DNA of 64,000 nt from Candidatus Parcubacteria bacterium (GTDB taxonomy: Bacteria; Patescibacteriota; Minisyncoccia; Phycocordibacterales; CAIZLB01), in the NCBI GenBank assembly GCA_039795775.1, contig JBDKLC010000006.1, positions 3,772 through 67,771 of the forward strand. Direction: 5' to 3'. Numbering within the stretch: position 1 is the first letter of the stretch; the number at the start of each line of letters is the position of its first letter. Both the position numbers and the translations under genes were made by a program. Under the pieces are notes generated by a model. It worked only from the letters and a program-made list of their open reading frames with translations, searched no databases and had not been told where the DNA came from. Positions 1 through 64,000 of this stretch are shown here, in pieces.

Positions 1-225
1 AATCGCTTCAATACATTCTTCATTCAAATACAACTTTTTTGGATTAAGCTTTTGAATATGTGGGATGGAGAAATGATCACCGTGAATATGAGATACCAGC
101 ATCGCATCAACAGAAACACCGTCGAGCTTTTCACTAGGTGTATAACTTCCAACATCAACAGCAAGCTTATACCCTGCGTTTGTTTCGATAATGAAAGCTG
201 ATTGTTCGAGTTGTGTGATTTTCAT
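1..225 (-). CDS. MBL-fold metallo-hydrolase, N-terminal part only (gene continues beyond window start)
   Basis: Minus-strand translation from ATG near 225 reads MKITQLEQSAFIIETNAGYKLAVDVGSYTPSEKLDGVSVDAMLVSHIHGDHFS. The HxHxDH motif is typical of the metallo-beta-lactamase fold. The ORF runs off the window edge. Confidence 0.5.
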   Translation of the reverse strand, partial: MKITQLEQSAFIIETNAGYKLAVDVGSYTPSEKLDGVSVDAMLVSHIHGDHFSIPHIQKLNPKKLYLNEECIEAI

Positions 226-246
226 ATTTAAATACTATCATTTGTT

Positions 247-1515
247 ATGGGTAGTGCGCTAGCCTCACTATTGATTTATTCAATATTTTGTGGTATTGTC
301 TGTTCCGAACCCCTAGACCTTTTTAATCCACATATGTATACCTATCCTCTACTTCAGAGAGTCTTTGAACTCTACGAGGAGGTAGAGCTCGGTAACGTGC
401 TCCTCCTCTCCTGTCAGCATCTCCTGGAACCGCAACTCCAGATGTATCGTCACCTTCTTTCTCTTGGGCTCAAACCCGAGAACTGCGTGATTGTCGGTAA
501 GAACTACTCGACGAACACGGAAGTGATGCAAGAACTTGTCGCTGCGGGCTGCGTCGTTGCTCCCTTCAGTGATACGTTTGAAGCACTACAATCATTCGAC
601 GACTGGTTTAATCAAAAGCTTATGTCATTTGTGCGAGAAGAAATTCTCAAACGACCGATGAAAAGCTACAGCAAAATCATTATTCTCGACGACGGCGGCT
701 TTATGCACCTTGTCGTGAACGAACTTTGCCCGAACTTCACCAATATCGTTGGTATCGAACAGACGTCATCTGGACATCATCGCATCACCAAAGCAGGTGT
801 TCACTTTCCTGTCATTTCGGTCGCACGATCCTATCACAAGCTGCATTATGAGTCGCCGTATATCGCCCGCAATGGCGAACAGCGACTGCTCGATCGCATT
901 CAAAGACAGGGATTGAAAAACCCTCGTGTCTTAGTCTTTGGTCTTGGCGCCATCGGTCGGCAGATTGCTGGTCGATTGCTCTTAGTTGAGCAGTTTGAAG
1001 GATACGTCACTGATCCCAACATAGAGCGTATTCGTTCTGGAGTTGGTGACGTTGCAAACAGAGGTGTCTTCGACCTCCTAGAGAAAGATCATTATCTTCC
1101 TCATGGCGAACTACTTCAACGGATCGGGGACTTCAATCTTCTGATTGGTTGCACCGGTTCATCTGTCCTTCACTCAAGCGACATAGATGCGCTTCATCCA
1201 GAAGCAATGCTGATTAGCATGTCATCGTCTGACAGAGAGTTTCCTTCACAAGCATTTCGGTGCCAAGGCGGAACTGTCCATCAAGACTATATCAATGTCG
1301 GTCGAACTCTGATTAACGCTGGCTTTCCCATCACCTTCGATGGAAAAGGACATGCCATGCCACCAGAGCAGATCGAACTCACTATTTCGCTTCTCATGAT
1401 TCGACTCCTTCAAGAGGTTTCGGATGCTCGTCTTCATTTGCCTTCTGTCGTGAGTCAAATTCACGCACTCTGGCAACCGGATACGGATTCACACATGTGG
1501 AGCATTAACACTTAA
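247..1515 (+). CDS. Divergent S-adenosyl-L-homocysteine hydrolase (SAHH)-fold NAD-binding protein
   Basis: Aligns by eye to SAHH blocks. LLLSCQHLLEPQLQMY...GCVVAPF matches IAGCLHMTIQTAVLIETL...GIPVFAW. GIEQTSSGHHRI matches GVSEETTTGVHRL, and FPVISV matches FPAINV. A Rossmann motif VFGLGAIGRQIAG stands in the GYGDVGKG position. GC (about 50%) is higher than the surrounding DNA. Catalytic residues could not be verified. Confidence 0.5.
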   Translation: MGSALASLLIYSIFCGIVCSEPLDLFNPHMYTYPLLQRVFELYEEVELGNVLLLSCQHLLEPQLQMYRHLLSLGLKPENCVIVGKNYSTNTEVMQELVAAGCVVAPFSDTFEALQSFDDWFNQKLMSFVREEILKRPMKSYSKIIILDDGGFMHLVVNELCPNFTNIVGIEQTSSGHHRITKAGVHFPVISVARSYHKLHYESPYIARNGEQRLLDRIQRQGLKNPRVLVFGLGAIGRQIAGRLLLVEQFEGYVTDPNIERIRSGVGDVANRGVFDLLEKDHYLPHGELLQRIGDFNLLIGCTGSSVLHSSDIDALHPEAMLISMSSSDREFPSQAFRCQGGTVHQDYINVGRTLINAGFPITFDGKGHAMPPEQIELTISLLMIRLLQEVSDARLHLPSVVSQIHALWQPDTDSHMWSINT

Positions 1516-1550
1516 CAGCCCCGATTGAAACGGCTTTCAAATAGTTTCAG

Positions 1551-1582
1551 TCCGCGTAGCAATGCTACGCGGATTTTTGTTT
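1551..1582 (+). terminator. Rho-independent terminator (hairpin ccgcgtagca/tgctacgcgg followed by a T-tract)
   Basis: A perfect 10-bp stem, then tttttgttt, immediately after the stop of the 247..1515 gene. Confidence 0.5.
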
Positions 1583-2045
1583 ATGAAATAAGAGGCAACC
1601 AGTCTTCTTGTCTTGAACAAGTAGCATTAAAAGATTCAATTGCTTGCATGCGTATTTCTTTATCTTGAACTTGATTGAGAGTAACTCCCGCTTGTTCAAA
1701 TCTATGCCGAGATAGTTGCGACGCATGCGGATCAGACGCGGCATATACGACATGCTTAACACCAGCTAGAATGAGATTGGTTGTACAGTCCCCCATCTTT
1801 TCCCCTTTGCCTCCTGGAGTCCGAGATCCACACGGTTCTACTGTTGTATACACGATATCGTCTTTTTGAATACTGTCACCAACTTTTTGAAGGAGTGCAT
1901 ATTCAGCATGAACACTATCATTAGTACTTACAGCTTCCCCAAGAATATAGCTGTCTCTCACAAGACATGCTGCTACTACTCCGTTTTTGTCGTCGGAGGT
2001 TTCGATGAGAGAAAATAACCGTGTGAATATTTCTTGTTCAGTCAT
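1581..2045 (-). CDS. Cytidine/deoxycytidylate deaminase family protein (RibD-like deaminase domain)
   Basis: Zinc-binding motifs HAEYALL and VEPCGSRTP...C (H-A-E ... EPC...RTP..C) are characteristic of the CDA fold. Confidence 0.55.
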   Translation of the reverse strand: MTEQEIFTRLFSLIETSDDKNGVVAACLVRDSYILGEAVSTNDSVHAEYALLQKVGDSIQKDDIVYTTVEPCGSRTPGGKGEKMGDCTTNLILAGVKHVVYAASDPHASQLSRHRFEQAGVTLNQVQDKEIRMQAIESFNATCSRQEDWLPLIS

Positions 2046-2059
2046 AAAAGCCTTTATAC

Positions 2060-2395
2060 TTAGAATAACTTTCCTCCAATCATAGGCTCCCCCTTATCTG
2101 GTGTGATTAAAATAACTTTACCATCTGCGTCGGGAACGCCGAGCGTGAGTACTTCCGATTCGAAAGGACCAACTCGTCGTGGAGGAAAATTGACTACACC
2201 AAGCACGAGTTTGCCCACGAGCTCTTCTTTTGTATACAGAGCTACTATTTGAACTGAAGAATTCTTAATTCCAATCTCCGGACCAAAATCAATCTTCAAT
2301 TTGTATGCCGGTTTCTTTGCTTCAGGAAAATCGTTTACTTCAATAACCTTTCCTGTTCTTATGTCTAATTTCAAAAAGTCTTCAATGGTTGCCAT
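2060..2395 (-). CDS. tRNA-binding domain protein (CsaA/Trbp111/EMAP-like)
   Basis: An 111-aa protein carrying the typical signature DIRTGKVIEV...KPAYKLKIDFG...VQIVA...LVGKLV. Confidence 0.65.
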   Translation of the reverse strand: MATIEDFLKLDIRTGKVIEVNDFPEAKKPAYKLKIDFGPEIGIKNSSVQIVALYTKEELVGKLVLGVVNFPPRRVGPFESEVLTLGVPDADGKVILITPDKGEPMIGGKLF

Positions 2396-2410
2396 ATGTG
2401 TGTTAATTAA

Positions 2411-3184
2411 TTATATATTCTTTCTACAAACAAAAATAAAGCTCGCCGGGACTTTTTCAGCTTTCTGAAAAGAGTAGTATTTTGAAGGGTCATCATGGCC
2501 ACGGCTCATATTCTTTGGGGCTGGCTCATGATAAGCAATGATATCAAATCCAGCATTTCGGAGAAGTTGAAACCACGTTGATGTCTTTCTGTATGTTATA
2601 TGAACAGTCGTTCCCTCTTTTTTCCAATCTTTTCGCACAAGTGGAGTTTCATCATGATACGCATGTGCGACAACATATTTTCCTTCTTCATAACTAACAT
2701 CTGTAAACAGACTGTGGTCCCAACTCCAAATGAATAACCCACCTTTATGTAGATATGAAGCGATATGTCTCAGTGTTGTTTCTGGGTCAGAAGTCCATCC
2801 AAGTGCATACACCGAGAACACAAGATCAACTGTTGGAATAGTTAATTTATCTTCCATTCTTCCTTTTATGAGATGCACTCTACCCTCTTCAATCTCTTTT
2901 TTATTAAAGCGCTCAGCTTCTTTGAGCTGAACTGAAGAAATATCTACACCGTATACAGCACGTGCGCCGTTGTCTGTAAGGTATTTAATAGACCGTCCAC
3001 TTCCGCAACCCACTTCGAGAAAGGTTTTACCCTTTATTTCAGGGATAAGATTGAGGTCATCTCCGATACCAAATGGTCCCCACACCGGCAGAGCGCTTGC
3101 TTCAGTAAAGTGATCGGCTACCGCATCCCATGTTTTTTCGTTTTCTGAGGTGATATTTTGCATAGGTAAATTATAGTACCGCAT
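2411..3184 (-). CDS. Class I SAM-dependent methyltransferase
   Basis: Motif I LEVGCGSGRS, followed by a conserved acidic residue and a motif II-like VDLVFS. Confidence 0.7.
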   Translation of the reverse strand: MRYYNLPMQNITSENEKTWDAVADHFTEASALPVWGPFGIGDDLNLIPEIKGKTFLEVGCGSGRSIKYLTDNGARAVYGVDISSVQLKEAERFNKKEIEEGRVHLIKGRMEDKLTIPTVDLVFSVYALGWTSDPETTLRHIASYLHKGGLFIWSWDHSLFTDVSYEEGKYVVAHAYHDETPLVRKDWKKEGTTVHITYRKTSTWFQLLRNAGFDIIAYHEPAPKNMSRGHDDPSKYYSFQKAEKVPASFIFVCRKNI

Positions 3185-3759
3185 TAAATCATATCTGCGA
3201 TATCTAATTCCATCATTTTTATAATCTCTTCAAAAAGGAGTGGAAACTCTGTATATCCTGCAGCAGTATTCAAATGTCTCCCTTGTGCAATTGTGATTAA
3301 TTCAGCTCCAAGATAATCTCGCATTTCTTCAGCTTGAGCATAGGGTACGTGCTGATCATTATCAGAGCTTATTGCAACAAGTTTTTTTACAGATTTTTTT
3401 ATCTTTTCTTTATCAAGAGGAATTTGTGTAAATTCATCTAATTCTGAAAAATGTATTGGACTAATAAAACCAGCAACAAGTACAGCACCCCCTACTTTTA
3501 TATCATCAGGAAGTGTTTCAATATAATGAAGGATAGTACTACACCCCAAACTATGACCTACGAAATAAGTATCTTCATTAGGATCTTTTACTATAGATTG
3601 CATATAAGAAACCCACTCTGCCTTCTGTGGTGTATCTGTATGCGGCATAGCTGGAACAACTACATCAATAGTATGTTTTTCGAGCTGCATTTTGAGCCAT
3701 GGGAACCAGTTGCTGTCTGGATGACCTCCATACCCATGAACGATATAGACTTTTTTCAT
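3184..3759 (-). CDS. Alpha/beta-hydrolase fold serine hydrolase (YdeN/RBBP9-like)
   Basis: A 191-aa protein. Nucleophile elbow GHSLG, N-terminal VYIVHGYGG, and a family-typical length. Confidence 0.6.
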   Translation of the reverse strand: MKKVYIVHGYGGHPDSNWFPWLKMQLEKHTIDVVVPAMPHTDTPQKAEWVSYMQSIVKDPNEDTYFVGHSLGCSTILHYIETLPDDIKVGGAVLVAGFISPIHFSELDEFTQIPLDKEKIKKSVKKLVAISSDNDQHVPYAQAEEMRDYLGAELITIAQGRHLNTAAGYTEFPLLFEEIIKMMELDIADMI

Positions 3760-3794
3760 GAGTAGATTATATCAAATCTGAGAACCCTCTCGCT

Positions 3795-5312
3795 TTATTC
3801 TGCCTTTTGTTTTTCTATAGCCTTATCCACTTCATCCAAATCACTCTCAATTGCCTCTTTAATTTCTTTTTCTTCCTTTGATAGAGTACGAGTATGTCGA
3901 GTACGTTGTAATATCTCGAGATGCTTTTCAAGTCGTTTTTTCAATGAGATAAGTACTTTTGTTGTATCTCCTTTCACCAACGCATTACGTGTTATAAATT
4001 TGTTTCGAAGCTTCGTATAGTGACGTCCGAGTTTGAATGCACCCAGTATCAATATTATAAGTCCACATACCGTTATGATCGCAAAGTAGATGGCAGGGAT
4101 ACTGAATGACCCAACAGTAATGAGTAGTGGTTGTTCAGATGAAGTAGTTGGCTGTACTGGTTCTGGCAAGCGATTCACCATAGGTGATACATTGAAAGTT
4201 CCGAGAGCATCGACACTATTACCAGCACGATCGAACGCGAGCAATTTTACGGTATTGTCACCAACAGTATTTACTTCAATACTGTACTTCCCGTTTACAA
4301 ATTCTGAAGAAGGAACCTGCTTCATCAATACATCATTGACGAATATTTCATAGTGATCCAATCCAGAAGTTTCGTCTACGATATCAGAGTCAATATTCAA
4401 CACTCTCTTTTGTTCATCATAAGAAAATGTGACGTCATTCTTTTGTGGAACAATACTATCTATTCGAGCAATGTATGTACTTGTTGGACCCCACACCCCA
4501 TCTTTACGTGCTCGAACTTTGAAATACCATGTTCCATCTTTCAAATCCTGAACTGATTTTTGATTTATAGCTGGACTATACGCTACTCGAGGTGACCCAG
4601 ACGTATTATTATCAATACCCGTTTGTACTGCGTCTACTCCTGTCGGTACTTTCCATCTAAACAAAGGATTGTTATCTTTGTACCATAATTCCTGAGAAGG
4701 ATGCGTTGGTGATGTAATTTGCAAAGATGCAGTTGAAAGAGCTGATGATGGAGCAGGAGTTGGTGCTGGAGTTGGAGTTGGAATAACAGGAACTGCAGGC
4801 TCCTCCTTCTTATCAATAGCTATTGTTTTACCTCTTTTACTTGTAAGAACGTCAGTACCTAGGCCGTCATTTGCTCGAATAGCTGCATCTGAAAAAATAA
4901 GATCAGCTTTACCTGGAGCCTTAGCTTTTACAACAATAGATAACGCTGTGCCGTTTGAACCTGTGAATCCAGGAGTTGGAACGCCCCCATTGAAGGTAAT
5001 AACGCCTGTTAAATTTGAATATGATGGTTCTTCTACCCACAAAGAAAATACCGAACTACCTTTGCTTACAGAAACTACTTCTAACAAATCTTTTGGGAAG
5101 ATGATTTTTGCTTCTGCGTTGTTTATTGCAACACCTTCTGAATTTATCACCACAGACAAAGTCATAATGCTTCCAGGTGACAATGTAGCAGCATTTGAAT
5201 TGATCTGCATTGTCGCAGCATCAGCACTACTGTATCCAAAACAGAATATAAGAACAGCGAGTAGAGTTATGAGATGTGCTATTTTATTTTTTATCATTTT
5301 TTTTAAGTCCAT
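3795..5312 (-). CDS. Membrane-anchored cohesin-domain protein with FN3/Ig-like middle region, Pro/Thr linker, C-terminal TM helix and coiled-coil tail
   Basis: An N-terminal signal peptide. The domain ATMQINSNAATLSPGSIMTLSVVINSEGVAINNAEAKIIFPKDLLEVVSV...ALSIVVKAKAPGKADLIFSD matches the type-I cohesin pattern (PGDTVRIPVRF...VLEIIEIEPG...ATIVAKVKEGAPNGLSVIKF). A PTPTPAPTPAP linker and a C-terminal hydrophobic helix LITVGSFSIPAIYFAIITVCGLIILILGAF are present. The start overlaps the upstream gene, consistent with translational coupling. Confidence 0.55.
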   Translation of the reverse strand: MDLKKMIKNKIAHLITLLAVLIFCFGYSSADAATMQINSNAATLSPGSIMTLSVVINSEGVAINNAEAKIIFPKDLLEVVSVSKGSSVFSLWVEEPSYSNLTGVITFNGGVPTPGFTGSNGTALSIVVKAKAPGKADLIFSDAAIRANDGLGTDVLTSKRGKTIAIDKKEEPAVPVIPTPTPAPTPAPSSALSTASLQITSPTHPSQELWYKDNNPLFRWKVPTGVDAVQTGIDNNTSGSPRVAYSPAINQKSVQDLKDGTWYFKVRARKDGVWGPTSTYIARIDSIVPQKNDVTFSYDEQKRVLNIDSDIVDETSGLDHYEIFVNDVLMKQVPSSEFVNGKYSIEVNTVGDNTVKLLAFDRAGNSVDALGTFNVSPMVNRLPEPVQPTTSSEQPLLITVGSFSIPAIYFAIITVCGLIILILGAFKLGRHYTKLRNKFITRNALVKGDTTKVLISLKKRLEKHLEILQRTRHTRTLSKEEKEIKEAIESDLDEVDKAIEKQKAE

Positions 5313-5913
5313 ACTTCAAAATAAGTGCGAGAAGAACAACGACTAATGAAATAATTATAGCATAATTATTTTTACTAGAATTAACTGGAACTGTATTTAT
5401 TTGCTTTTGTTGATTTTGTTTATCTTTGTCGATAGTAATATCGAGAGATTTTGAAGAAACAACTTCTTTTGTCCCTTTTCCATCGTTGAGATATGCGCTG
5501 CCATTTATATATGAAAGAGTAAGAGGGCCAGAAACCGTTGGAGAAAGACGAAGTCTAAAAAGGAGTCCTTCTTTGTCAAAACCTCCGGGCACTCCTCCCG
5601 CAAAACTAATAGATCTTTTTTCTGCATCGTACTGTGGAGGAGTTGGCCACATTGGCAAAACTGATTGGCCATTTTCTATCTGAACTGACACATTGTCTGA
5701 TGCTGCTCCGGAAAGTTGTATTTCACCATCAACAACGTTCAGTCTCTTTGATTGTGGGTCAATACGAATTTCAACAATTGTCGCTGGATCATTTGCATTT
5801 ACGTTTTGAACCTCATGAAAGGTTAACTCAGCAGCAATTATACTCTGTGGAATGCAGATAAAGCACAGTACTAAGATACCGCTAATAAAATAATTTGAAC
5901 GTACGTTGGACAT
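5284..5913 (-). CDS. Small membrane-anchored cohesin-like protein (signal peptide, beta-sandwich domain, C-terminal TM helix)
   Basis: Signal peptide, then SISFAGGVPGGF...LLFRLRLSPTVSGPLTLSYINGSAYLNDG. This resembles the paralog at 3795..5312 (ITFNGGVPTPGF) and cohesin C-terminal strands. A C-terminal TM segment AIIISLVVVLLALIL is present. The start lies 3 nt after the stop of the giant gene. Confidence 0.45.
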   Translation of the reverse strand: MSNVRSNYFISGILVLCFICIPQSIIAAELTFHEVQNVNANDPATIVEIRIDPQSKRLNVVDGEIQLSGAASDNVSVQIENGQSVLPMWPTPPQYDAEKRSISFAGGVPGGFDKEGLLFRLRLSPTVSGPLTLSYINGSAYLNDGKGTKEVVSSKSLDITIDKDKQNQQKQINTVPVNSSKNNYAIIISLVVVLLALILKYGLKKNDKK

Positions 5914-5915
5914 TG

Positions 5916-8900
5916 TTATTGTTTTTTAAATGCAATTGGAGTCTTCCCCCACTGGTAAAGCAAAATCGAGAAGTCTACTGAATCAACCTTTCCATCACGG
6001 TTTATATCAACACCCTGATTTTTGAATGGTGCAGAAGTTTTCCAGAATGCGAGCATTATAGAGAAATCAACTGAGTTTACCTTACAATCACCATTCAAGT
6101 CAGCTCCAGTAATCGCACATTTCATACCGGTTGGAATTGGTATTGATACTGGTGCTGGAGATGATCCGCCTCCTCCCCCGCCACCACTTCCTCCTGTGCC
6201 ACCTGTTGGTGGAGTAACTGGAGTAGTTGTAACAGCGGTGAATGATTGATTCGCTGAAGAAGAATCTGAACCGAAGAGTACCTTGAAGTGGAAGTAGTAA
6301 TTACCCGCAACAGGCACAGTTGAATTGAGTGTTGTATCGAAGTTTGCACCTGGCTGAATTAATTTTGCTGCTGTTGAACTAAAGATATCATCACCACCTC
6401 CACATTCATTTGATGAAGAATCAGTCACGCACCATGTATATTGATATTCATACGCAATAGAACCTTCGTTTGTTATTCGTACGTTTGTTGAAATTGTCGG
6501 AACAACAAGACTAGAGAAGCTCTGAATCAAAACTTGTGCAGGTGCACCTGGTGTGGCACTTACTATAGATGAAGCTGTACTTGTTCCAATAACATTCTTT
6601 GCACTAATTCTAAAGTCATATGAATTATCATTTGAGAGACTTGTGACTGTTGTTGCAGGAGTTGTTCCTACACCATCATTAAATACAGCCCATGTGCCTC
6701 CCGATGATAATTTGTATTCAATAACATAATCTGTAAGTGCTGAGCCTCCATTTGATATTGGTGCAGTCCACGAAAGATCTATACTGCTGTCTTGTACTGT
6801 TGCAGCAAGGTTTGTTGGTGCGCCTGGAATAGTCGCTGGTGTGACGCCACCACTTGAACCTGAAGACACACTTGTTCCAAGTGCATTTGTTGCTGTCACT
6901 GTGAATGTATATGTTACGCCATTTGTAAGACCATTCATGACAATTGAGTTTGTCGAACTTGTTGCTGTAAAGCCACCTGTGTTTGATGTCACTGTGTAGT
7001 ACTGAATCGCTGATCCATTTGAAGCTGGTACTGACCATGTCACACCGGCACTTTGATCACCAATTGTTGCGGCTACGTTTGTCGGCGCATCAGGTACAGT
7101 GGCTGGTGTTACTGAGTTTGAAACCACAGACGCTGTACTTGTACCAAGTGCGTTTGTTGCTGTCACTGTAAATGTATATGCCTGGCCATTTGTAAGACCA
7201 GTCACAGTTATTGGTGAACTTCCTCCTGATGCAGTGAAGCCACCAGTGTTTGAAGTCACGGTATATGAAGTGATCGCAGAACCTCCGTTTGAAACTGGTG
7301 GTGTAAATGTAATTGTTGCTTGGCCGTTTCCGCTCACGGCTGTGACACTTGTTGGCGCATCAGGCGCTGTAGCTGGTGTCACTGAGTTTGATGCCACAGA
7401 GGCTGTACTTGTTCCAAGTGCATTTGTTGCTGTTACTGTAAAGGTGTATGTTGTTCCATTACTAAGTCCACTTACAATCGCACTTGAAGTTGTTGTTGTA
7501 GCGATAAATCCACCAGTATTTGATGAAATAGTGTAAAGAGTGATCGCAGAACCTCCATTTGAAACTGGTGCTGTAAATGAAATTGTTGCTTGACCATTTC
7601 CTGAGACAGCTGTTACCGATGTTGGAGCATCAGGCACGGTGGCTGGTGTTACTGAGTTTGATGCCACTGAGGCACTACTTGTTCCCACAGCGTTTGTTGC
7701 AGTAACAGAGAAAATATATGCTGTACCATTTGAAAGTCCTGTAATTGTGATTGGAGAGTTACCACCAGACACACTAAAGTTTCCAATATTTGAATTCACT
7801 GTGTAGTACAAAATAGTTGATCCACCATTTGATACTGGTGGTGTAAATGTAATTGTTGCTTGGCCGTTTCCTGAGACAGCACTTACAGATGTTGGAGCAT
7901 CAGGCACTGTCGCTGGTGTCACAGAATTTGAAGTTCCAGATACTGTACTTGTTCCCACAGCGTTTGAAGCTGTCACAGTAAATGTATATGTTGTGCCATT
8001 ACTAAGTCCTGTAATAGTGATTGGTGAATTTCCACCTGTTGCAGTGAAGCCACCAGTGTTTGATGTCACTGTGTAATACGTAATTGCAGAACCTCCGTTT
8101 GAAACTGGAGCTGTAAATGAAATTGTTGCTTGGCCATTACCACTCACGGCTGTGACACTTGTTGGTGCATCAGGAACAGTGGCTGGTGTTACAGAATTTG
8201 AAGTTGCAGATGGTGTACTTGTTCCCACACTGTTTGTCGCTGTAACAGTGAATGTATATGTTGTTCCGTTTGTAAGACCTGTGATTGTGATTGGTGAACT
8301 TCCGCCTGTCGCTGTAAATCCTCCGACATTTGATGTCACAGTATATGAGGTAATCGCTGAACCTCCATTTGATACTGGTGCATTGAACGTGATAGTTGCC
8401 TCCCCATTTCCACGCACAGCTGTAACACTTGTTGGTGCGTCAGGAACTGTGGCTGGTGTTACTGAGTTTGAAGCCGTTGAACTCGCACTTGTTCCCACCG
8501 CATTATTTGCTGTGACAGTAAATGTGTATGTTGTTCCATTTGAAAGTCCTGTCACAACAATCGGTGATGAACCTCCTGTTGCGGTAAAGCCTCCAATATT
8601 TGATGTCACCGTGTATGAAGTGATCGCTGCGCCTCCATTTGAAACAGGAGCAGTGAATGAAATTGTTGCTTCGCCGTTGCCTCGTACTGCACTTACACCT
8701 GTTGGTGCACCTGCAACAGTTGCTGGTGTTACTGAGTTTGAAGTTGCAGATTGAGTACTTGTTCCGTATGCATTACTTGCTGTGACAGTGAATGTGTATG
8801 TTGTTCCGTTTGTAAGTCCAGTGATTGTGATTGGTGACGAACCGCCTGTTGCTGTAAAGCCACCTGTGTTTGAAGTCACTGTGTAATATGTAATGGCTGA

Positions 8901-11900
8901 ACCACCATTTGAAACAGGAGCAGTGAATGAAATTGTCGCTTCACCATTTCCTGAGACAGCACTTACGCCAGTTGGTGCACCTGGAGTAGTTACAGGCATA
9001 ACAGAATTTGATGCAATTGATGGAGAACTTGTTCCGACTGCATTTGTTGCTGTCACAGTAAAGTTATATGTTGTGCCGTTTGTTAGACCTGTTACAACCA
9101 CTGGTGATGCTCCGCTATGCACTACAAATCCTCCTGTGTTTGAAGATACTGTGTAATAAAGTACGGATGAGTATCCATCACTTGCTCCTGGTGTGAATGT
9201 TACTGTAGCTTCTCCATTCCCAGCTGTTGCAACACCAATAGTAGGTGCATCTGGAACAGTGGCTGGTGAAATTGAATTACTTGCAACTGATGCTGAGCTT
9301 GTACCCACAGCATTCGTTGCTGTCACTGTGAATGTATATGCCTGACCGTTTGTAAGACCAGTCACGATGAGTGGTGATGAAGTACCGGATGTTGTAAGTC
9401 CACCTGTATTTGAAGTAACTGTGTAGTACAAGATACTTGATCCGCCATTTGAAACAGGAGCAGTGAATGAAATTGTTGCTTGGCCATTTCCTCGAACAGC
9501 AGTGATGCTTGTTGGTGCATCAGGAACTGTCGCAGGAGTTACAGAATTTGAAGCTGTTGATGCAGTACTTGTTCCAACACCATTTGTTGCTGTCACTGTA
9601 AATGTGTATGCCTGACCATTTGTAAGACCTGTGATTGTACGTGGTGAACCATTACCTGAAGCTGTAAATCCTCCAGTGTTTGAACTTACTGTGTAATACG
9701 TAATCGCTGAACCTCCGTTTGAAACCGGTGGTGTAAATGTGATTGTGGCCTGACCATTTCCTGAAACAGCTGTGGCCCCAGTTGGAGCATCAGGAACAGT
9801 AGCTGGTGTCACAGAATTTGAAACTGAAGATGCAGTGCTTGTTCCTGCACTATTTGTCGCTGTTACAGTAAATGTATATACCTGACCGTTAGTGAGACCT
9901 GTCACAACAATCGGAGATGAACCTCCTGTTGCTGTAAAGCCTCCAGTGTTTGATGTCACTGTGTAATATGAAATTGATGCTCCTCCATTATCAACTGGTG
10001 GTGTAAATGTAATTGTCGCCTGGCCATTTCCTGCTACAGCGGTTACTCCTGTTGGTGCATTTGGCACTGTCGCTGGTGTTACAGAATTTGTTGTGGCAGA
10101 TGCAGTACTTGTTCCAGCCGCATTAGTTGCTTTCACTGTAAATGTATATGTCTGACCGTTTGTGAGACCTGTCACAACAATCGGTGATGATCCGCCTGTT
10201 GCTGTAAATCCTCCAGTGTTTGATGTCACTGTGTAGTACAAGATACTTGATCCACCGTTTGATACTGGTGGTGTAAATGTGATTGTGGCCTGACCATTTC
10301 CACCAGTTGCTGTTCCAATTGTTGGTGCATCAGGGATAGTCGCTGGAGTGACAGCATTACTTGTTGCAGAAGAAATACTTGTTCCGTTTGCATTTGTTGC
10401 TGTGACTGTGAATGTATATGTTGTGCCGTTTGTTAATCCTGTGATTGTAATTGGTGATCCTCCACTTGTTGCAGTAAAGCCACCAGGACTTGATGTAACT
10501 GTGTAAGATAAAATTTGTCCCCCTCCAGTGTTTGCTGGTGGAGTGAATGTGATTGTTGCTTGGCCATTTCCTGCTACAGCAACAATATTTGTTGGAGCAT
10601 CTGGTGCAACTTGATAATTAAAATATGGATATGTGACTGCCTCATCAATGTTCCAAATTGGAAGAGTTGTGAAATCCCAATTCGTAAATGTCGCCTGAGC
10701 TTCCATCTGTGTCGTTGTCTTTCCAGAAGTGTTTGTAGGAGTTGTCGCATTTCCTGCTCCATCTGTTTTTCCAGAAGTTGTAGTATCCCAATAACTTGAT
10801 GCCCATGTTCCACTTACTGGGTTACCTACAATTCCTCCTGCATATTGAAGTAACCCAGATGAACCTGTTGCACCTGTACTTCCATTACTTCCTCCTGTTC
10901 CACCAGTTCCTGCACTACCTCCGGCACCTCCGACTGCTCCAGAAGTTTTTGTTGCTGTCGGAACACCAGCTGAGTATGCATTAGTAACAAGAGAAGTTGC
11001 ATGACTTCCCAAAAGCCCTCCGACAAATGCACTAGCACCTGCACCTCCGATTGTTCCGTTTCCTCCGTTACCATTTGCTCCAGCAATTCCTCCTCCAGCT
11101 GCTCCGCCGTTTCCACCAGCGCCACCGGCCCCTCCAAATCCAGCAGACCCTGCTGTTGCAGTAACGTTACCAAGAGCATATGCGTTTGTAATTGTTCCAG
11201 TGTTATCTCCAACAAGTCCTCCTCCTGTCACAGCACCACCAGCGCCTCCAGTACCTCCAGATAAACCTGGTTGACCAGCACCACCGTTACCTGAACCACC
11301 AGATCCGCCCACACCTCCACTGCCTCCTTTTCCTCCAGTTCCTCCAGCAGCACCATTTCCTCCTGTCATTGTTACTGTTGTTGATGCATAGCTGTTACTA
11401 AAAGATCCAGTAGAAATGTTAGAACCAATAAGTCCTCCGGCAATACTTGCTCCACCAGTTCCTCCACCTGATCCTCCAGCGGCAGCTCCTCCGGCTCCTC
11501 CGGCAAGAGTTCCACCATTTCCTCCAGTTCCAGATGTACCTCGTACCCCTGCCGCTCCTCCGTTGCCTCCAACTGTTGTAACGGTGCCAGCTGTCCAAGA
11601 ATTTGATACAACTCCAGCCGTAAAGTTATAACCGATAAGACCTCCAGCATGTAATGCACCACCGTTTCCTGCATCTGCAGTTACACCTTGGTTACCACCT
11701 GCACCTCCAGCACCTGTTGCTCCACCAGTTCCTCCGTTACCTCCATTTCCTCCGTTTCCGCCCGCGCCTCCAGTAGCACCAGTAACTGAAACAGCACCAA
11801 CTGAGTAAACCGTTGAAATTGTACCGAGGTTATACCCTGTAAATCCACCACCGTATTTAACACCGCCAGCAGCACCAGTAGCACTTGCACCGGCATTAGC

Positions 11901-14900
11901 TCCAGCGCCTCCATTTCCTGCAAAAACACCGTTACCACCATTTCCTCCGTTACCAGCGATTCCACCGTTTCCTCCTGCTCCGCCAGAAAGTGTCAAACTT
12001 CCTGTTGAGTATGAATCTTTAACAATTCTTGTTGTTTCGTTTCTACCAATAAATCCTCCACCATACCCAATACCACCAGCACCTCCAGATGTTGCAGCTC
12101 CACCAAGACCACCGTTTGCTCCAGCGCCTCCTGATCCGACAGCACCGTTTGCACCGTTACCTCCTGTGCCTCCAGTACCTCCAGTTCCGGCAGTTCCAAC
12201 TACATTTGAAGTTGAATACGAGTTGAGCTGAACTGTTCCGTCATTTCTACCAATAAGTCCTCCAACATATAAAGTACCAGCAGCTCCTGCAGCACCAGCT
12301 GAACCACCCGCACCTCCAGTCGAAGCGATTCCTGCGGCCCCTCCATTTCCACCTGTTCCTCCTTGTCCACCGTTACCACTTGTTCCTGTTACAGTTGTAC
12401 CAACAGCATAACTTGTAGTAATCGTGTTTAAAGCGTTCACGTTGTACCCAATAAGACCACCAGCATAACTATCACCGCCAGCTCCGGCTGCACCACCAGT
12501 AGCTCCTGGCCCACCAATACCAGCACTCAAAGATGCATCAGCACCATTTCCACCTGTTCCTCCTTGTCCACCATTTCTTGCAAGTGATGTAACACTTCCT
12601 GTTGCATACGAATTCAAAATAACTCCGGTTGCAGCATTAATTCCAACAAGTCCTCCGGCATACGATGCTCCTCCGGCTCCAGTTGTTCCAACGGTTCCTC
12701 CCGCAGCACCTGTTGTTACTGTTCCACTCGTACTTGCTCCTCCGGCTCCACCAGTTCCTGCAGTACCAACATTTCCACTTGTTGATGTGACATTTCCTGT
12801 TGCATAAGAAACACTTTCAATAATTCCTCCACCAGCAAGAGCGGCTGTTCCATTTGTTCCAATAAGTCCACCGGCATATGCAGCACCTCCAGCTCCAGAT
12901 GCACCTCCGGCTCCACCAACACCTCCAATAGCTGCTGTTCCACCAGCGCCACCAATCACACCATTAGCACCATTTCCACTAGCACCTCCCACAGCATTTA
13001 CTGCACGTGTTGAATAACTTGTTGTAATTTGTAAGTTGTTACTTGCTGTTGCATTGGCTTGTCCAACAAGTCCTCCAGCATATGCTGCTCCTCCAGCAGC
13101 ACTCGCACCAGATGCACCTGTTGCTCCTCCCGCAGCGGCGACTGCTCCTCCTGCCGTTGATGTTCCTGCGCTTCCGCCATTTCCTGATGCACCACCAGTT
13201 GCAGTAACACTTCCTGTTGTTGAGTAATTATTCACATAATGAATAAATCCAGTTGTAACGCTTGTTAGTCCGACGAGTCCGCCAGCGTCAGCTTCACCTC
13301 CAATACCTGACGCTCCTCCAGCCCCGCCAGCACCACCGATTGTTCCTCCTGTTCCACCGTTTCCACCTAAGTTTCCAGTTGCACCAACACCACCTCGAGC
13401 ACTCACTAAACCTGTTGAATACGAACCCGTAATATCACTTTGTGCAGGCGTTGTCGTGATTCGGTGAATACCAATAAGTCCACCGGCATATGCAGCACCT
13501 CCAGCAGGTGGAGTAAGTACAGCTCCACCTCCCGCTCCTCCAGCAGCACCAGATGCTGACGCTCCACCATTTCCACCAGTTCCTTGAGTTCCTCCATTAC
13601 CTCCAGTTGAACTTGCGAATCCTGTTGCATAAACAGATATGTAATCAATTGAACCAGTTGTTAAGTTGCTGAATCCAACAAGTCCACCGGCATCAGCCTC
13701 ACCACCCACTCCGGCAACACCACCCAAACCTCCAGTTGCACCTGCGTGTGTAGAACTTCCCGTAGAACCATTTCCTCCAACACCTCCAGCACCACCGTTT
13801 CCACCAGTTCCACTTGTAACAGAAATATTTCCAGTAGCATAAGAATTGTTAATCTGCATCACTTGCGTTGTTCCTGTGATACGACCAACCAAGCCGCCAC
13901 CATATGTAGCAGCACCCGCGCCTCCAACCCCTCCAACCCCAGCAACAGCAGCGGTTCCACTTGACTGACCTGAACCTGATGTACCTCCTGTTCCTCCCGC
14001 GCCTCCATTTCCTCCGTTACCACCTGTTACAGAAATATGTACGGTTGAATATGAACCTCCTTGAATTGATCCTATTGTTGAAAGATAATCACCGACAAGC
14101 CCACCGAACGCACGGATACCTCCAGCACCTCCTGCGCCGCCAACAGCACCCACACCTCCGTTGTTTGCTCCAACACCGGCTCCACCGTTTCCTCCAGTAC
14201 CTCCGTTGCCTCCGTTTTGTTCAGTTCCTGAAATAGTTAACGTGTCAGCATATGAAGATGTGATAACTCCAGAACTAAATCCAATAAGTCCTCCAGCAAA
14301 AGCTCCAGATGATGCGCCTCCGACACCCGCAGTACCAAGACCTCCAGCTCCACCAACGCCGCCAGCTGCAAGTCCTGAACCTCCGTTTCCTGCATTTCCA
14401 CCATTTCCTGCTGATCCACCTGTAACTGTGATATTACCTTTTCCTGAGCCAGCATCGAAACTAGCGTAGGAAGAAATAACATCAGCTGTTGAATATCCAG
14501 CGAGACCTCCAGCATAAATAATTCCAGACGCACCTCCTGCGCCAGGTACACTTCCTGCAGCTCCAGTGTTTGCACCTGCAGAAATACCAGCAGATCCATT
14601 TACACCAGAACCACCTGTCACTATCAATGAAGTTTTTGAAAATGACGCAGCTTCAATAACACCGGTTGTATATCCAACAAGTCCTCCTGCATATACTGCA
14701 CCTCCGGCGCCTCCAGCTGCTCCCGCACCTCCAACACCATAAACTGCACTACCAGTTCCAATTCCACCTGTTCCTCCAAGAGCCGCAGCTCCACCATTTC
14801 CACCTGTTGCAGTTACCGTTCCTGTTTGTGCGTAACTTGTAGTAATAGTTCCCAAAATATTTTGACCAACAAGACCTCCGGCTTGCACTGATGCAGCAAG

Positions 14901-17900
14901 TGTAATAGCAGCTGCACCTCCAGCTCCTCCTGCACCTCCCGCACCTCCAATATGGTTTGTACCTAATGATCCATCACCACCTGCTCCACCAACGCCTCCA
15001 GCTCCTCCGTTACCACCGACAGCAGTCACGCTGGTTGTGGCGTACGAATTTGTAATACTTGCAGAAACAGCTGTAACACCATTTCTACCAACGAGTCCTC
15101 CAACAGAAACTGCACCACCAACACCTCCAGCTGCACCTGTACCTCCAGCTGCAGCAGTACCGTTTGTAATAGATCCCGAAGCACCTCCGGCTCCACCGGC
15201 ACCACCATTTCCTCCATTTCCACTTGTTGCAGTAACAGAACCACCAACATGATATGAGTTCAAAATTGCAGATGTGTTGTCACCAACCAATCCTCCGGTG
15301 AAGTTAACACCTCCAGCTGCGCCAATAGTTCCAGAGGTTCCAGCTGTACCAGCTACAGAAGAACCCCCAGCTCCTCCTGCACCTCCGGCACCTGAGTTTC
15401 CTCCGTTACCTGATGTTCCTTGTATAGTTCCTGATGAAAATGAATTAACAATATCACCTGAAGTTACTAAGCCAACCAACCCTCCAGTATATGACGCACC
15501 TCCAAGACCAGCTCCACCTCCAGCTCCTCCGGCACCTCCAACTTGTCCAGCTCCACCAGTTGCACCTGCTCCACCATTTCCGGCATTTCCTCCGTTACCT
15601 GCAACAACCGTAACATTTCCAGATGCTGTAGATGATGCAATTGCAACAAGTGTGTTTGTAAAACCAACAAGTCCTCCACCATATGCAAATCCTCCAGCAC
15701 CTCCAATACCACCGTTACCACCAGCTCCTCCGACAACAGCACTTATTGCAGCAGCACCCGCGCCTCCAACTTGTCCTGTTCCACCGTTACCACCATTAAC
15801 TGTGATATTCCCTGTAGCATATGAATTTACAATATTTTGTGCAGCACCAGAGTTGTAACCTTCAAGTCCTCCTGCATAAACAGCAAGACCGACAGCACCA
15901 CCTCCACCTCCAGCTCCTCCAGTACTTCCAGCTGCACCGTTTACACCTGCAACTCCTGCGCCTCCGGCTCCTCCATTTCCTGATGTTACTGTGACGTTGT
16001 TTGTTGAATAGACTGTATCGATAAGTACAGATACAAGTGAACTAAATCCAATTGCGCCGCCAGCATACACTGGACCAACAACACCGCCAGTTCCTCCTGC
16101 ACCTCCTACTCCATTTCTTCCACTTCCAGACCCACCAACTCCTCCCGCACCTCCGGTTGCTCCGACACCACCATTTCCTCCAACTGTAACAGTGATAGTG
16201 CCCCCAGTTGCACTAGATTTTTGAATATTACCGTTTCCTTGCCCAACAAGTCCTCCAATATATACTGCGCCTCCAGAAGATCCGGCGCCTCCCGCACCTC
16301 CAATTCCTCCCGCGTGACCTCCTGTGCCGAGAGATCCGTTGCCTCCAACTCCACCAACTCCACCATTTCCTCCATTTCTTCCAACAGCAGTTAGACTTCC
16401 AATAACTACTGAATCAACAATTACTCCTGAGTTATCACCCGCAAGTCCTCCTATATATGCAGCGCCACCGATACCACCAGCACCTCCGGCTCCGCCAGTT
16501 GCACCAGCACCAGCAGCAATATTTCCTGATGCTCCCGCATTTCCTCCAGTACCTCCAGTTCCAGGAACTCCACCCAACGCAGTAATAGATGTAATTGTAT
16601 AAGTCACATCATGAATTACTCCGGCATTAAATCCGAGTATTCCACCACTTGCAGCAAGTCCACCGTTTCCTCCAGCACCAGCTGCACCTCCAACACCTCC
16701 AATTGCGCCAGCTGTACTTCCGCCATTTCCTCCGTTACCTCCTGTAGCTCCGTTTCCACCAGCTCCTCCAAGAGAAGCTACTGTTCCTGTTGTATTTGGA
16801 ATTGAGATTGTTGTACCGAGTACAGTGTCGTTACCAATAACGCCTCCCGCATACGCTGCGCCTCCTGTAAAACCTGATCCACCTCCAACACCCGCAACTC
16901 CAACGACACCAGCGCCACTTGCTCCGCCATTTCCTCCGACACCACCGTTTCCTCCGGCGCCTCCATTTGCATACACACTTCCACTTGCATATGAATCAGA
17001 TGCAACTGATCCCGAGTTAAAACCAACGAGACCTCCTGCAGCTGCGACACCTCCAGAAACTCCGGCACTCCCTGCTACACCTGTACCTCCACTGAACGCA
17101 CCAGTCGAAGAACCTCCTGAACTACCTGCAAGACCATTTGCACCAGCACCTCCAGTCGATGTTGCGTTACCACTCGCGTATGACGCTCCTTGAATAATTC
17201 CGTTTGTAGAGTTGAATCCAATCAAACCACCTGCATATGCGACACCACCCACGTTTGTTCCTGCTGCACCAGCTGCACCTCCTGCTCCTCCAGCAGAAAA
17301 GCTACTTGCTCCACCGTTTCCTCCAGAACCGTTTGAACTTCCAGCGCCACCAGTTGCAATAGCATTTCCTGTTGCGTAAGAATTATTTATTACACCTGTA
17401 TTGATTCCCACAGCGCCTCCGGCATAACTCGCTGCACCAACAACACCAATACCACCAGTACCTCCAACTGCGCCTGTTCCTGCCGCACCACCATTTCCTC
17501 CAACACCTGAAGTTCCAGAAGTAGAACTCGCAAGTATAAATGAGTGAGAATTATTTATTGTTCCCGCAGAGTTAAAAGCAATTATTCCTCCGGCGTATCC
17601 AATGGCGCCAGCTCCACCTGCTCCACCAGTTCCACCGATTGCACCAAGCGCTCCTGTTCCAGCAGTTCCTCCAGCGCCTCCATTTACTCCGGCTCCTCCG
17701 TTACCTCCAATAACAGTTGCAGCTCCAGATTCAATATATGTATTTATAATAATTGCTGTGTTTAATCCTGCGATACCTCCGGCATATCCAACTGCACCCG
17801 CACCACCAGCACCTCCAGCGGCTCCTGCAGCACCAGTACTTGAAGATCCTCCTGTAGCATTACTTCCACCAAGCCCTGCTGCTCCTCCATTTGCTCCAGC

Positions 17901-20900
17901 AGAAGCTGTAGCAGAAATAATTCCACTTGCGTAAGAATTTTGAATTGTGTTTGTGTTGTTACCGACAATTCCTGCAGCATATGCAATTGCTCCTGCACCT
18001 CCGGCTCCACCGGCACCACCCACGGCTCCTGCACCAACAAATGTTCCTACTGATGCTCCACCGTTTCCACCAATTCCTCCAACCTGAGCAATTCCGGCAA
18101 CTGAAGTTATATTTCCAGTTGAATATGAAGAAGCTTGAATAACACCAGCACTCTGTCCAACAACACCACCTGCTGTTGAAACGGCGCCAGCACCGCCCGC
18201 ACCGGCTGTTGCACCAACACCTCCCGCAAAGTTTGTTCCACCAACACCACCATTTCCTCCGTTACCAGCAGTACCTCCATTACCAGCATCCACAATAATA
18301 TTGCCTGTATTGTAACTTGCAGAAACAGTTCCCAACACGATGTTACCTGCAACACCTCCACCAAAAGCAGCACCGCCAGTTCCTCCAGCAGCTCCTGCTC
18401 CACCTGCACCTCCAGTGTTTGAAGTTCCAGCACCACCATTTCCTCCGTTACCACCAGCTCCACCGTTTCCTCCATAAGCTGTGATAGTACCTGATGAATA
18501 TGAATTTGAAATTTCACCGTTGTTCAAAAAACCAACAACACCTCCAACATATGAAATACCTCCAGTTGATCCAACACTTCCAGCAACTCCTGCAACACCC
18601 GTAGTAAATGAATACCCATCACCACCACTTGCACCTGCACCTCCGGCACCAGATGTACCTGTTACGTCTCCTGTTGAATATGAATTTAAAATAGATGTTC
18701 CTGTATTGTGTCCAACCACACCACCGGCATAAACGATTCCTCCTCCGACAGCAGCTCCTGCTGCACCTCGTGTACCTCCAGTCCAAGCACCTCCAGCACC
18801 TCCCACTCCCGCAGCACCGCCCGCTCCTGCTGTTCCAGTGATTGCACCTGTTGTATGAGAACTATTAATTATAGAAAGAGTGCTGTTACCTGCAATTCCA
18901 CCAATATATAAAATACCTGCAGCCCCTCCGGTACCTCCAGCAAGTCCAGCGAGTCCTGTCTGTGCAGCGACTCCAGTTCCACCTGTTCCACCAGCACCGG
19001 CTTGGCCAGTCACAGCATTTGTAGACGAAGTATTTTGAATTACTCCCGTATTACTTCCAACAAGGCCTCCAGCATATGTAGCAACTACAGCAGCAGATCC
19101 TCCAGTTCCAGATGCACCTCCGGCACCAGATGTACCAGCTGAACCTTTTGCTCCTCCTGCTCCACCTATTCCACCAGTTCCTCCAGCACCACCAGTCACA
19201 GTAACAAGTCCAGTAGTTGAACTTGCAGAAGTAATTATTCCAGAATTTAATCCAACAAGTCCACCCGCATATGCTGCTCCTCCAGCTCCACCGTTTCCTG
19301 CGGCACCTCCAGCACCTCCAGTTCCAGAAGTTGTTAATGCAGCACTACCTCCTGCACCTCCGGCTGTTCCGTTTTTTCCAGCAGAACCTGTAGCAGTAAC
19401 AGCACCCGTTGCATAAACAGTAGATGATGCACCAGTAATAACTCCTGAAATACCATTTTGTCCAACCAATCCTCCGGCGTATGCAATTGCTCCAGCTCCA
19501 CCAGCACCTCCGGCTGCAGTTCCACTTGATGCTGCAACAGCTACTGAAGCTGCTGCTGATGCACCACTTGCGCTACCGGCTGAACCATTACCCGGTGTTC
19601 CACCAAATGCTTGCACAATACCTGTTGCATAACTTCCGTTCAGGATTGTGCCAGAGTTGTTTCCAGCAAGACCTCCGGCATACGCTGTTCCAGCTGCTCC
19701 ACCAGCAGCTCCTAATGCACCAAGCCCACCAATGTTTGCACCTCCGACACCAGTTCCAGCGTTACCTCCGTTACCAGCTGTTCCTGCATTTCCTCCCGCT
19801 CCACCTCTTGCTGTTACATTTCCAGTACTAAAAGAAGTTGAAACTGTTCCCGCTTGAATCCATCCGACAATTCCACCGACATATGCAATGTTACCCGCAC
19901 CGGCGCCTCCGGCTGCACCTCCGGCTCCACCGATACCAGTTCCAACTCCTGCAACAGAACCGTTTCCTCCATTTCCTGCGTTACCACTTGCACCTCCAGC
20001 TCCACCTGTTCCAACAACTGTTGCAGAACTTGTTGCAGTTGTAATACTTCCTTGTTGAGAATATCCGACAACACCTCCAACATATGCAAGACCTCCGGTT
20101 GCAGCAGCGTTGTTTGCCGCCGCTGCACCAGTTCCTCCTGTAGTTGCACCGGTTGTTGTGTTACCTCCGTTTCCACTATTTCCTCCGGCACCTCCTGATC
20201 CTCCTACACCGTTAATAGTTCCGGCAACACTTACATTTGTAATTGTTCCTGTGTTGTATCCAACCAAACCTCCCAAATACAAAGTTGCTCCAGCAGTACC
20301 GGCTCCACCAGCTGTACCACTTGTCGGTGTTGCACCATCTGATCCGTTTGTACCGGTTGTACCAACTGTGCCTGCAGTACTTGTGGCAGAAATAGAAACA
20401 CCAGAGAGAGTTACATCTTTAATAAGGTTTGTAGAATATCCAAAAAGACCGACATAACTCGACGTTGTTGTACTGATATACAAATTATTAATCGCAAAGT
20501 TGTTACCATCAAAAATACCTGCAAATGGAGTTGCGACGTTACCGATTGGATCAAACCCAACACCAGAACTCCAACCACTTGTAGTAGCGGCATCAATATT
20601 GTTATTGAGTTTAAATGAGCTCGACAAGTTTGTCTTCATTCCCTGCAAACCATACACATCAAAAACAATAAATGGATCTGAACTGATTCCAATTCCTGTA
20701 TATCGTCGGAATGTTCCAGCTGTGATAGAAAAACTTCCTGATACTGACAATGTGTTTGTTCCAGGATCAGTGGCAGTAAAAGTCGCCGCAGAAACTTGTG
20801 CATAGTTTCCAGATTGTCCTCCGGAATTTGTAATTGTAAGGTTAGCGTTTTGGAGAATAGTGCCTGTAAAACCATTAATAGTGAGAGAGCCTATAGTTCT

Positions 20901-22175
20901 CGCACTATCTATAGTAGCTGTCACAGCCGCGCCTCCTGATGTAGCATCGAAGAAAACGTTTGTTGTGGCATCAGGCAAGTTACCAGCTCCTGGCGCACCA
21001 CCCGATGTTGCTGCCCAGTGGTTTGCAGCATCAGACCAGTTTCCAGAGCCACCAACCCAATACGCATTTGCTGGTGGGTCAGTAATAAAATCGATATCTA
21101 CATTTCCAATAACTTTTAAATCAAATACGTCTGTCGATGTAGCAAGTCCAGAAAGATTGATTCGATACTTACCGTCCTGGTTAATAGTTGCAAATGTTCC
21201 GACGAGTGTTCCATCGAGTGTATACACTTCTATAGTTGCTGGTAGATTTGCATCCGTTGGTCGTGCATACAATGTTATGTCTCTTGTACTATCAAGTGGT
21301 TGTTCAAAAGTAACACGTACATACTGACCATCTAAAATACTTACATAATTTCCATCGCGCACTCCCACACCTGAGAAAATATCTTCAATACTATTTTTAT
21401 CTGCATCAAGTCGCAATGCATTCGAAATTAAAATAATCTGGAAAGTTTGTGTTGAAAGGTGTGGAACAATCCATGCGAGGTGATCAATATATCCATCACC
21501 ATCTTCATCAGTTGCGACAAACTGAATGTCTTCATTTCCATTGTTCTGCCATTTAATTTTTATCTGACTTTCTTGACCCACTTTAAAAATTTCTGGTATT
21601 TCTGTTTTTACAGGAACATCAGTCAAGTGTGCAATTAAGTCTTGTTCTGGTGTCGACGCAACAACCACAACTTTTCCGGCTGCATTATTTTCTTCTGTGA
21701 TGATTACTGATGATGTTGCAAAACTTGTTGTAGTGGTTGCACTTGTTGAAGTTGTTGAAGTTGACTCAAATGAACCGCCTGCAGTTACCCCATTAGAAAT
21801 AGGTGCAGATGAAGTAGACATTAAAAGTGCACTTTCTGTACTTGTTGAAATATCTTCTGCTGGAGTTGATGTAGAACTTGAAGAACTGTTTTCAGTAGGT
21901 GTCGATGTTGCTGTAGATGTAGAGATATCTCCAGTGTTTTCAGTTGTTGTAACTGGAGTGTCTGACACATCTGAAGTGTCAGAAGTGTCTTCTGCTGGAG
22001 TTGTCGGTTCAGGTACAGAAACAGTGTCAGTCGCTGGTGAAGAAACTTCAGGCACAGTTGCTTCTACGACAGGAGTTGGATCTTCTTCAGCAAATGCGGT
22101 AGAGAAAAAACCGCAAAATATAATTGCTGAGATTAAAAAAACAAATAACTTTTTGCGACGTGTCTGTGCGTGCAT
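5916..22175 (-). CDS. Giant secreted surface fibre/adhesin-like protein (5,419 aa): signal peptide, Ser/Thr/acidic stalk, beta-helix-like N-domain, ~50 GLUG-like Gly-rich repeats, 15 FN3 repeats, unknown beta module, C-terminal dockerin
   Basis: A single uninterrupted ORF. The N-terminus MHAQTRRKKLFVFLISAIIFCGFFSTAFA is a signal peptide. Repeats follow the pattern Y[AV]GG[LIV][VIA]G.N.G.I.NSY[AS]TG.V, spaced by GGAGG/GNGG runs. Fifteen ~90-aa repeats follow the form PDAPT..TAV.GNGQATI.FT.PVSNGGS.I..YTVTSNTGGFTATGG.SPI.ITGL.NG..YTFTV.A.N..GTS. The last ~65 aa read DLNGDCKVNSVDFSIMLAFW...DINRDGKVDSVDFSILLYQW, a duplicated Ca-binding dockerin signature. Confidence 0.85.
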   Translation of the reverse strand: MHAQTRRKKLFVFLISAIIFCGFFSTAFAEEDPTPVVEATVPEVSSPATDTVSVPEPTTPAEDTSDTSDVSDTPVTTTENTGDISTSTATSTPTENSSSSSTSTPAEDISTSTESALLMSTSSAPISNGVTAGGSFESTSTTSTSATTTTSFATSSVIITEENNAAGKVVVVASTPEQDLIAHLTDVPVKTEIPEIFKVGQESQIKIKWQNNGNEDIQFVATDEDGDGYIDHLAWIVPHLSTQTFQIILISNALRLDADKNSIEDIFSGVGVRDGNYVSILDGQYVRVTFEQPLDSTRDITLYARPTDANLPATIEVYTLDGTLVGTFATINQDGKYRINLSGLATSTDVFDLKVIGNVDIDFITDPPANAYWVGGSGNWSDAANHWAATSGGAPGAGNLPDATTNVFFDATSGGAAVTATIDSARTIGSLTINGFTGTILQNANLTITNSGGQSGNYAQVSAATFTATDPGTNTLSVSGSFSITAGTFRRYTGIGISSDPFIVFDVYGLQGMKTNLSSSFKLNNNIDAATTSGWSSGVGFDPIGNVATPFAGIFDGNNFAINNLYISTTTSSYVGLFGYSTNLIKDVTLSGVSISATSTAGTVGTTGTNGSDGATPTSGTAGGAGTAGATLYLGGLVGYNTGTITNVSVAGTINGVGGSGGAGGNSGNGGNTTTGATTGGTGAAAANNAAATGGLAYVGGVVGYSQQGSITTATSSATVVGTGGAGGASGNAGNGGNGSVAGVGTGIGGAGGAAGGAGAGNIAYVGGIVGWIQAGTVSTSFSTGNVTARGGAGGNAGTAGNGGNAGTGVGGANIGGLGALGAAGGAAGTAYAGGLAGNNSGTILNGSYATGIVQAFGGTPGNGSAGSASGASAAASVAVAASSGTAAGGAGGAGAIAYAGGLVGQNGISGVITGASSTVYATGAVTATGSAGKNGTAGGAGGSAALTTSGTGGAGGAAGNGGAGGAAYAGGLVGLNSGIITSASSTTGLVTVTGGAGGTGGIGGAGGAKGSAGTSGAGGASGTGGSAAVVATYAGGLVGSNTGVIQNTSSTNAVTGQAGAGGTGGTGVAAQTGLAGLAGGTGGAAGILYIGGIAGNSTLSIINSSHTTGAITGTAGAGGAAGVGGAGGAWTGGTRGAAGAAVGGGIVYAGGVVGHNTGTSILNSYSTGDVTGTSGAGGAGASGGDGYSFTTGVAGVAGSVGSTGGISYVGGVVGFLNNGEISNSYSSGTITAYGGNGGAGGNGGNGGAGTSNTGGAGGAGAAGGTGGAAFGGGVAGNIVLGTVSASYNTGNIIVDAGNGGTAGNGGNGGVGGTNFAGGVGATAGAGGAGAVSTAGGVVGQSAGVIQASSYSTGNITSVAGIAQVGGIGGNGGASVGTFVGAGAVGGAGGAGGAGAIAYAAGIVGNNTNTIQNSYASGIISATASAGANGGAAGLGGSNATGGSSSTGAAGAAGGAGGAGAVGYAGGIAGLNTAIIINTYIESGAATVIGGNGGAGVNGGAGGTAGTGALGAIGGTGGAGGAGAIGYAGGIIAFNSAGTINNSHSFILASSTSGTSGVGGNGGAAGTGAVGGTGGIGVVGAASYAGGAVGINTGVINNSYATGNAIATGGAGSSNGSGGNGGASSFSAGGAGGAAGAAGTNVGGVAYAGGLIGFNSTNGIIQGASYASGNATSTGGAGANGLAGSSGGSSTGAFSGGTGVAGSAGVSGGVAAAGGLVGFNSGSVASDSYASGSVYANGGAGGNGGVGGNGGASGAGVVGVAGVGGGSGFTGGAAYAGGVIGNDTVLGTTISIPNTTGTVASLGGAGGNGATGGNGGNGGSTAGAIGGVGGAAGAGGNGGLAASGGILGFNAGVIHDVTYTITSITALGGVPGTGGTGGNAGASGNIAAGAGATGGAGGAGGIGGAAYIGGLAGDNSGVIVDSVVIGSLTAVGRNGGNGGVGGVGGNGSLGTGGHAGGIGGAGGAGSSGGAVYIGGLVGQGNGNIQKSSATGGTITVTVGGNGGVGATGGAGGVGGSGSGRNGVGGAGGTGGVVGPVYAGGAIGFSSLVSVLIDTVYSTNNVTVTSGNGGAGGAGVAGVNGAAGSTGGAGGGGGAVGLAVYAGGLEGYNSGAAQNIVNSYATGNITVNGGNGGTGQVGGAGAAAISAVVGGAGGNGGIGGAGGFAYGGGLVGFTNTLVAIASSTASGNVTVVAGNGGNAGNGGAGATGGAGQVGGAGGAGGGAGLGGASYTGGLVGLVTSGDIVNSFSSGTIQGTSGNGGNSGAGGAGGAGGSSVAGTAGTSGTIGAAGGVNFTGGLVGDNTSAILNSYHVGGSVTATSGNGGNGGAGGAGGASGSITNGTAAAGGTGAAGGVGGAVSVGGLVGRNGVTAVSASITNSYATTSVTAVGGNGGAGGVGGAGGDGSLGTNHIGGAGGAGGAGGAAAITLAASVQAGGLVGQNILGTITTSYAQTGTVTATGGNGGAAALGGTGGIGTGSAVYGVGGAGAAGGAGGAVYAGGLVGYTTGVIEAASFSKTSLIVTGGSGVNGSAGISAGANTGAAGSVPGAGGASGIIYAGGLAGYSTADVISSYASFDAGSGKGNITVTGGSAGNGGNAGNGGSGLAAGGVGGAGGLGTAGVGGASSGAFAGGLIGFSSGVITSSYADTLTISGTEQNGGNGGTGGNGGAGVGANNGGVGAVGGAGGAGGIRAFGGLVGDYLSTIGSIQGGSYSTVHISVTGGNGGNGGAGGTGGTSGSGQSSGTAAVAGVGGVGGAGAATYGGGLVGRITGTTQVMQINNSYATGNISVTSGTGGNGGAGGVGGNGSTGSSTHAGATGGLGGVAGVGGEADAGGLVGFSNLTTGSIDYISVYATGFASSTGGNGGTQGTGGNGGASASGAAGGAGGGAVLTPPAGGAAYAGGLIGIHRITTTPAQSDITGSYSTGLVSARGGVGATGNLGGNGGTGGTIGGAGGAGGASGIGGEADAGGLVGLTSVTTGFIHYVNNYSTTGSVTATGGASGNGGSAGTSTAGGAVAAAGGATGASGASAAGGAAYAGGLVGQANATASNNLQITTSYSTRAVNAVGGASGNGANGVIGGAGGTAAIGGVGGAGGASGAGGAAYAGGLIGTNGTAALAGGGIIESVSYATGNVTSTSGNVGTAGTGGAGGASTSGTVTTGAAGGTVGTTGAGGASYAGGLVGINAATGVILNSYATGSVTSLARNGGQGGTGGNGADASLSAGIGGPGATGGAAGAGGDSYAGGLIGYNVNALNTITTSYAVGTTVTGTSGNGGQGGTGGNGGAAGIASTGGAGGSAGAAGAAGTLYVGGLIGRNDGTVQLNSYSTSNVVGTAGTGGTGGTGGNGANGAVGSGGAGANGGLGGAATSGGAGGIGYGGGFIGRNETTRIVKDSYSTGSLTLSGGAGGNGGIAGNGGNGGNGVFAGNGGAGANAGASATGAAGGVKYGGGFTGYNLGTISTVYSVGAVSVTGATGGAGGNGGNGGNGGTGGATGAGGAGGNQGVTADAGNGGALHAGGLIGYNFTAGVVSNSWTAGTVTTVGGNGGAAGVRGTSGTGGNGGTLAGGAGGAAAGGSGGGTGGASIAGGLIGSNISTGSFSNSYASTTVTMTGGNGAAGGTGGKGGSGGVGGSGGSGNGGAGQPGLSGGTGGAGGAVTGGGLVGDNTGTITNAYALGNVTATAGSAGFGGAGGAGGNGGAAGGGIAGANGNGGNGTIGGAGASAFVGGLLGSHATSLVTNAYSAGVPTATKTSGAVGGAGGSAGTGGTGGSNGSTGATGSSGLLQYAGGIVGNPVSGTWASSYWDTTTSGKTDGAGNATTPTNTSGKTTTQMEAQATFTNWDFTTLPIWNIDEAVTYPYFNYQVAPDAPTNIVAVAGNGQATITFTPPANTGGGQILSYTVTSSPGGFTATSGGSPITITGLTNGTTYTFTVTATNANGTSISSATSNAVTPATIPDAPTIGTATGGNGQATITFTPPVSNGGSSILYYTVTSNTGGFTATGGSSPIVVTGLTNGQTYTFTVKATNAAGTSTASATTNSVTPATVPNAPTGVTAVAGNGQATITFTPPVDNGGASISYYTVTSNTGGFTATGGSSPIVVTGLTNGQVYTFTVTATNSAGTSTASSVSNSVTPATVPDAPTGATAVSGNGQATITFTPPVSNGGSAITYYTVSSNTGGFTASGNGSPRTITGLTNGQAYTFTVTATNGVGTSTASTASNSVTPATVPDAPTSITAVRGNGQATISFTAPVSNGGSSILYYTVTSNTGGLTTSGTSSPLIVTGLTNGQAYTFTVTATNAVGTSSASVASNSISPATVPDAPTIGVATAGNGEATVTFTPGASDGYSSVLYYTVSSNTGGFVVHSGASPVVVTGLTNGTTYNFTVTATNAVGTSSPSIASNSVMPVTTPGAPTGVSAVSGNGEATISFTAPVSNGGSAITYYTVTSNTGGFTATGGSSPITITGLTNGTTYTFTVTASNAYGTSTQSATSNSVTPATVAGAPTGVSAVRGNGEATISFTAPVSNGGAAITSYTVTSNIGGFTATGGSSPIVVTGLSNGTTYTFTVTANNAVGTSASSTASNSVTPATVPDAPTSVTAVRGNGEATITFNAPVSNGGSAITSYTVTSNVGGFTATGGSSPITITGLTNGTTYTFTVTATNSVGTSTPSATSNSVTPATVPDAPTSVTAVSGNGQATISFTAPVSNGGSAITYYTVTSNTGGFTATGGNSPITITGLSNGTTYTFTVTASNAVGTSTVSGTSNSVTPATVPDAPTSVSAVSGNGQATITFTPPVSNGGSTILYYTVNSNIGNFSVSGGNSPITITGLSNGTAYIFSVTATNAVGTSSASVASNSVTPATVPDAPTSVTAVSGNGQATISFTAPVSNGGSAITLYTISSNTGGFIATTTTSSAIVSGLSNGTTYTFTVTATNALGTSTASVASNSVTPATAPDAPTSVTAVSGNGQATITFTPPVSNGGSAITSYTVTSNTGGFTASGGSSPITVTGLTNGQAYTFTVTATNALGTSTASVVSNSVTPATVPDAPTNVAATIGDQSAGVTWSVPASNGSAIQYYTVTSNTGGFTATSSTNSIVMNGLTNGVTYTFTVTATNALGTSVSSGSSGGVTPATIPGAPTNLAATVQDSSIDLSWTAPISNGGSALTDYVIEYKLSSGGTWAVFNDGVGTTPATTVTSLSNDNSYDFRISAKNVIGTSTASSIVSATPGAPAQVLIQSFSSLVVPTISTNVRITNEGSIAYEYQYTWCVTDSSSNECGGGDDIFSSTAAKLIQPGANFDTTLNSTVPVAGNYYFHFKVLFGSDSSSANQSFTAVTTTPVTPPTGGTGGSGGGGGGGSSPAPVSIPIPTGMKCAITGADLNGDCKVNSVDFSIMLAFWKTSAPFKNQGVDINRDGKVDSVDFSILLYQWGKTPIAFKKQ
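5919..6130 (-). other. Dockerin module (two calcium-binding repeats) at the C-terminus of the giant protein
   Basis: DxNxDGxVNSxDxxxL appears twice, separated by about 22 aa, with a Gly-rich linker upstream. Confidence 0.6.
6560..10640 (-). repeat. Tandem coding repeat array: 15 fibronectin-III-like units, 270-bp period, high inter-unit nucleotide identity
   Basis: The string ggtgcatcagg(a/c)acagt(g/c)gctggtgt(t/c)ac recurs every 270 bp (about 6826, 7096, 7366 ... 10593). The protein carries 15 in-frame FN3-like units. Confidence 0.8.
10810..20460 (-). repeat. Gly-rich GLUG-like repeat array (~50 units of ~40-60 aa) encoded by GGN-codon-rich DNA
   Basis: About 50 occurrences of the YAGGLVG.N.G.I core are separated by GGAGGAGG/GNGGNGG tracts. 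The plus strand is correspondingly CCN-rich, which generates spurious Pro/Ala ORFs. Confidence 0.75.
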
Positions 22176-22342
22176 TTATATCCCTAATTATAACAGTAAA
22201 ATGCTTGTTATATATGGATAAAACAGCACAAATTTTATATATTTTGTGGATAAATCAGGATAATTTCTTGTTATTCCTTAAAAATGTCAGAGAATCCAAA
22301 AAAATGTGTGTAAAGTGTGAATAAAAAATTAAAATTACACTC

Positions 22343-22915
22343 TTAGGCAAGAAGGCGACCTTCAAAATACTTGTTTTCAATTTTACTTATTGCAGTACTA
22401 AAGTCTGTGGAAGATATAATTTCAAATGCTTTCTCTTCAAAAGGTTTAAAACTTACAGGGAGAATATTTATGAGTTTTTCGGAGATTAATTCTTCTTTTA
22501 AAATAGGACTTTTTATATGACCCAGTCTGAGTAAATACCACGTTGCGACAAACAATGAGCAAGGATATTTCTTTGCTCGTACATAGTCTGAAACTTGCTC
22601 TTTTAATTTGTCGTCTTTAATCAAAGAAAGAGTTTCATCGCATGAAGGAATAAGTTGTGATTCTCTTAAGATTAGATCTGCTTCAAAACCTTGTTCTTTA
22701 AGCCAACCAGTGAAAGTTGCATAATCAAAAGAAGGATCAGGAAAAGAATAATCATCAACCATTACCACTAAAGAAATTTTTTTTTGGTGTTCTTCTGTAA
22801 CGCTATTTAATATTTCAAGAGAAAACTTTTGTTCGTCGCCAATATGATTGTTGGTATAGATATGTGCGTACTCGATTGAGATGTCTTTGTTCATTGTTAA
22901 AATCTTAACATACAA
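22343..22915 (-). CDS. Hypothetical protein
   Basis: A 190-aa ORF with coding-like composition and no recognisable motif. Confidence 0.35.
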   Translation of the reverse strand: MYVKILTMNKDISIEYAHIYTNNHIGDEQKFSLEILNSVTEEHQKKISLVVMVDDYSFPDPSFDYATFTGWLKEQGFEADLILRESQLIPSCDETLSLIKDDKLKEQVSDYVRAKKYPCSLFVATWYLLRLGHIKSPILKEELISEKLINILPVSFKPFEEKAFEIISSTDFSTAISKIENKYFEGRLLA

Positions 22916-22917
22916 TA

Positions 22918-23619
22918 TTAATTGACTCGGTCTAGTTTATTTTTATTCTTTAATAAACTCAAATTGAAATAAAGGGATATCACCATGAACAAAACTAGCA
23001 CAAAGCCTAGTGATGGTTCTGGAGTCCAAGCTGTGCATATACTCAAAATAATAAGGACAATATTTAGTATAGAGATGAAACCAAAGTAAGATTTAAAATC
23101 TTTAATCCTTAGCATTTTTAAGTTATAAGAAGGTGTGTAACTCCGGTATCTAAAGAAAGTATGCAATGTAAACAAGAACAAGAGTACTATGAGCATAATT
23201 GATGCTGACATAAGTGGAATTGCTATTGAATCTGCCCAGTGTGCAAAAGCACCTCTCATTTGATCAACAATAATACTAGCAACGTACCAAAAGGTATATG
23301 TGCACGAGGCAATGACTCCCCAAAAAAACAGAATCATTTTTGAAGAGGGTGACTTTATCTCCTTTTTATGAACAACCATAATTAGCAATACAGATATCAG
23401 CAACAAAACTAATGAAAACTCTTGCATGGCATACTTCTCAGTTAAATAAGAATCTCTTAAATCCCAATATTTTCTAGAACCATCTTCTGATGAAAGTTGT
23501 AAATACTTCTCCTCAAATTCAGACTCGTTTGTATACGGCTTTAAAGTTAACGAGTAAAGAAAAGCAAAAGTACTCAATAACACCAGTGCAATTAATATTG
23601 TTTTTAAATATTTTTTCAT
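22918..23619 (-). CDS. Hypothetical polytopic membrane protein
   Basis: 233 aa with five or six hydrophobic helices. Confidence 0.4.
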   Translation of the reverse strand: MKKYLKTILIALVLLSTFAFLYSLTLKPYTNESEFEEKYLQLSSEDGSRKYWDLRDSYLTEKYAMQEFSLVLLLISVLLIMVVHKKEIKSPSSKMILFFWGVIASCTYTFWYVASIIVDQMRGAFAHWADSIAIPLMSASIMLIVLLFLFTLHTFFRYRSYTPSYNLKMLRIKDFKSYFGFISILNIVLIILSICTAWTPEPSLGFVLVLFMVISLYFNLSLLKNKNKLDRVN

Positions 23620-23712
23620 GATTCTTAATTTTAGTATACCTACTGGATTATAGTTAAGTCCTATACATCGTGCTGGCTCGAAACCGTGGACTTTGCCGGA
23701 ACCTATATGTCA

Positions 23713-24228
23713 CTACATCATCTCTTCAGTTTTTATTTTATTAATCAGAGGTACACGAGATAATTTTACTGAAAACTTATCTGATAGTTCAATATCATGC
23801 GTAGTATGATGAGGTCTCTTAGTTTCAATTACATTCTCCCCTTTTTCTGTAAGTGAATTTACGAGCTCTTCATAAGAAACCCCATTACCCAAAATTTCCA
23901 CATGATCAAATGAATTAATCTGACTGTTGTCAGGTTTTTGATCCGACAGTTCAAGAAACCAAAGAGTCCCACATGTTGTTTCAATTCCTTTCTTAAGTTT
24001 AATTACTGCTATTCGTCTATTAGAAATTATTGATTGATATATAAAATAACTTTCAGATTCTAGTAACTTTCTTATTGATTCAAAAGTTTCTGAGCTGCCA
24101 CACTTATAGCAAAAGTGATCAACTAGTACCGTTGACTCTAAAGAGTTTTTTTCAATAAAGGTATTGAATGTGGTAATAAGACTTGAAGATTGATTATAAA
24201 AATCTTGAATCGTTTTTATTTCTTGCAT
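23713..24228 (-). CDS. Hypothetical protein (possibly VOC/glyoxalase-like fold)
   Basis: 171 aa. The pattern DHFCYKC...FIYQS...RRIAVIKL...LWFLEL...FDHVEI is vaguely VOC-like but unverified. Confidence 0.3.
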   Translation of the reverse strand: MQEIKTIQDFYNQSSSLITTFNTFIEKNSLESTVLVDHFCYKCGSSETFESIRKLLESESYFIYQSIISNRRIAVIKLKKGIETTCGTLWFLELSDQKPDNSQINSFDHVEILGNGVSYEELVNSLTEKGENVIETKRPHHTTHDIELSDKFSVKLSRVPLINKIKTEEMM

Positions 24229-24306
24229 AGTAGTAAGTATATCAGACCTTCATATAGGATATGGGGGGTATATTAGAACCATTTTATATTGTCTCTAGAT
24301 ATTCCC

Positions 24307-24711
24307 TTACTTTTTCAAGTTAGAAATAATTGCCCCAACAAGGGATACGAGTACACCAACCATAAATACAACACCTGCAAATATAGTTTGTGGAGTATTA
24401 AGATCCTGATTTAAAATTGGACCGTTAATAAAAACAACTAAAAATCCAATCCCGCATAAAATCATGCCTAAAAATACTACTGTTTTTGATGTCCATTTAC
24501 CTTTTTCAAAACTTTGAAAAAATAAACCTAAACCTAGTATTCCCATTCCTAAAGAAAACAACACTCCCGTAAGCATAATAAGCGGAGTCAGAGTATGTTT
24601 GTCACCTTTAGTTATTATAAAGTTTATAAAACCTAAGAGAAAGGATAATAAAATTAGTCTAACACCGTATATAGGTACATTTTTCATATTTAGTTTTAAA
24701 CAGTATATCAA
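24307..24711 (-). CDS. Hypothetical small membrane protein (4 TM)
   Basis: 134 aa and strongly hydrophobic. Confidence 0.4.
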   Translation of the reverse strand: MIYCLKLNMKNVPIYGVRLILLSFLLGFINFIITKGDKHTLTPLIMLTGVLFSLGMGILGLGLFFQSFEKGKWTSKTVVFLGMILCGIGFLVVFINGPILNQDLNTPQTIFAGVVFMVGVLVSLVGAIISNLKK

Positions 24712-24726
24712 ACCTAAAACCTATTT

Positions 24727-24890
24727 GGGGAGACTAGGGCTCGGTCACAGGTCTCGCAGACATGCTGCTCGCCTGCGACCCAGCCTCCTTGCCGCGCTTC
24801 GCCGATGTTATTAAGTCCAAAGTATACATCGTGCCGGCTCACTGCGCGACTTCGTCCGGCTTTCTCGCCGTCAGTCTTTCAGAGCAAAAA
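24727..24890 (-). repeat. tRNA-associated ~200-bp element, copy 1. It ends in a 15-nt duplicate of the tRNA-Gln 3' end (GAGCCCTAGTCTCCC) preceded by CCTGTGACC and a conserved ~55-nt core.
   Basis: The core ggtcacaggtctcgcAgacatgcTgctcgcctgcgacc(ca)gcctcctt is near-identical to 39843..39896. The flanking duplicate matches tRNA-Gln positions ~58-73. Confidence 0.5.
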
Positions 24891-24892
24891 TA

Positions 24893-24916
24893 AAAACCGC
24901 TAGGTTAGCGGTTTTT
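24893..24916. terminator. Bidirectional rho-independent terminator hairpin (aaaaaccgcta ggt tagcggttttt)
   Basis: A perfect 8-bp GC-containing stem flanked by an A-run and a T-run, directly 3' of tRNA-Gln. Confidence 0.5.
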
Positions 24917-24923
24917 ATTTTGC

Positions 24924-24997
24924 TGGCTGGGAGACTAGGGCTCGAACCTAGATTAATGGATCCAGAGACCATTGTCCTACCATTAGACGATCTCCCA
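24924..24997 (-). tRNA. tRNA-Gln (anticodon CTG)
   Basis: Minus-strand TGGGAGATCGTCTAATGGTAGGACAATGGTCTCTGGATCCATTAATCTAGGTTCGAGCCCTAGTCTCCCAGCCA. U1:A72, a cloverleaf fold, anticodon loop CUCUGGA, a TTCGAGC T-loop, and an encoded CCA. Confidence 0.75.
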
Positions 24998-25176
24998 ATG
25001 TTATTTTGTTGTCTGTACGGTCGTCGGATGCGGTTGTACAAGGGCTTGCTGGCTTAGTATTGAGGCCGTTCTTCCCTTTTCCACCGACGGATACAGTGAG
25101 AACAGAATACCGTTTTTTTGTCGAAAAATCAACTTATGCATTCATCGTACTTACTGCTTCATTAAAAACTGAAAAA

Positions 25177-25201
25177 GGCGGCGCTCCGGAGGAGCGCCGC
25201 C
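25177..25201 (-). terminator. Rho-independent terminator downstream of ftsX (GGCGGCGCTCC-GGA-GGAGCGCCGCC plus T-tract on minus strand)
   Basis: An 11-bp GC-rich stem. On the minus strand it is followed by tttttcagttttt. Confidence 0.55.
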
Positions 25202-25234
25202 TTTTCCCTTTGTAAAAAATGTAACTTTTACTTC

Positions 25235-26164
25235 TTACACCTTGAGATATTTCTTCACGGCGAGATAACTTGATACCGCACCAAGGAAAAGTCCGGCACC
25301 TGTCACGATAAGGAAGAGCTGACCAAAGTTACCGCCATAGTATTCGAAGAGGTTGAGACCTGTTCCCATTTTGAGTGTGAGCGGACCAATCCAATACGTG
25401 AACGGATAGAGCAAGATAAGCGTCACGAGCGCAGACACAAATCCATACATGAGACCTACTGTTACGAATGGACCTCGAATAAATGCTTCACTGGCACCCA
25501 CGAGTCGCATCACAGCAATTTCTTCTCGGAAGATATAAATAGCCAGTCGGATCGTGTTGAATGTAATAAGCACAGATACAAGAACGAAGAATCCAATTAC
25601 AATCGCACCGAGTCGTCGAGACGCATCAATGATTCGTGAAAGAGCATCAATGGCCTGCTTGTTTTGTGTGTAGTTGATTCGATCAATTACTTTTACGTTG
25701 TTTGCTGCATCAGAATCAATTCGTGTCTGAAGATAATTTACGATTTGTTCGTACTGAGAAGGATCTTTTGCTCGCACGTTGAGGTTGGCACCAAGAGGGT
25801 TTTCACTGAGCTCGTCGAGTGCAGAAAGTGTGAGTGAGTCACTTACATGTCGTTCTCGAAACTGCTTGAGGGCATCTTCTCGAGATGTATATCCGATAAG
25901 TGCTACCTGTGGCAATGTCTGAAGTGTTCGCTGCAATTCTCGCACATCGTCTTCCGTCGCTGATTTTACAAAGTACACGTTGATATCTACTTTATCTTTG
26001 ATACCTTCGAGTGTTGATCCAAGAAGCGCACCGATAAACATAACCGAAGCAATTACTGAAAGAGTCACAGTCATCACAAGTACAGACGCAAGCGATACAT
26101 ATCCGTTTCGCCAGAAACTGACAAACCCAGCTCGCACTACTCGTTTTATTTTAGTCCAGAACAT
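25235..26164 (-). CDS. ftsX: Cell division ABC transporter permease FtsX
   Basis: 309 aa. An N-terminal cytoplasmic segment and first TM, a large periplasmic loop, and three C-terminal TMs. It sits immediately downstream of ftsE. Confidence 0.8.
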   Translation of the reverse strand: MFWTKIKRVVRAGFVSFWRNGYVSLASVLVMTVTLSVIASVMFIGALLGSTLEGIKDKVDINVYFVKSATEDDVRELQRTLQTLPQVALIGYTSREDALKQFRERHVSDSLTLSALDELSENPLGANLNVRAKDPSQYEQIVNYLQTRIDSDAANNVKVIDRINYTQNKQAIDALSRIIDASRRLGAIVIGFFVLVSVLITFNTIRLAIYIFREEIAVMRLVGASEAFIRGPFVTVGLMYGFVSALVTLILLYPFTYWIGPLTLKMGTGLNLFEYYGGNFGQLFLIVTGAGLFLGAVSSYLAVKKYLKV

Positions 26165-26190
26165 AATGGTCGTTTAATTATTTGAAATAG

Positions 26191-26871
26191 CTATAAATGA
26201 TACTTTCCTTCTGCACTGTCTTCGATGATTCGACCATTTTTCATTGAAATAACTCGCTTACCCAAGTTCTCAATCACGCCAACGTTGTGAGTAGTGAGGA
26301 GAATTGTTGTTCCGAGATCATTGATCTTTTTCAAGATCTGAATGATTTCGTAGGTGTTGGCTGGATCAAGGTTGCCTGTTGGTTCATCGGCAATGATGAA
26401 ATCAGGCTGGTTGACGATGGCTCGTGCGATAGCAACACGCTGCTTCTCACCTCCAGAAAGCTGGTGTGGGAAGTTGTGCATTTTTCGGCCGAGGTCTACG
26501 AGCTCGAGGACATGTGGCACATCAGAGGCGATTTCTTCGTCTGATCGTCCAGCTGCTTCCATAGCGAAAGCAACGTTTTCGTAGGCAGTCTTATCTGGCA
26601 AAAGTCGGAAGTCCTGAAATACTGTACCGATTCGTCGTCGGTACTGATTCATTTCTTTTCGTCGGAGCGAATGGATATCTGTATCTTCGAAGAATACGAT
26701 TCCTTCTGTTGGCTCTTCTTCAGCCAAGATCATTTTGAGTAAGGTTGTTTTGCCGGCACCAGAGTGACCAACAATAGAGACGAATTCCCGTGGCTTGATG
26801 TTCATTGAGATGTTATCAAGAGCGAGTGAATTGTCTTTGTATAATTTTGTAACTTTATCAAATAAGAGCAT
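26191..26871 (-). CDS. ftsE: Cell division ATP-binding protein FtsE (ABC ATPase)
   Basis: Walker [13 protein letters not shown] signature [14 protein letters not shown], and Walker B FIIADEPT. The likely start is MLLFDKV (the ORF-track start at 26910 is probably 13 codons too long). Confidence 0.8.
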
Positions 26872-26965
26872 GAATACAGTATATAAAGATACGCCAAAAG
26901 GCACAACCACAAAAAAGCCTCTTAGTAGAGGCTTTTTACAGATATATTGAGGGTCGTAACCACTA

Positions 26966-27184
26966 CTACGGGGTTACATAACATCGGTGGGCGATAAGTT
27001 CTGATCGTGCTTGTTCAGGAGAATAGTTCTGTGAACGAATATTTGTACATACCCATCTATCGTGCTGTATAAAAAAATCCAAAACAGAGCGTCCAGATGG
27101 TGTTATCAACATCCATACACCGATTGCGATGCAAAGAAGAACAATGCCTACAATCACTTTATTTTTGTTATTGTTTGATTTCAT
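26966..27184 (-). CDS. Possible small membrane protein (72 aa)
   Basis: A single predicted TM (VIVGIVLLCIAIGVWMLI), intergenic between prfB and ftsE. Weak support. Confidence 0.25.
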   Translation of the reverse strand: MKSNNNKNKVIVGIVLLCIAIGVWMLITPSGRSVLDFFIQHDRWVCTNIRSQNYSPEQARSELIAHRCYVTP

Positions 27185-27191
27185 ATACGGT

Positions 27192-28094
27192 TTAAAGATT
27201 TTTTTCAGCTTCGATAAATTCGTCTATGTCCCCGTTCAACACTTTATCTATATTTCCTGTCTCCATGTCTGTTCGATGATCTTTGACCATCTTGTATGGG
27301 TGCATGACATACGAACGAATTTGATTTCCCCATTCGATGTCGGTTGTTTTACTAATATACATTCCCTTCTCTTTTGCAGCTCGTTCTTGTTCACGGAGTG
27401 TATAAATTTTTGCTTTCAAAATTGCGAGAGCTTTTTCTTTGTTCTGAGCTTGTGATCGTTCGGCTGTGGCGTGCACTGACAGTTTTGTTGGCTTATGCAC
27501 AATGCGGACGGCTGTCTCACGTTTGTTCACGTTCTGGCCTCCTGGACCTCCGGCTCGCGCAAATGAAATTTCGAGTTCGTCTTCTGGGATCTCAAGATCA
27601 TCCTGTTTTTCAAACTTAGGTACAACTTCTACCATCGAGAATGATGTGTGACGAAGCTGCTTTGAGTTGAATGGAGAAAGTCGTACAAGTCGATGTACAC
27701 CGGATTCATGTTTGAGTGTTCCATACACGTTTTTACCTGACACTTCAAACATAATATTTCGAAAACCACCATGATCATTTTGATGTTCATGAATGATAGC
27801 AGCTCCCCACCCTCGTTTTGCAATGTACTTTGAATACATTTCAAAAAGGATCCGTGAGAAGTCTTCTGAATCATCACCTCCCGCTCCAGAGAAAATAGTG
27901 ATGATAGCTCCTCCTGCATCGTAAGGACCGCCGCCATCCTTGCGTGCTTTAAGCTCCTGAAGTTCTTTGATGGCTGCCTGAGCTGCATCTTTATTATTCC
28001 AAAAATCAGCCTCAAGCATCCGCGCTTCAATTTCCTCGATGCGCTGTTCTATTTCGTTTTTCTTGCCTTCTTTAGGTTCTTGAGTGTCTGTCAT
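27192..28094 (-). CDS. prfB: Peptide chain release factor 2, short form without programmed frameshift
   Basis: The SPF tripeptide (RF2-specific) and GGQ (ARAGGPGGQNVNK) are present. It is a single ORF with its ATG 24 nt after the upstream gene stop. The N-terminal domain is about 65 aa shorter than E. coli RF2. Confidence 0.85.
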   Translation of the reverse strand: MTDTQEPKEGKKNEIEQRIEEIEARMLEADFWNNKDAAQAAIKELQELKARKDGGGPYDAGGAIITIFSGAGGDDSEDFSRILFEMYSKYIAKRGWGAAIIHEHQNDHGGFRNIMFEVSGKNVYGTLKHESGVHRLVRLSPFNSKQLRHTSFSMVEVVPKFEKQDDLEIPEDELEISFARAGGPGGQNVNKRETAVRIVHKPTKLSVHATAERSQAQNKEKALAILKAKIYTLREQERAAKEKGMYISKTTDIEWGNQIRSYVMHPYKMVKDHRTDMETGNIDKVLNGDIDEFIEAEKNL

Positions 28095-28118
28095 AAATAA
28101 AATCGAGAGATTATAGTC

Positions 28119-28679
28119 TTATCTTAGCTTACGTGGGTCCATTTTTCCAACAAGGTCCTCTATGGCTTTTTCGAGGTCAGTTTCCGATCCGCTATTTTCA
28201 ATAGTATAGTCAGCTGCATCGATCACCTCACTTGCAACGTTTTTATCTTTTCTTTCACTTTCATTTTCTCGCTTCAAAAACTCTTCTTTTGTAAGATTTT
28301 CAATAAATCCCCGTTTTTGTGTCCATCGAGTAAACCGCACTTGATCAATAGTCTTAATATAAATAAGTACAAAGTTCGCATGCTCTCTAAAATATTCAAT
28401 GTCAGCAAATCGCTGGATGTCTTCCACAATCGCTGATCGTTCTTCTTCTGCAAGAATTTCTTCTCTTTTTGTCTGACCAAGAGAATATCTAAACAGCTTT
28501 AACTTTTCTGACAAAAGTTTTGCAGCTGTTGTTTTTCCAGACGCAGAAAGACCACACACTCCAATGATGTTTTTCACCCGACCTAGTGCATGTGCTTTTG
28601 AATAAAACATAAATAATTTTTTTCCGTGCGAATATGAATTTGAATGTGAAAATGTGAATCTGGTGATAATATGACCCAA
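28119..28679 (-). CDS. P-loop nucleotide kinase-like protein (dephospho-CoA kinase/adenylate-kinase superfamily)
   Basis: Walker A GVCGLSASGKTTAA. The likely true start is at MFYSKAHALGRV. Specific substrate not determinable. Confidence 0.4.
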   Translation of the reverse strand: MGHIITRFTFSHSNSYSHGKKLFMFYSKAHALGRVKNIIGVCGLSASGKTTAAKLLSEKLKLFRYSLGQTKREEILAEEERSAIVEDIQRFADIEYFREHANFVLIYIKTIDQVRFTRWTQKRGFIENLTKEEFLKRENESERKDKNVASEVIDAADYTIENSGSETDLEKAIEDLVGKMDPRKLR

Positions 28680-28783
28680 GTTTGTACCTAGTTAAAAGTA
28701 TGAATAATTCCTACTTTTTACTGGGTAGCTGTGCATATTATTTTTTACATATTAATTTACTGGCTCGTCACAAACTAGTTGCT

Positions 28784-29260
28784 CTAGTTACTCACCTTCG
28801 CAATCCCAATATTTTTAAGAAAAACTTCGAACTTTTTGAGCATTTCTTCATGATATGTTTTTGCTTCGTTTGCGAGACTTGAAATCTTATCGTGAAGTGT
28901 TCCCTCTCCAATACCTTCTACAAGTGCCCAGTGCACAATCGCTGCCCCCTCAAAAAAGCCAGACCATTCAGACAACTCAGCTGCGTTATCCCATTGGTCT
29001 TTAACATACATGTCTCGCATAGCTCGAAGCTTGTCAGCTGTCGCAGCTGCTTTAGCTTCAGTAACAGAAGCAACACCATACTCTTCTGCCATTACCATAA
29101 TTGATCGTTCGTGCTGGTTATTTCGTTCTGACCACAGCGCCATCTCTTCTTCTGACAAAATCATACCGAAACCAGCTCGTCCCTTCTGGAGAGTCTCATT
29201 ACTGACCTGCGCAAACGCCAATACTTCCCCTAACTTTTTTGCTGAAAATTCGTTTAACAT
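28784..29260 (-). CDS. Hypothetical protein
   Basis: A 158-aa ORF, helical and acidic, with no motif recognised. Confidence 0.35.
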   Translation of the reverse strand: MLNEFSAKKLGEVLAFAQVSNETLQKGRAGFGMILSEEEMALWSERNNQHERSIMVMAEEYGVASVTEAKAAATADKLRAMRDMYVKDQWDNAAELSEWSGFFEGAAIVHWALVEGIGEGTLHDKISSLANEAKTYHEEMLKKFEVFLKNIGIAKVSN

Positions 29261-29337
29261 ATGTTGAAGATTAATGTACCCGCATCATACCGTATAGACA
29301 GAGCCAACAGCAAGGGCGTATGGACCAGCACTTACGG

Positions 29338-31896
29338 CTAACTTAAGACGATACTCTTCATTATTTGAAGTATAACCGGCTTAAGGAGCTCGAAGTTTTC
29401 TATGTCGTTGTTATATTCAATATGGTATACCTGCTTCTTATACACGAATTCAGACACTTCTGACTTTTGAGTGATATATGTTAGACCGTTATCATAAGTC
29501 ACCAACTTTTTTGTCACATACACATTGGCAGTATTTCCAACAACGGGTCCTCTGTACTGTAAAATCACCTCTGTATCAGCGTCCTTTTTTTGCTTAAATT
29601 GTTCATCTAAGATTGATAAATTACCTCCTGATGAATCATTAAATATATGTATAAAAAGCGACGGAGTAAGATGCCTTTTTTCCTTTACTACAGGTGCAGC
29701 AATCAAAATAGCTTTAGAGTAAGCACTTTGAATATACGTACTAAGTTCCCAACCTGGAGGGTATACGAAACTAATCGGATGTACAGAATCTTTATACGAT
29801 TTTGGGTCTGATATTGTAACCTCAGTTGGTGTTTCATCTATTGTCTTAATTTCATTTGGTTTTGAAGAATAACTCAACTGATCAGTTATCACTCTCGATA
29901 GAATTGCAACAGTTATAAATATCCAATAGGCGTTTAATCCTATAAATCTTCCTGCTCCTTGATATACAAGACCAACTCCATAGTTACTTGCAGCAATTTT
30001 TGAAACATCGTCTTTTACTTTTTGAAGATCAGCTTCTTTGATAAATCGAGATTGCTTTGGGATAAATTCAGATACAACGTTTATAGTTCTGAACGAAGCT
30101 TTTTTTGTATTTTCAAATCGGAAATACTCGTTGTCTATCTTTGTATTTTTCAGCGTTTCTTTTTCGTTTCGTGCAATAAACAAATCTGATGTGATTTTGA
30201 GTGTTCGTCGAGCAGGAAATGCAAAGAAACTATCACATGGTGCGTCTTTAAAACTAAACTGTTTTATAGGATCAACATTTATTTGATAGTAAAACTTAAA
30301 TACTTTATATTTCGAAATAGTTTGGTATGGGCTTACAATCGATGTCTTGTATTCAACAACAAGTTCATTCTTTTTCTTATCATCAGATACAATAATGTAC
30401 GATGTATCTTTGAATAGTTGTTTTAAGTCTTTATCTTCTGTATATGACAATAAAGAAAATACTCTATTATTTTCATATTGAAGTAATTCTTCCTTACTAT
30501 TTCTTTTAAACTCGAGGCGTATTGCATCAGCAGACTCTCTACGATATGTAGAGACTGTATGTATTGTCCCCTCTGTCTTTTTTAGAACAATATCTGTATG
30601 TTGTTCTACATTTAACCCTGTTTCTTTTCTTTTATCCTTATACTTCAAATCAGAGTCTTTTTCTATAACAAGATAGTACGAGAAAAATGGTTCTGATCGA
30701 TATTCGAGCTGGCCATACTTTTCTGATTGTGTTGGATCAACAAAATAATATGATTCATTGTGTTTAATTCGCACAATAGCGTGATTGAATACAAATGGAG
30801 ATGGCAAACACAGAGACAAAAAGTAATCAGACTGATAATTTACCCAGACAATATCAGCATGTACACCTATAGACTTGAGCAAATCTACAAGGGCTTGAGA
30901 CGTAGCTTTGCAGTCTCCTGATTTATCTTGGATAGTTTTAGATGTCCGTTGAGGAATATGACGATGCATGACATACGCATCGTATAAATAGACAACATCA
31001 TTTTGTACAAACTCAATACATTTTTGAATTTTGTCATCTATAGATTCCTGAGGATTGCTCAAGTTGAGCATCGCGTACTCCTTTGTATCTACAAAATCAT
31101 CATTTACCCCATCTTTCTCGTGTAATTCATATACATCTCGAGCAATATCTTTCCATGTCGTTGTCGTTGAGATACTAATCCATGGCACATACTCATCTTT
31201 TTTGTATTCTACTTGAGTAGACTGAAGACTATACTCAAACGTGTTTCCTTTTTTTAGAAAAGTATGCGGCTCAGCAATGACAACTCCCTTTTCATCTCGA
31301 AAAAAGTTCTTTGCCACAGTGAGTTCCTCTTCTCGTTCGTTTGTACACGAGAAATAAAACTGCTTAAAATATCCAGCACCAGCTGGGAGGAACCTATTAT
31401 GATTGAAATACTTTTTATCTATATAATGGTCGTCAGTAAAATCGGTTGTAAGAGTAGACTCAACAACAATACTATCGTGTAGGCGAATATCATTTACAGT
31501 ACAGTGAACTTTCTTTGAGTTATGAATAGACCCAAATCGTGAATCTTTTTCATCATCAAAGACACGCACAACACAATCTTCTGATTTATCGATAATTTCA
31601 CCGTTTCGAACAACGAGAAGTTTGTGTATTTTTAAAGATTGGTTATCTAACAATACAAATTCTTGTATAGATTCTTGCTGTAAAATCTCTGGACTCGTAA
31701 GTCCTCGTATAGATACTGTATACGACTCGTTATTTTTATTTGTTGTCTTGATACATTCTTTATACATGTAGTACAAAGACTTACCTGCAAATTTAAGTTC
31801 CTTCGTTGCTTCTGTATCAACAACCAAATTTAAAATATCTTCATTCGATAATGCAAAGATACGAGACGATGCTTCAGAAAAAATATTGTGTTTCAT
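29338..31896 (-). CDS. Transglutaminase-like cysteine protease superfamily protein (DUF3857-type N-region)
   Basis: 852 aa. Core motif SGDCKATSQALVDLLKSIGVHADIVWVNY (the Cys nucleophile context G.C...A....LL...G), a downstream NHAIVRI (His), and FVDPTQ (Asp). Confidence 0.6.
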   Translation of the reverse strand: MKHNIFSEASSRIFALSNEDILNLVVDTEATKELKFAGKSLYYMYKECIKTTNKNNESYTVSIRGLTSPEILQQESIQEFVLLDNQSLKIHKLLVVRNGEIIDKSEDCVVRVFDDEKDSRFGSIHNSKKVHCTVNDIRLHDSIVVESTLTTDFTDDHYIDKKYFNHNRFLPAGAGYFKQFYFSCTNEREEELTVAKNFFRDEKGVVIAEPHTFLKKGNTFEYSLQSTQVEYKKDEYVPWISISTTTTWKDIARDVYELHEKDGVNDDFVDTKEYAMLNLSNPQESIDDKIQKCIEFVQNDVVYLYDAYVMHRHIPQRTSKTIQDKSGDCKATSQALVDLLKSIGVHADIVWVNYQSDYFLSLCLPSPFVFNHAIVRIKHNESYYFVDPTQSEKYGQLEYRSEPFFSYYLVIEKDSDLKYKDKRKETGLNVEQHTDIVLKKTEGTIHTVSTYRRESADAIRLEFKRNSKEELLQYENNRVFSLLSYTEDKDLKQLFKDTSYIIVSDDKKKNELVVEYKTSIVSPYQTISKYKVFKFYYQINVDPIKQFSFKDAPCDSFFAFPARRTLKITSDLFIARNEKETLKNTKIDNEYFRFENTKKASFRTINVVSEFIPKQSRFIKEADLQKVKDDVSKIAASNYGVGLVYQGAGRFIGLNAYWIFITVAILSRVITDQLSYSSKPNEIKTIDETPTEVTISDPKSYKDSVHPISFVYPPGWELSTYIQSAYSKAILIAAPVVKEKRHLTPSLFIHIFNDSSGGNLSILDEQFKQKKDADTEVILQYRGPVVGNTANVYVTKKLVTYDNGLTYITQKSEVSEFVYKKQVYHIEYNNDIENFELLKPVILQIMKSIVLS

Positions 31897-31920
31897 TATG
31901 TTGTGTCTTTTTTATACAAG

Positions 31921-31993
31921 AGCCAATGACCAGGATTGAACTGGCGACCTCGCCCTTACCAAGGACGTGCTCTACCAACTGAGCTACATTGGC
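31921..31993 (-). tRNA. tRNA-Thr (anticodon GGT)
   Basis: Minus-strand GCCAATGTAGCTCAGTTGGTAGAGCACGTCCTTGGTAAGGGCGAGGTCGCCAGTTCAATCCTGGTCATTGGCT. Anticodon loop TTGGTAA. No encoded CCA. Confidence 0.8.
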
Positions 31994-32002
31994 GTCTTGG
32001 CA

Positions 32003-33181
32003 TCATACCGTATATCCCAAATTGGCAGCAAGGGCTTTGAGTTGCTCTGCCGGATCAGTCACCGCGTGCAAGAAGTGCTGCACTTCATCGTATCGATCCA
32101 TTGCCGCTACAACATTGGCGTCAAACTTGTTATACATGTCAGAAAGAGTTTGTTTAATTTGATCTGCTTTTGGACTCGAATTAATAATTTCATTCGAAGC
32201 TATAATCTCTGCAAAGTTAATTTTTTGCCACAAAAAGAATTGCACTTGGGAACGAATCCATGAAGACATATCTGCAACAATCTCTACTTTTCGAGAATCT
32301 GGTATCTGATCTATACCTTTTGCCAACTCATATCGTGTAAGGTCTCGAGTTTCTTGATATTCAGCATTTCCTTTTTGTAACACGTCTGTTTCATCTACAA
32401 CTCCACTATAAGCAAGGTCACCAAGTGCCACAGAAAGCGCAGGGAGAGAACTTTTTGGTGTGAGATGTTTCTGATAAAAACGGAAAGCTTTATTTCCTTC
32501 TTCGAGATACGGTTTCAAATCATCAATTCCAATTTCTCTATCTGAAGCTATTACTTTTATATCAGAAGGAACTGCTTTAGGTTCTACGGCTGGATATGTA
32601 GCACCTATAGCTTCGACTATGCCATCTTTGACGTGCTGATTGTATACCTCACCGTTAGGATCAATCCGCGAAACGATTTCAATTGTTTCGTTGGCGCTTG
32701 CTCGTTCGTTCCCTACTGGTTCAGGACCAATACCTGTCGGTTGTCCTTCAGAGAATTGTCGTGGCCATAATTGCTGTGGCACTTCTCCCGGAGCAAATCC
32801 TCGAAATCGCATTCTATTTCCGTATGCAGGATTTTTAATAAGACCAGTTGAGCTAGGCAAATCGAGATATCTGTTTGCGATTGATATGTAGTTGATCACA
32901 ACATCGTGACCTCGCGCTGTTGTATGTCGAATGACATCATCATCTTCTGTTACAAGTAGTGGATCAACCTCCTTGATAGCATCAAGCGTACGTTTTGACC
33001 TCTCATCTACTTCATATGAATGTGTAGGATTATGAAATTCTTCTGTAGAAAACCGTTCATGTAGCCGTCGATCAAGTTCTATATCTACTGCACCAATAAT
33101 CTCTCCACGTCGTCCCTCTTGGTTTTCTAGCGTAAGGCCATTTGGCGTTGATTCAGTTTGTGCGGATTCATGAGAGACCAT
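32003..33181 (-). CDS. Hypothetical cytoplasmic protein (elevated GC)
   Basis: A 392-aa ORF with no TM and no recognisable motif. Its stop lies 9 nt from the 5' end of tRNA-Thr. Confidence 0.4.
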   Translation of the reverse strand: MVSHESAQTESTPNGLTLENQEGRRGEIIGAVDIELDRRLHERFSTEEFHNPTHSYEVDERSKRTLDAIKEVDPLLVTEDDDVIRHTTARGHDVVINYISIANRYLDLPSSTGLIKNPAYGNRMRFRGFAPGEVPQQLWPRQFSEGQPTGIGPEPVGNERASANETIEIVSRIDPNGEVYNQHVKDGIVEAIGATYPAVEPKAVPSDIKVIASDREIGIDDLKPYLEEGNKAFRFYQKHLTPKSSLPALSVALGDLAYSGVVDETDVLQKGNAEYQETRDLTRYELAKGIDQIPDSRKVEIVADMSSWIRSQVQFFLWQKINFAEIIASNEIINSSPKADQIKQTLSDMYNKFDANVVAAMDRYDEVQHFLHAVTDPAEQLKALAANLGYTV

Positions 33182-33227
33182 ATATGTGTATAGCTATGAA
33201 ATAACATACATTATACCCTTGGGCACT

Positions 33228-33872
33228 TTATTGCACCAACTCGTGATCGTCTTTGAAAAGTCTATCCAATACACCGTGGATGATGTTTGAACTTGCTGGC
33301 AAAATGTTGAAAATGATAGCAATTGTAAAGAGGACGATAGAAATCGATGTATTCCAGTAACTAAGCAAAATAGAGAGACATGCTGCAAATACAGGGAAAA
33401 TGATTCGAATATACCCACTTCGACGGTCGGCATGAGTGATAGGAGCTTTTTCGATGTGGTTGTTTTTTTCAATATGAATTCTCATGGCAAGAAGTGTAAG
33501 GCCGATTACAATGATGTTGATACCGTACACAAAGATAGCTACATGTGTCGAACTATAGTGACCGAGAAGATCTGCAGAAAATGGTACAAGTGTAATGAAC
33601 AAAAAGAAAAGCGCGTTGTAGTTTGCAAGACCTACACTAAGCGTCTTTGCATACACTGATGTAAGAAAATGGTGAGCTCGCCAATATGTAAAAAGAAGAG
33701 CAAACGTCAAAATAAAAATAAGAAGTGATGGTGCTACGTGAGAAAGTGCCTGCAACAACGAAATGTCATTCACTTCACCTAAAAGTACAGGGATTTTTAA
33801 TTCAAATGCGAGCAAAGTCATAATGATGGCAAAGATTCCATCTGCCAATCCATCGAGGCGTTGTTGTTTCAT
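33228..33872 (-). CDS. TMEM175/DUF1211-family membrane protein (putative K+ channel homolog)
   Basis: The N-terminal motif RLDGLADGIFAIIMTLLAFE matches the family signature R.E.FSDGVFAIA.TLL. Six predicted TM helices. Confidence 0.55.
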   Translation of the reverse strand: MKQQRLDGLADGIFAIIMTLLAFELKIPVLLGEVNDISLLQALSHVAPSLLIFILTFALLFTYWRAHHFLTSVYAKTLSVGLANYNALFFLFITLVPFSADLLGHYSSTHVAIFVYGINIIVIGLTLLAMRIHIEKNNHIEKAPITHADRRSGYIRIIFPVFAACLSILLSYWNTSISIVLFTIAIIFNILPASSNIIHGVLDRLFKDDHELVQ

Positions 33873-33890
33873 GAAATTATTTTATCACAA

Positions 33891-35123
33891 TTATACTATT
33901 TCGTGAGGCTTCTGCTGAAGTTTTCTGAGCGCTCGTCTTTTTTTATAGAGTTTAAAGTTATTTACAATAGTAGCAATACCAACTACAGCAAACGGAATAA
34001 GGACGGTGATATATCGGTTGATATCGATGCGGCTAAGTTCAGCCCTATATATAATTACAATAAATACAACTGACGCCACACCGAGAATTTTCAAATATCT
34101 ATTTCCAAAGAAAAGTCCAAGGATTCCGATTATAGTAAGTGCAGACCAAACGATGATCCCAGATGCAGGATCGACAAGTGAAGAAAAGACAAAGTTCTGA
34201 TTAGCAACAATACTGCTTATGCCGCCTTGGAAAAGAGCAACATCGAACGGGTTACCAAATCGCCAGAAGTTATATCCAAGAAGAACAATACCTGGAACTG
34301 CAACACCAAGAAGAAGTGCCGGGAGTTTTCTTCGACTCGGCGTGCAGAGTAGTCCAATACTAACTACCGCCAGAAGAATCACGCATTCAAGACGTGTAAG
34401 AACAAGAAATCCCATACCCAAACCTGCGAAGAATGCCGATGTAGATGGAATCTCCATATATGAGCGTGTATACCAATACACGAAAACAGCAGATAAGCCT
34501 ACAGCAGTAAGTGTTGCATATATAGGTGTCTGTATCACTGCCATAAGGAGTGCTGGTGATGTAAGTACCATAAGTGTCACAATGACTTGTGCATTCACTT
34601 CTTGATATATATGTTTCAGTGTCCCAAGCATTGTTTTGAGACCAACGAATAAGAAAAGATAACTCGTAAAGAGAAGTGCGAAGATAATGACCCAATCATA
34701 CTTCCCTCTATAGTCACCTATATAGAAATTTTTGAAGAAAATATCATGTACAAAATGCTGACGAAGTGGAAAACCAATCTGCATTTGTTGCTCGTTTGAA
34801 ACATCAAGAGTTGCAGCACCATCAAATGGCATATCAATATCTAGAGTCACTATTCTCGGTTCTATAAATGTTGAGACAAGATAGTATGTTGGTAGTGCAA
34901 GTAGTGGATATCCAGGTGACCGTTCGTTTTCTAACGACAGGTTTGGAACAATACTCACTTCATCTGGATCAACGATATTTTTTAGAGTTGAATAATAATC
35001 TACAGAATCGTTAGTAATATTTGCTGTTGCAAAAAAGCCAATAGCTCCGAGCAGAGCCACACAGAGAAGTATATATACCCATGTCCATCGTTTTGTAGGT
35101 GGAGGTACAGCAGTAGGATTCAT
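33891..35123 (-). CDS. Polytopic membrane protein, possible GT-C-type glycosyltransferase
   Basis: 410 aa with about ten TM helices and an SPGYPLL loop motif reminiscent of PMT/ArnT-type enzymes. Weak. Confidence 0.3.
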   Translation of the reverse strand: MNPTAVPPPTKRWTWVYILLCVALLGAIGFFATANITNDSVDYYSTLKNIVDPDEVSIVPNLSLENERSPGYPLLALPTYYLVSTFIEPRIVTLDIDMPFDGAATLDVSNEQQMQIGFPLRQHFVHDIFFKNFYIGDYRGKYDWVIIFALLFTSYLFLFVGLKTMLGTLKHIYQEVNAQVIVTLMVLTSPALLMAVIQTPIYATLTAVGLSAVFVYWYTRSYMEIPSTSAFFAGLGMGFLVLTRLECVILLAVVSIGLLCTPSRRKLPALLLGVAVPGIVLLGYNFWRFGNPFDVALFQGGISSIVANQNFVFSSLVDPASGIIVWSALTIIGILGLFFGNRYLKILGVASVVFIVIIYRAELSRIDINRYITVLIPFAVVGIATIVNNFKLYKKRRALRKLQQKPHEIV

Positions 35124-35127
35124 ACCC

Positions 35128-36372
35128 TTAGTATATCAAATATGTTTCTTTAAGATGCTGAATTGCTTTGTATGCTTCATCAATTCTACTTTTCGAAATA
35201 GCTCCTGCTTTCACTTGATCAAATACAATCTTACGTGCATCAAAAAACTCTCGAGGATTATACATTCCAATATTATTTGAAATCACCAATATATCTACAC
35301 CTGCATTTATCGCTCTTGTAAGAGCTTCTTTTTTTCCATAAAGCTTTGTGATAGCTCCCATATCCATATCATCTGATACTACCACTTGTGTCGTACATCC
35401 AGCGTCTTTCTTTAGTACATCAATATGCTTTTTTGAAAGTGTTGTTGGGTATTGTGCATCTACATTTTTGTTAAAGAGATGTCCCACCATTACCATTGGT
35501 ACACCCGCACTGCATGCTGATTTGAAGGGCTCCAACTCGTATGCCTTGTACGAAGAAGATATATCAACAAAACCTAAGTGTGTGTCAGCTTGTGAACTTC
35601 CATGCCCAGGAAAATGCTTCACTGCACTTATGATTCCCTGTTTTTGTAAACCACGATAGAAAGCTAGGCCTTTTGATACAACAACTTGTTCATCACTCGA
35701 AAACGATCTGTCTACTTTTCCAATCACTGGATTCGAAGGGTTAACGTTTACATCCAATACTGGTGCAAAGTTCATATTAAAACCGAGCTTCTTGAGAGTA
35801 CTGGCAAGATCAGATGCTGTTTGTTCTACCTTAGCATCTGACATTGTACCGAGTGCCTTTGCAGATGGAGTCTTTGTATACCCAGGTATAGACTTTAGTC
35901 GGCTCACAAGACCTCCTTCTTCATCAATAGCAACTATGAGTTTATGTTTAGCTTTTGCTTGTGCATCGCTAATAAGCGTTTGTACTTGTGTAAAATCCTG
36001 AATATTTCTTACATATTTTTTTGAGGGTGTATCGTAATCAAACAAAATAATTCCTCCAAGATTTGTTTCAGCCAACGCACGTTTCAGCTCAGGCGAATTT
36101 GAGTACTCGACTCCTCTAAATCCAATAATGAAAAGCTGATCAATTTTTGATAAAAGTTCTGCATCATCTTTTGCTCCTGATGAAATAGGTACGGATGTAG
36201 TTGCCGTAGATGAAGAAGCCATACTTCCTGTTGAAGGTATATATGCTATAGAGTCGATGATAGATCGGTCTTTGTCACGATATACAGCATATGCAGTTGC
36301 TATACCAACAAGCAACCCAACTATAAAAAGAGTTACCGCACCTTGTTTTTTTATAAATAAAATGAGACTCAC
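35128..36372 (-). CDS. nagZ: Beta-N-acetylhexosaminidase, glycoside hydrolase family 3 (NagZ-like), with N-terminal TM anchor
   Basis: GH3 motifs GGIILFDYD and KHFPGHGSSQADTHLGF (the KHFPGHG...D.H catalytic region). Confidence 0.75.
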   Translation of the reverse strand: MSLILFIKKQGAVTLFIVGLLVGIATAYAVYRDKDRSIIDSIAYIPSTGSMASSSTATTSVPISSGAKDDAELLSKIDQLFIIGFRGVEYSNSPELKRALAETNLGGIILFDYDTPSKKYVRNIQDFTQVQTLISDAQAKAKHKLIVAIDEEGGLVSRLKSIPGYTKTPSAKALGTMSDAKVEQTASDLASTLKKLGFNMNFAPVLDVNVNPSNPVIGKVDRSFSSDEQVVVSKGLAFYRGLQKQGIISAVKHFPGHGSSQADTHLGFVDISSSYKAYELEPFKSACSAGVPMVMVGHLFNKNVDAQYPTTLSKKHIDVLKKDAGCTTQVVVSDDMDMGAITKLYGKKEALTRAINAGVDILVISNNIGMYNPREFFDARKIVFDQVKAGAISKSRIDEAYKAIQHLKETYLIY

Positions 36373-36382
36373 AAAAATACTG

Positions 36383-36871
36383 TTATTGAGTAAAACTCGA
36401 TACCATATATTTAAACAGCTTTTCTACTCGATCAGTTTTTGAAATTTCATCTTTAAAGAACACCATAGCAGTGAAATCTTTTCCGAGATCTGCAGTCATA
36501 CGAGCAGTTATACCATTACAGAGATTTTTGATAGCAACACTCTTCCCCATCACATCTACACTTTCATCGTTGCCACAATTTTTCCATTCAGGACCATTTA
36601 CGATCGGAGATTTTGAAACGATGATGGAGTACGTATTATCAACAGACTGAAAAATCGCTTTAGCATTTTGATCAGCTAGAACACGAATATCGCTTGGAAA
36701 CTGAATTGAGTATATAGTGCCTTTAATGTCATGCTCTTTCCACTTTGGAGCATTTTCAGTTATATCGACATCCTGAGGTCCCGTGTGTGTGACAGATTTG
36801 TAAAGAAATACTGATCCCGCAGAAATGATAATGATTGCAATCGCCAAAATAATAGTGAGTTTTGTATCCAT
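36383..36871 (-). CDS. Hypothetical N-terminally anchored secreted protein
   Basis: 162 aa with a signal/anchor helix. Confidence 0.35.
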   Translation of the reverse strand: MDTKLTIILAIAIIIISAGSVFLYKSVTHTGPQDVDITENAPKWKEHDIKGTIYSIQFPSDIRVLADQNAKAIFQSVDNTYSIIVSKSPIVNGPEWKNCGNDESVDVMGKSVAIKNLCNGITARMTADLGKDFTAMVFFKDEISKTDRVEKLFKYMVSSFTQ

Positions 36872-36893
36872 GCGATTAGTATATCAATTTCAC

Positions 36894-37484
36894 TTAAATT
36901 TTGATAACCAGTCCATCTTTTAACTCAAAGATAAATGTTTTTGATACTCCTGTTTCTTCATCATGCATCACTACAGCGATAGCATCGTTGGGTGCGGTGA
37001 TAGAATCTACAATAATACCTGACCCAAGCTCTCTACTACCAAAGATCTCTACTTTATTATTCTCTTTTGTAAATACAAAAAGATGAGTTGTTGTACCGGT
37101 TGTTGCACATACACTCTTGAGAATTGCGAGTGCATACACTTTTTTATTTATCTTTGCATTGAGCAAATACCCAGAACCTGGAGTAGTTGTATCTATCGTA
37201 TTTTGACATGGCTCAGGCGCATCTTGGCGAGCAGCGAGTGCTATCGGGCCAACCATAATGTCTTTTAGGACAAACAGTGACGAGGTAGCTTGTGTCGTAG
37301 TTGCTACTACTGTGGTTGTTACAACTGCAGGAGTTGTAGTTGCTTTGAGTTGTTCGACTGTCTCTGTCAGTACTGCTGTCTCTGGATTTCTATTTTGCAC
37401 AACAATAGACGCAATCGCTGTACCGATAATAAGAGTAAGCACCACCGCAAGTACGATTCCAATAAACCCTTGTTGTGTTTTCAT
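36894..37484 (-). CDS. Hypothetical N-terminally anchored Thr-rich protein
   Basis: 196 aa, a TM helix then a TTT-rich linker. Confidence 0.35.
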   Translation of the reverse strand: MKTQQGFIGIVLAVVLTLIIGTAIASIVVQNRNPETAVLTETVEQLKATTTPAVVTTTVVATTTQATSSLFVLKDIMVGPIALAARQDAPEPCQNTIDTTTPGSGYLLNAKINKKVYALAILKSVCATTGTTTHLFVFTKENNKVEIFGSRELGSGIIVDSITAPNDAIAVVMHDEETGVSKTFIFELKDGLVIKI

Positions 37485-37508
37485 ATACCCAAATTATAGC
37501 AAACTGTA

Positions 37509-38000
37509 CTAACTACTACACTGCTCGTACGTAGCAACTATGTGCGTATCTGTAATATCGAATGTGTAATAGAGGTCAGACTTATGAGCACCTTCTTTGT
37601 ATTCTCTTTCATAACCAGCAAGCTGCCGTGTAAAGCCATCAATAAGCTGTGCACTCCCTTTAAACACACCGTCTTCACAAGTAAAGTTTTTTGTATTGTT
37701 ATCCAATATCAATGTTCGAATACGTGGACTTTGATTTACAAATCTCATTTCATTGCCACCTGGAGTCCACTTTGGATTATTAGTGAGAACATCAAGATCG
37801 ATAGACCACGATGCATCCCCTACTTTTTTAATTGTTGTAACAATTGCTGGTGTTTGTACAAATATCTGTTGTTCAGACAGTTCTCCCTGAACAGGTGTTG
37901 CCTTTTCTTGTCGTTGAGTTTGTGGACCTTGGGCTATGAGCCAGATAACAAGTACCGTAAGTACCATCGCAATGATCGTTTTGTAATTGATGAATTTCAT
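37509..38000 (-). CDS. Hypothetical N-terminally anchored protein
   Basis: 163 aa with an N-terminal TM. Confidence 0.35.
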   Translation of the reverse strand: MKFINYKTIIAMVLTVLVIWLIAQGPQTQRQEKATPVQGELSEQQIFVQTPAIVTTIKKVGDASWSIDLDVLTNNPKWTPGGNEMRFVNQSPRIRTLILDNNTKNFTCEDGVFKGSAQLIDGFTRQLAGYEREYKEGAHKSDLYYTFDITDTHIVATYEQCSS

Positions 38001-38028
38001 AGATATATCTAAGATAGCAAACTATTCT

Positions 38029-38814
38029 CTATACTTCACATACAGCATCTTCAGACAAATCAAATCCATCAACTCTCCATGAACTATCTTTACCTTCATG
38101 ATCGCTTTCTTTTGAAAGTTGAATAAGAATAGGTGCTTCTTCACCGTCTGGTGTAACAAATGATCCACACACGACAGCATCATTGTTTTTAATCTGAACT
38201 GAATTAAATGATGTACTTGTCGCTCCTGCAAATCTACCATTTGCATATTCCACGAAATCTTCCTCTGTCCCATGGTCTTTAAACATATCTGATGACTCAA
38301 CAAACGCTTCATGAATATTTCCAGTCGAAACATCTGTCATAAATTTTTCTGCAACCACAGATGGACTTCCTGCCCCCTTCGTTGCTTGGAAAAGTGAAAC
38401 TCCGGCTGTGGCAACAAACGTCACCATGAGCAATAACCAGATTCCAACGAAGATAAGAGCAATTTTATCTAACAATCGCTGTCGTTTTTCGAACTGTGCA
38501 AAATCTTTCCATTCCCCTGTCTCCCATGACATTTTTCTTCCTCTGAAAACTCCTTTGAAGTAGAAATAAATATTAACAAACGGAATACACATTAATATAC
38601 CTGGAACAATAAGATGGGTAGCAAAAAAGTAGATAGGCTGAAAAAAGATTGCGGCCCACGAAAACCGTTTTACAAAAGCTGCCTGTTCAGGAGTAAGAGC
38701 TGGTGTTGGTGATGAAGTAGGCACCTGTGTTGCAGCTGGTGAGGGAGCAGGTGTTGGTGCTACAGGAGTTGGTTGAGGTTCTACAGCCGGTGTTTGTTGT
38801 GCGTTTGGTTCCAT
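38029..38814 (-). CDS. Hypothetical membrane protein with Pro/Thr-rich N-terminus
   Basis: 261 aa with two TM segments. Confidence 0.35.
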   Translation of the reverse strand: MEPNAQQTPAVEPQPTPVAPTPAPSPAATQVPTSSPTPALTPEQAAFVKRFSWAAIFFQPIYFFATHLIVPGILMCIPFVNIYFYFKGVFRGRKMSWETGEWKDFAQFEKRQRLLDKIALIFVGIWLLLMVTFVATAGVSLFQATKGAGSPSVVAEKFMTDVSTGNIHEAFVESSDMFKDHGTEEDFVEYANGRFAGATSTSFNSVQIKNNDAVVCGSFVTPDGEEAPILIQLSKESDHEGKDSSWRVDGFDLSEDAVCEV

Positions 38815-38879
38815 AAATATGTATATTGAAATTAATGCATATATTGTACTACAAATTTATATCCAGTATATATCTTGAT

Positions 38880-39173
38880 CTAGATACCTGAGTGCGGAGT
38901 CTGTGGAGGTGGAGGTACTGTCGGATGAGAAACGATACCAAAGTATATTTTTTTTCTAAAAATAACGGTCAGGGTAATGTTTATAACTAGAGCAGCAATA
39001 AGAAATAGATCTTCAGTTGAGTCAGGCATATCTGTTACCGCTACGACTTCAATCAAACCTATTATCAAACCTGCAACAAAACACCATATAAAATAATACA
39101 AAATAAACACAGCTATATTTATCAGGCTTACTACTATTCTCTTTAATGCTGGTGGTGGGGTTATTTTTTCCAT
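38880..39173 (-). CDS. Hypothetical small membrane protein
   Basis: 97 aa with two TM. Confidence 0.3.
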   Translation of the reverse strand: MEKITPPPALKRIVVSLINIAVFILYYFIWCFVAGLIIGLIEVVAVTDMPDSTEDLFLIAALVINITLTVIFRKKIYFGIVSHPTVPPPPQTPHSGI

Positions 39174-39251
39174 ATACTTAAATAATACTATAGTTATTCA
39201 ATCTTTACATTATTTGTTGATGGTTCAGACCTTTACGATAGTCTAACTGAA

Positions 39252-39764
39252 TTAGACCTCTTCTTTAAAAGAATCAATAATCGATGTCGTAATCTCTTGC
39301 TTTCGAAGGTAACTACCTGGCAAAGAAACATTAAATTCAATACTAGTTCCCTGCTTAGGTAATCTAAACGTTAGCGTGTCTTCATCTTCAGAAAGATAAT
39401 ATCTTATACCGTTAGTATTACTTTTTTGTTTTTCCCAATAATCAGCTGGTACTTTTATTGATATCTCTTTCCAATCAACATACGCACTTAAAGGCCCATC
39501 AAAATATGAGCGAGGTTCTCTATAGCTTATTGAGCTTGAACTTACTCGTATTTCTTTTCTTTTACCCAAACTAGGATAATTGAAGCTAAAACTTGGTTTT
39601 ACATTTTTATACTGAAAGAAACTTGGATTCTCGCGTTGTATAAATGCAGGAAAAACTCCACCGTTATACATATACACACCTACAATTAGAATGAGCACAC
39701 TACCTAGTGCAAGTACAACTCTCCATACACCATTTGATGATTTCATATCTGTAAATAGTACCAT
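39252..39764 (-). CDS. Hypothetical N-terminally anchored protein
   Basis: 170 aa with an N-terminal TM. Confidence 0.35.
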   Translation of the reverse strand: MVLFTDMKSSNGVWRVVLALGSVLILIVGVYMYNGGVFPAFIQRENPSFFQYKNVKPSFSFNYPSLGKRKEIRVSSSSISYREPRSYFDGPLSAYVDWKEISIKVPADYWEKQKSNTNGIRYYLSEDEDTLTFRLPKQGTSIEFNVSLPGSYLRKQEITTSIIDSFKEEV

Positions 39765-39801
39765 GACTCTTTACTCAACTTTATATATAAAAGAAAAAAC
39801 A

Positions 39802-39828
39802 GGCTATTGCCTGTTTTTTCAAATGCGC
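39802..39828. terminator. Bidirectional terminator hairpin (aaaaaacaggctattgcctgttttttc)
   Basis: An 8-bp stem flanked by an A-run and a T-run. Confidence 0.45.
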
Positions 39829-39842
39829 GGTGAATGGGACTT

Positions 39843-39996
39843 GGTCACAGGTCTCGCCGACATGCGGCTCGCCTGCGACCCCGCCTCCTTCGTAGCAATT
39901 CGCTTCGCTCATATAGCTACTTCAGTCCGGCTTTCAAGTCCCTGTATCAACTCGTAGAAAATTAAAAGACCGAGCAGAAGCTCGATCTTTTAATTT
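39843..39996 (-). repeat. tRNA-associated ~200-bp element, copy 2. It ends in a 17-nt duplicate of the tRNA-Asp 3' end (AAGTCCCATTCACCGCG) preceded by CCTGTGACC and the conserved core.
   Basis: Core ggtcacaggtctcgcCgacatgcGgctcgcctgcgaccccgcctcctt. Two of the three differences from copy 1 are compensatory within a GC(A/C)G...C(T/G)GC stem. It shares tccggctttc and a post-tRNA hairpin with copy 1. Confidence 0.5.
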
Positions 39997-40073
39997 TGGC
40001 GCGGTGAATGGGACTTGAACCCACGACCTCTCCCGTGACAGGGGAGCGCTCTAACCAGCTGAGCTACCACCGC
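39997..40073 (-). tRNA. tRNA-Asp (anticodon GTC)
   Basis: Minus-strand GCGGTGGTAGCTCAGCTGGTTAGAGCGCTCCCCTGTCACGGGAGAGGTCGTGGGTTCAAGTCCCATTCACCGCGCCA. Anticodon loop CUGUCAC. CCA encoded. Confidence 0.8.
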
Positions 40074-40182
40074 ATGCGTTTATATCTCTATATACCAGAC
40101 AATACCCAAAAGGTATAGACTGTTTCGATATTATACATAAAATTCGGTATTTTCAAAGTATTCAAAGTAATAAAATGAAAAG

Positions 40183-40218
40183 CGCCGGCCCACGTCGAAG
40201 ACGTGTGGCCGGCGCCTG
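40183..40218 (-). terminator. GC-rich rho-independent terminator after the 40281..41468 gene
   Basis: The stem gcgccggccc.acg / cgtg.tggccggcgc is followed by ttttcatttt on the minus strand. Confidence 0.5.
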
Positions 40219-40280
40219 ATATTCACAGCAATATGCTCAGACTCCCCTGAGGAAGCCTCTGTTGGTTTTCGGTAAGCGGA

Positions 40281-41468
40281 CTACCCTTCCTTCTTCGGCG
40301 TTTTGCCGACGAACCGGATTGGCGGGCAAACCACCGTGGGTTTTTCCGAGTAGTAGTTCGGGCGGACCCAGTATCCAAACGAGTTAATCCAGATCATCTG
40401 ATCAGGGCGGAAGGTCAGAGAAACCAACGGTGGATTATTCTTGTCGTAGGTGCCAAATCGCCCCGTAAACTTGAAAGTCGTCGTTCCCTTGTCGAACTGC
40501 AGTGTGAGGCCTTTGAAGAGCACCTTAACGCGCCCCTCCGAAAGCTTAAACTGTGGCTTCACAGGTTTCGTGCCTTGGACGATGACGTTGTTGTCATCGA
40601 CGATTCGCACATCAACCAGACCGGCGAAGACTTTGGGGTCTTCGGTGTTCGAGACAAGCTCGAACTCCGGGTCGGTAACGGAGATTGCAGTCCCAGTTAC
40701 CTCGACAGACAGAGCGCCAAGCACAACAGGTTTGTTCGACGACACGATGGTCGGCGAAATATTTTGTTGTGCACTGACCACCACTCGCCCATATTGATAG
40801 CTATTGGGACCAACGCGGTGTTCGTTGCCATACATGACCGCGTCATACATCCAGCTGATCTCTGTGTTTTCATCGACGTCCAGATAGGACACCCACGACC
40901 GGAAATTCGTGCCAGTATACTGCCACGAGTTGAAGCTGACATGAGCATACACGACGTATGTCTTCTGAGCCGTAGCCGAAAAGACGAGATCGTTTTCGAT
41001 CGGGATTCGCGCATACTGCGTCACTGGTTCCACAGATGGAACCGGGACTTCAATGTATGCCAGGCCAACGCCGACAGGAACCGTAGTTGTTTGTTGATAG
41101 GGCAAGTTGAGATGCCCTACGACGCGGCTGCGGATGTTGTGGTAGGATTTAACACCTCCCGCTTTATCCGTAACATACGTCACGGTATCCTCCTCCGAGA
41201 CGACCATGAGCTGGTCGACGACGTTCGGCATGGATTCCAAGCCGATGTTGATGGCGTTGACTGACGAGGGTCCGCTTCCCTTTTCAAAGAGAATGCGGAG
41301 CACTTCGTGATAGGTGCCACCATATACGGTGGAACTTTCCGCTTGCGTGCCATTGACGACACGAAGCGTGCTGTTGGCGACGGCCGCGAACGGCGAAGCC
41401 AAGGTTACGAGGGCTGCGATGATCAGCGCAATGAAAGCGCTGAGGTTGACTTTGGGTTTTTTCTGCAT
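40281..41468 (-). CDS. Hypothetical secreted protein (within GC-rich island)
   Basis: 395 aa with a signal peptide (LVTLASPFAAVANS). Local GC of about 50-55% against the ~40% backbone. Confidence 0.45.
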   Translation of the reverse strand: MQKKPKVNLSAFIALIIAALVTLASPFAAVANSTLRVVNGTQAESSTVYGGTYHEVLRILFEKGSGPSSVNAINIGLESMPNVVDQLMVVSEEDTVTYVTDKAGGVKSYHNIRSRVVGHLNLPYQQTTTVPVGVGLAYIEVPVPSVEPVTQYARIPIENDLVFSATAQKTYVVYAHVSFNSWQYTGTNFRSWVSYLDVDENTEISWMYDAVMYGNEHRVGPNSYQYGRVVVSAQQNISPTIVSSNKPVVLGALSVEVTGTAISVTDPEFELVSNTEDPKVFAGLVDVRIVDDNNVIVQGTKPVKPQFKLSEGRVKVLFKGLTLQFDKGTTTFKFTGRFGTYDKNNPPLVSLTFRPDQMIWINSFGYWVRPNYYSEKPTVVCPPIRFVGKTPKKEG

Positions 41469-41727
41469 GATAAAAAACCGGCTTGGAGCCGGCGGTTGTT
41501 AGTTAACTTTGGGTTATACGTTTTGAAACGCCCAAGATTATCCACGACAGCTCCGAGCAATTGCTATGAAGTTGTAAAGGACAATAAAAAACCGCCATTC
41601 GGCGACTTACTTGAGCTGTATATATAATAGCACAAATGTGTATAAATGTAAATAGTACTATTTAAAGCATTGTTATAGACGTATTTTGACTAATCCACAC
41701 CACACCTTGACAACAGTTGACATGTGT

Positions 41728-41756
41728 CCTAATATATCTGGAGTAGGTTGTTGAAC
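41728..41756 (+). promoter_or_regulatory. Sigma70-like promoter (TTGACA-17 bp-TAATAT)
   Basis: A consensus -35 and a near-consensus -10 with a 17-bp spacer, about 300 nt upstream of the 42054 gene. Confidence 0.35.
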
Positions 41757-42053
41757 CTACATCGATTGAAAATTAAAGTTAGTAAACCCGGTCACACGGT
41801 TCCGCGGCGAAGTATACGACCCTCCCTTCCAAGGTCATTCTTCGCTCCTCAAACAAGTTTGGAAATCTATTTTGTAAATTTGTAGAGTGATAGCTCGCGA
41901 ATAATTGATAGTCTTTAGCTGCTATGCCATTTTGCATACACTTACGTTATTTTACGCGTACATTCAGCTGAAGAGTATCGGTTCTCTCTCAGTACAGATA
42001 CCGAAAGGTTCTGTTCTTAATCGAGGTATATAGCACATCACAATTACATAGGC

Positions 42054-42389
42054 ATGAAAAAAACCACAGTCATCAACTTGAGTCTCGTCTCAGTCGTCGC
42101 GCTTGCTTTGGCGGGATGCGATAGCAAACCCCAAGCACAAAACGATGATCTTGAGAAAGATCCAAATAAAGAAGCTCAACCCACACCTACCCCTACTCCT
42201 GCACCTTCCACTGCCGGTAACGGCTGGTGGTTCTGGAATAGCGGATCACACTCCGGCGTTTCCTCAGGAAGCGGAGTAACATCAGGTAGCGGAAACAGCG
42301 CCCCTTCGAGTGTCGGAAAATCTTCCGGCTCTTCCATCAGCCGCGGAGGCTTCGGTGGGTCTGCCCATGGTGGCAGCGTTGGTGCGTAA
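42054..42389 (+). CDS. Small Gly/Ser-rich lipoprotein
   Basis: Lipobox LALAGC after a signal peptide, then a low-complexity GS-rich body. Confidence 0.4.
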   Translation: MKKTTVINLSLVSVVALALAGCDSKPQAQNDDLEKDPNKEAQPTPTPTPAPSTAGNGWWFWNSGSHSGVSSGSGVTSGSGNSAPSSVGKSSGSSISRGGFGGSAHGGSVGA

Positions 42390-42431
42390 TGCACAACACA
42401 CAATCAACAACCAAAGAAAGGAATACACGAA

Positions 42432-43571
42432 TTGAAACGCATTGCAACGGAACCTCGCCAAGAGTGGCGACAAAAAGTAGAAGAAGCAGGTCTCATTTTT
42501 CACACGACGCCGGAAGGTGTCTACTGGAATGAGGCAGCTCACTACTCGTTCAGTATGGGTGAGGTCCTAATGCTCGAACAAGTAACCAACGACCTTCACG
42601 CCATGTGCCTTCAAGCGGCACAACACGTGATCGACAAAAACCTCTTTGCCCAACTGGGCATTCCTCCGAATGCGGCGGAACTCATCAAAGAAACATGGGA
42701 AGAGGAACCGCCTGCCATTTATGGGCGATTCGATCTCGCATACGACGGCATTCATCCGCCGAAAATGCTGGAATACAACGCTGACACACCGACAAGCCTT
42801 TTAGAGGCAGCGGTGGTGCAGTGGTTCTGGCTTCAAGAGCTTGATCCTGGAAGTTTGGCACAATTCAACTCAATTCATGAGCGACTCGTCGCAAAATGGA
42901 AAGAACTAAAAAGCTACATCAAGGGTTCAACACTCTATTTTGGCCACGCGGGAACGCACGAGGATATTATGACCATTGCCTACATCGCTAACACGGCGAT
43001 GGAAGCTGGTATTCATACGCAAGAAATTGCGATGAAAGATATTGGCTGGGAACGCCAACGTCATCACTTTGTCGACCTCAGTGGTCGGCAGATTGGAAGT
43101 ATCTTCAAGCTCTACCCGTGGGAGTGGCTTGTCCATGAAGAATTCGCACCGCAGCTCTCTGAGTCGCGCAAGAAAACACAATGGATTGAGCCTGCATGGA
43201 AAATGTTGCTGTCCAACAAAGGGATTCTCCCGATCCTCTGGCAACTTTTTCCCAACCATCCGAATCTGCTTCCCTGCTACTTCGGCGACCCTCATGGAAT
43301 GAAAGACTACGTGCGCAAACCTCTTCTCTCACGAGAAGGTGCAAACGTGGAAATTTACTCTAGCGGGACCATCGTCGAATCGCAGGGTGGTGACTATGGC
43401 GAAGAAGGATATGTGTGCCAAGCGCGCGCAGTTCTTCCTAACTTCAATGGAAATTATCCAGTTATTGGAAGCTGGGTCATTGACGGCGAAGCGGCTGGCA
43501 TGGGAATTCGTGAAGCAGACACCCTGATCACTGGAAACCTGAGCCGTTTCGTGCCTCACCGTATCGACTAG
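42432..43571 (+). CDS. Glutathionylspermidine synthase-like (pre-ATP-grasp, YgiC/YjfC family) protein
   Basis: 379 aa. The blocks RQEWRQKVEEAGLIFHT, YWNEAAHYSF, GRFDLAYDG...EYNADTPTSLLEAAVVQW and ILPILWQLFPNHPNLL are characteristic of the GSP synthetase C-domain family. Confidence 0.65.
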   Translation: MKRIATEPRQEWRQKVEEAGLIFHTTPEGVYWNEAAHYSFSMGEVLMLEQVTNDLHAMCLQAAQHVIDKNLFAQLGIPPNAAELIKETWEEEPPAIYGRFDLAYDGIHPPKMLEYNADTPTSLLEAAVVQWFWLQELDPGSLAQFNSIHERLVAKWKELKSYIKGSTLYFGHAGTHEDIMTIAYIANTAMEAGIHTQEIAMKDIGWERQRHHFVDLSGRQIGSIFKLYPWEWLVHEEFAPQLSESRKKTQWIEPAWKMLLSNKGILPILWQLFPNHPNLLPCYFGDPHGMKDYVRKPLLSREGANVEIYSSGTIVESQGGDYGEEGYVCQARAVLPNFNGNYPVIGSWVIDGEAAGMGIREADTLITGNLSRFVPHRID

Positions 43572-43610
43572 TCGAAAGGCTGTCGTATTCCGAAGAATCG
43601 GAAAAAACAA

Positions 43611-43645
43611 TTGGCCGCTCCAGCAATGGAGCGGCCTCTTTTTTA
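43611..43645. terminator. Bidirectional terminator (ggccgctcca-gcaa-tggagcggcc plus T-tracts)
   Basis: A perfect 10-bp stem between the GspS-like gene and the tRNA-Met 3' end. Confidence 0.5.
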
Positions 43646-43657
43646 TTGTTTTTATAT

Positions 43658-43733
43658 TGGTGTCAGGGGTGGGGATCGAACCCACGACCCCAGGCTTATG
43701 AGTCCTGTGCTCTACCGACTGAGCTACCCTGAC
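43658..43733 (-). tRNA. tRNA-Met (anticodon CAT), elongator-type
   Basis: Minus-strand GTCAGGGTAGCTCAGTCGGTAGAGCACAGGACTCATAAGCCTGGGGTCGTGGGTTCGATCCCCACCCCTGACACCA. G1:C72. CCA encoded. Confidence 0.8.
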
Positions 43734-43824
43734 ATGTGTGCATACTATAATATATAAGCCGTCTTTTCACAATATTTGGCCACTTGTTCTTTCGTATCCT
43801 GTGTATACATAAAAACACTCTACT

Positions 43825-43858
43825 GAAAGTCAGCAGAGTGTTTTTATGTAGTTGCCTA
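43825..43858. terminator. Hairpin terminator between the two CAT tRNAs
   Basis: aaaaacactctactga-aag-tcagcagagtgttttt, with one mismatch in the stem. Confidence 0.4.
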
Positions 43859-43870
43859 CGTAAATCTTGT

Positions 43871-43939
43871 TGCGGGGCCCGGATTTGCACCGGGGTCTAG
43901 AGGTTATGAGCCTCTCGAGATGCTACTTCTCTACCCCGC
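43871..43939 (-). tRNA. Atypical tRNA with CAT anticodon (Met/fMet/Ile2-type; short D-loop lacking GG, T-loop TGCAAAT, no CCA)
   Basis: Minus-strand GCGGGGTAGAGAAGTAGCATCTCGAGAGGCTCATAACCTCTAGACCCCGGTGCAAATCCGGGCCCCGCA. Acceptor, anticodon (AGAGG/CCTCT) and T (CCCGG/CCGGG) stems all pair. Only about 69-70 nt long. Confidence 0.5.
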
Positions 43940-44145
43940 TATCTTTCTTTTCACTTGTTCCATTCCATCGTGAATTGATTATTCCCGCAAGCTTCATATG
44001 AAGCTGCTACGGGAATAGGAATGTGTACACCAGTATATAAGCTTATTGGAAAAAATCAAGTCCCCTTCAAGTATCTCATCTACTAAAGAATTTGAAGAAC
44101 GGAGTTTTTGAAAAGATGTAAACCTGCTCCAAACTTAATTTATTT

Positions 44146-44224
44146 CACTGTGACACAAAATGCCATTTACACGACAGTGGTGTGGCACACACGTACCATA
44201 CAAGTCACATTTTATGACACCATG
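44146..44224. repeat. MITE-like palindromic element, degraded copy (words TGTGACACAAAATGCCAT ... CACATTTTATGACAC)
   Basis: About 70% identical to 46997..47075 over ~80 bp, with related terminal inverted repeats. Confidence 0.4.
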
Positions 44225-44282
44225 AATTTTTTGTGTTTTCTCTATCTTATATTCTCACCATTACTTACAGTTAAAAAAGTAG

Positions 44283-45029
44283 TTAAATAAAGAAAAACTC
44301 ATCAAACACCTTTTTGTACAATCGAATTGTTTCTTCAGCCTGCGAACGACTCAACTCAAATGAAGCACCTTCGTGAGCAATAATATTTCGCACTTTGTGC
44401 GCTCTCCATGCATTATCGAGTGACAAAAATGTATCGGGATTTGCTTGCTTCAACTTTTCTGCAATAGTTGGTCCTTGAAGCCCCATCTGGTCGAGCATGT
44501 CGTAGAGCATTATGTCAGCTTCGAGAATTGCCAACCGCCAGTCAGAACTACTTGTAGACTTCATGTTGTCTTCGATATGAACCCATCGAGGGTGTACAGG
44601 AAGAGCAACTTGGGCAATCGCAGGATTTGCTCCTTCAAATTTTGGCACACCAGCATCACTATTTTTGAACGTCTTGTGAGGAACTGCCGCCGCTTTTACA
44701 TCCATTTTCTTTTTGTATGCGTCAACAGTTTCTTGAAGTCGAAACTTTGTATAAAAAATAATCATTCCAAGAACGAGACACGCGAACACTGAAATATATG
44801 TCACTGTCGAAAAGAGATGTGACAAAAACGAAGAAACAGAATCCCACGCATTTTTCCATGTAGCACTACTACCAAAATGTATACCAAAGAATCCTAGGAC
44901 AGTTGGAAATGCTATAAAAATAATTGCAATACCAACAAGAGCAATGAAGAACAGCTCCCCCTCTACACCTGGAGAACCGGCAGGTTTTGGTGCTGGTTTT
45001 CCACCAGCTTTCTTTTTGTCATCGGCCAT
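44283..45029 (-). CDS. Hypothetical membrane protein with C-terminal helical domain (possible HEPN-like Rx4H motif)
   Basis: 248 aa. A Lys/Pro-rich N-tail and two TM. C-terminal ...AHKVRNIIAHEG. Confidence 0.4.
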   Translation of the reverse strand: MADDKKKAGGKPAPKPAGSPGVEGELFFIALVGIAIIFIAFPTVLGFFGIHFGSSATWKNAWDSVSSFLSHLFSTVTYISVFACLVLGMIIFYTKFRLQETVDAYKKKMDVKAAAVPHKTFKNSDAGVPKFEGANPAIAQVALPVHPRWVHIEDNMKSTSSSDWRLAILEADIMLYDMLDQMGLQGPTIAEKLKQANPDTFLSLDNAWRAHKVRNIIAHEGASFELSRSQAEETIRLYKKVFDEFFFI

Positions 45030-45101
45030 ATAGTGCTAAGTATATCAAAAATCTAGTGAGTACCGAACTGTTCGTAAGAAAATTTGGACGTATCCTTGAA
45101 C

Positions 45102-46529
45102 CTATCGAAGGGTTTCAAATTGTTTTCCAATCGCAAACAATATATCTTCTCGTGTATGTGGAGCCATAAACTGGATACCGAGTGGTAGATTCTTCCCTTC
45201 TACTTCTGTAAATCCAGATGGGATTGAAATTGCTGGCAAACCAACAAGGTTGGCTGTCACGGTGAATACGTCTTCGAGGTACATTTGGATAGGATCGTCT
45301 GTCTTCTCTCCTACTTTGAATGCTGGTGATGGAGCAGTCGGTGTGAGAATAACATCGACACTCGCAAATGCTTTTTTGAAGTCCGCTCGAATAAGATCTC
45401 GCACGATGTTGGCTTTGTTGTAGAACGCATCTGCGTATCCGGCTGAAAGCACGTATGTACCAAGCATGATACGTCGTCGCACTTCTTTTCCAAGAAGATT
45501 TCCTCGGGTAGAGAGATAGTCACCGAGCAAGTCAGCACCTGCCACTTTTGAGCCGTATTTGATACCGTCAAATCGGGCCATGTTTGAAGAAACTTCCGCT
45601 GGCATGATGACGTAGTATACGGCAAGAGAATATTTGATATGAGGAAGCGATACCTCTGTCACTTCTACTCCTGCTTTTTTGAGCTTTTCTACCGACTCAT
45701 TGAAATTTTGTACAACCGCAGGATGAAGACCTCCAACGTTTGTGAGTTCTGGAACAATACCCACTCTGATTTTTGCTGGTGTTTCTTTTGGAGAAAGTTC
45801 GGCATTAGTGAGCGATGTTGAGTCGAATCGGTCATTGCCTTTAATAATATTGAAAAGAGTTTCTGTTTCTTCTACGGTCTTTGCTGTTGGAGATACAACG
45901 TCGAGAGAAGAACCCATGGCCATGAGACCATGTCGTGATACTGCTCCGTATGTTGGCTTGAGACCTACTACTCCACAAAATGAGCCAGGCTGTCTGATTG
46001 AACCGCCTGTATCTGAACCAATTGATACAAGTGCTCCATTCATAGCGACTGATGCAGTAGAACCTCCAGATGTTCCTCCAGCAACTCGAGATGTATCGTG
46101 TGGATTTCTTGTTGGACCGTACGCAGAGTTTTCTGTAGATCCGCCCATGGCAAATTCATCCATGTTTACTCGTCCAATAAATACAGCTCCAGCATTCTTG
46201 AGTTTCTCGATAACAGTTGCATCGTATGGAGCTACATAGTGTTCGAGAATTTTTGAAGCAGCACCGGCGATTCGTCCTTTGATTGTAATGTTGTCTTTGA
46301 TAGACATTGGAATACCGAGAAGTGGACTCTTATCTCCTGCTGCTCGCTTCTTGTCAGCTTCTGCTGCCTGATCGAGCGCATCAGCAAACACTTCGAGGTA
46401 TGCGTTTACGTCTTTGTTTTTCTTTTCGATTTCTGCGAGATACATCTTTGTGAGGTCGACAGATGTAAGAGCCCCAGAGTTCATGAGGTCAAGTGCTTTT
46501 GAAATAGTGAGTGTTGTGAGGTCGATCAT
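45102..46529 (-). CDS. gatA: Glutamyl-tRNA(Gln)/aspartyl-tRNA(Asn) amidotransferase subunit A
   Basis: Amidase signature GGSSGGSAAAVA-like (GGTSGGSTASVA). 475 aa, with gatC directly downstream. Confidence 0.85.
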   Translation of the reverse strand: MIDLTTLTISKALDLMNSGALTSVDLTKMYLAEIEKKNKDVNAYLEVFADALDQAAEADKKRAAGDKSPLLGIPMSIKDNITIKGRIAGAASKILEHYVAPYDATVIEKLKNAGAVFIGRVNMDEFAMGGSTENSAYGPTRNPHDTSRVAGGTSGGSTASVAMNGALVSIGSDTGGSIRQPGSFCGVVGLKPTYGAVSRHGLMAMGSSLDVVSPTAKTVEETETLFNIIKGNDRFDSTSLTNAELSPKETPAKIRVGIVPELTNVGGLHPAVVQNFNESVEKLKKAGVEVTEVSLPHIKYSLAVYYVIMPAEVSSNMARFDGIKYGSKVAGADLLGDYLSTRGNLLGKEVRRRIMLGTYVLSAGYADAFYNKANIVRDLIRADFKKAFASVDVILTPTAPSPAFKVGEKTDDPIQMYLEDVFTVTANLVGLPAISIPSGFTEVEGKNLPLGIQFMAPHTREDILFAIGKQFETLR

Positions 46530-46557
46530 ATAAAAGAATGAGAAGATTCGTTAATAA

Positions 46558-46869
46558 TTAGTTGAGGATTTTTTTAACTTTTATATATCCGTCCTGTGAT
46601 TCAGGAGCAAGCTTCACAAGAGCATCTCGATCTGTATCGAGTGGTGCTGCGACATCATCTCGCAACATATTTCGGTGAGGATACTGGTCTGGAGTCTTAT
46701 CTTTTGTAGTATCTACATCAGCTGTGACATCTTTGATCTGCTCTACATATGCCAAAATAGAGTCGATTTCTTTAGTATATCGCTCTGCTTCTTCATCACT
46801 CAACTGCATTCGAGAAAGTGACGCTAATTTCTTTATATCTGCCTGTGTAATATTGCCTGAAGATGACAT
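46558..46869 (-). CDS. gatC: Glu/Asp-tRNA amidotransferase subunit C
   Basis: 103 aa. The typical N-terminus I.QADIKKLASLSRMQLSDEEAERY...ILAYVEQI. Confidence 0.75.
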   Translation of the reverse strand: MSSSGNITQADIKKLASLSRMQLSDEEAERYTKEIDSILAYVEQIKDVTADVDTTKDKTPDQYPHRNMLRDDVAAPLDTDRDALVKLAPESQDGYIKVKKILN

Positions 46870-46996
46870 ATATATGTATGACTACGTTTTATAGGCGTAT
46901 CATAGCACTATTTATAGATTTTTCTAAATGTAAGGCCTGAGTGAGATTTTTGCGATTCTCCACAGGTTTTTAGGGTCTTCTTTTTTCTCTTTAGAG

Positions 46997-47075
46997 CATA
47001 GTGTCACAAAATGTCATAAAAACGACATACCAATGACACTCCGGTGTTAGTTTTATGACATTTTGTGACACTATG
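46997..47075. repeat. MITE-like element with perfect 25-bp terminal inverted repeats (catagtgtcacaaaatgtcataaaa ... ttttatgacattttgtgacactatg) and a 29-bp spacer
   Basis: A perfect inverted repeat read directly from the sequence. It lies intergenic between the ligA stop and the gatC start. Confidence 0.55.
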
Positions 47076-47149
47076 CGAATTTATTCAAATTGCTTAACTC
47101 AATTTGCTTGATACAAATGTATATTTTAACGTTTATCTTTATTCAAGAT

Positions 47150-49761
<2,612 letters not shown>

Positions 49762-49762
49762 A

Positions 49763-50380
49763 TTATTTTTCGGCTTTCCAGTTAGTAAGAGTTTCTCTAA
49801 TCTTGAAAACGTTTTCAGTACCTCCAGATCTCCATTTCATTTCAACAGTAATGACTACTTCTGTATCTTGAGTCTCAATTCCTTGACGTTGTACTTTATT
49901 CAAATAAATTGTTCGTGAGAAAGGAGCGAGTGTCCCTGTGTATGTGGATCCACCAAAAAGTCCTGTACTTGTATCAAAGTTGAGTGGACCACACCCTGTC
50001 GATGCACACTGGAGAAATCCATATCCTGAACCTGAACCCGTTCGTACCATCGAGCATTTATTAATTTCAGAGTTGCTGTCGTTTATACATGGAATCTGTG
50101 CTGTAGTAACAACATCTGTAGTTGTAGCTATGCCATTCAACCACATATCAGGGTTTGATGGATATCTAAGAGCGTTTTGGTCTCGGGAATTTCGAATATA
50201 CTCAATAGCTTCTTGAGCGAGATAGAAAGCGGTCATTTGATCACGTGAGAAGTATGAAGATCGAAGTGACTGAGCTACGATTGAAAGTGGACCGGTAATA
50301 GCGATAACAAGAATAGAAATAGCTACTAATGTCTCAATGATAGTGAACCCTTTATTTTGCTGTATGTTCTTGTGCTTCAT
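49763..50380 (-). CDS. Type IV minor pilin (prepilin-type N-terminal cleavage/methylation domain)
   Basis: QNKGFTIIETLVAISILVIAI. Confidence 0.6.
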   Translation of the reverse strand: MKHKNIQQNKGFTIIETLVAISILVIAITGPLSIVAQSLRSSYFSRDQMTAFYLAQEAIEYIRNSRDQNALRYPSNPDMWLNGIATTTDVVTTAQIPCINDSNSEINKCSMVRTGSGSGYGFLQCASTGCGPLNFDTSTGLFGGSTYTGTLAPFSRTIYLNKVQRQGIETQDTEVVITVEMKWRSGGTENVFKIRETLTNWKAEK

Positions 50381-50381
50381 A

Positions 50382-51014
50382 TTAAATATTAAGAACTCGC
50401 TGTGAAATAAATGTTTGTAAATTGAATGTCGACACGGTTGTAGGATTCACCTTTGCTGTACCTCTAATAAGCAAAAACACCCCAGGCTGTTCAGCATTTG
50501 GATCACCCTGTGATGTATTTGGACTCTTTATATAAAATCTCATATCTGTAATGTTGATTTCTGGTGAAGTAACTTTACTATCAGCTCCGCAAGATCCCGC
50601 AGCAGTACAACTCTTTTTGAGAATATATCCTGGCGCATTTCCAGAAGGTGCAACGAATTCGTAGTGAACACTTCGTTCTGCTCCAGAAATAGTAGAAATG
50701 AGGTTGATGTAGTTGAGGGCTGTCGATGGACTACAATTGGATGGGATTGATTTTACCAAGTCTGTAATTGGGAATTCACTGTAGGCACATCGGTACTCAT
50801 ACCCTGTCTTGATATCTCGCACCATACTTTCAATAGCAAAACTCAAGTTGTTTGACACAGAGTTGATAGCTTGCGATTTTTTGTTTCCATCAATAACACT
50901 CATGATAACTCCAAGACTAATTGTCATTACAACAGCAAATAAACCAACTGAAACAAGCATTTCAATCAATGTAAATCCTTTTTGTGCTGTAGCTTTTTTA
51001 AAAGAGGTTTTCAT
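50382..51014 (-). CDS. Type IV minor pilin
   Basis: AQKGFTLIEMLVSVGLFAVVM. The start is probably MKTSFKK. Confidence 0.6.
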   Translation of the reverse strand: MKTSFKKATAQKGFTLIEMLVSVGLFAVVMTISLGVIMSVIDGNKKSQAINSVSNNLSFAIESMVRDIKTGYEYRCAYSEFPITDLVKSIPSNCSPSTALNYINLISTISGAERSVHYEFVAPSGNAPGYILKKSCTAAGSCGADSKVTSPEINITDMRFYIKSPNTSQGDPNAEQPGVFLLIRGTAKVNPTTVSTFNLQTFISQRVLNI

Positions 51015-51025
51015 AGGATTAACAA

Positions 51026-51691
51026 TTAAATACATTTACCACCTTCCTTCCCTTCTACACGAATCTGACCAGTCTGTTCTACTACGACAACTCGACAGTT
51101 ATCACCAGTAGGAGTTTTTATCACAATATATGCGGGACCAGAAAGATTAGTATCGATTCCTTCGTTGATGAGTACAGCGCTTCCACTAATATTTCCTCTG
51201 AGGAAAACAGCCTCTGGATTTGGTCGTTTAAAAATAATATTGATAAGAGTACTGTTACCAACACATTCTCCAGGAATAGCACCAATACACTGAGCAACGA
51301 TAGAGTTTCCTCGCTGGTTCTGAATTGTATAGACAGAAGATACTTCTGAAGGACCACTCACTCGCTGGTTGTTATCCTTGTCATTGAAGAGAGTCACTTG
51401 TCCTGGAGTTCGAGGGTCGAATGAAATACCGTATCCCCCTTCAAATCCCTGCGCCGCATCTGCTGCTCGTACACCAATACCATATGACTGAGTCTCCCGA
51501 ACGAGAAGTGCAATTTCATACGCGAGATTGGTGAGCAGAATATTGTTGTTGAGTTTGTTCTGATTGAAAAGTGCAATGGAAAGGATGAGACTGAAAATAC
51601 CAATTACCACAATAAGCTCGATAAGTGAAAAGCCTTTTTGAAGAGATGCAGCGGCTTTTTTTATGTTTGATGTAAGTGGAGAGAGCTTCAT
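51026..51691 (-). CDS. Type IV minor pilin
   Basis: LQKGFSLIELIVVIGIFSLIL. The start is probably MKLSPL. Confidence 0.6.
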   Translation of the reverse strand: MKLSPLTSNIKKAAASLQKGFSLIELIVVIGIFSLILSIALFNQNKLNNNILLTNLAYEIALLVRETQSYGIGVRAADAAQGFEGGYGISFDPRTPGQVTLFNDKDNNQRVSGPSEVSSVYTIQNQRGNSIVAQCIGAIPGECVGNSTLINIIFKRPNPEAVFLRGNISGSAVLINEGIDTNLSGPAYIVIKTPTGDNCRVVVVEQTGQIRVEGKEGGKCI

Positions 51692-51710
51692 GATATGAGG
51701 TACATATTCA

Positions 51711-52583
51711 TTAGAATAATGAAAGATGTGCAACTATATTATAGCTGAAAAAGTATACGATGAGGAGGCCTATTATGAGAAATGGAGCGAACGGAATTTC
51801 ACTTTTCATATTGAGAACAGACAGTCGAAATTTGAGACCAAGGAAATTGTGAGTGCGTGCACCTTTCAACAACTCTGCAAGAAGCAAAATAGCAATAGAC
51901 ACTACTGCTCCTACCCAAAATGCGAGCATGATTGCAGATGCTCCTGCTGTGAGTCCCAAGAACCACCCCATACCAAGTGCGAGCTTTGCATCTCCAAGGC
52001 CCATCCACTTTCCTCTTGAAAGAAGCCAGACGAGATAAAAAGGAAACGCCAGAAGTGGCCCAGCTCCGATAGTAGAAAGTGCAGGCACAACAAAACCAAG
52101 ACCACCGTGTGCTGACGCACCAAAGAACATATGTACAAATGCAATGAGTGCAAACGTATACGCAAACACATTTGGAATTATTTTGTGGCGCATGTCGTAC
52201 ACGAGAATAATAACGAGGACAGACATCTGAATGAGCGCATACACGAGCTCATACGCAAAGAGTGACGAAGCTCGTACCGCCATATCTGCATACTGTTGGA
52301 ATACACCAAAAAACAAGAGTCCAGTCAAAAGCTCAATTATCGGATACTGCCAAGAGATTTTACTTTTACATGTTCTACACTTCCCTCCTGTACTCAAAAA
52401 AGAAAAAAGTGGAATAAGATCATACCACTTGAGAGTCCGTCTACACGAAAAACATTGTGATCGTCCAAGAACAGTTCTTCCTGTGTTAAATCTATAAATA
52501 ACTACGTTAAGAAAACTACCAATAATAAGACCTAGTAATGCAAAATAAATAGAAAAAAAGATGTGCATGAAGTCATTATACAA
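51711..52583 (-). CDS. pilD: Prepilin peptidase (A24 family, PilD)
   Basis: An N-terminal Zn-binding tetra-Cys (CFSCRRTL...CRTCK) and multi-TM with conserved Asp-containing regions. Confidence 0.8.
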   Translation of the reverse strand: MYNDFMHIFFSIYFALLGLIIGSFLNVVIYRFNTGRTVLGRSQCFSCRRTLKWYDLIPLFSFLSTGGKCRTCKSKISWQYPIIELLTGLLFFGVFQQYADMAVRASSLFAYELVYALIQMSVLVIILVYDMRHKIIPNVFAYTFALIAFVHMFFGASAHGGLGFVVPALSTIGAGPLLAFPFYLVWLLSRGKWMGLGDAKLALGMGWFLGLTAGASAIMLAFWVGAVVSIAILLLAELLKGARTHNFLGLKFRLSVLNMKSEIPFAPFLIIGLLIVYFFSYNIVAHLSLF

Positions 52584-52638
52584 TAAAAGAAAAAACCGAG
52601 CATGCTCGGTTTTTTCCCAACAAAATCTTTAAGAGAGA

Positions 52639-53103
52639 TTATTTACAAGCTGTAGCACCTGTAAGTGTTGTTGTTGTTGTCGCAATAGCGTTACCACTAC
52701 TGTCTACACAATAACTACCACTTCCTGATGGCAAAGCTGCTGCTACTACCCAACTTGTAGCTGGAGCACCAGTAGAGATACAACTAACTGTTGTAGCACC
52801 GGCCTTGTATGTAGCGTTGATGAGGTTTGCAACACCGTTTGTTCCTCCGAATACTGTTGTCGCTGTTGATGTAGCGCCAGAACAAGCACCCGCAGTCTGA
52901 GCTGTTGTACCGTAGTTGTTACTACCTGAATAGTAAAGTTCTGCCTGTGCTCGCATACTTGAAAGCTGAGACTGTACGGCAGCGTCTTGACCCTTAGATC
53001 GAGCTGTTGTAAGTGAAGCCAAAACCACTGAAGAAAGGATACCGATGATGGCAATTACCACGAGAAGTTCGATGAGGGTAAAACCTTTATTAGTTGATCG
53101 CAT
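52639..53103 (-). CDS. pilA: Major type IV pilin (PilA-like)
   Basis: KGFTLIELLVVIAIIGILSSVVLASL, and a C-terminal Cys pair (YCVDSS...TACK) forming the D-region. Confidence 0.75.
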   Translation of the reverse strand: MRSTNKGFTLIELLVVIAIIGILSSVVLASLTTARSKGQDAAVQSQLSSMRAQAELYYSGSNNYGTTAQTAGACSGATSTATTVFGGTNGVANLINATYKAGATTVSCISTGAPATSWVVAAALPSGSGSYCVDSSGNAIATTTTTLTGATACK

Positions 53104-53211
53104 TTTTAAATATATTTATAACTTGATTAATCCGTTTCGATCCATGAGATCAAAGCGTGCACTAATTATACTAAACTTAGCCCTTCCTGCCCCCTGACGT
53201 GTGGATAACAC

Positions 53212-54420
53212 CTAGAGAGAAGATGATACGTTGTAGATAGGAATGAGTACTGAAGCCAAGAGAAAGCCTACGCCAAGACCGAGCATAACGATCATGAGTG
53301 GTTCGATAAGGTCTACCAATGTGTCTACTGCAGTAACCACTTCTCGCTGGTAGAACTTAGCGAGAGTCTTAAGAATACTACCGAGTTCTCCGGATTCTTC
53401 ACCAATCTTCATCATTTGCACCATAATACCTGGAACTTCTGCATGTCGAGCGACAGCATCAGAAAGTGCGGAACCCCCTTTCACCTGTTCGAGTACATCT
53501 GCCAAGATTTCTTCGAAGACATGGTTGTCTACTACTGAGCCCGTGAGTTCAAGAGCTTTTACAACTGGAATACCTGATGAAAGCATTGTGTCGAGGTTGT
53601 CAGCAATTCGTGACAAATATAATTTTCGATACAAGTTACCAATGTATGGTACTGAAATTTTAAATTGAGAAAATGCAATTTTGCCGGCTGTTGTTTGACT
53701 AAATCGGAAAAGAACGCCAAGCCCAACAACGAGCAATACAAGGAAGAACAAACCGTAGTCTACTAAAAAGTTACTAAGTGCAATTACGATTTTTGTATAT
53801 GTTGGAATTTCTTGCCCAGAACTAAGAATAATAGAACTGATCTTTGGGATTACAACTGTAAGCATCAATGCCATTACAGCGAAGAATGTTGAGATTACAA
53901 AGGCTGGATAGATAAGAGCGTTTTTTACTTTTGATGAAACTTCATAGTTTCGATCCATGTAATCGGCAAGATACTGGAATGTTTCGTCGAGCTTACCTGA
54001 TTCTTCTCCGGCTCGAACCATGTTCACATAGAATGTAGTGAACACTTTTGAGTGTTTTGCGAGTGCCGCAGAAATAGTCCCTCCTCCCTGCAAGTCATCT
54101 GACACCTGTGCCAACACTTTTCGAAGTGCCTTATTTTCAGTTTCAGAAGCTAGGAGTCGGAAAATTCGAAGTGCCGATACTTGCGCTGTAAAGAGTGTCG
54201 ACATCTGTCGCGACAAGATCACAACGTCTTTGTTTGAGACATGATCAAAGAATGAAATGTCTTTTGTAAGAAGACCGCCTTGATCGTCTGCAGATTTGAT
54301 AGTAGTGATTACAAGACCTCGTCTCTGGAGTGAGCTAATAGCCACATCGACGTTGATTGCATCGACTGAGCCTTCACTTTCTACTCCATTTTCATTTAGT
54401 GCCTTGTATTTGAATAACAT
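53212..54420 (-). CDS. pilC: Type IV pilus inner-membrane platform protein PilC (GspF family)
   Basis: 402 aa with a duplicated GspF domain architecture and three TM. Confidence 0.8.
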   Translation of the reverse strand: MLFKYKALNENGVESEGSVDAINVDVAISSLQRRGLVITTIKSADDQGGLLTKDISFFDHVSNKDVVILSRQMSTLFTAQVSALRIFRLLASETENKALRKVLAQVSDDLQGGGTISAALAKHSKVFTTFYVNMVRAGEESGKLDETFQYLADYMDRNYEVSSKVKNALIYPAFVISTFFAVMALMLTVVIPKISSIILSSGQEIPTYTKIVIALSNFLVDYGLFFLVLLVVGLGVLFRFSQTTAGKIAFSQFKISVPYIGNLYRKLYLSRIADNLDTMLSSGIPVVKALELTGSVVDNHVFEEILADVLEQVKGGSALSDAVARHAEVPGIMVQMMKIGEESGELGSILKTLAKFYQREVVTAVDTLVDLIEPLMIVMLGLGVGFLLASVLIPIYNVSSSL

Positions 54421-54464
54421 GTAATTCTTTGTTGTGTACGTTTATTCTAACCCACTATCACCTA

Positions 54465-55526
54465 TTACAAAAGTCTTTCCAAAATCTTTGGGTTGAGTGA
54501 ATGCTGGTATGCGTTTTCAATCGTGATTTCTCCCTTTCGAACGAGTTCTGCGAGTGATCGGTTCATATCAATCATACCTTCCTGAAGACCTGTTTCGATT
54601 ACAGTGTTGATTTCGTGAGTTCGCTTTTCTCGAATGAGGTTTGCTACCGCACTATTTGCGATAAGAAGTTCGTATGCAGGAATCATACCGCCTGAAATTC
54701 GAGGGATGAGTCGCTGTGAGAAGATACCAGTAAGAGAACTGGCAAGCTGAATTCGAATCTGATCTTGCTGGTTTGCTGGGAAGGAGTCGATGATTCGGTC
54801 GATAGTCTGGGCAGCGTTGTTTGTGTGGAGTGTTGAGAATACCAAGTGACCTGTTTCAGCAGCTGTTACAGCCGCTGACATTGTTTCGTGTCCTCGCATT
54901 TCCCCTACCAAAAGTACGTTTACGTCTTGTCGGAATACAGCAAGAAGACCTGCTGAAAAATCTTCTGTGTCGAGTCGTACTTCTCGCTGGTCGATGATTG
55001 CTTTCTTTTGTTCGTATACGTATTCGATAGGATCTTCAATTGTAATGATGTGCTCAGCTCGTTCCCGGTTGATGAGTTCAATCATGGCAGCAAGAGTTGT
55101 TGTCTTACCCATTCCCACTGGACCTACTACGAGGAAAAAGCCTTGCGACTTTCGTGCGAATGTCTCAAGAATTGGTGGAAGGTTGAGTTCTTCCATAGTT
55201 TTGATTTGCTTTGGGATAAGTCGGAGAACCGCACTTGGAAGACCTTGCTGATAAAATGCGTTACCTCGGAATCGAGCCTCAGATTTGTGTTCGTATGAAA
55301 AGTCTACTTCTTTCTTGTCTTTGAATCGTGCTGAATTTTTTTCACCAAGAAGAATTTCGAGATACTGATGAAGTGTCTCTGTGTCGAGAATATCTCGTTT
55401 TACGAGTGGAATAAGTGAACCTGATACACGGATATATGGATGTCGCCCTTCAGATAAGTGAAGATCTGATCCACCTTCTCGAATAACAATACTAAGTAAT
55501 TCTTCTAGTTGTGATTTGTAATCCAT
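54465..55526 (-). CDS. pilT: Type IV pilus retraction ATPase PilT
   Basis: 353 aa. GSDLHLSEGRHPYIRVSG, Walker A GPVGMGKTTT, and Asp/His boxes. Confidence 0.85.
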   Translation of the reverse strand: MDYKSQLEELLSIVIREGGSDLHLSEGRHPYIRVSGSLIPLVKRDILDTETLHQYLEILLGEKNSARFKDKKEVDFSYEHKSEARFRGNAFYQQGLPSAVLRLIPKQIKTMEELNLPPILETFARKSQGFFLVVGPVGMGKTTTLAAMIELINRERAEHIITIEDPIEYVYEQKKAIIDQREVRLDTEDFSAGLLAVFRQDVNVLLVGEMRGHETMSAAVTAAETGHLVFSTLHTNNAAQTIDRIIDSFPANQQDQIRIQLASSLTGIFSQRLIPRISGGMIPAYELLIANSAVANLIREKRTHEINTVIETGLQEGMIDMNRSLAELVRKGEITIENAYQHSLNPKILERLL

Positions 55527-55543
55527 ACGTTTTTTATTAGATC

Positions 55544-55936
55544 CTATTTCTTATTTTTAAGCATTCGAAGAACTTCTGAAACTACTTCTGACGGGATAGT
55601 TGTTGCTTTTACAATATATCCATCAATTCCGAGTCGTTTTGCTTTATCAATATCTGATGACTGACCCTGATTACTCAATATGAGTACTCGCGCCTCTTTT
55701 GCTAAATTTTCTTGTCTCATCTTTTCGAGTACCTCTAGACCATCCATTACGGGCATAACAATGTCGAGTACGATAGCGTCTGGTACAAATCCCCCTTCGA
55801 GTTTTGTTATGGCTTCGGCTCCATCGGAAGCTGTAGTTACAGCAAAATTCTCTTTTTGAAATTTGAGAGAGTACATGTTGAGAAGAAACTTATCATCGTC
55901 AACAATTAAAATTTTGTAAGGAATATCGCCGTTCAT
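55544..55936 (-). CDS. Stand-alone CheY-like response-regulator receiver (PilH/PilG-like)
   Basis: ILIVDDD...D57 equivalent in VLDIVMPVMDG...LSNQG...K. 130 aa with no output domain. Confidence 0.75.
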   Translation of the reverse strand: MNGDIPYKILIVDDDKFLLNMYSLKFQKENFAVTTASDGAEAITKLEGGFVPDAIVLDIVMPVMDGLEVLEKMRQENLAKEARVLILSNQGQSSDIDKAKRLGIDGYIVKATTIPSEVVSEVLRMLKNKK

Positions 55937-55960
55937 AATATGTGTAAATTATATCACAAG

Positions 55961-57679
55961 CTACACTTTATTCACTTCTTCGTATGGGATTTCTTTTCGA
56001 AGCGCTCTTATAATTGCATCTTCTTTCATTGTAATCATTCCCTTCTTTCGAAGATGCTCACTGATAGCGATTTCTGTTGCACCTGAGAGAATAATTTTTT
56101 CGAGTTCTTTGTCCATTTTGAACATTTCAAATACAGCCTGTCGTCCCTTTGTGCCCTTAGGACTTTCAGGAGTTGGGTTGATTCGATATACCTCGTCTGA
56201 TGTAGGAATTTCTGATTTAAATTCTTCTGGCAAATCTGCAAACTGCTTATCTATCATTATCTTGATACTGCCATCGATCTTTTCAGCTTTTACGGCAGGT
56301 GTATATGCTTTACCTACAAGTCGCTGAGCCATACCGAGAATGAGTGTAGGAGCAATAAGATACGGGTCGATGCCCATGTCGATAAGTCGTGGAACAATAC
56401 CTACAGAACTGTTGGTGTGGATTGTTGAAAATACCAAGTGACCTGTAAGAGCGGCTTGGATAGCCAACTGCGCAGTTTCTTTATCTCGAATTTCCCCCAC
56501 CATGATTACGTCAGGGTCCTGTCGGAGAGTTGTTCGAAGACCGGTAGCAAATGTATATCCAATTTCTGGATGTACCTGTGACTGACTCATACCTTCGATG
56601 TTGTATTCCACCGGGTCTTCAAGAGAAAGTACGTTCTGTTCTTCTCGATCAACTTCGTTGATCATTGAATACAATGTTGTTGTCTTTCCAGAACCTGTAG
56701 GACCTGAAATAAGAATGAGGCCATATGGTCGGTCGATGGCTTCGAGCACCATTTTGAGTGACCGTGGAGACATACCGAGCTCGGCGAGCTTCTGTACACC
56801 TTTTTGCTGATCAAGAATTCGCATTACCACTTTTTCTCCGTAGTATGTTGGGAATGTAGAAACTCGGAAGTCGATTTTTCGTCCTTCAATTCGTGCAGAA
56901 AATCGTCCGTCTTGAGGCTTTCGTTTTTCGTCGAGCTTCATGTTACAGAGAATTTTTATTCGAGCCACTACAGCATCATGTACTTTTGCTGGGAGTATAA
57001 GACTTGTATTAAGAACTCCATCCACTCGGAATCGTACTCGCACTCGCTCTCGCATTGCTTCGATGTGCACGTCAGATGCTTCTCCTTCGATAGCATATCG
57101 GAGAATAGTTGCTACGATTTTTGTAACTGGAGCATCTTCTATAATATTTGCAGTCCCCTGTTTTTGTGTTGTGAGTTCTTCGTCTCGAGTAAGTTCTACA
57201 TCGTCAGCAGAAAATTCACTTTCAAGGTCTGTGAGCGCTTTACTTACTTCTCCCGTAAGACCCTTATACATATTAATGATTCGTTCGAAATCATCTTCTG
57301 TAATTAAAAATACTTTAAAAGGAAGATTTATTTTAGCTGAAATAAAGTTCAACGCATCTCGCGCTTCAATGTTGTCTGGATCTACGAGGCCTACTTCGAG
57401 AACTCCATCTACCACTCCTAAAGGAGCAAACTTATAGTGAGTCGCCGATTCTTCTGGAATATATTTAAGAATTTCAAAAGGAATATCTTTGTCCCCTACT
57501 GACTTTGTAGGAATATGAAGATATTCGCCTTTTGCTTTTATGATGACTTGTGCTGCAATTCCACGATCTCGTAATACCTCTTCAACAGTTTTCCCAGAGG
57601 TCTGAGCTTCCTGAGAAATAAATTCCACATCATCTTTTGTAATTATGTCTTGTTGAGCAAGAATATTGAGAAAACTCAT
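55961..57679 (-). CDS. pilB: Type IV pilus assembly ATPase PilB (GspE family)
   Basis: 572 aa. An N-terminal GspE_N domain and Walker A GPTGSGKTTT. Confidence 0.85.
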   Translation of the reverse strand: MSFLNILAQQDIITKDDVEFISQEAQTSGKTVEEVLRDRGIAAQVIIKAKGEYLHIPTKSVGDKDIPFEILKYIPEESATHYKFAPLGVVDGVLEVGLVDPDNIEARDALNFISAKINLPFKVFLITEDDFERIINMYKGLTGEVSKALTDLESEFSADDVELTRDEELTTQKQGTANIIEDAPVTKIVATILRYAIEGEASDVHIEAMRERVRVRFRVDGVLNTSLILPAKVHDAVVARIKILCNMKLDEKRKPQDGRFSARIEGRKIDFRVSTFPTYYGEKVVMRILDQQKGVQKLAELGMSPRSLKMVLEAIDRPYGLILISGPTGSGKTTTLYSMINEVDREEQNVLSLEDPVEYNIEGMSQSQVHPEIGYTFATGLRTTLRQDPDVIMVGEIRDKETAQLAIQAALTGHLVFSTIHTNSSVGIVPRLIDMGIDPYLIAPTLILGMAQRLVGKAYTPAVKAEKIDGSIKIMIDKQFADLPEEFKSEIPTSDEVYRINPTPESPKGTKGRQAVFEMFKMDKELEKIILSGATEIAISEHLRKKGMITMKEDAIIRALRKEIPYEEVNKV

Positions 57680-57691
57680 GTAGTATTTATA

Positions 57692-58129
57692 TTATCTTGG
57701 TCTAGTTGTTCGACTTGTTGATGCTGTAGTTGTTCCTTGAGCGCTAATAGTAAATCCGTTTGTAGAAGAACCACTTGCTGATACTTCTGTATCATTCTGA
57801 CCTAGTGGAGCAAATGGGTTTGGTCGACCTGCTGGTTGTGGAATAAGTTCTCGACTGAAGTCTACAAGACTAAGGTATGCCGGGTCAGAAAAGATATCTA
57901 CATTGAATCGAATATTTTGAATGGCCAAAAGTTGATTAACGAATTCTCGTCCAGGACCTTCACTCGCAGATGTATTACCTCCTGTACTTGCTGTCTGTGA
58001 TGTTCGAACAAGTGCATTCGAACTTGTTGCGCTCGATGCTGGCATAAATTTTGTGTATGCAAGAAAAGCAATAACAACAAGTATCACGATGAGAATCAAG
58101 TATTTAAATTTTGAAAGTGTTGCCATCAT
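57692..58129 (-). CDS. Pilus-biogenesis-associated membrane protein (PilP-like?)
   Basis: 145 aa. An N-terminal TM, a Ser/Thr linker, and a C-terminal NPFAP motif. Call is by position. Confidence 0.3.
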   Translation of the reverse strand: MMATLSKFKYLILIVILVVIAFLAYTKFMPASSATSSNALVRTSQTASTGGNTSASEGPGREFVNQLLAIQNIRFNVDIFSDPAYLSLVDFSRELIPQPAGRPNPFAPLGQNDTEVSASGSSTNGFTISAQGTTTASTSRTTRPR

Positions 58130-58130
58130 G

Positions 58131-58667
58131 TTATTTGAGCCAATAAGTTTGTAATGTCACACCAAAATCGTACTTTCCATCTCGTGTTGATGCAAAAGAA
58201 AGTGATGTTACATCTACCAATCGGAGACTACTTTCCAAATCTCGAAGGAACGCAAGGAAGTTGTCGTATCCTGTGTTGATTGTAAAAGCCAATGAAATAG
58301 AGCCGAACTTATTGCCGTCTGGACCAAGGCCGTCTCCTCTGTTTGTAGACCCTTCGTTGATTCGAGTGTTTTTAATATTTACACCATATTTTGCTGCGAT
58401 GTTGTTGATATCGATAATGAGACCGACATTTTCAACGCCATCAGGAAGAAGCTTCTTTACCTTCTGGATATCAATTTCTGAAATCTGGTTTCGTTCCTGT
58501 GTGAGAGTTTCTCGCACCGCTCGAAGCTGGGCAGCTTTTTTGTTGGCTTCTTGAATTTTCTTTTGCTCGTTATCTTTGAGCTTTGTAGCCTGATACTGCG
58601 GATTAGTAAATCCAATGAATAATCCGACTGATGCCAATATGAAGATGATAGGTAAAAAGAGTCTCAT
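58131..58667 (-). CDS. pilO: PilO-like pilus assembly protein
   Basis: An N-terminal TM, then a coiled-coil and a C-terminal domain. Call is by position in the pilMNO order. Confidence 0.45.
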   Translation of the reverse strand: MRLFLPIIFILASVGLFIGFTNPQYQATKLKDNEQKKIQEANKKAAQLRAVRETLTQERNQISEIDIQKVKKLLPDGVENVGLIIDINNIAAKYGVNIKNTRINEGSTNRGDGLGPDGNKFGSISLAFTINTGYDNFLAFLRDLESSLRLVDVTSLSFASTRDGKYDFGVTLQTYWLK

Positions 58668-58668
58668 A

Positions 58669-59298
58669 TTATTGTGTTGGTTGAATAGTTCCTGGGATAG
58701 CTGCTCCTCTATCCTTTATTGATTTGTAATATGACACGAGAGTTGGATCAACTGATGCTGAAAAACTGAATGTGACGTTACCACTCTGGTCGAGATTCAA
58801 ATCACCAAAAATAGGACTTCGGAATACGTTTCGAAGAGAAGGATCAGTAAAGGCTCGTGACTGGAGAGCAACTGTTTCATAACTTGTAGCCTGTCCTTTC
58901 ATAGACATAGTTACTTTTCCTCCTCCAGCATTTACGAAGCTAAAGTCATTGAATCGAACATTTTTGAGGGTTGTTCCAGAAAGCACTGTAAATACATTTG
59001 AAACAGCAACGTGCTGTTTGAGAAGTACATCTACAGAAGAGATTCTATCGTTGAGACGTGTGAGTTCTTGGATAGTTGTAGGATCAAAAGCATTTTCATT
59101 TCGTTCAAGCTGCTTCTTCCCTTCTGAAATAGATGTATCAACATACTGACCATAAAGAAATACTCCTCCACCTGCTGCCAAGCTAGCAATCAATACGATA
59201 AATGAAATTACAAACAACAAACCTGAGCCCGAAGAATGTCGGACTGAGTCAGTAACTGGTTGTTTTGGTATGAACGATGTTTGGAACTTTGTTTCCAT
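58669..59298 (-). CDS. pilN: PilN-like pilus assembly protein
   Basis: A short cytoplasmic N-tail, a TM, then a coiled coil. It follows pilM. Confidence 0.45.
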   Translation of the reverse strand: METKFQTSFIPKQPVTDSVRHSSGSGLLFVISFIVLIASLAAGGGVFLYGQYVDTSISEGKKQLERNENAFDPTTIQELTRLNDRISSVDVLLKQHVAVSNVFTVLSGTTLKNVRFNDFSFVNAGGGKVTMSMKGQATSYETVALQSRAFTDPSLRNVFRSPIFGDLNLDQSGNVTFSFSASVDPTLVSYYKSIKDRGAAIPGTIQPTQ

Positions 59299-59378
59299 GA
59301 ATTTTGTACAACACTAGTATATCACTTTCTTATCACAGCATTCAACACAATTATGCTAGGTTTTCCACTCTTTTGGAA

Positions 59379-60506
59379 TTATCCGAGTTCTTGGAGCTTT
59401 CGGAGTGCAACTCCAATAGCAACAGCGAACTCCAAGCCTGTAGCAAGAAGCACGTCTTCGAGGAATGCTGGTGTTTCTACTTTTGCAAACGGATTTCCGA
59501 TCTCAACTTCTGTTTGGAAGTTTGCTCGAGCAAGTTCCACTACCCCTTTCATGGCCACTCCACCTCCGGTGAGAATTACTTTACTGATAGTTTTATTAAA
59601 TTTCTTTTGATAGTTGAGGAATACACTGTTTGCTTCTGAGAAAATAAAATCAAGTGTGAGAGAAATAATTTCGTATACGTCTTTTTCATTTGCAACTTTA
59701 CCTGTACCAAGTTCTCGCTTGATTTGTTCTGCTCGCTCGAATGGAATATTCAAGCCTTTTGAAATACTGATCGTGATATCCTGTGAACCTTTGTTGATAA
59801 CGTGTGAATACTTTACTACACCTCGCTCGAGTACATAGAGTTTTGTAGAAGATGCACCAAGGTCAAATACCATCACCGGTGTAGTTTCACCAGAAAGGAG
59901 CGCACGTGTAGCACTAAACATTTCAATTTCAAAGAATGTTGTTTTGAGTTCGGCTAACTTCACAATAGATGTGTAATTACTAAGAATCTCGTTATGAATA
60001 GAAACCACAAGTACTTGGAGTTTTTGTTTTGCCAAAATGTCTGCCTGTTTCTTTTCGTCTTCATTTTCGACGAAGTCCAGTGCGGAGTCAGATTCATTTG
60101 GTACTACCCACCAGTCCAGTGTTACTTCACTAATTGGTACTGGAATATACTTTCGGGCTTCAAGAGGGATCATTTCCTGGAGCTGTTTGTCAGACACCTT
60201 AGGCATATCGATGAGCGATACGAGACTTGATCGGAATGGAATAGACATTCCACTTGATGTAGATGTTACGTTTGATTCTTTGAGAACATCTTTGATAGCT
60301 TCTGCAATTTTTTCAGGAGGCAAGTTTGTGACTTGGCCAACGACAAAATTTCCATAGGGACCAAGGGCAAGTTCACCATATGTTTCGAGGACAGCTCGCC
60401 CCTTCTTCTTGCGCAGCTGAACAACCTTGATTGATGATGCCCCTATGTCTATTCCTATTACGCTTTCATCCATTTTCTTGAAAATATTTTGAAAAAAATT
60501 TGCCAT
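59379..60506 (-). CDS. pilM: Type IV pilus assembly protein PilM (actin-like ATPase fold)
   Basis: From MANFFQNIFKK: VIGIDIGASSIKVVQL, and a PilM/FtsA-like fold. The ORF track extends 81 codons further upstream, which is probably not translated. Confidence 0.7.
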   Translation of the reverse strand: MANFFQNIFKKMDESVIGIDIGASSIKVVQLRKKKGRAVLETYGELALGPYGNFVVGQVTNLPPEKIAEAIKDVLKESNVTSTSSGMSIPFRSSLVSLIDMPKVSDKQLQEMIPLEARKYIPVPISEVTLDWWVVPNESDSALDFVENEDEKKQADILAKQKLQVLVVSIHNEILSNYTSIVKLAELKTTFFEIEMFSATRALLSGETTPVMVFDLGASSTKLYVLERGVVKYSHVINKGSQDITISISKGLNIPFERAEQIKRELGTGKVANEKDVYEIISLTLDFIFSEANSVFLNYQKKFNKTISKVILTGGGVAMKGVVELARANFQTEVEIGNPFAKVETPAFLEDVLLATGLEFAVAIGVALRKLQELG

Positions 60507-60555
60507 GACATCTCTAGAATGCAGTTCATCATTAGTATATACCACCAATGACATA

Positions 60556-61281
60556 ATGAGAATACGATTTTTCCAACATATCCTACATATCAAAGAGTAC
60601 ATTGAGACTCTCTTGTTTGGTGTACCACGCCATTCAAAAACAAAAATACCTATATATAAGGTATGCCCACGAGAGCGTTTGCGACACCACAGTGATACAT
60701 ATATATGTACGTCCTCACCAAAAACCCTACCTACTACGGTACAGAGCATACTTCCCTATCAACACGAAGAGGTGAAACAAACATTGTGGGCCTTCAAATA
60801 TACTAACGATATAACAGCCACATTGTATCTTGCTGAAATGATGTGCGATGAACTTATAGACTATTTTTCCTCACGAATACTTCATTCGTTTAATTTTCCT
60901 ATCGCCTATATTTTTACTATTCCTTCATCTTCTTTTCATAATGGAGAACGCAATTGGGACCAGATGTGTAAGCTCATGCAGATGATGAAGCGATTTCCTG
61001 AATGCAAAAACTTTTTTGCTCAGTATGAAAAAGCTTTTGCACCTTTGCCTATTTCACATTCGTCTGTCGCTGCACAGCACACTCTCAACCGTTCTCTGCG
61101 TATAGCTTCTGCTTCACAGAGATTTAGCCTCTCTGACATATCAACGCTGGGTCAACATGCACACATCATCATTCTTGATGACGTCACCACAACAGGCTCA
61201 ACTCTCGCATATGCAAAACATCTCTGTACAGAAGTGAGCAGAGATGTGAGCCATATTCATTGTTTTGCTATCGCACACTAA
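60556..61281 (+). CDS. comF: ComF-family phosphoribosyltransferase-domain protein
   Basis: C-terminal PRTase motif HIIILDDVTTTGSTL. It is divergent from pilM. The start was chosen at MRIRFF (the ORF-track start at 60505 would overlap the pilM start). Confidence 0.55.
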   Translation: MRIRFFQHILHIKEYIETLLFGVPRHSKTKIPIYKVCPRERLRHHSDTYICTSSPKTLPTTVQSILPYQHEEVKQTLWAFKYTNDITATLYLAEMMCDELIDYFSSRILHSFNFPIAYIFTIPSSSFHNGERNWDQMCKLMQMMKRFPECKNFFAQYEKAFAPLPISHSSVAAQHTLNRSLRIASASQRFSLSDISTLGQHAHIIILDDVTTTGSTLAYAKHLCTEVSRDVSHIHCFAIAH

Positions 61282-61305
61282 ACACTATCGCACCAAAACA
61301 AAAAT

Positions 61306-62256
61306 TTATTTCAAAAGCATTAACAACATTGTTGGATTGTGACGGAAGAAGAGAACCGTACCAGCAAGTACACCAAACATAAGGAGAAAACCGAGAATAC
61401 CTGTGCCGAGGTATACCCATTTGTCTTTTTTTGTCGCAGTAATCGTCACTCCCTTCTTTGCAATCTGATACTTACTGAAGAGAACAGAAAGATATACTGC
61501 TGTAAACATCGGGAAGAAAATCTGATATGCCAAGTTCAAAAGACCAGAAAGACCGACTGAGACTTTTTCAGTGAGACGAAGAATAAAGCTCAATACAATA
61601 CTAACGACAAAAAGAATACTCATATATCCAAGTGTTTTCCACCAGTTACCTCGAACATATTCTCTACTCTTGAGCAATGCTGCCATACCTCTCTCTCCTT
61701 CTACAAGGAATGTAAATATCCAGAACACAAAGAAGATACTAAATATAACTGCCGGAATAACAAAGAAAACAAATGAACCACATATAATGATACCTAACAA
61801 AAGGGAGAGCCAAATGAATGGAAAGAATCTGCTTTTGTTTTCGAGAAATGCTTGTTTGATTGGAATTTGAACCGGAGAAATTGCCTGTGTGTAGAGAGCG
61901 AGCATACTCCATACAGTGACAGCTATGATAGCAAGGCCAGCAATTCCAAGTGGAATAAATACACCAAAAGGAAATTTTAAATCTGACATTGTGTGCACAG
62001 AAAGTGTGCTAAAGAGACTTGGAAACAAGATAAAAAGAATGACGAGAAGAAGGCCAATGACTAGTACAGATATAACTGGAATAGCCGCAAGCAATGTAAA
62101 AGACCAGAATCGTGCTTTGATTCGAGCCCACGTTTCATTCATCACTTCATCGATAGTTGGCAAAGAGGCAGCGTCGACTACAGGAGTCGGAGCTGGTGTC
62201 TCTGTTGGTGTCTTTTCTACAGTGTCTACAATAATTGGTGCTTCTTGTTCGCTCAT
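61306..62256 (-). CDS. Hypothetical polytopic membrane protein
   Basis: About 316 aa from MSEQEAP, with six or seven TM. Confidence 0.4.
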   Translation of the reverse strand: MSEQEAPIIVDTVEKTPTETPAPTPVVDAASLPTIDEVMNETWARIKARFWSFTLLAAIPVISVLVIGLLLVILFILFPSLFSTLSVHTMSDLKFPFGVFIPLGIAGLAIIAVTVWSMLALYTQAISPVQIPIKQAFLENKSRFFPFIWLSLLLGIIICGSFVFFVIPAVIFSIFFVFWIFTFLVEGERGMAALLKSREYVRGNWWKTLGYMSILFVVSIVLSFILRLTEKVSVGLSGLLNLAYQIFFPMFTAVYLSVLFSKYQIAKKGVTITATKKDKWVYLGTGILGFLLMFGVLAGTVLFFRHNPTMLLMLLK

Positions 62257-62375
62257 ATATATAGTATTAGGGTTACGAAAATAGTATCGCATGTTCCAAA
62301 AAAATATGCTATGGTATTGGCACAATTGCGCTATTAAAGCCCTAGGCAGAGGCGCATTGTAGAGAGAGGTAATCT

Positions 62376-62468
<93 letters not shown>

Positions 62469-62641
62469 GTCTGTGCAAGGTTCGTTCACGAACCTGAACA
62501 GACATATAGGATTGTGGGGATTCGAAAGCCGGAACGAATTGCCAATGTCGCAACAGCGACTGGCACAAGTGAGGCGGGGTCGCACAAAATTTCTGTAAGA
62601 AATTTATGTGTGACCGAATCCTTTGTTACAATAAAATATAC

Positions 62642-62731
62642 GGAGGAATGGATGAGTGGTTTAAATCAACGGTTTACTAAACCGTCGAGCCTTAATTGGC
62701 TCCGTGAGTTCGAATCTCACTTCCTCCGCCA
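62642..62731 (+). tRNA. Type II (Ser-like, G73) tRNA with anticodon loop UUACUAA, i.e. anticodon ACU in standard numbering
   Basis: GGAGGAATGGATGAGTGGTTTAAATCAACGGTTTACTAAACCGTCGAGCCTTAATTGGCTCCGTGAGTTCGAATCTCACTTCCTCCGCCA. Every stem pairs: 3-bp D, 5-bp anticodon ACGGT/ACCGT, variable GAGCC/GGCTC, T GTGAG/CTCAC. CCA encoded. Confidence 0.6.
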
Positions 62732-62770
62732 AATAAGAAATCCTCAAAGGGGTCATACACCCTAACAATT

Positions 62771-63382
62771 ATGAGTTTTTATAAAAAATACATCCTGCCC
62801 AAATATCTTAACTGGGTAATGAAGAACAAAAATTTAGAAAAGCATCGAAGGGATGTTGTTTCTGAGTTATCTGGTACGGGACTTGAAATAGGTTTTGGGT
62901 CTGGGCTTAACCTTCCTTATTATAAAAATGTAACAAAATTATACGCTCTTGATCCTTCTAAAGAGCTCTTTGAATTAGCTCATAAAAATATTGAGACAAA
63001 CTCATTCCCAATAGAGCACCTCCCGAATACAGCAGAGCATATTCCCCTTCCTGATAATAGTCTTGATTTTGTTGTTTCAACCTGGACTCTTTGTAGTATT
63101 CCTAAACCAGAAGCTGCATTAAAAGAAGTCTTTAGAGTTTTAAAGAACACGGGGAAATTTTCTTTTATTGAGCATGGCAAATCACCAAAAACATCTATTT
63201 CTAAAATACAAAATCTACTCACACCACTTTCAAAGCGTGTTGCTGGTGGATGCCACATGAACAGAGATATTGAAAAGATCATCTTTGATGCCGACTTCAC
63301 CATGCAGAAAATCAATAAATTTTCTAAAAAGACAAAACCTCTCGGATTCATGTACAAAGGTGCCGCTATTGCAAAAAAGTAG
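62771..63382 (+). CDS. Class I SAM-dependent methyltransferase (type 11-like)
   Basis: 203 aa. The Gly-rich motif I LEIGFGSGLN, a conserved acidic LDPS, and a motif II-like FVVST. Confidence 0.55.
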   Translation: MSFYKKYILPKYLNWVMKNKNLEKHRRDVVSELSGTGLEIGFGSGLNLPYYKNVTKLYALDPSKELFELAHKNIETNSFPIEHLPNTAEHIPLPDNSLDFVVSTWTLCSIPKPEAALKEVFRVLKNTGKFSFIEHGKSPKTSISKIQNLLTPLSKRVAGGCHMNRDIEKIIFDADFTMQKINKFSKKTKPLGFMYKGAAIAKK

Positions 63383-63427
63383 CTCGAGCTGCATTATTCT
63401 TTATACTCAACTCACATCATTAACTTT

Positions 63428-63625
63428 ATGAATACATACTTAAAAACATTCATCCTGTCAGCCTTACTCGTAACCTTTGTAGCTCATCCGGCTTTAGCAA
63501 AAACCACATATCAGACTGTGCCTACAGGAGCTACAGCGAAATGCAAAGACGGTACATATAGTTTCAGCAAAAACCATAAAGGTACATGCTCACACCACAA
63601 AGGAGTTTTGAAGTGGTATAAATAA
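63428..63625 (+). CDS. DUF3761-family small secreted protein
   Basis: A signal peptide, then CKDGTYSFSKNHKGTCSHHKGV..W, the family's conserved core. Confidence 0.5.
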   Translation: MNTYLKTFILSALLVTFVAHPALAKTTYQTVPTGATAKCKDGTYSFSKNHKGTCSHHKGVLKWYK

Positions 63626-63667
63626 TAAATTTTTCTAACTATAATTAGAAAAGAATTTATTTTATCA

Positions 63668-63910
63668 ATGAAAATCTTCGTCAAAGCAAAGACCGGTCAA
63701 AAAGAAAATAAAATCATTCCTCCAGCATTGCGACTTATCCCTGAAGATGAGGAGTGGTACACTATTTCCGTAAAAGAACGGCCCATAAAAGGCATGGCAA
63801 ATGACGCTATGATAAAACTTATCGCAGAACATTTTGATGTATCTCGATCTCAAGTCGAACTTATTTCCGGAGCAATTTCAAAGAGAAAAGTATTCGAAAT
63901 TAAAAAATAA
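63668..63910 (+). CDS. DUF167/YggU-family protein
   Basis: 80 aa. The pattern I.V.ERP.KG.AN..LI..LA..F.VS.S.V.LISG..SK.K.FEI is typical of YggU. Confidence 0.55.
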   Translation: MKIFVKAKTGQKENKIIPPALRLIPEDEEWYTISVKERPIKGMANDAMIKLIAEHFDVSRSQVELISGAISKRKVFEIKK

Positions 63911-63920
63911 ACCAATATCA

Positions 63921-64000
63921 ATGAACAACATCAAAACAATCTATATCCCCCTACTCGGAATTCTGTCGAGCGTCGTTGCTTTTAACTTAGCAAACTCAGC
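63921..64000 (+). CDS. Partial ORF encoding a signal peptide / membrane protein (continues beyond window)
   Basis: MNNIKTIYIPLLGILSSVVAFNLANS... The ORF runs off the window end. Confidence 0.25.
   Translation, partial: MNNIKTIYIPLLGILSSVVAFNLANS

Follow-up and report, generated by a model that had tools for sequence, protein, structure and literature searches.

A tRNA-Ser(ACU) gene in a Parcubacteria genome belongs to a conserved family of CPR bacteria with counterparts in phages

In a 64,000 nt stretch of a Candidatus Parcubacteria assembly (GenBank assembly GCA_039795775.1, contig JBDKLC010000006.1, positions 3772 to 67771; referred to here as the window), a gene for tRNA-Ser(GCU) is followed by a second serine tRNA gene in which the anticodon reads ACU. 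The locus raises the question of whether an A at position 34 of this anticodon is genuine and, if so, what such a tRNA does in the codon box that is split between Ser and Arg. In a review, A34 is described as "universally missing" from this box (PMC8007984), "non-native" is the term used by Cui et al. for the ACU anticodon (PMC6158751), and unmodified A34 tRNAs are called "exceedingly rare" by Schmitt et al. (PMC11066159). In a full-text search of the open literature, no account of tRNA-Ser(ACU) as a natural tRNA of bacteria or phages was found. Genes of this kind are already present in public records, where they are annotated as plain tRNA-Ser.

ARAGORN, which had been named as a check in the original prediction of a canonical serine-type tRNA with an ACU anticodon, detected seven tRNA genes across the window. 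Its final two calls, both on the forward strand, were tRNA-Ser(gct) (coordinates 62376 to 62467; Rfam score 50.9 bits) and tRNA-Ser(act) (coordinates 62642 to 62731). Positions 62642 to 62728 of the latter matched the Rfam tRNA family (RF00005) with 56.2 bits (E value 7.6e-11), well above the gathering score of 29. In the Rfam alignment, the anticodon loop is UUACUAA, and by direct reading this loop (TTACTAA) occupies positions 62674 to 62680, with A34-C35-T36 at positions 62676 to 62678. Another loop register had been raised as an outcome that would speak against the assignment, but neither ARAGORN nor Rfam gave one, and the two agree on ACU.

Direct reading of the sequence also revealed a complete set of stems, comprising a 7 bp acceptor stem (GGAGGAA/TTCCTCC), a 3 bp D stem, a 5 bp anticodon stem (ACGGT/ACCGT) and a 5 bp T stem (GTGAG/CTCAC). 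The variable arm (coordinates 62687 to 62702) has a 5 bp stem and a 6 nt loop, which makes this a class II tRNA. An encoded CCA (62729 to 62731) follows G73 (62728), and G73 is conserved in at least 90% of the family alignment described below. G73 is the discriminator in tRNA-Ser, whereas tRNA-Leu and tRNA-Tyr have A73. The single-sequence fold of the window tRNA has an energy of -32.5 kcal/mol (z = -4.0), and none of 200 shuffled sequences was as stable. The ARAGORN call, the Rfam score, the stems and the fold thus all confirm the predicted identity. As an independent metagenome assembly (L002, JGI 3300049847) contains a base-for-base identical tRNA, A34 is not an assembly error. A weak sigma-70-like promoter match (GTGACC-16-TAAAAT; coordinates 62610 to 62637, forward strand) ends 5 nt 5' of the tRNA, but is treated as a hint only because the promoter scan gave 1 site where 1.3 were expected by chance.

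The ACU gene starts 174 nt 3' of the GCU gene, and the original prediction had considered that it might be a recent duplicate of this neighbour carrying a G34A change, possibly a pseudogene. A decaying or non-functional copy could have arisen in this way or be a remnant derived from a phage, and such a reading would fit both the adjoining GCU gene and the general view that A34 is disallowed in the Ser-Arg codon box (PMC8007984). However, just 54 of 92 aligned positions are identical between the tRNAs encoded by the two genes, and their acceptor stems, anticodon stems and T stems differ. The standard bacterial decoder of AGY, tRNA-Ser(GCU), shares with tRNA-Ser(ACU) the class II build, G73, the amino acid, the codon box and the loop context U32 U33 N34 C35 U36 A37 A38, but in CPR genomes the two coexist on different backbones. 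Among the matches listed in the search described below, mean identity was 0.77 between ACU tRNAs and 0.59 between an ACU tRNA and the GCU gene of the same locus. For each of 120 ACU tRNAs compared (119 from GTDB loci and that of the window), the nearest neighbour among the matches listed was another ACU tRNA rather than the local GCU gene. A GCU gene was located less than 1 kb from the ACU gene in 54 of the 120 loci listed, with 36 of these pairs divergently oriented and 18 sharing a strand.

Relatives of the gene were sought by scanning 185,579 GTDB species-representative genomes with a generic class II ACU pattern (D-loop GAGYGGTNNAA, anticodon loop YTACTAA, T-loop GTTCRAATC), which gave at least 120 matches. 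tRNA-Ser(act) was called by ARAGORN in 119 of the 120 loci listed, and in the remaining one the gene is cut by the edge of the locus. By record title, the loci listed are overwhelmingly from Patescibacteria/CPR, and the groups represented include Saccharibacteria, Paceibacterota, Nomura-, Magasanik-, Taylor- and Adlerbacteria, Pacebacteria and Minisyncoccia. The CPR ACU family as defined here has the anticodon arm N-C-R-G-U UUACUAA A-C-Y-G-N, the D-loop GAGYGGUNNAA and an acceptor stem starting with GGA. The window tRNA fits this consensus, sharing 94% identity with its relative in L019 and a mean identity of 0.82 with the GTDB members listed.

The anticodon arm of the family is almost invariant, with covariation at 27:43 and 29:41, and the anticodon loop is invariant in 96 CPR members, though most of the loop was fixed by the search pattern itself. 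When these 96 distinct CPR sequences were aligned, 99.0% of cells in the cloverleaf were paired, and compensatory changes were found in 17 of the 25 cloverleaf pairs (452 compensatory cells in all), with the variable-arm helix covarying at all five of its pairs. None of 500 shuffles reached these pairing or covariation values, and pairing fell to 30-57% in controls in which the register of the alignment was shifted. The pairing and covariation therefore indicate a functional tRNA that has been under long-term purifying selection.

A pair of Ser tRNA genes is linked to a type IV pilus cluster (pilM, pilN/O, pilB, pilT and pilC) in many CPR genomes. In the window, the cluster (coordinates 54465 to 60749) is linked to the Ser tRNA pair (62376 to 62731). 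The genes pilM, pilO, pilB and pilT accompany the ACU gene in at least nine of the loci found (L040, L102, L034, L008, L099, L003, L084, L118 and L067), and ARAGORN called the act anticodon in every one, indicating that syntenic orthologous loci keep A34. Orthologues with G34, a finding that had been expected to count against the assignment, were not seen at the pil-linked loci. The window also carries genes for RF2, GatA, LigA and FtsEX, so that its gene content is cellular rather than that of a phage. Among the CPR loci, tRNA-Ile(UAU) (called as tat) recurs in L008, L029, L042 and L046, and tRNA-Arg(GCG) in L035, L064 and L117. Both of these tRNAs are unusual for bacteria.

The view that the ACU gene is a decaying copy is hence highly improbable, and it is already refuted as far as sequence evolution can show. 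It is opposed by the conservation of the family over more than 96 distinct sequences, in which 99% pairing is combined with compensatory changes, by the invariant anticodon loop, by the retained synteny and by the occurrence of the same sequence in two metagenomes. The suggestion of a recent duplicate or pseudogene is likewise unsupported given the limited identity to the neighbouring gene, the separate clustering of ACU tRNAs, the covariation and the intact stems. The reading favoured here, to which a probability of roughly 0.6 is assigned, is that the gene encodes a functional serine isoacceptor of an old CPR-wide family, usually located near tRNA-Ser(GCU) yet distinct from it.

The 174 nt spacer between the two Ser tRNA genes was found to be highly structured (z of -5 to -6). 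A hairpin (coordinates 62468 to 62504, forward strand) was predicted by folding directly 3' of the GCU tRNA, and at the aligned position three relatives (L019, L025 and L071) have a GC hairpin followed by a T-run terminator. The hairpin is followed by an RNA element of ~120 nt that forms a three-way junction (coordinates 62510 to 62629, forward strand), is closed by GGGATTCG/CGAATCCC and ends 12 nt 5' of the ACU tRNA. This element, which takes up most of the spacer, scored 88.8 bits with R1, a covariance model built from eight copies, and a second copy in the window (coordinates 39829 to 39949, reverse strand) is 47 nt downstream of tRNA-Asp.

The R1 model identified 39 copies of this element in the CPR loci that were fetched (including L003, L019, L035, L049, L064, L071, L141 and L142), and 30 of these are located 40-75 nt downstream of a tRNA gene on the same strand, the tRNAs being of various specificities. 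Members of the family span ~80-170 nt and form a three-way junction; one G-U pair is invariant, and the ends are conserved (GGATTCGAAAG...GTGACCGAATCC). Pairing in the junction amounted to 88.8% over 31 copies, and compensatory changes were seen in 21 of its 25 pairs. These values were not reached by any of 500 shuffles, though an alignment fitted to the model favours structure. No match to the element was found in Rfam at E <= 1, and none was detected with R1 in the 26 viral loci searched. Judged from its sequence, the element is an undescribed structured RNA that follows tRNA genes in CPR bacteria.

Metagenome contigs were also scanned with a pattern taken from the D-loop and anticodon arm of the ACU family, in which position 34 was free. 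Among the matches listed (at least 120), position 34 was A in 90 and G in 30. Those G34 genes that could be called by ARAGORN, 24 among the matches listed, were each the sole GCU gene of the locus, whereas a separate GCU gene was present in 46 of 86 A34 loci among the matches listed. The companion tRNAs in the G34 loci are non-CPR in type (Ile-GAU, Arg-ACG), and the D-loop is slightly different. AT-rich metagenomic bacteria outside the CPR (a subset of L123-L242, e.g. L127, L139, L147 and L188) carry these GCU Ser tRNAs with the backbone of the ACU family. Outside the region covered by the pattern, the G34 genes share 0.62 identity with the ACU family versus 0.51 with the companion GCU genes of CPR, and the closer relationship to the ACU family hints at the origin of the ACU lineage. 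Plausibly, the ACU family descends from a GCU-type tRNA via an old G34A change and has since been kept as a second gene.

A few MAGs assigned to the PVC group were also found to carry tRNA-Ser(ACU), namely L005 and L116 (Verrucomicrobia) and L006, L021 and L098 (Planctomycetes), as does a MAG labelled 'Chitinophaga' (L121). One identical ACU tRNA sequence is present in L006, L098 and L121, and that in L021 is one base off, although the phylum label of L121 differs from that of the other three. The layout of neighbouring ORFs is also similar in L006, L098 and L121, which have a GC content of 58-60%. The Planctomycetes loci have a chromosomal look with 58-60% GC, and a PHROGs scan of the ORFs near non-CPR ACU genes identified one Verrucomicrobiota locus with tail-like and Hoc-like domains. 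The shared tRNA sequence and ORF layout suggest either real PVC chromosomal genes combined with misbinning or a shared mobile element, and some of the PVC-labelled contigs are probably misbinned or mislabelled.

As A34 in tRNAs usually becomes I34 (PMC11066159), the possible formation of inosine, which had been raised in the original prediction, was considered. If A34 were deaminated by TadA or another deaminase, the resulting tRNA-Ser(ICU) would read AGU and AGC and, weakly, AGA. The U33, A34 and C35 of the window tRNA agree with the loop of a TadA substrate, and both the encoded A34 and the U33-A34-C35 context are shared with the tRNA-Arg(ACG)/TadA system. In addition, the window encodes a CDA-fold deaminase (154 aa; coordinates 1581 to 2045, reverse strand), with the gene for a Trbp111/CsaA-like tRNA-binding protein (111 aa; coordinates 2060 to 2395, reverse strand) directly upstream. 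The gene adjoining that for the tRNA-binding protein (coordinates 2411 to 3184, reverse strand) encodes a class I methyltransferase with a weak match to the CmoB family (PF08003).

However, the TadA substrate loop is U33 A34 C35 G36, and the window tRNA has U36 in place of the G36 of tRNA-Arg(ACG). It also serves a split box in which I34 would miscode, turning AGA, an Arg codon used 6-11 times per 1000 codons in these genomes, into Ser. The CDA-fold protein, the sole one encoded within the 64 kb and ~9 kb of flanking sequence, gave no match to a TadA model. It is RibD-deaminase-like (HAE...PC-x13-C), its family is small (40 proteins, from Parcubacteria and Nostoc), and two homologous loci do not preserve the adjacency to the gene for the tRNA-binding protein. 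On these grounds it was rejected as a candidate A34 deaminase, with nothing found to connect it to tRNA-Ser(ACU). CPR bacteria appear to be without tRNA-Arg(ACG), with GCG, UCG and CCG serving instead (Shulgina and Eddy, PMC8629427), and both the finding of tRNA-Arg(gcg) in related CPR loci and the predominance of CGA among the Arg codons of the window agree with that report. An I34 system is therefore unexpected in CPR.

Experimental data from E. coli bear on the same issue. In the available portion of Schmitt et al. 2024 (PMC11066159), inosine is reported in three of 15 A34 tRNAs tested, and the inosine-positive tRNAs named there are ACG, AAG and, from earlier work, AUG, with ACU not among them. 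In the same study, an orthogonal tRNA with the ACU anticodon read AGU in vivo (9.4%) and AGG slightly (0.36%), whereas AGC and AGA were below detection, a pattern that differs from that expected for I34. Given the U36, the reported state of tRNA-Arg in CPR and the miscoding of AGA in a split box, conversion of A34 to inosine is quite improbable. Extra A34 tRNAs (Leu-AAG and Thr-AGU) are also carried by Leuconostocaceae/Oenococcus, and in these A34 is genomically encoded, as it is in tRNA-Ser(ACU).

SerRS recognises the variable arm and G73 without reading the anticodon, and tRNA-Ser(ACU) should therefore be charged with serine through its long variable arm and G73. If A34 remains unmodified, it would form a Watson-Crick pair with the U of AGU, and tRNA-Ser(ACU) would act as a dedicated AGU decoder working alongside tRNA-Ser(GCU). 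The two differ in having A34 or G34, and the ACU tRNA would be expected to read AGU only, with AGC excluded. Hence, tRNA-Ser(GCU) would still be needed for AGC, and AGA and AGG would be read by tRNA-Arg. A role as a dedicated Watson-Crick decoder of AGU with an unmodified A34 is the most likely one on this analysis.

Engineered ACU tRNAs have the same anticodon and are AGU-selective, as in the E. coli experiment above, and tRNAPyl(ACU) reads AGU better in vitro than its own GCU variant (PMC6158751). However, those tRNAs have artificial bodies (M. jannaschii Tyr and Pyl) and were studied in E. coli systems, whereas the window tRNA is encoded by a natural gene. The earlier proposal of a genuine AGU-specialised isoacceptor is the reading best supported by the conservation in CPR, by A34 at syntenic loci and by the in vivo data of PMC11066159, though the specialisation itself is predicted from this analysis.

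A comparison of AGU and AGC usage, also proposed as a check, gave a result that was positive for the window but not for CPR loci as a whole. The AGT:AGC ratio in the window is 353:74, and the U-fraction is 0.76-0.81 for AGY versus 0.52-0.72 for the other two-codon boxes. This codon table is biased because a giant Thr/Gly/Ser/Ala-rich ORF of 5419 aa (coordinates 5916 to 22175, reverse strand) supplies 29% of the codons. In these AT3-rich CPR genomes, most AGY codons are AGU. However, when ~105 CPR loci were pooled, the U-fraction of AGY was 0.68 versus 0.67 for the other two-codon Y boxes, so codon usage carries no tRNA-specific signature beyond the general AT3 bias, and this parity means that codon usage alone fails to explain the retention of ACU genes in CPR and phages. 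To our knowledge, many AT-rich bacteria do without tRNA-Ser(ACU).

Among the 566 Arg codons of the window, CGA dominates (287) and AGG is very rare (8). The window PilT, aligned to PDB 2ewv, has a single AGA codon, at R351 opposite an R, and its four AGT codons fall at variable sites, so that this alignment says little about whether AGA keeps its Arg meaning. The window ORFs read cleanly in translation table 11 with 87% of the sequence coding, and RF2 is present, such that nothing suggests a changed code. Stop codons of 47 window ORFs are TAA (33), TAG (13) and TGA (1). The RF2 gene (coordinates 27192 to 28094, reverse strand; 300 aa), which includes the SPF motif, is missing the usual N-terminal part. 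A prfB programmed frameshift was considered for this gene but is absent, the ORF being simply short at the N-terminus.

The family is also well represented among viruses. The generic ACU pattern matched at least 120 IMG/VR contigs (L243-L362), and ARAGORN called tRNA-Ser(act) in all 120 of those listed. In many of them the gene is part of a tRNA array, with as many as 27 genes per array, and tRNA-Ser(gct) was called just twice in the loci listed. The viral ACU tRNAs listed share a mean identity of 0.67 among themselves and are thus more diverse than the CPR family; identity is 0.67 to the CPR ACU family versus 0.56 to GCU tRNAs. BLAST matches in cultured phages were mostly to tRNA-Ser(UGA), and Ralstonia phage RP13 (GenBank accession number LC554890.1; L366, coordinates 1494 to 1583) was found to carry a tRNA-Ser(act) gene annotated as plain tRNA-Ser. 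In contrast to the genes in phage tRNA arrays, the window gene is in a cellular context, has a GCU partner and comes with a copy of the CPR tRNA-trailer element, which was absent from the 26 viral loci searched.

The abundance of the ACU family in phages hints at a selective reason beyond simple codon supply. The ACU variant might be kept as a resistant back-up decoder that escapes an agent aimed at tRNA-Ser(GCU), such as a toxin or anticodon nuclease deployed by hosts, by competitors or by defence systems. This would explain the occurrence of the gene in both episymbiotic CPR bacteria and phages, and is in keeping with its frequent location in viral tRNA arrays where gct genes are scarce, with its presence in the cultured phage RP13 and with the lack of an AGU-specific excess in pooled CPR codon usage. 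Phage tRNAs have also been proposed to evade anticodon nucleases via changes in the anticodon loop (PMC10264068). However, the case is purely circumstantial, as a nuclease specific for the GCU anticodon was not identified in this analysis, and CPR genomes retain the GCU gene beside the ACU gene. Evasion would also leave AGU translation in place as the molecular activity of the tRNA. As an account of the gene, evasion is unlikely, though its distribution in phages means that a defence-evasion rationale stays in play beside the preferred reading of a functional CPR serine isoacceptor.

A natural parallel is tRNA-Thr(AGU) of Mycoplasma capricolum, which has an unmodified A34 (cited in PMC11066159) and is, like tRNA-Ser(ACU), a natural bacterial A34 tRNA from a lineage with reduced genomes. 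However, the Mycoplasma tRNA belongs to Mollicutes only and serves a four-codon box in which broad reading is harmless, replacing the G34 and other isoacceptors. In contrast, tRNA-Ser(ACU) serves a split Ser/Arg box, is found beside a G34 isoacceptor and extends across a superphylum and phages. To judge from the sequences compared here, it is an ordinary tRNA-Ser body with an anticodon thought to be disallowed, conserved lineage-wide in CPR and common to phages.

A more far-reaching view, which is held only tentatively and is rather doubtful, is that this is a near-universal isoacceptor of Patescibacteria that is also found in phages, with either a genuine A34 or a novel modification of A34, that offers something a G34 tRNA cannot. 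The benefit could be resistance to anticodon nucleases, or some feature of decoding linked to the unusual translation apparatus of CPR bacteria.

The occurrence of the ACU family in at least 120 species-level genomes, mostly CPR, and in at least 120 phage contigs contradicts the description of A34 as "universally missing". If the more far-reaching view above is true, this would be the first lineage-wide natural anticodon starting with A in a split codon box, against the rule that ANN anticodons are universally missing there. The family is relevant to annotation and to codon models for CPR and phage genomes. It would also provide a natural system for asking how a genuine A34 decodes, why A34 is otherwise avoided, and how accuracy in a split box is achieved without inosine or G34. 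Cultured, genetically tractable Saccharibacteria put these questions within direct experimental reach.
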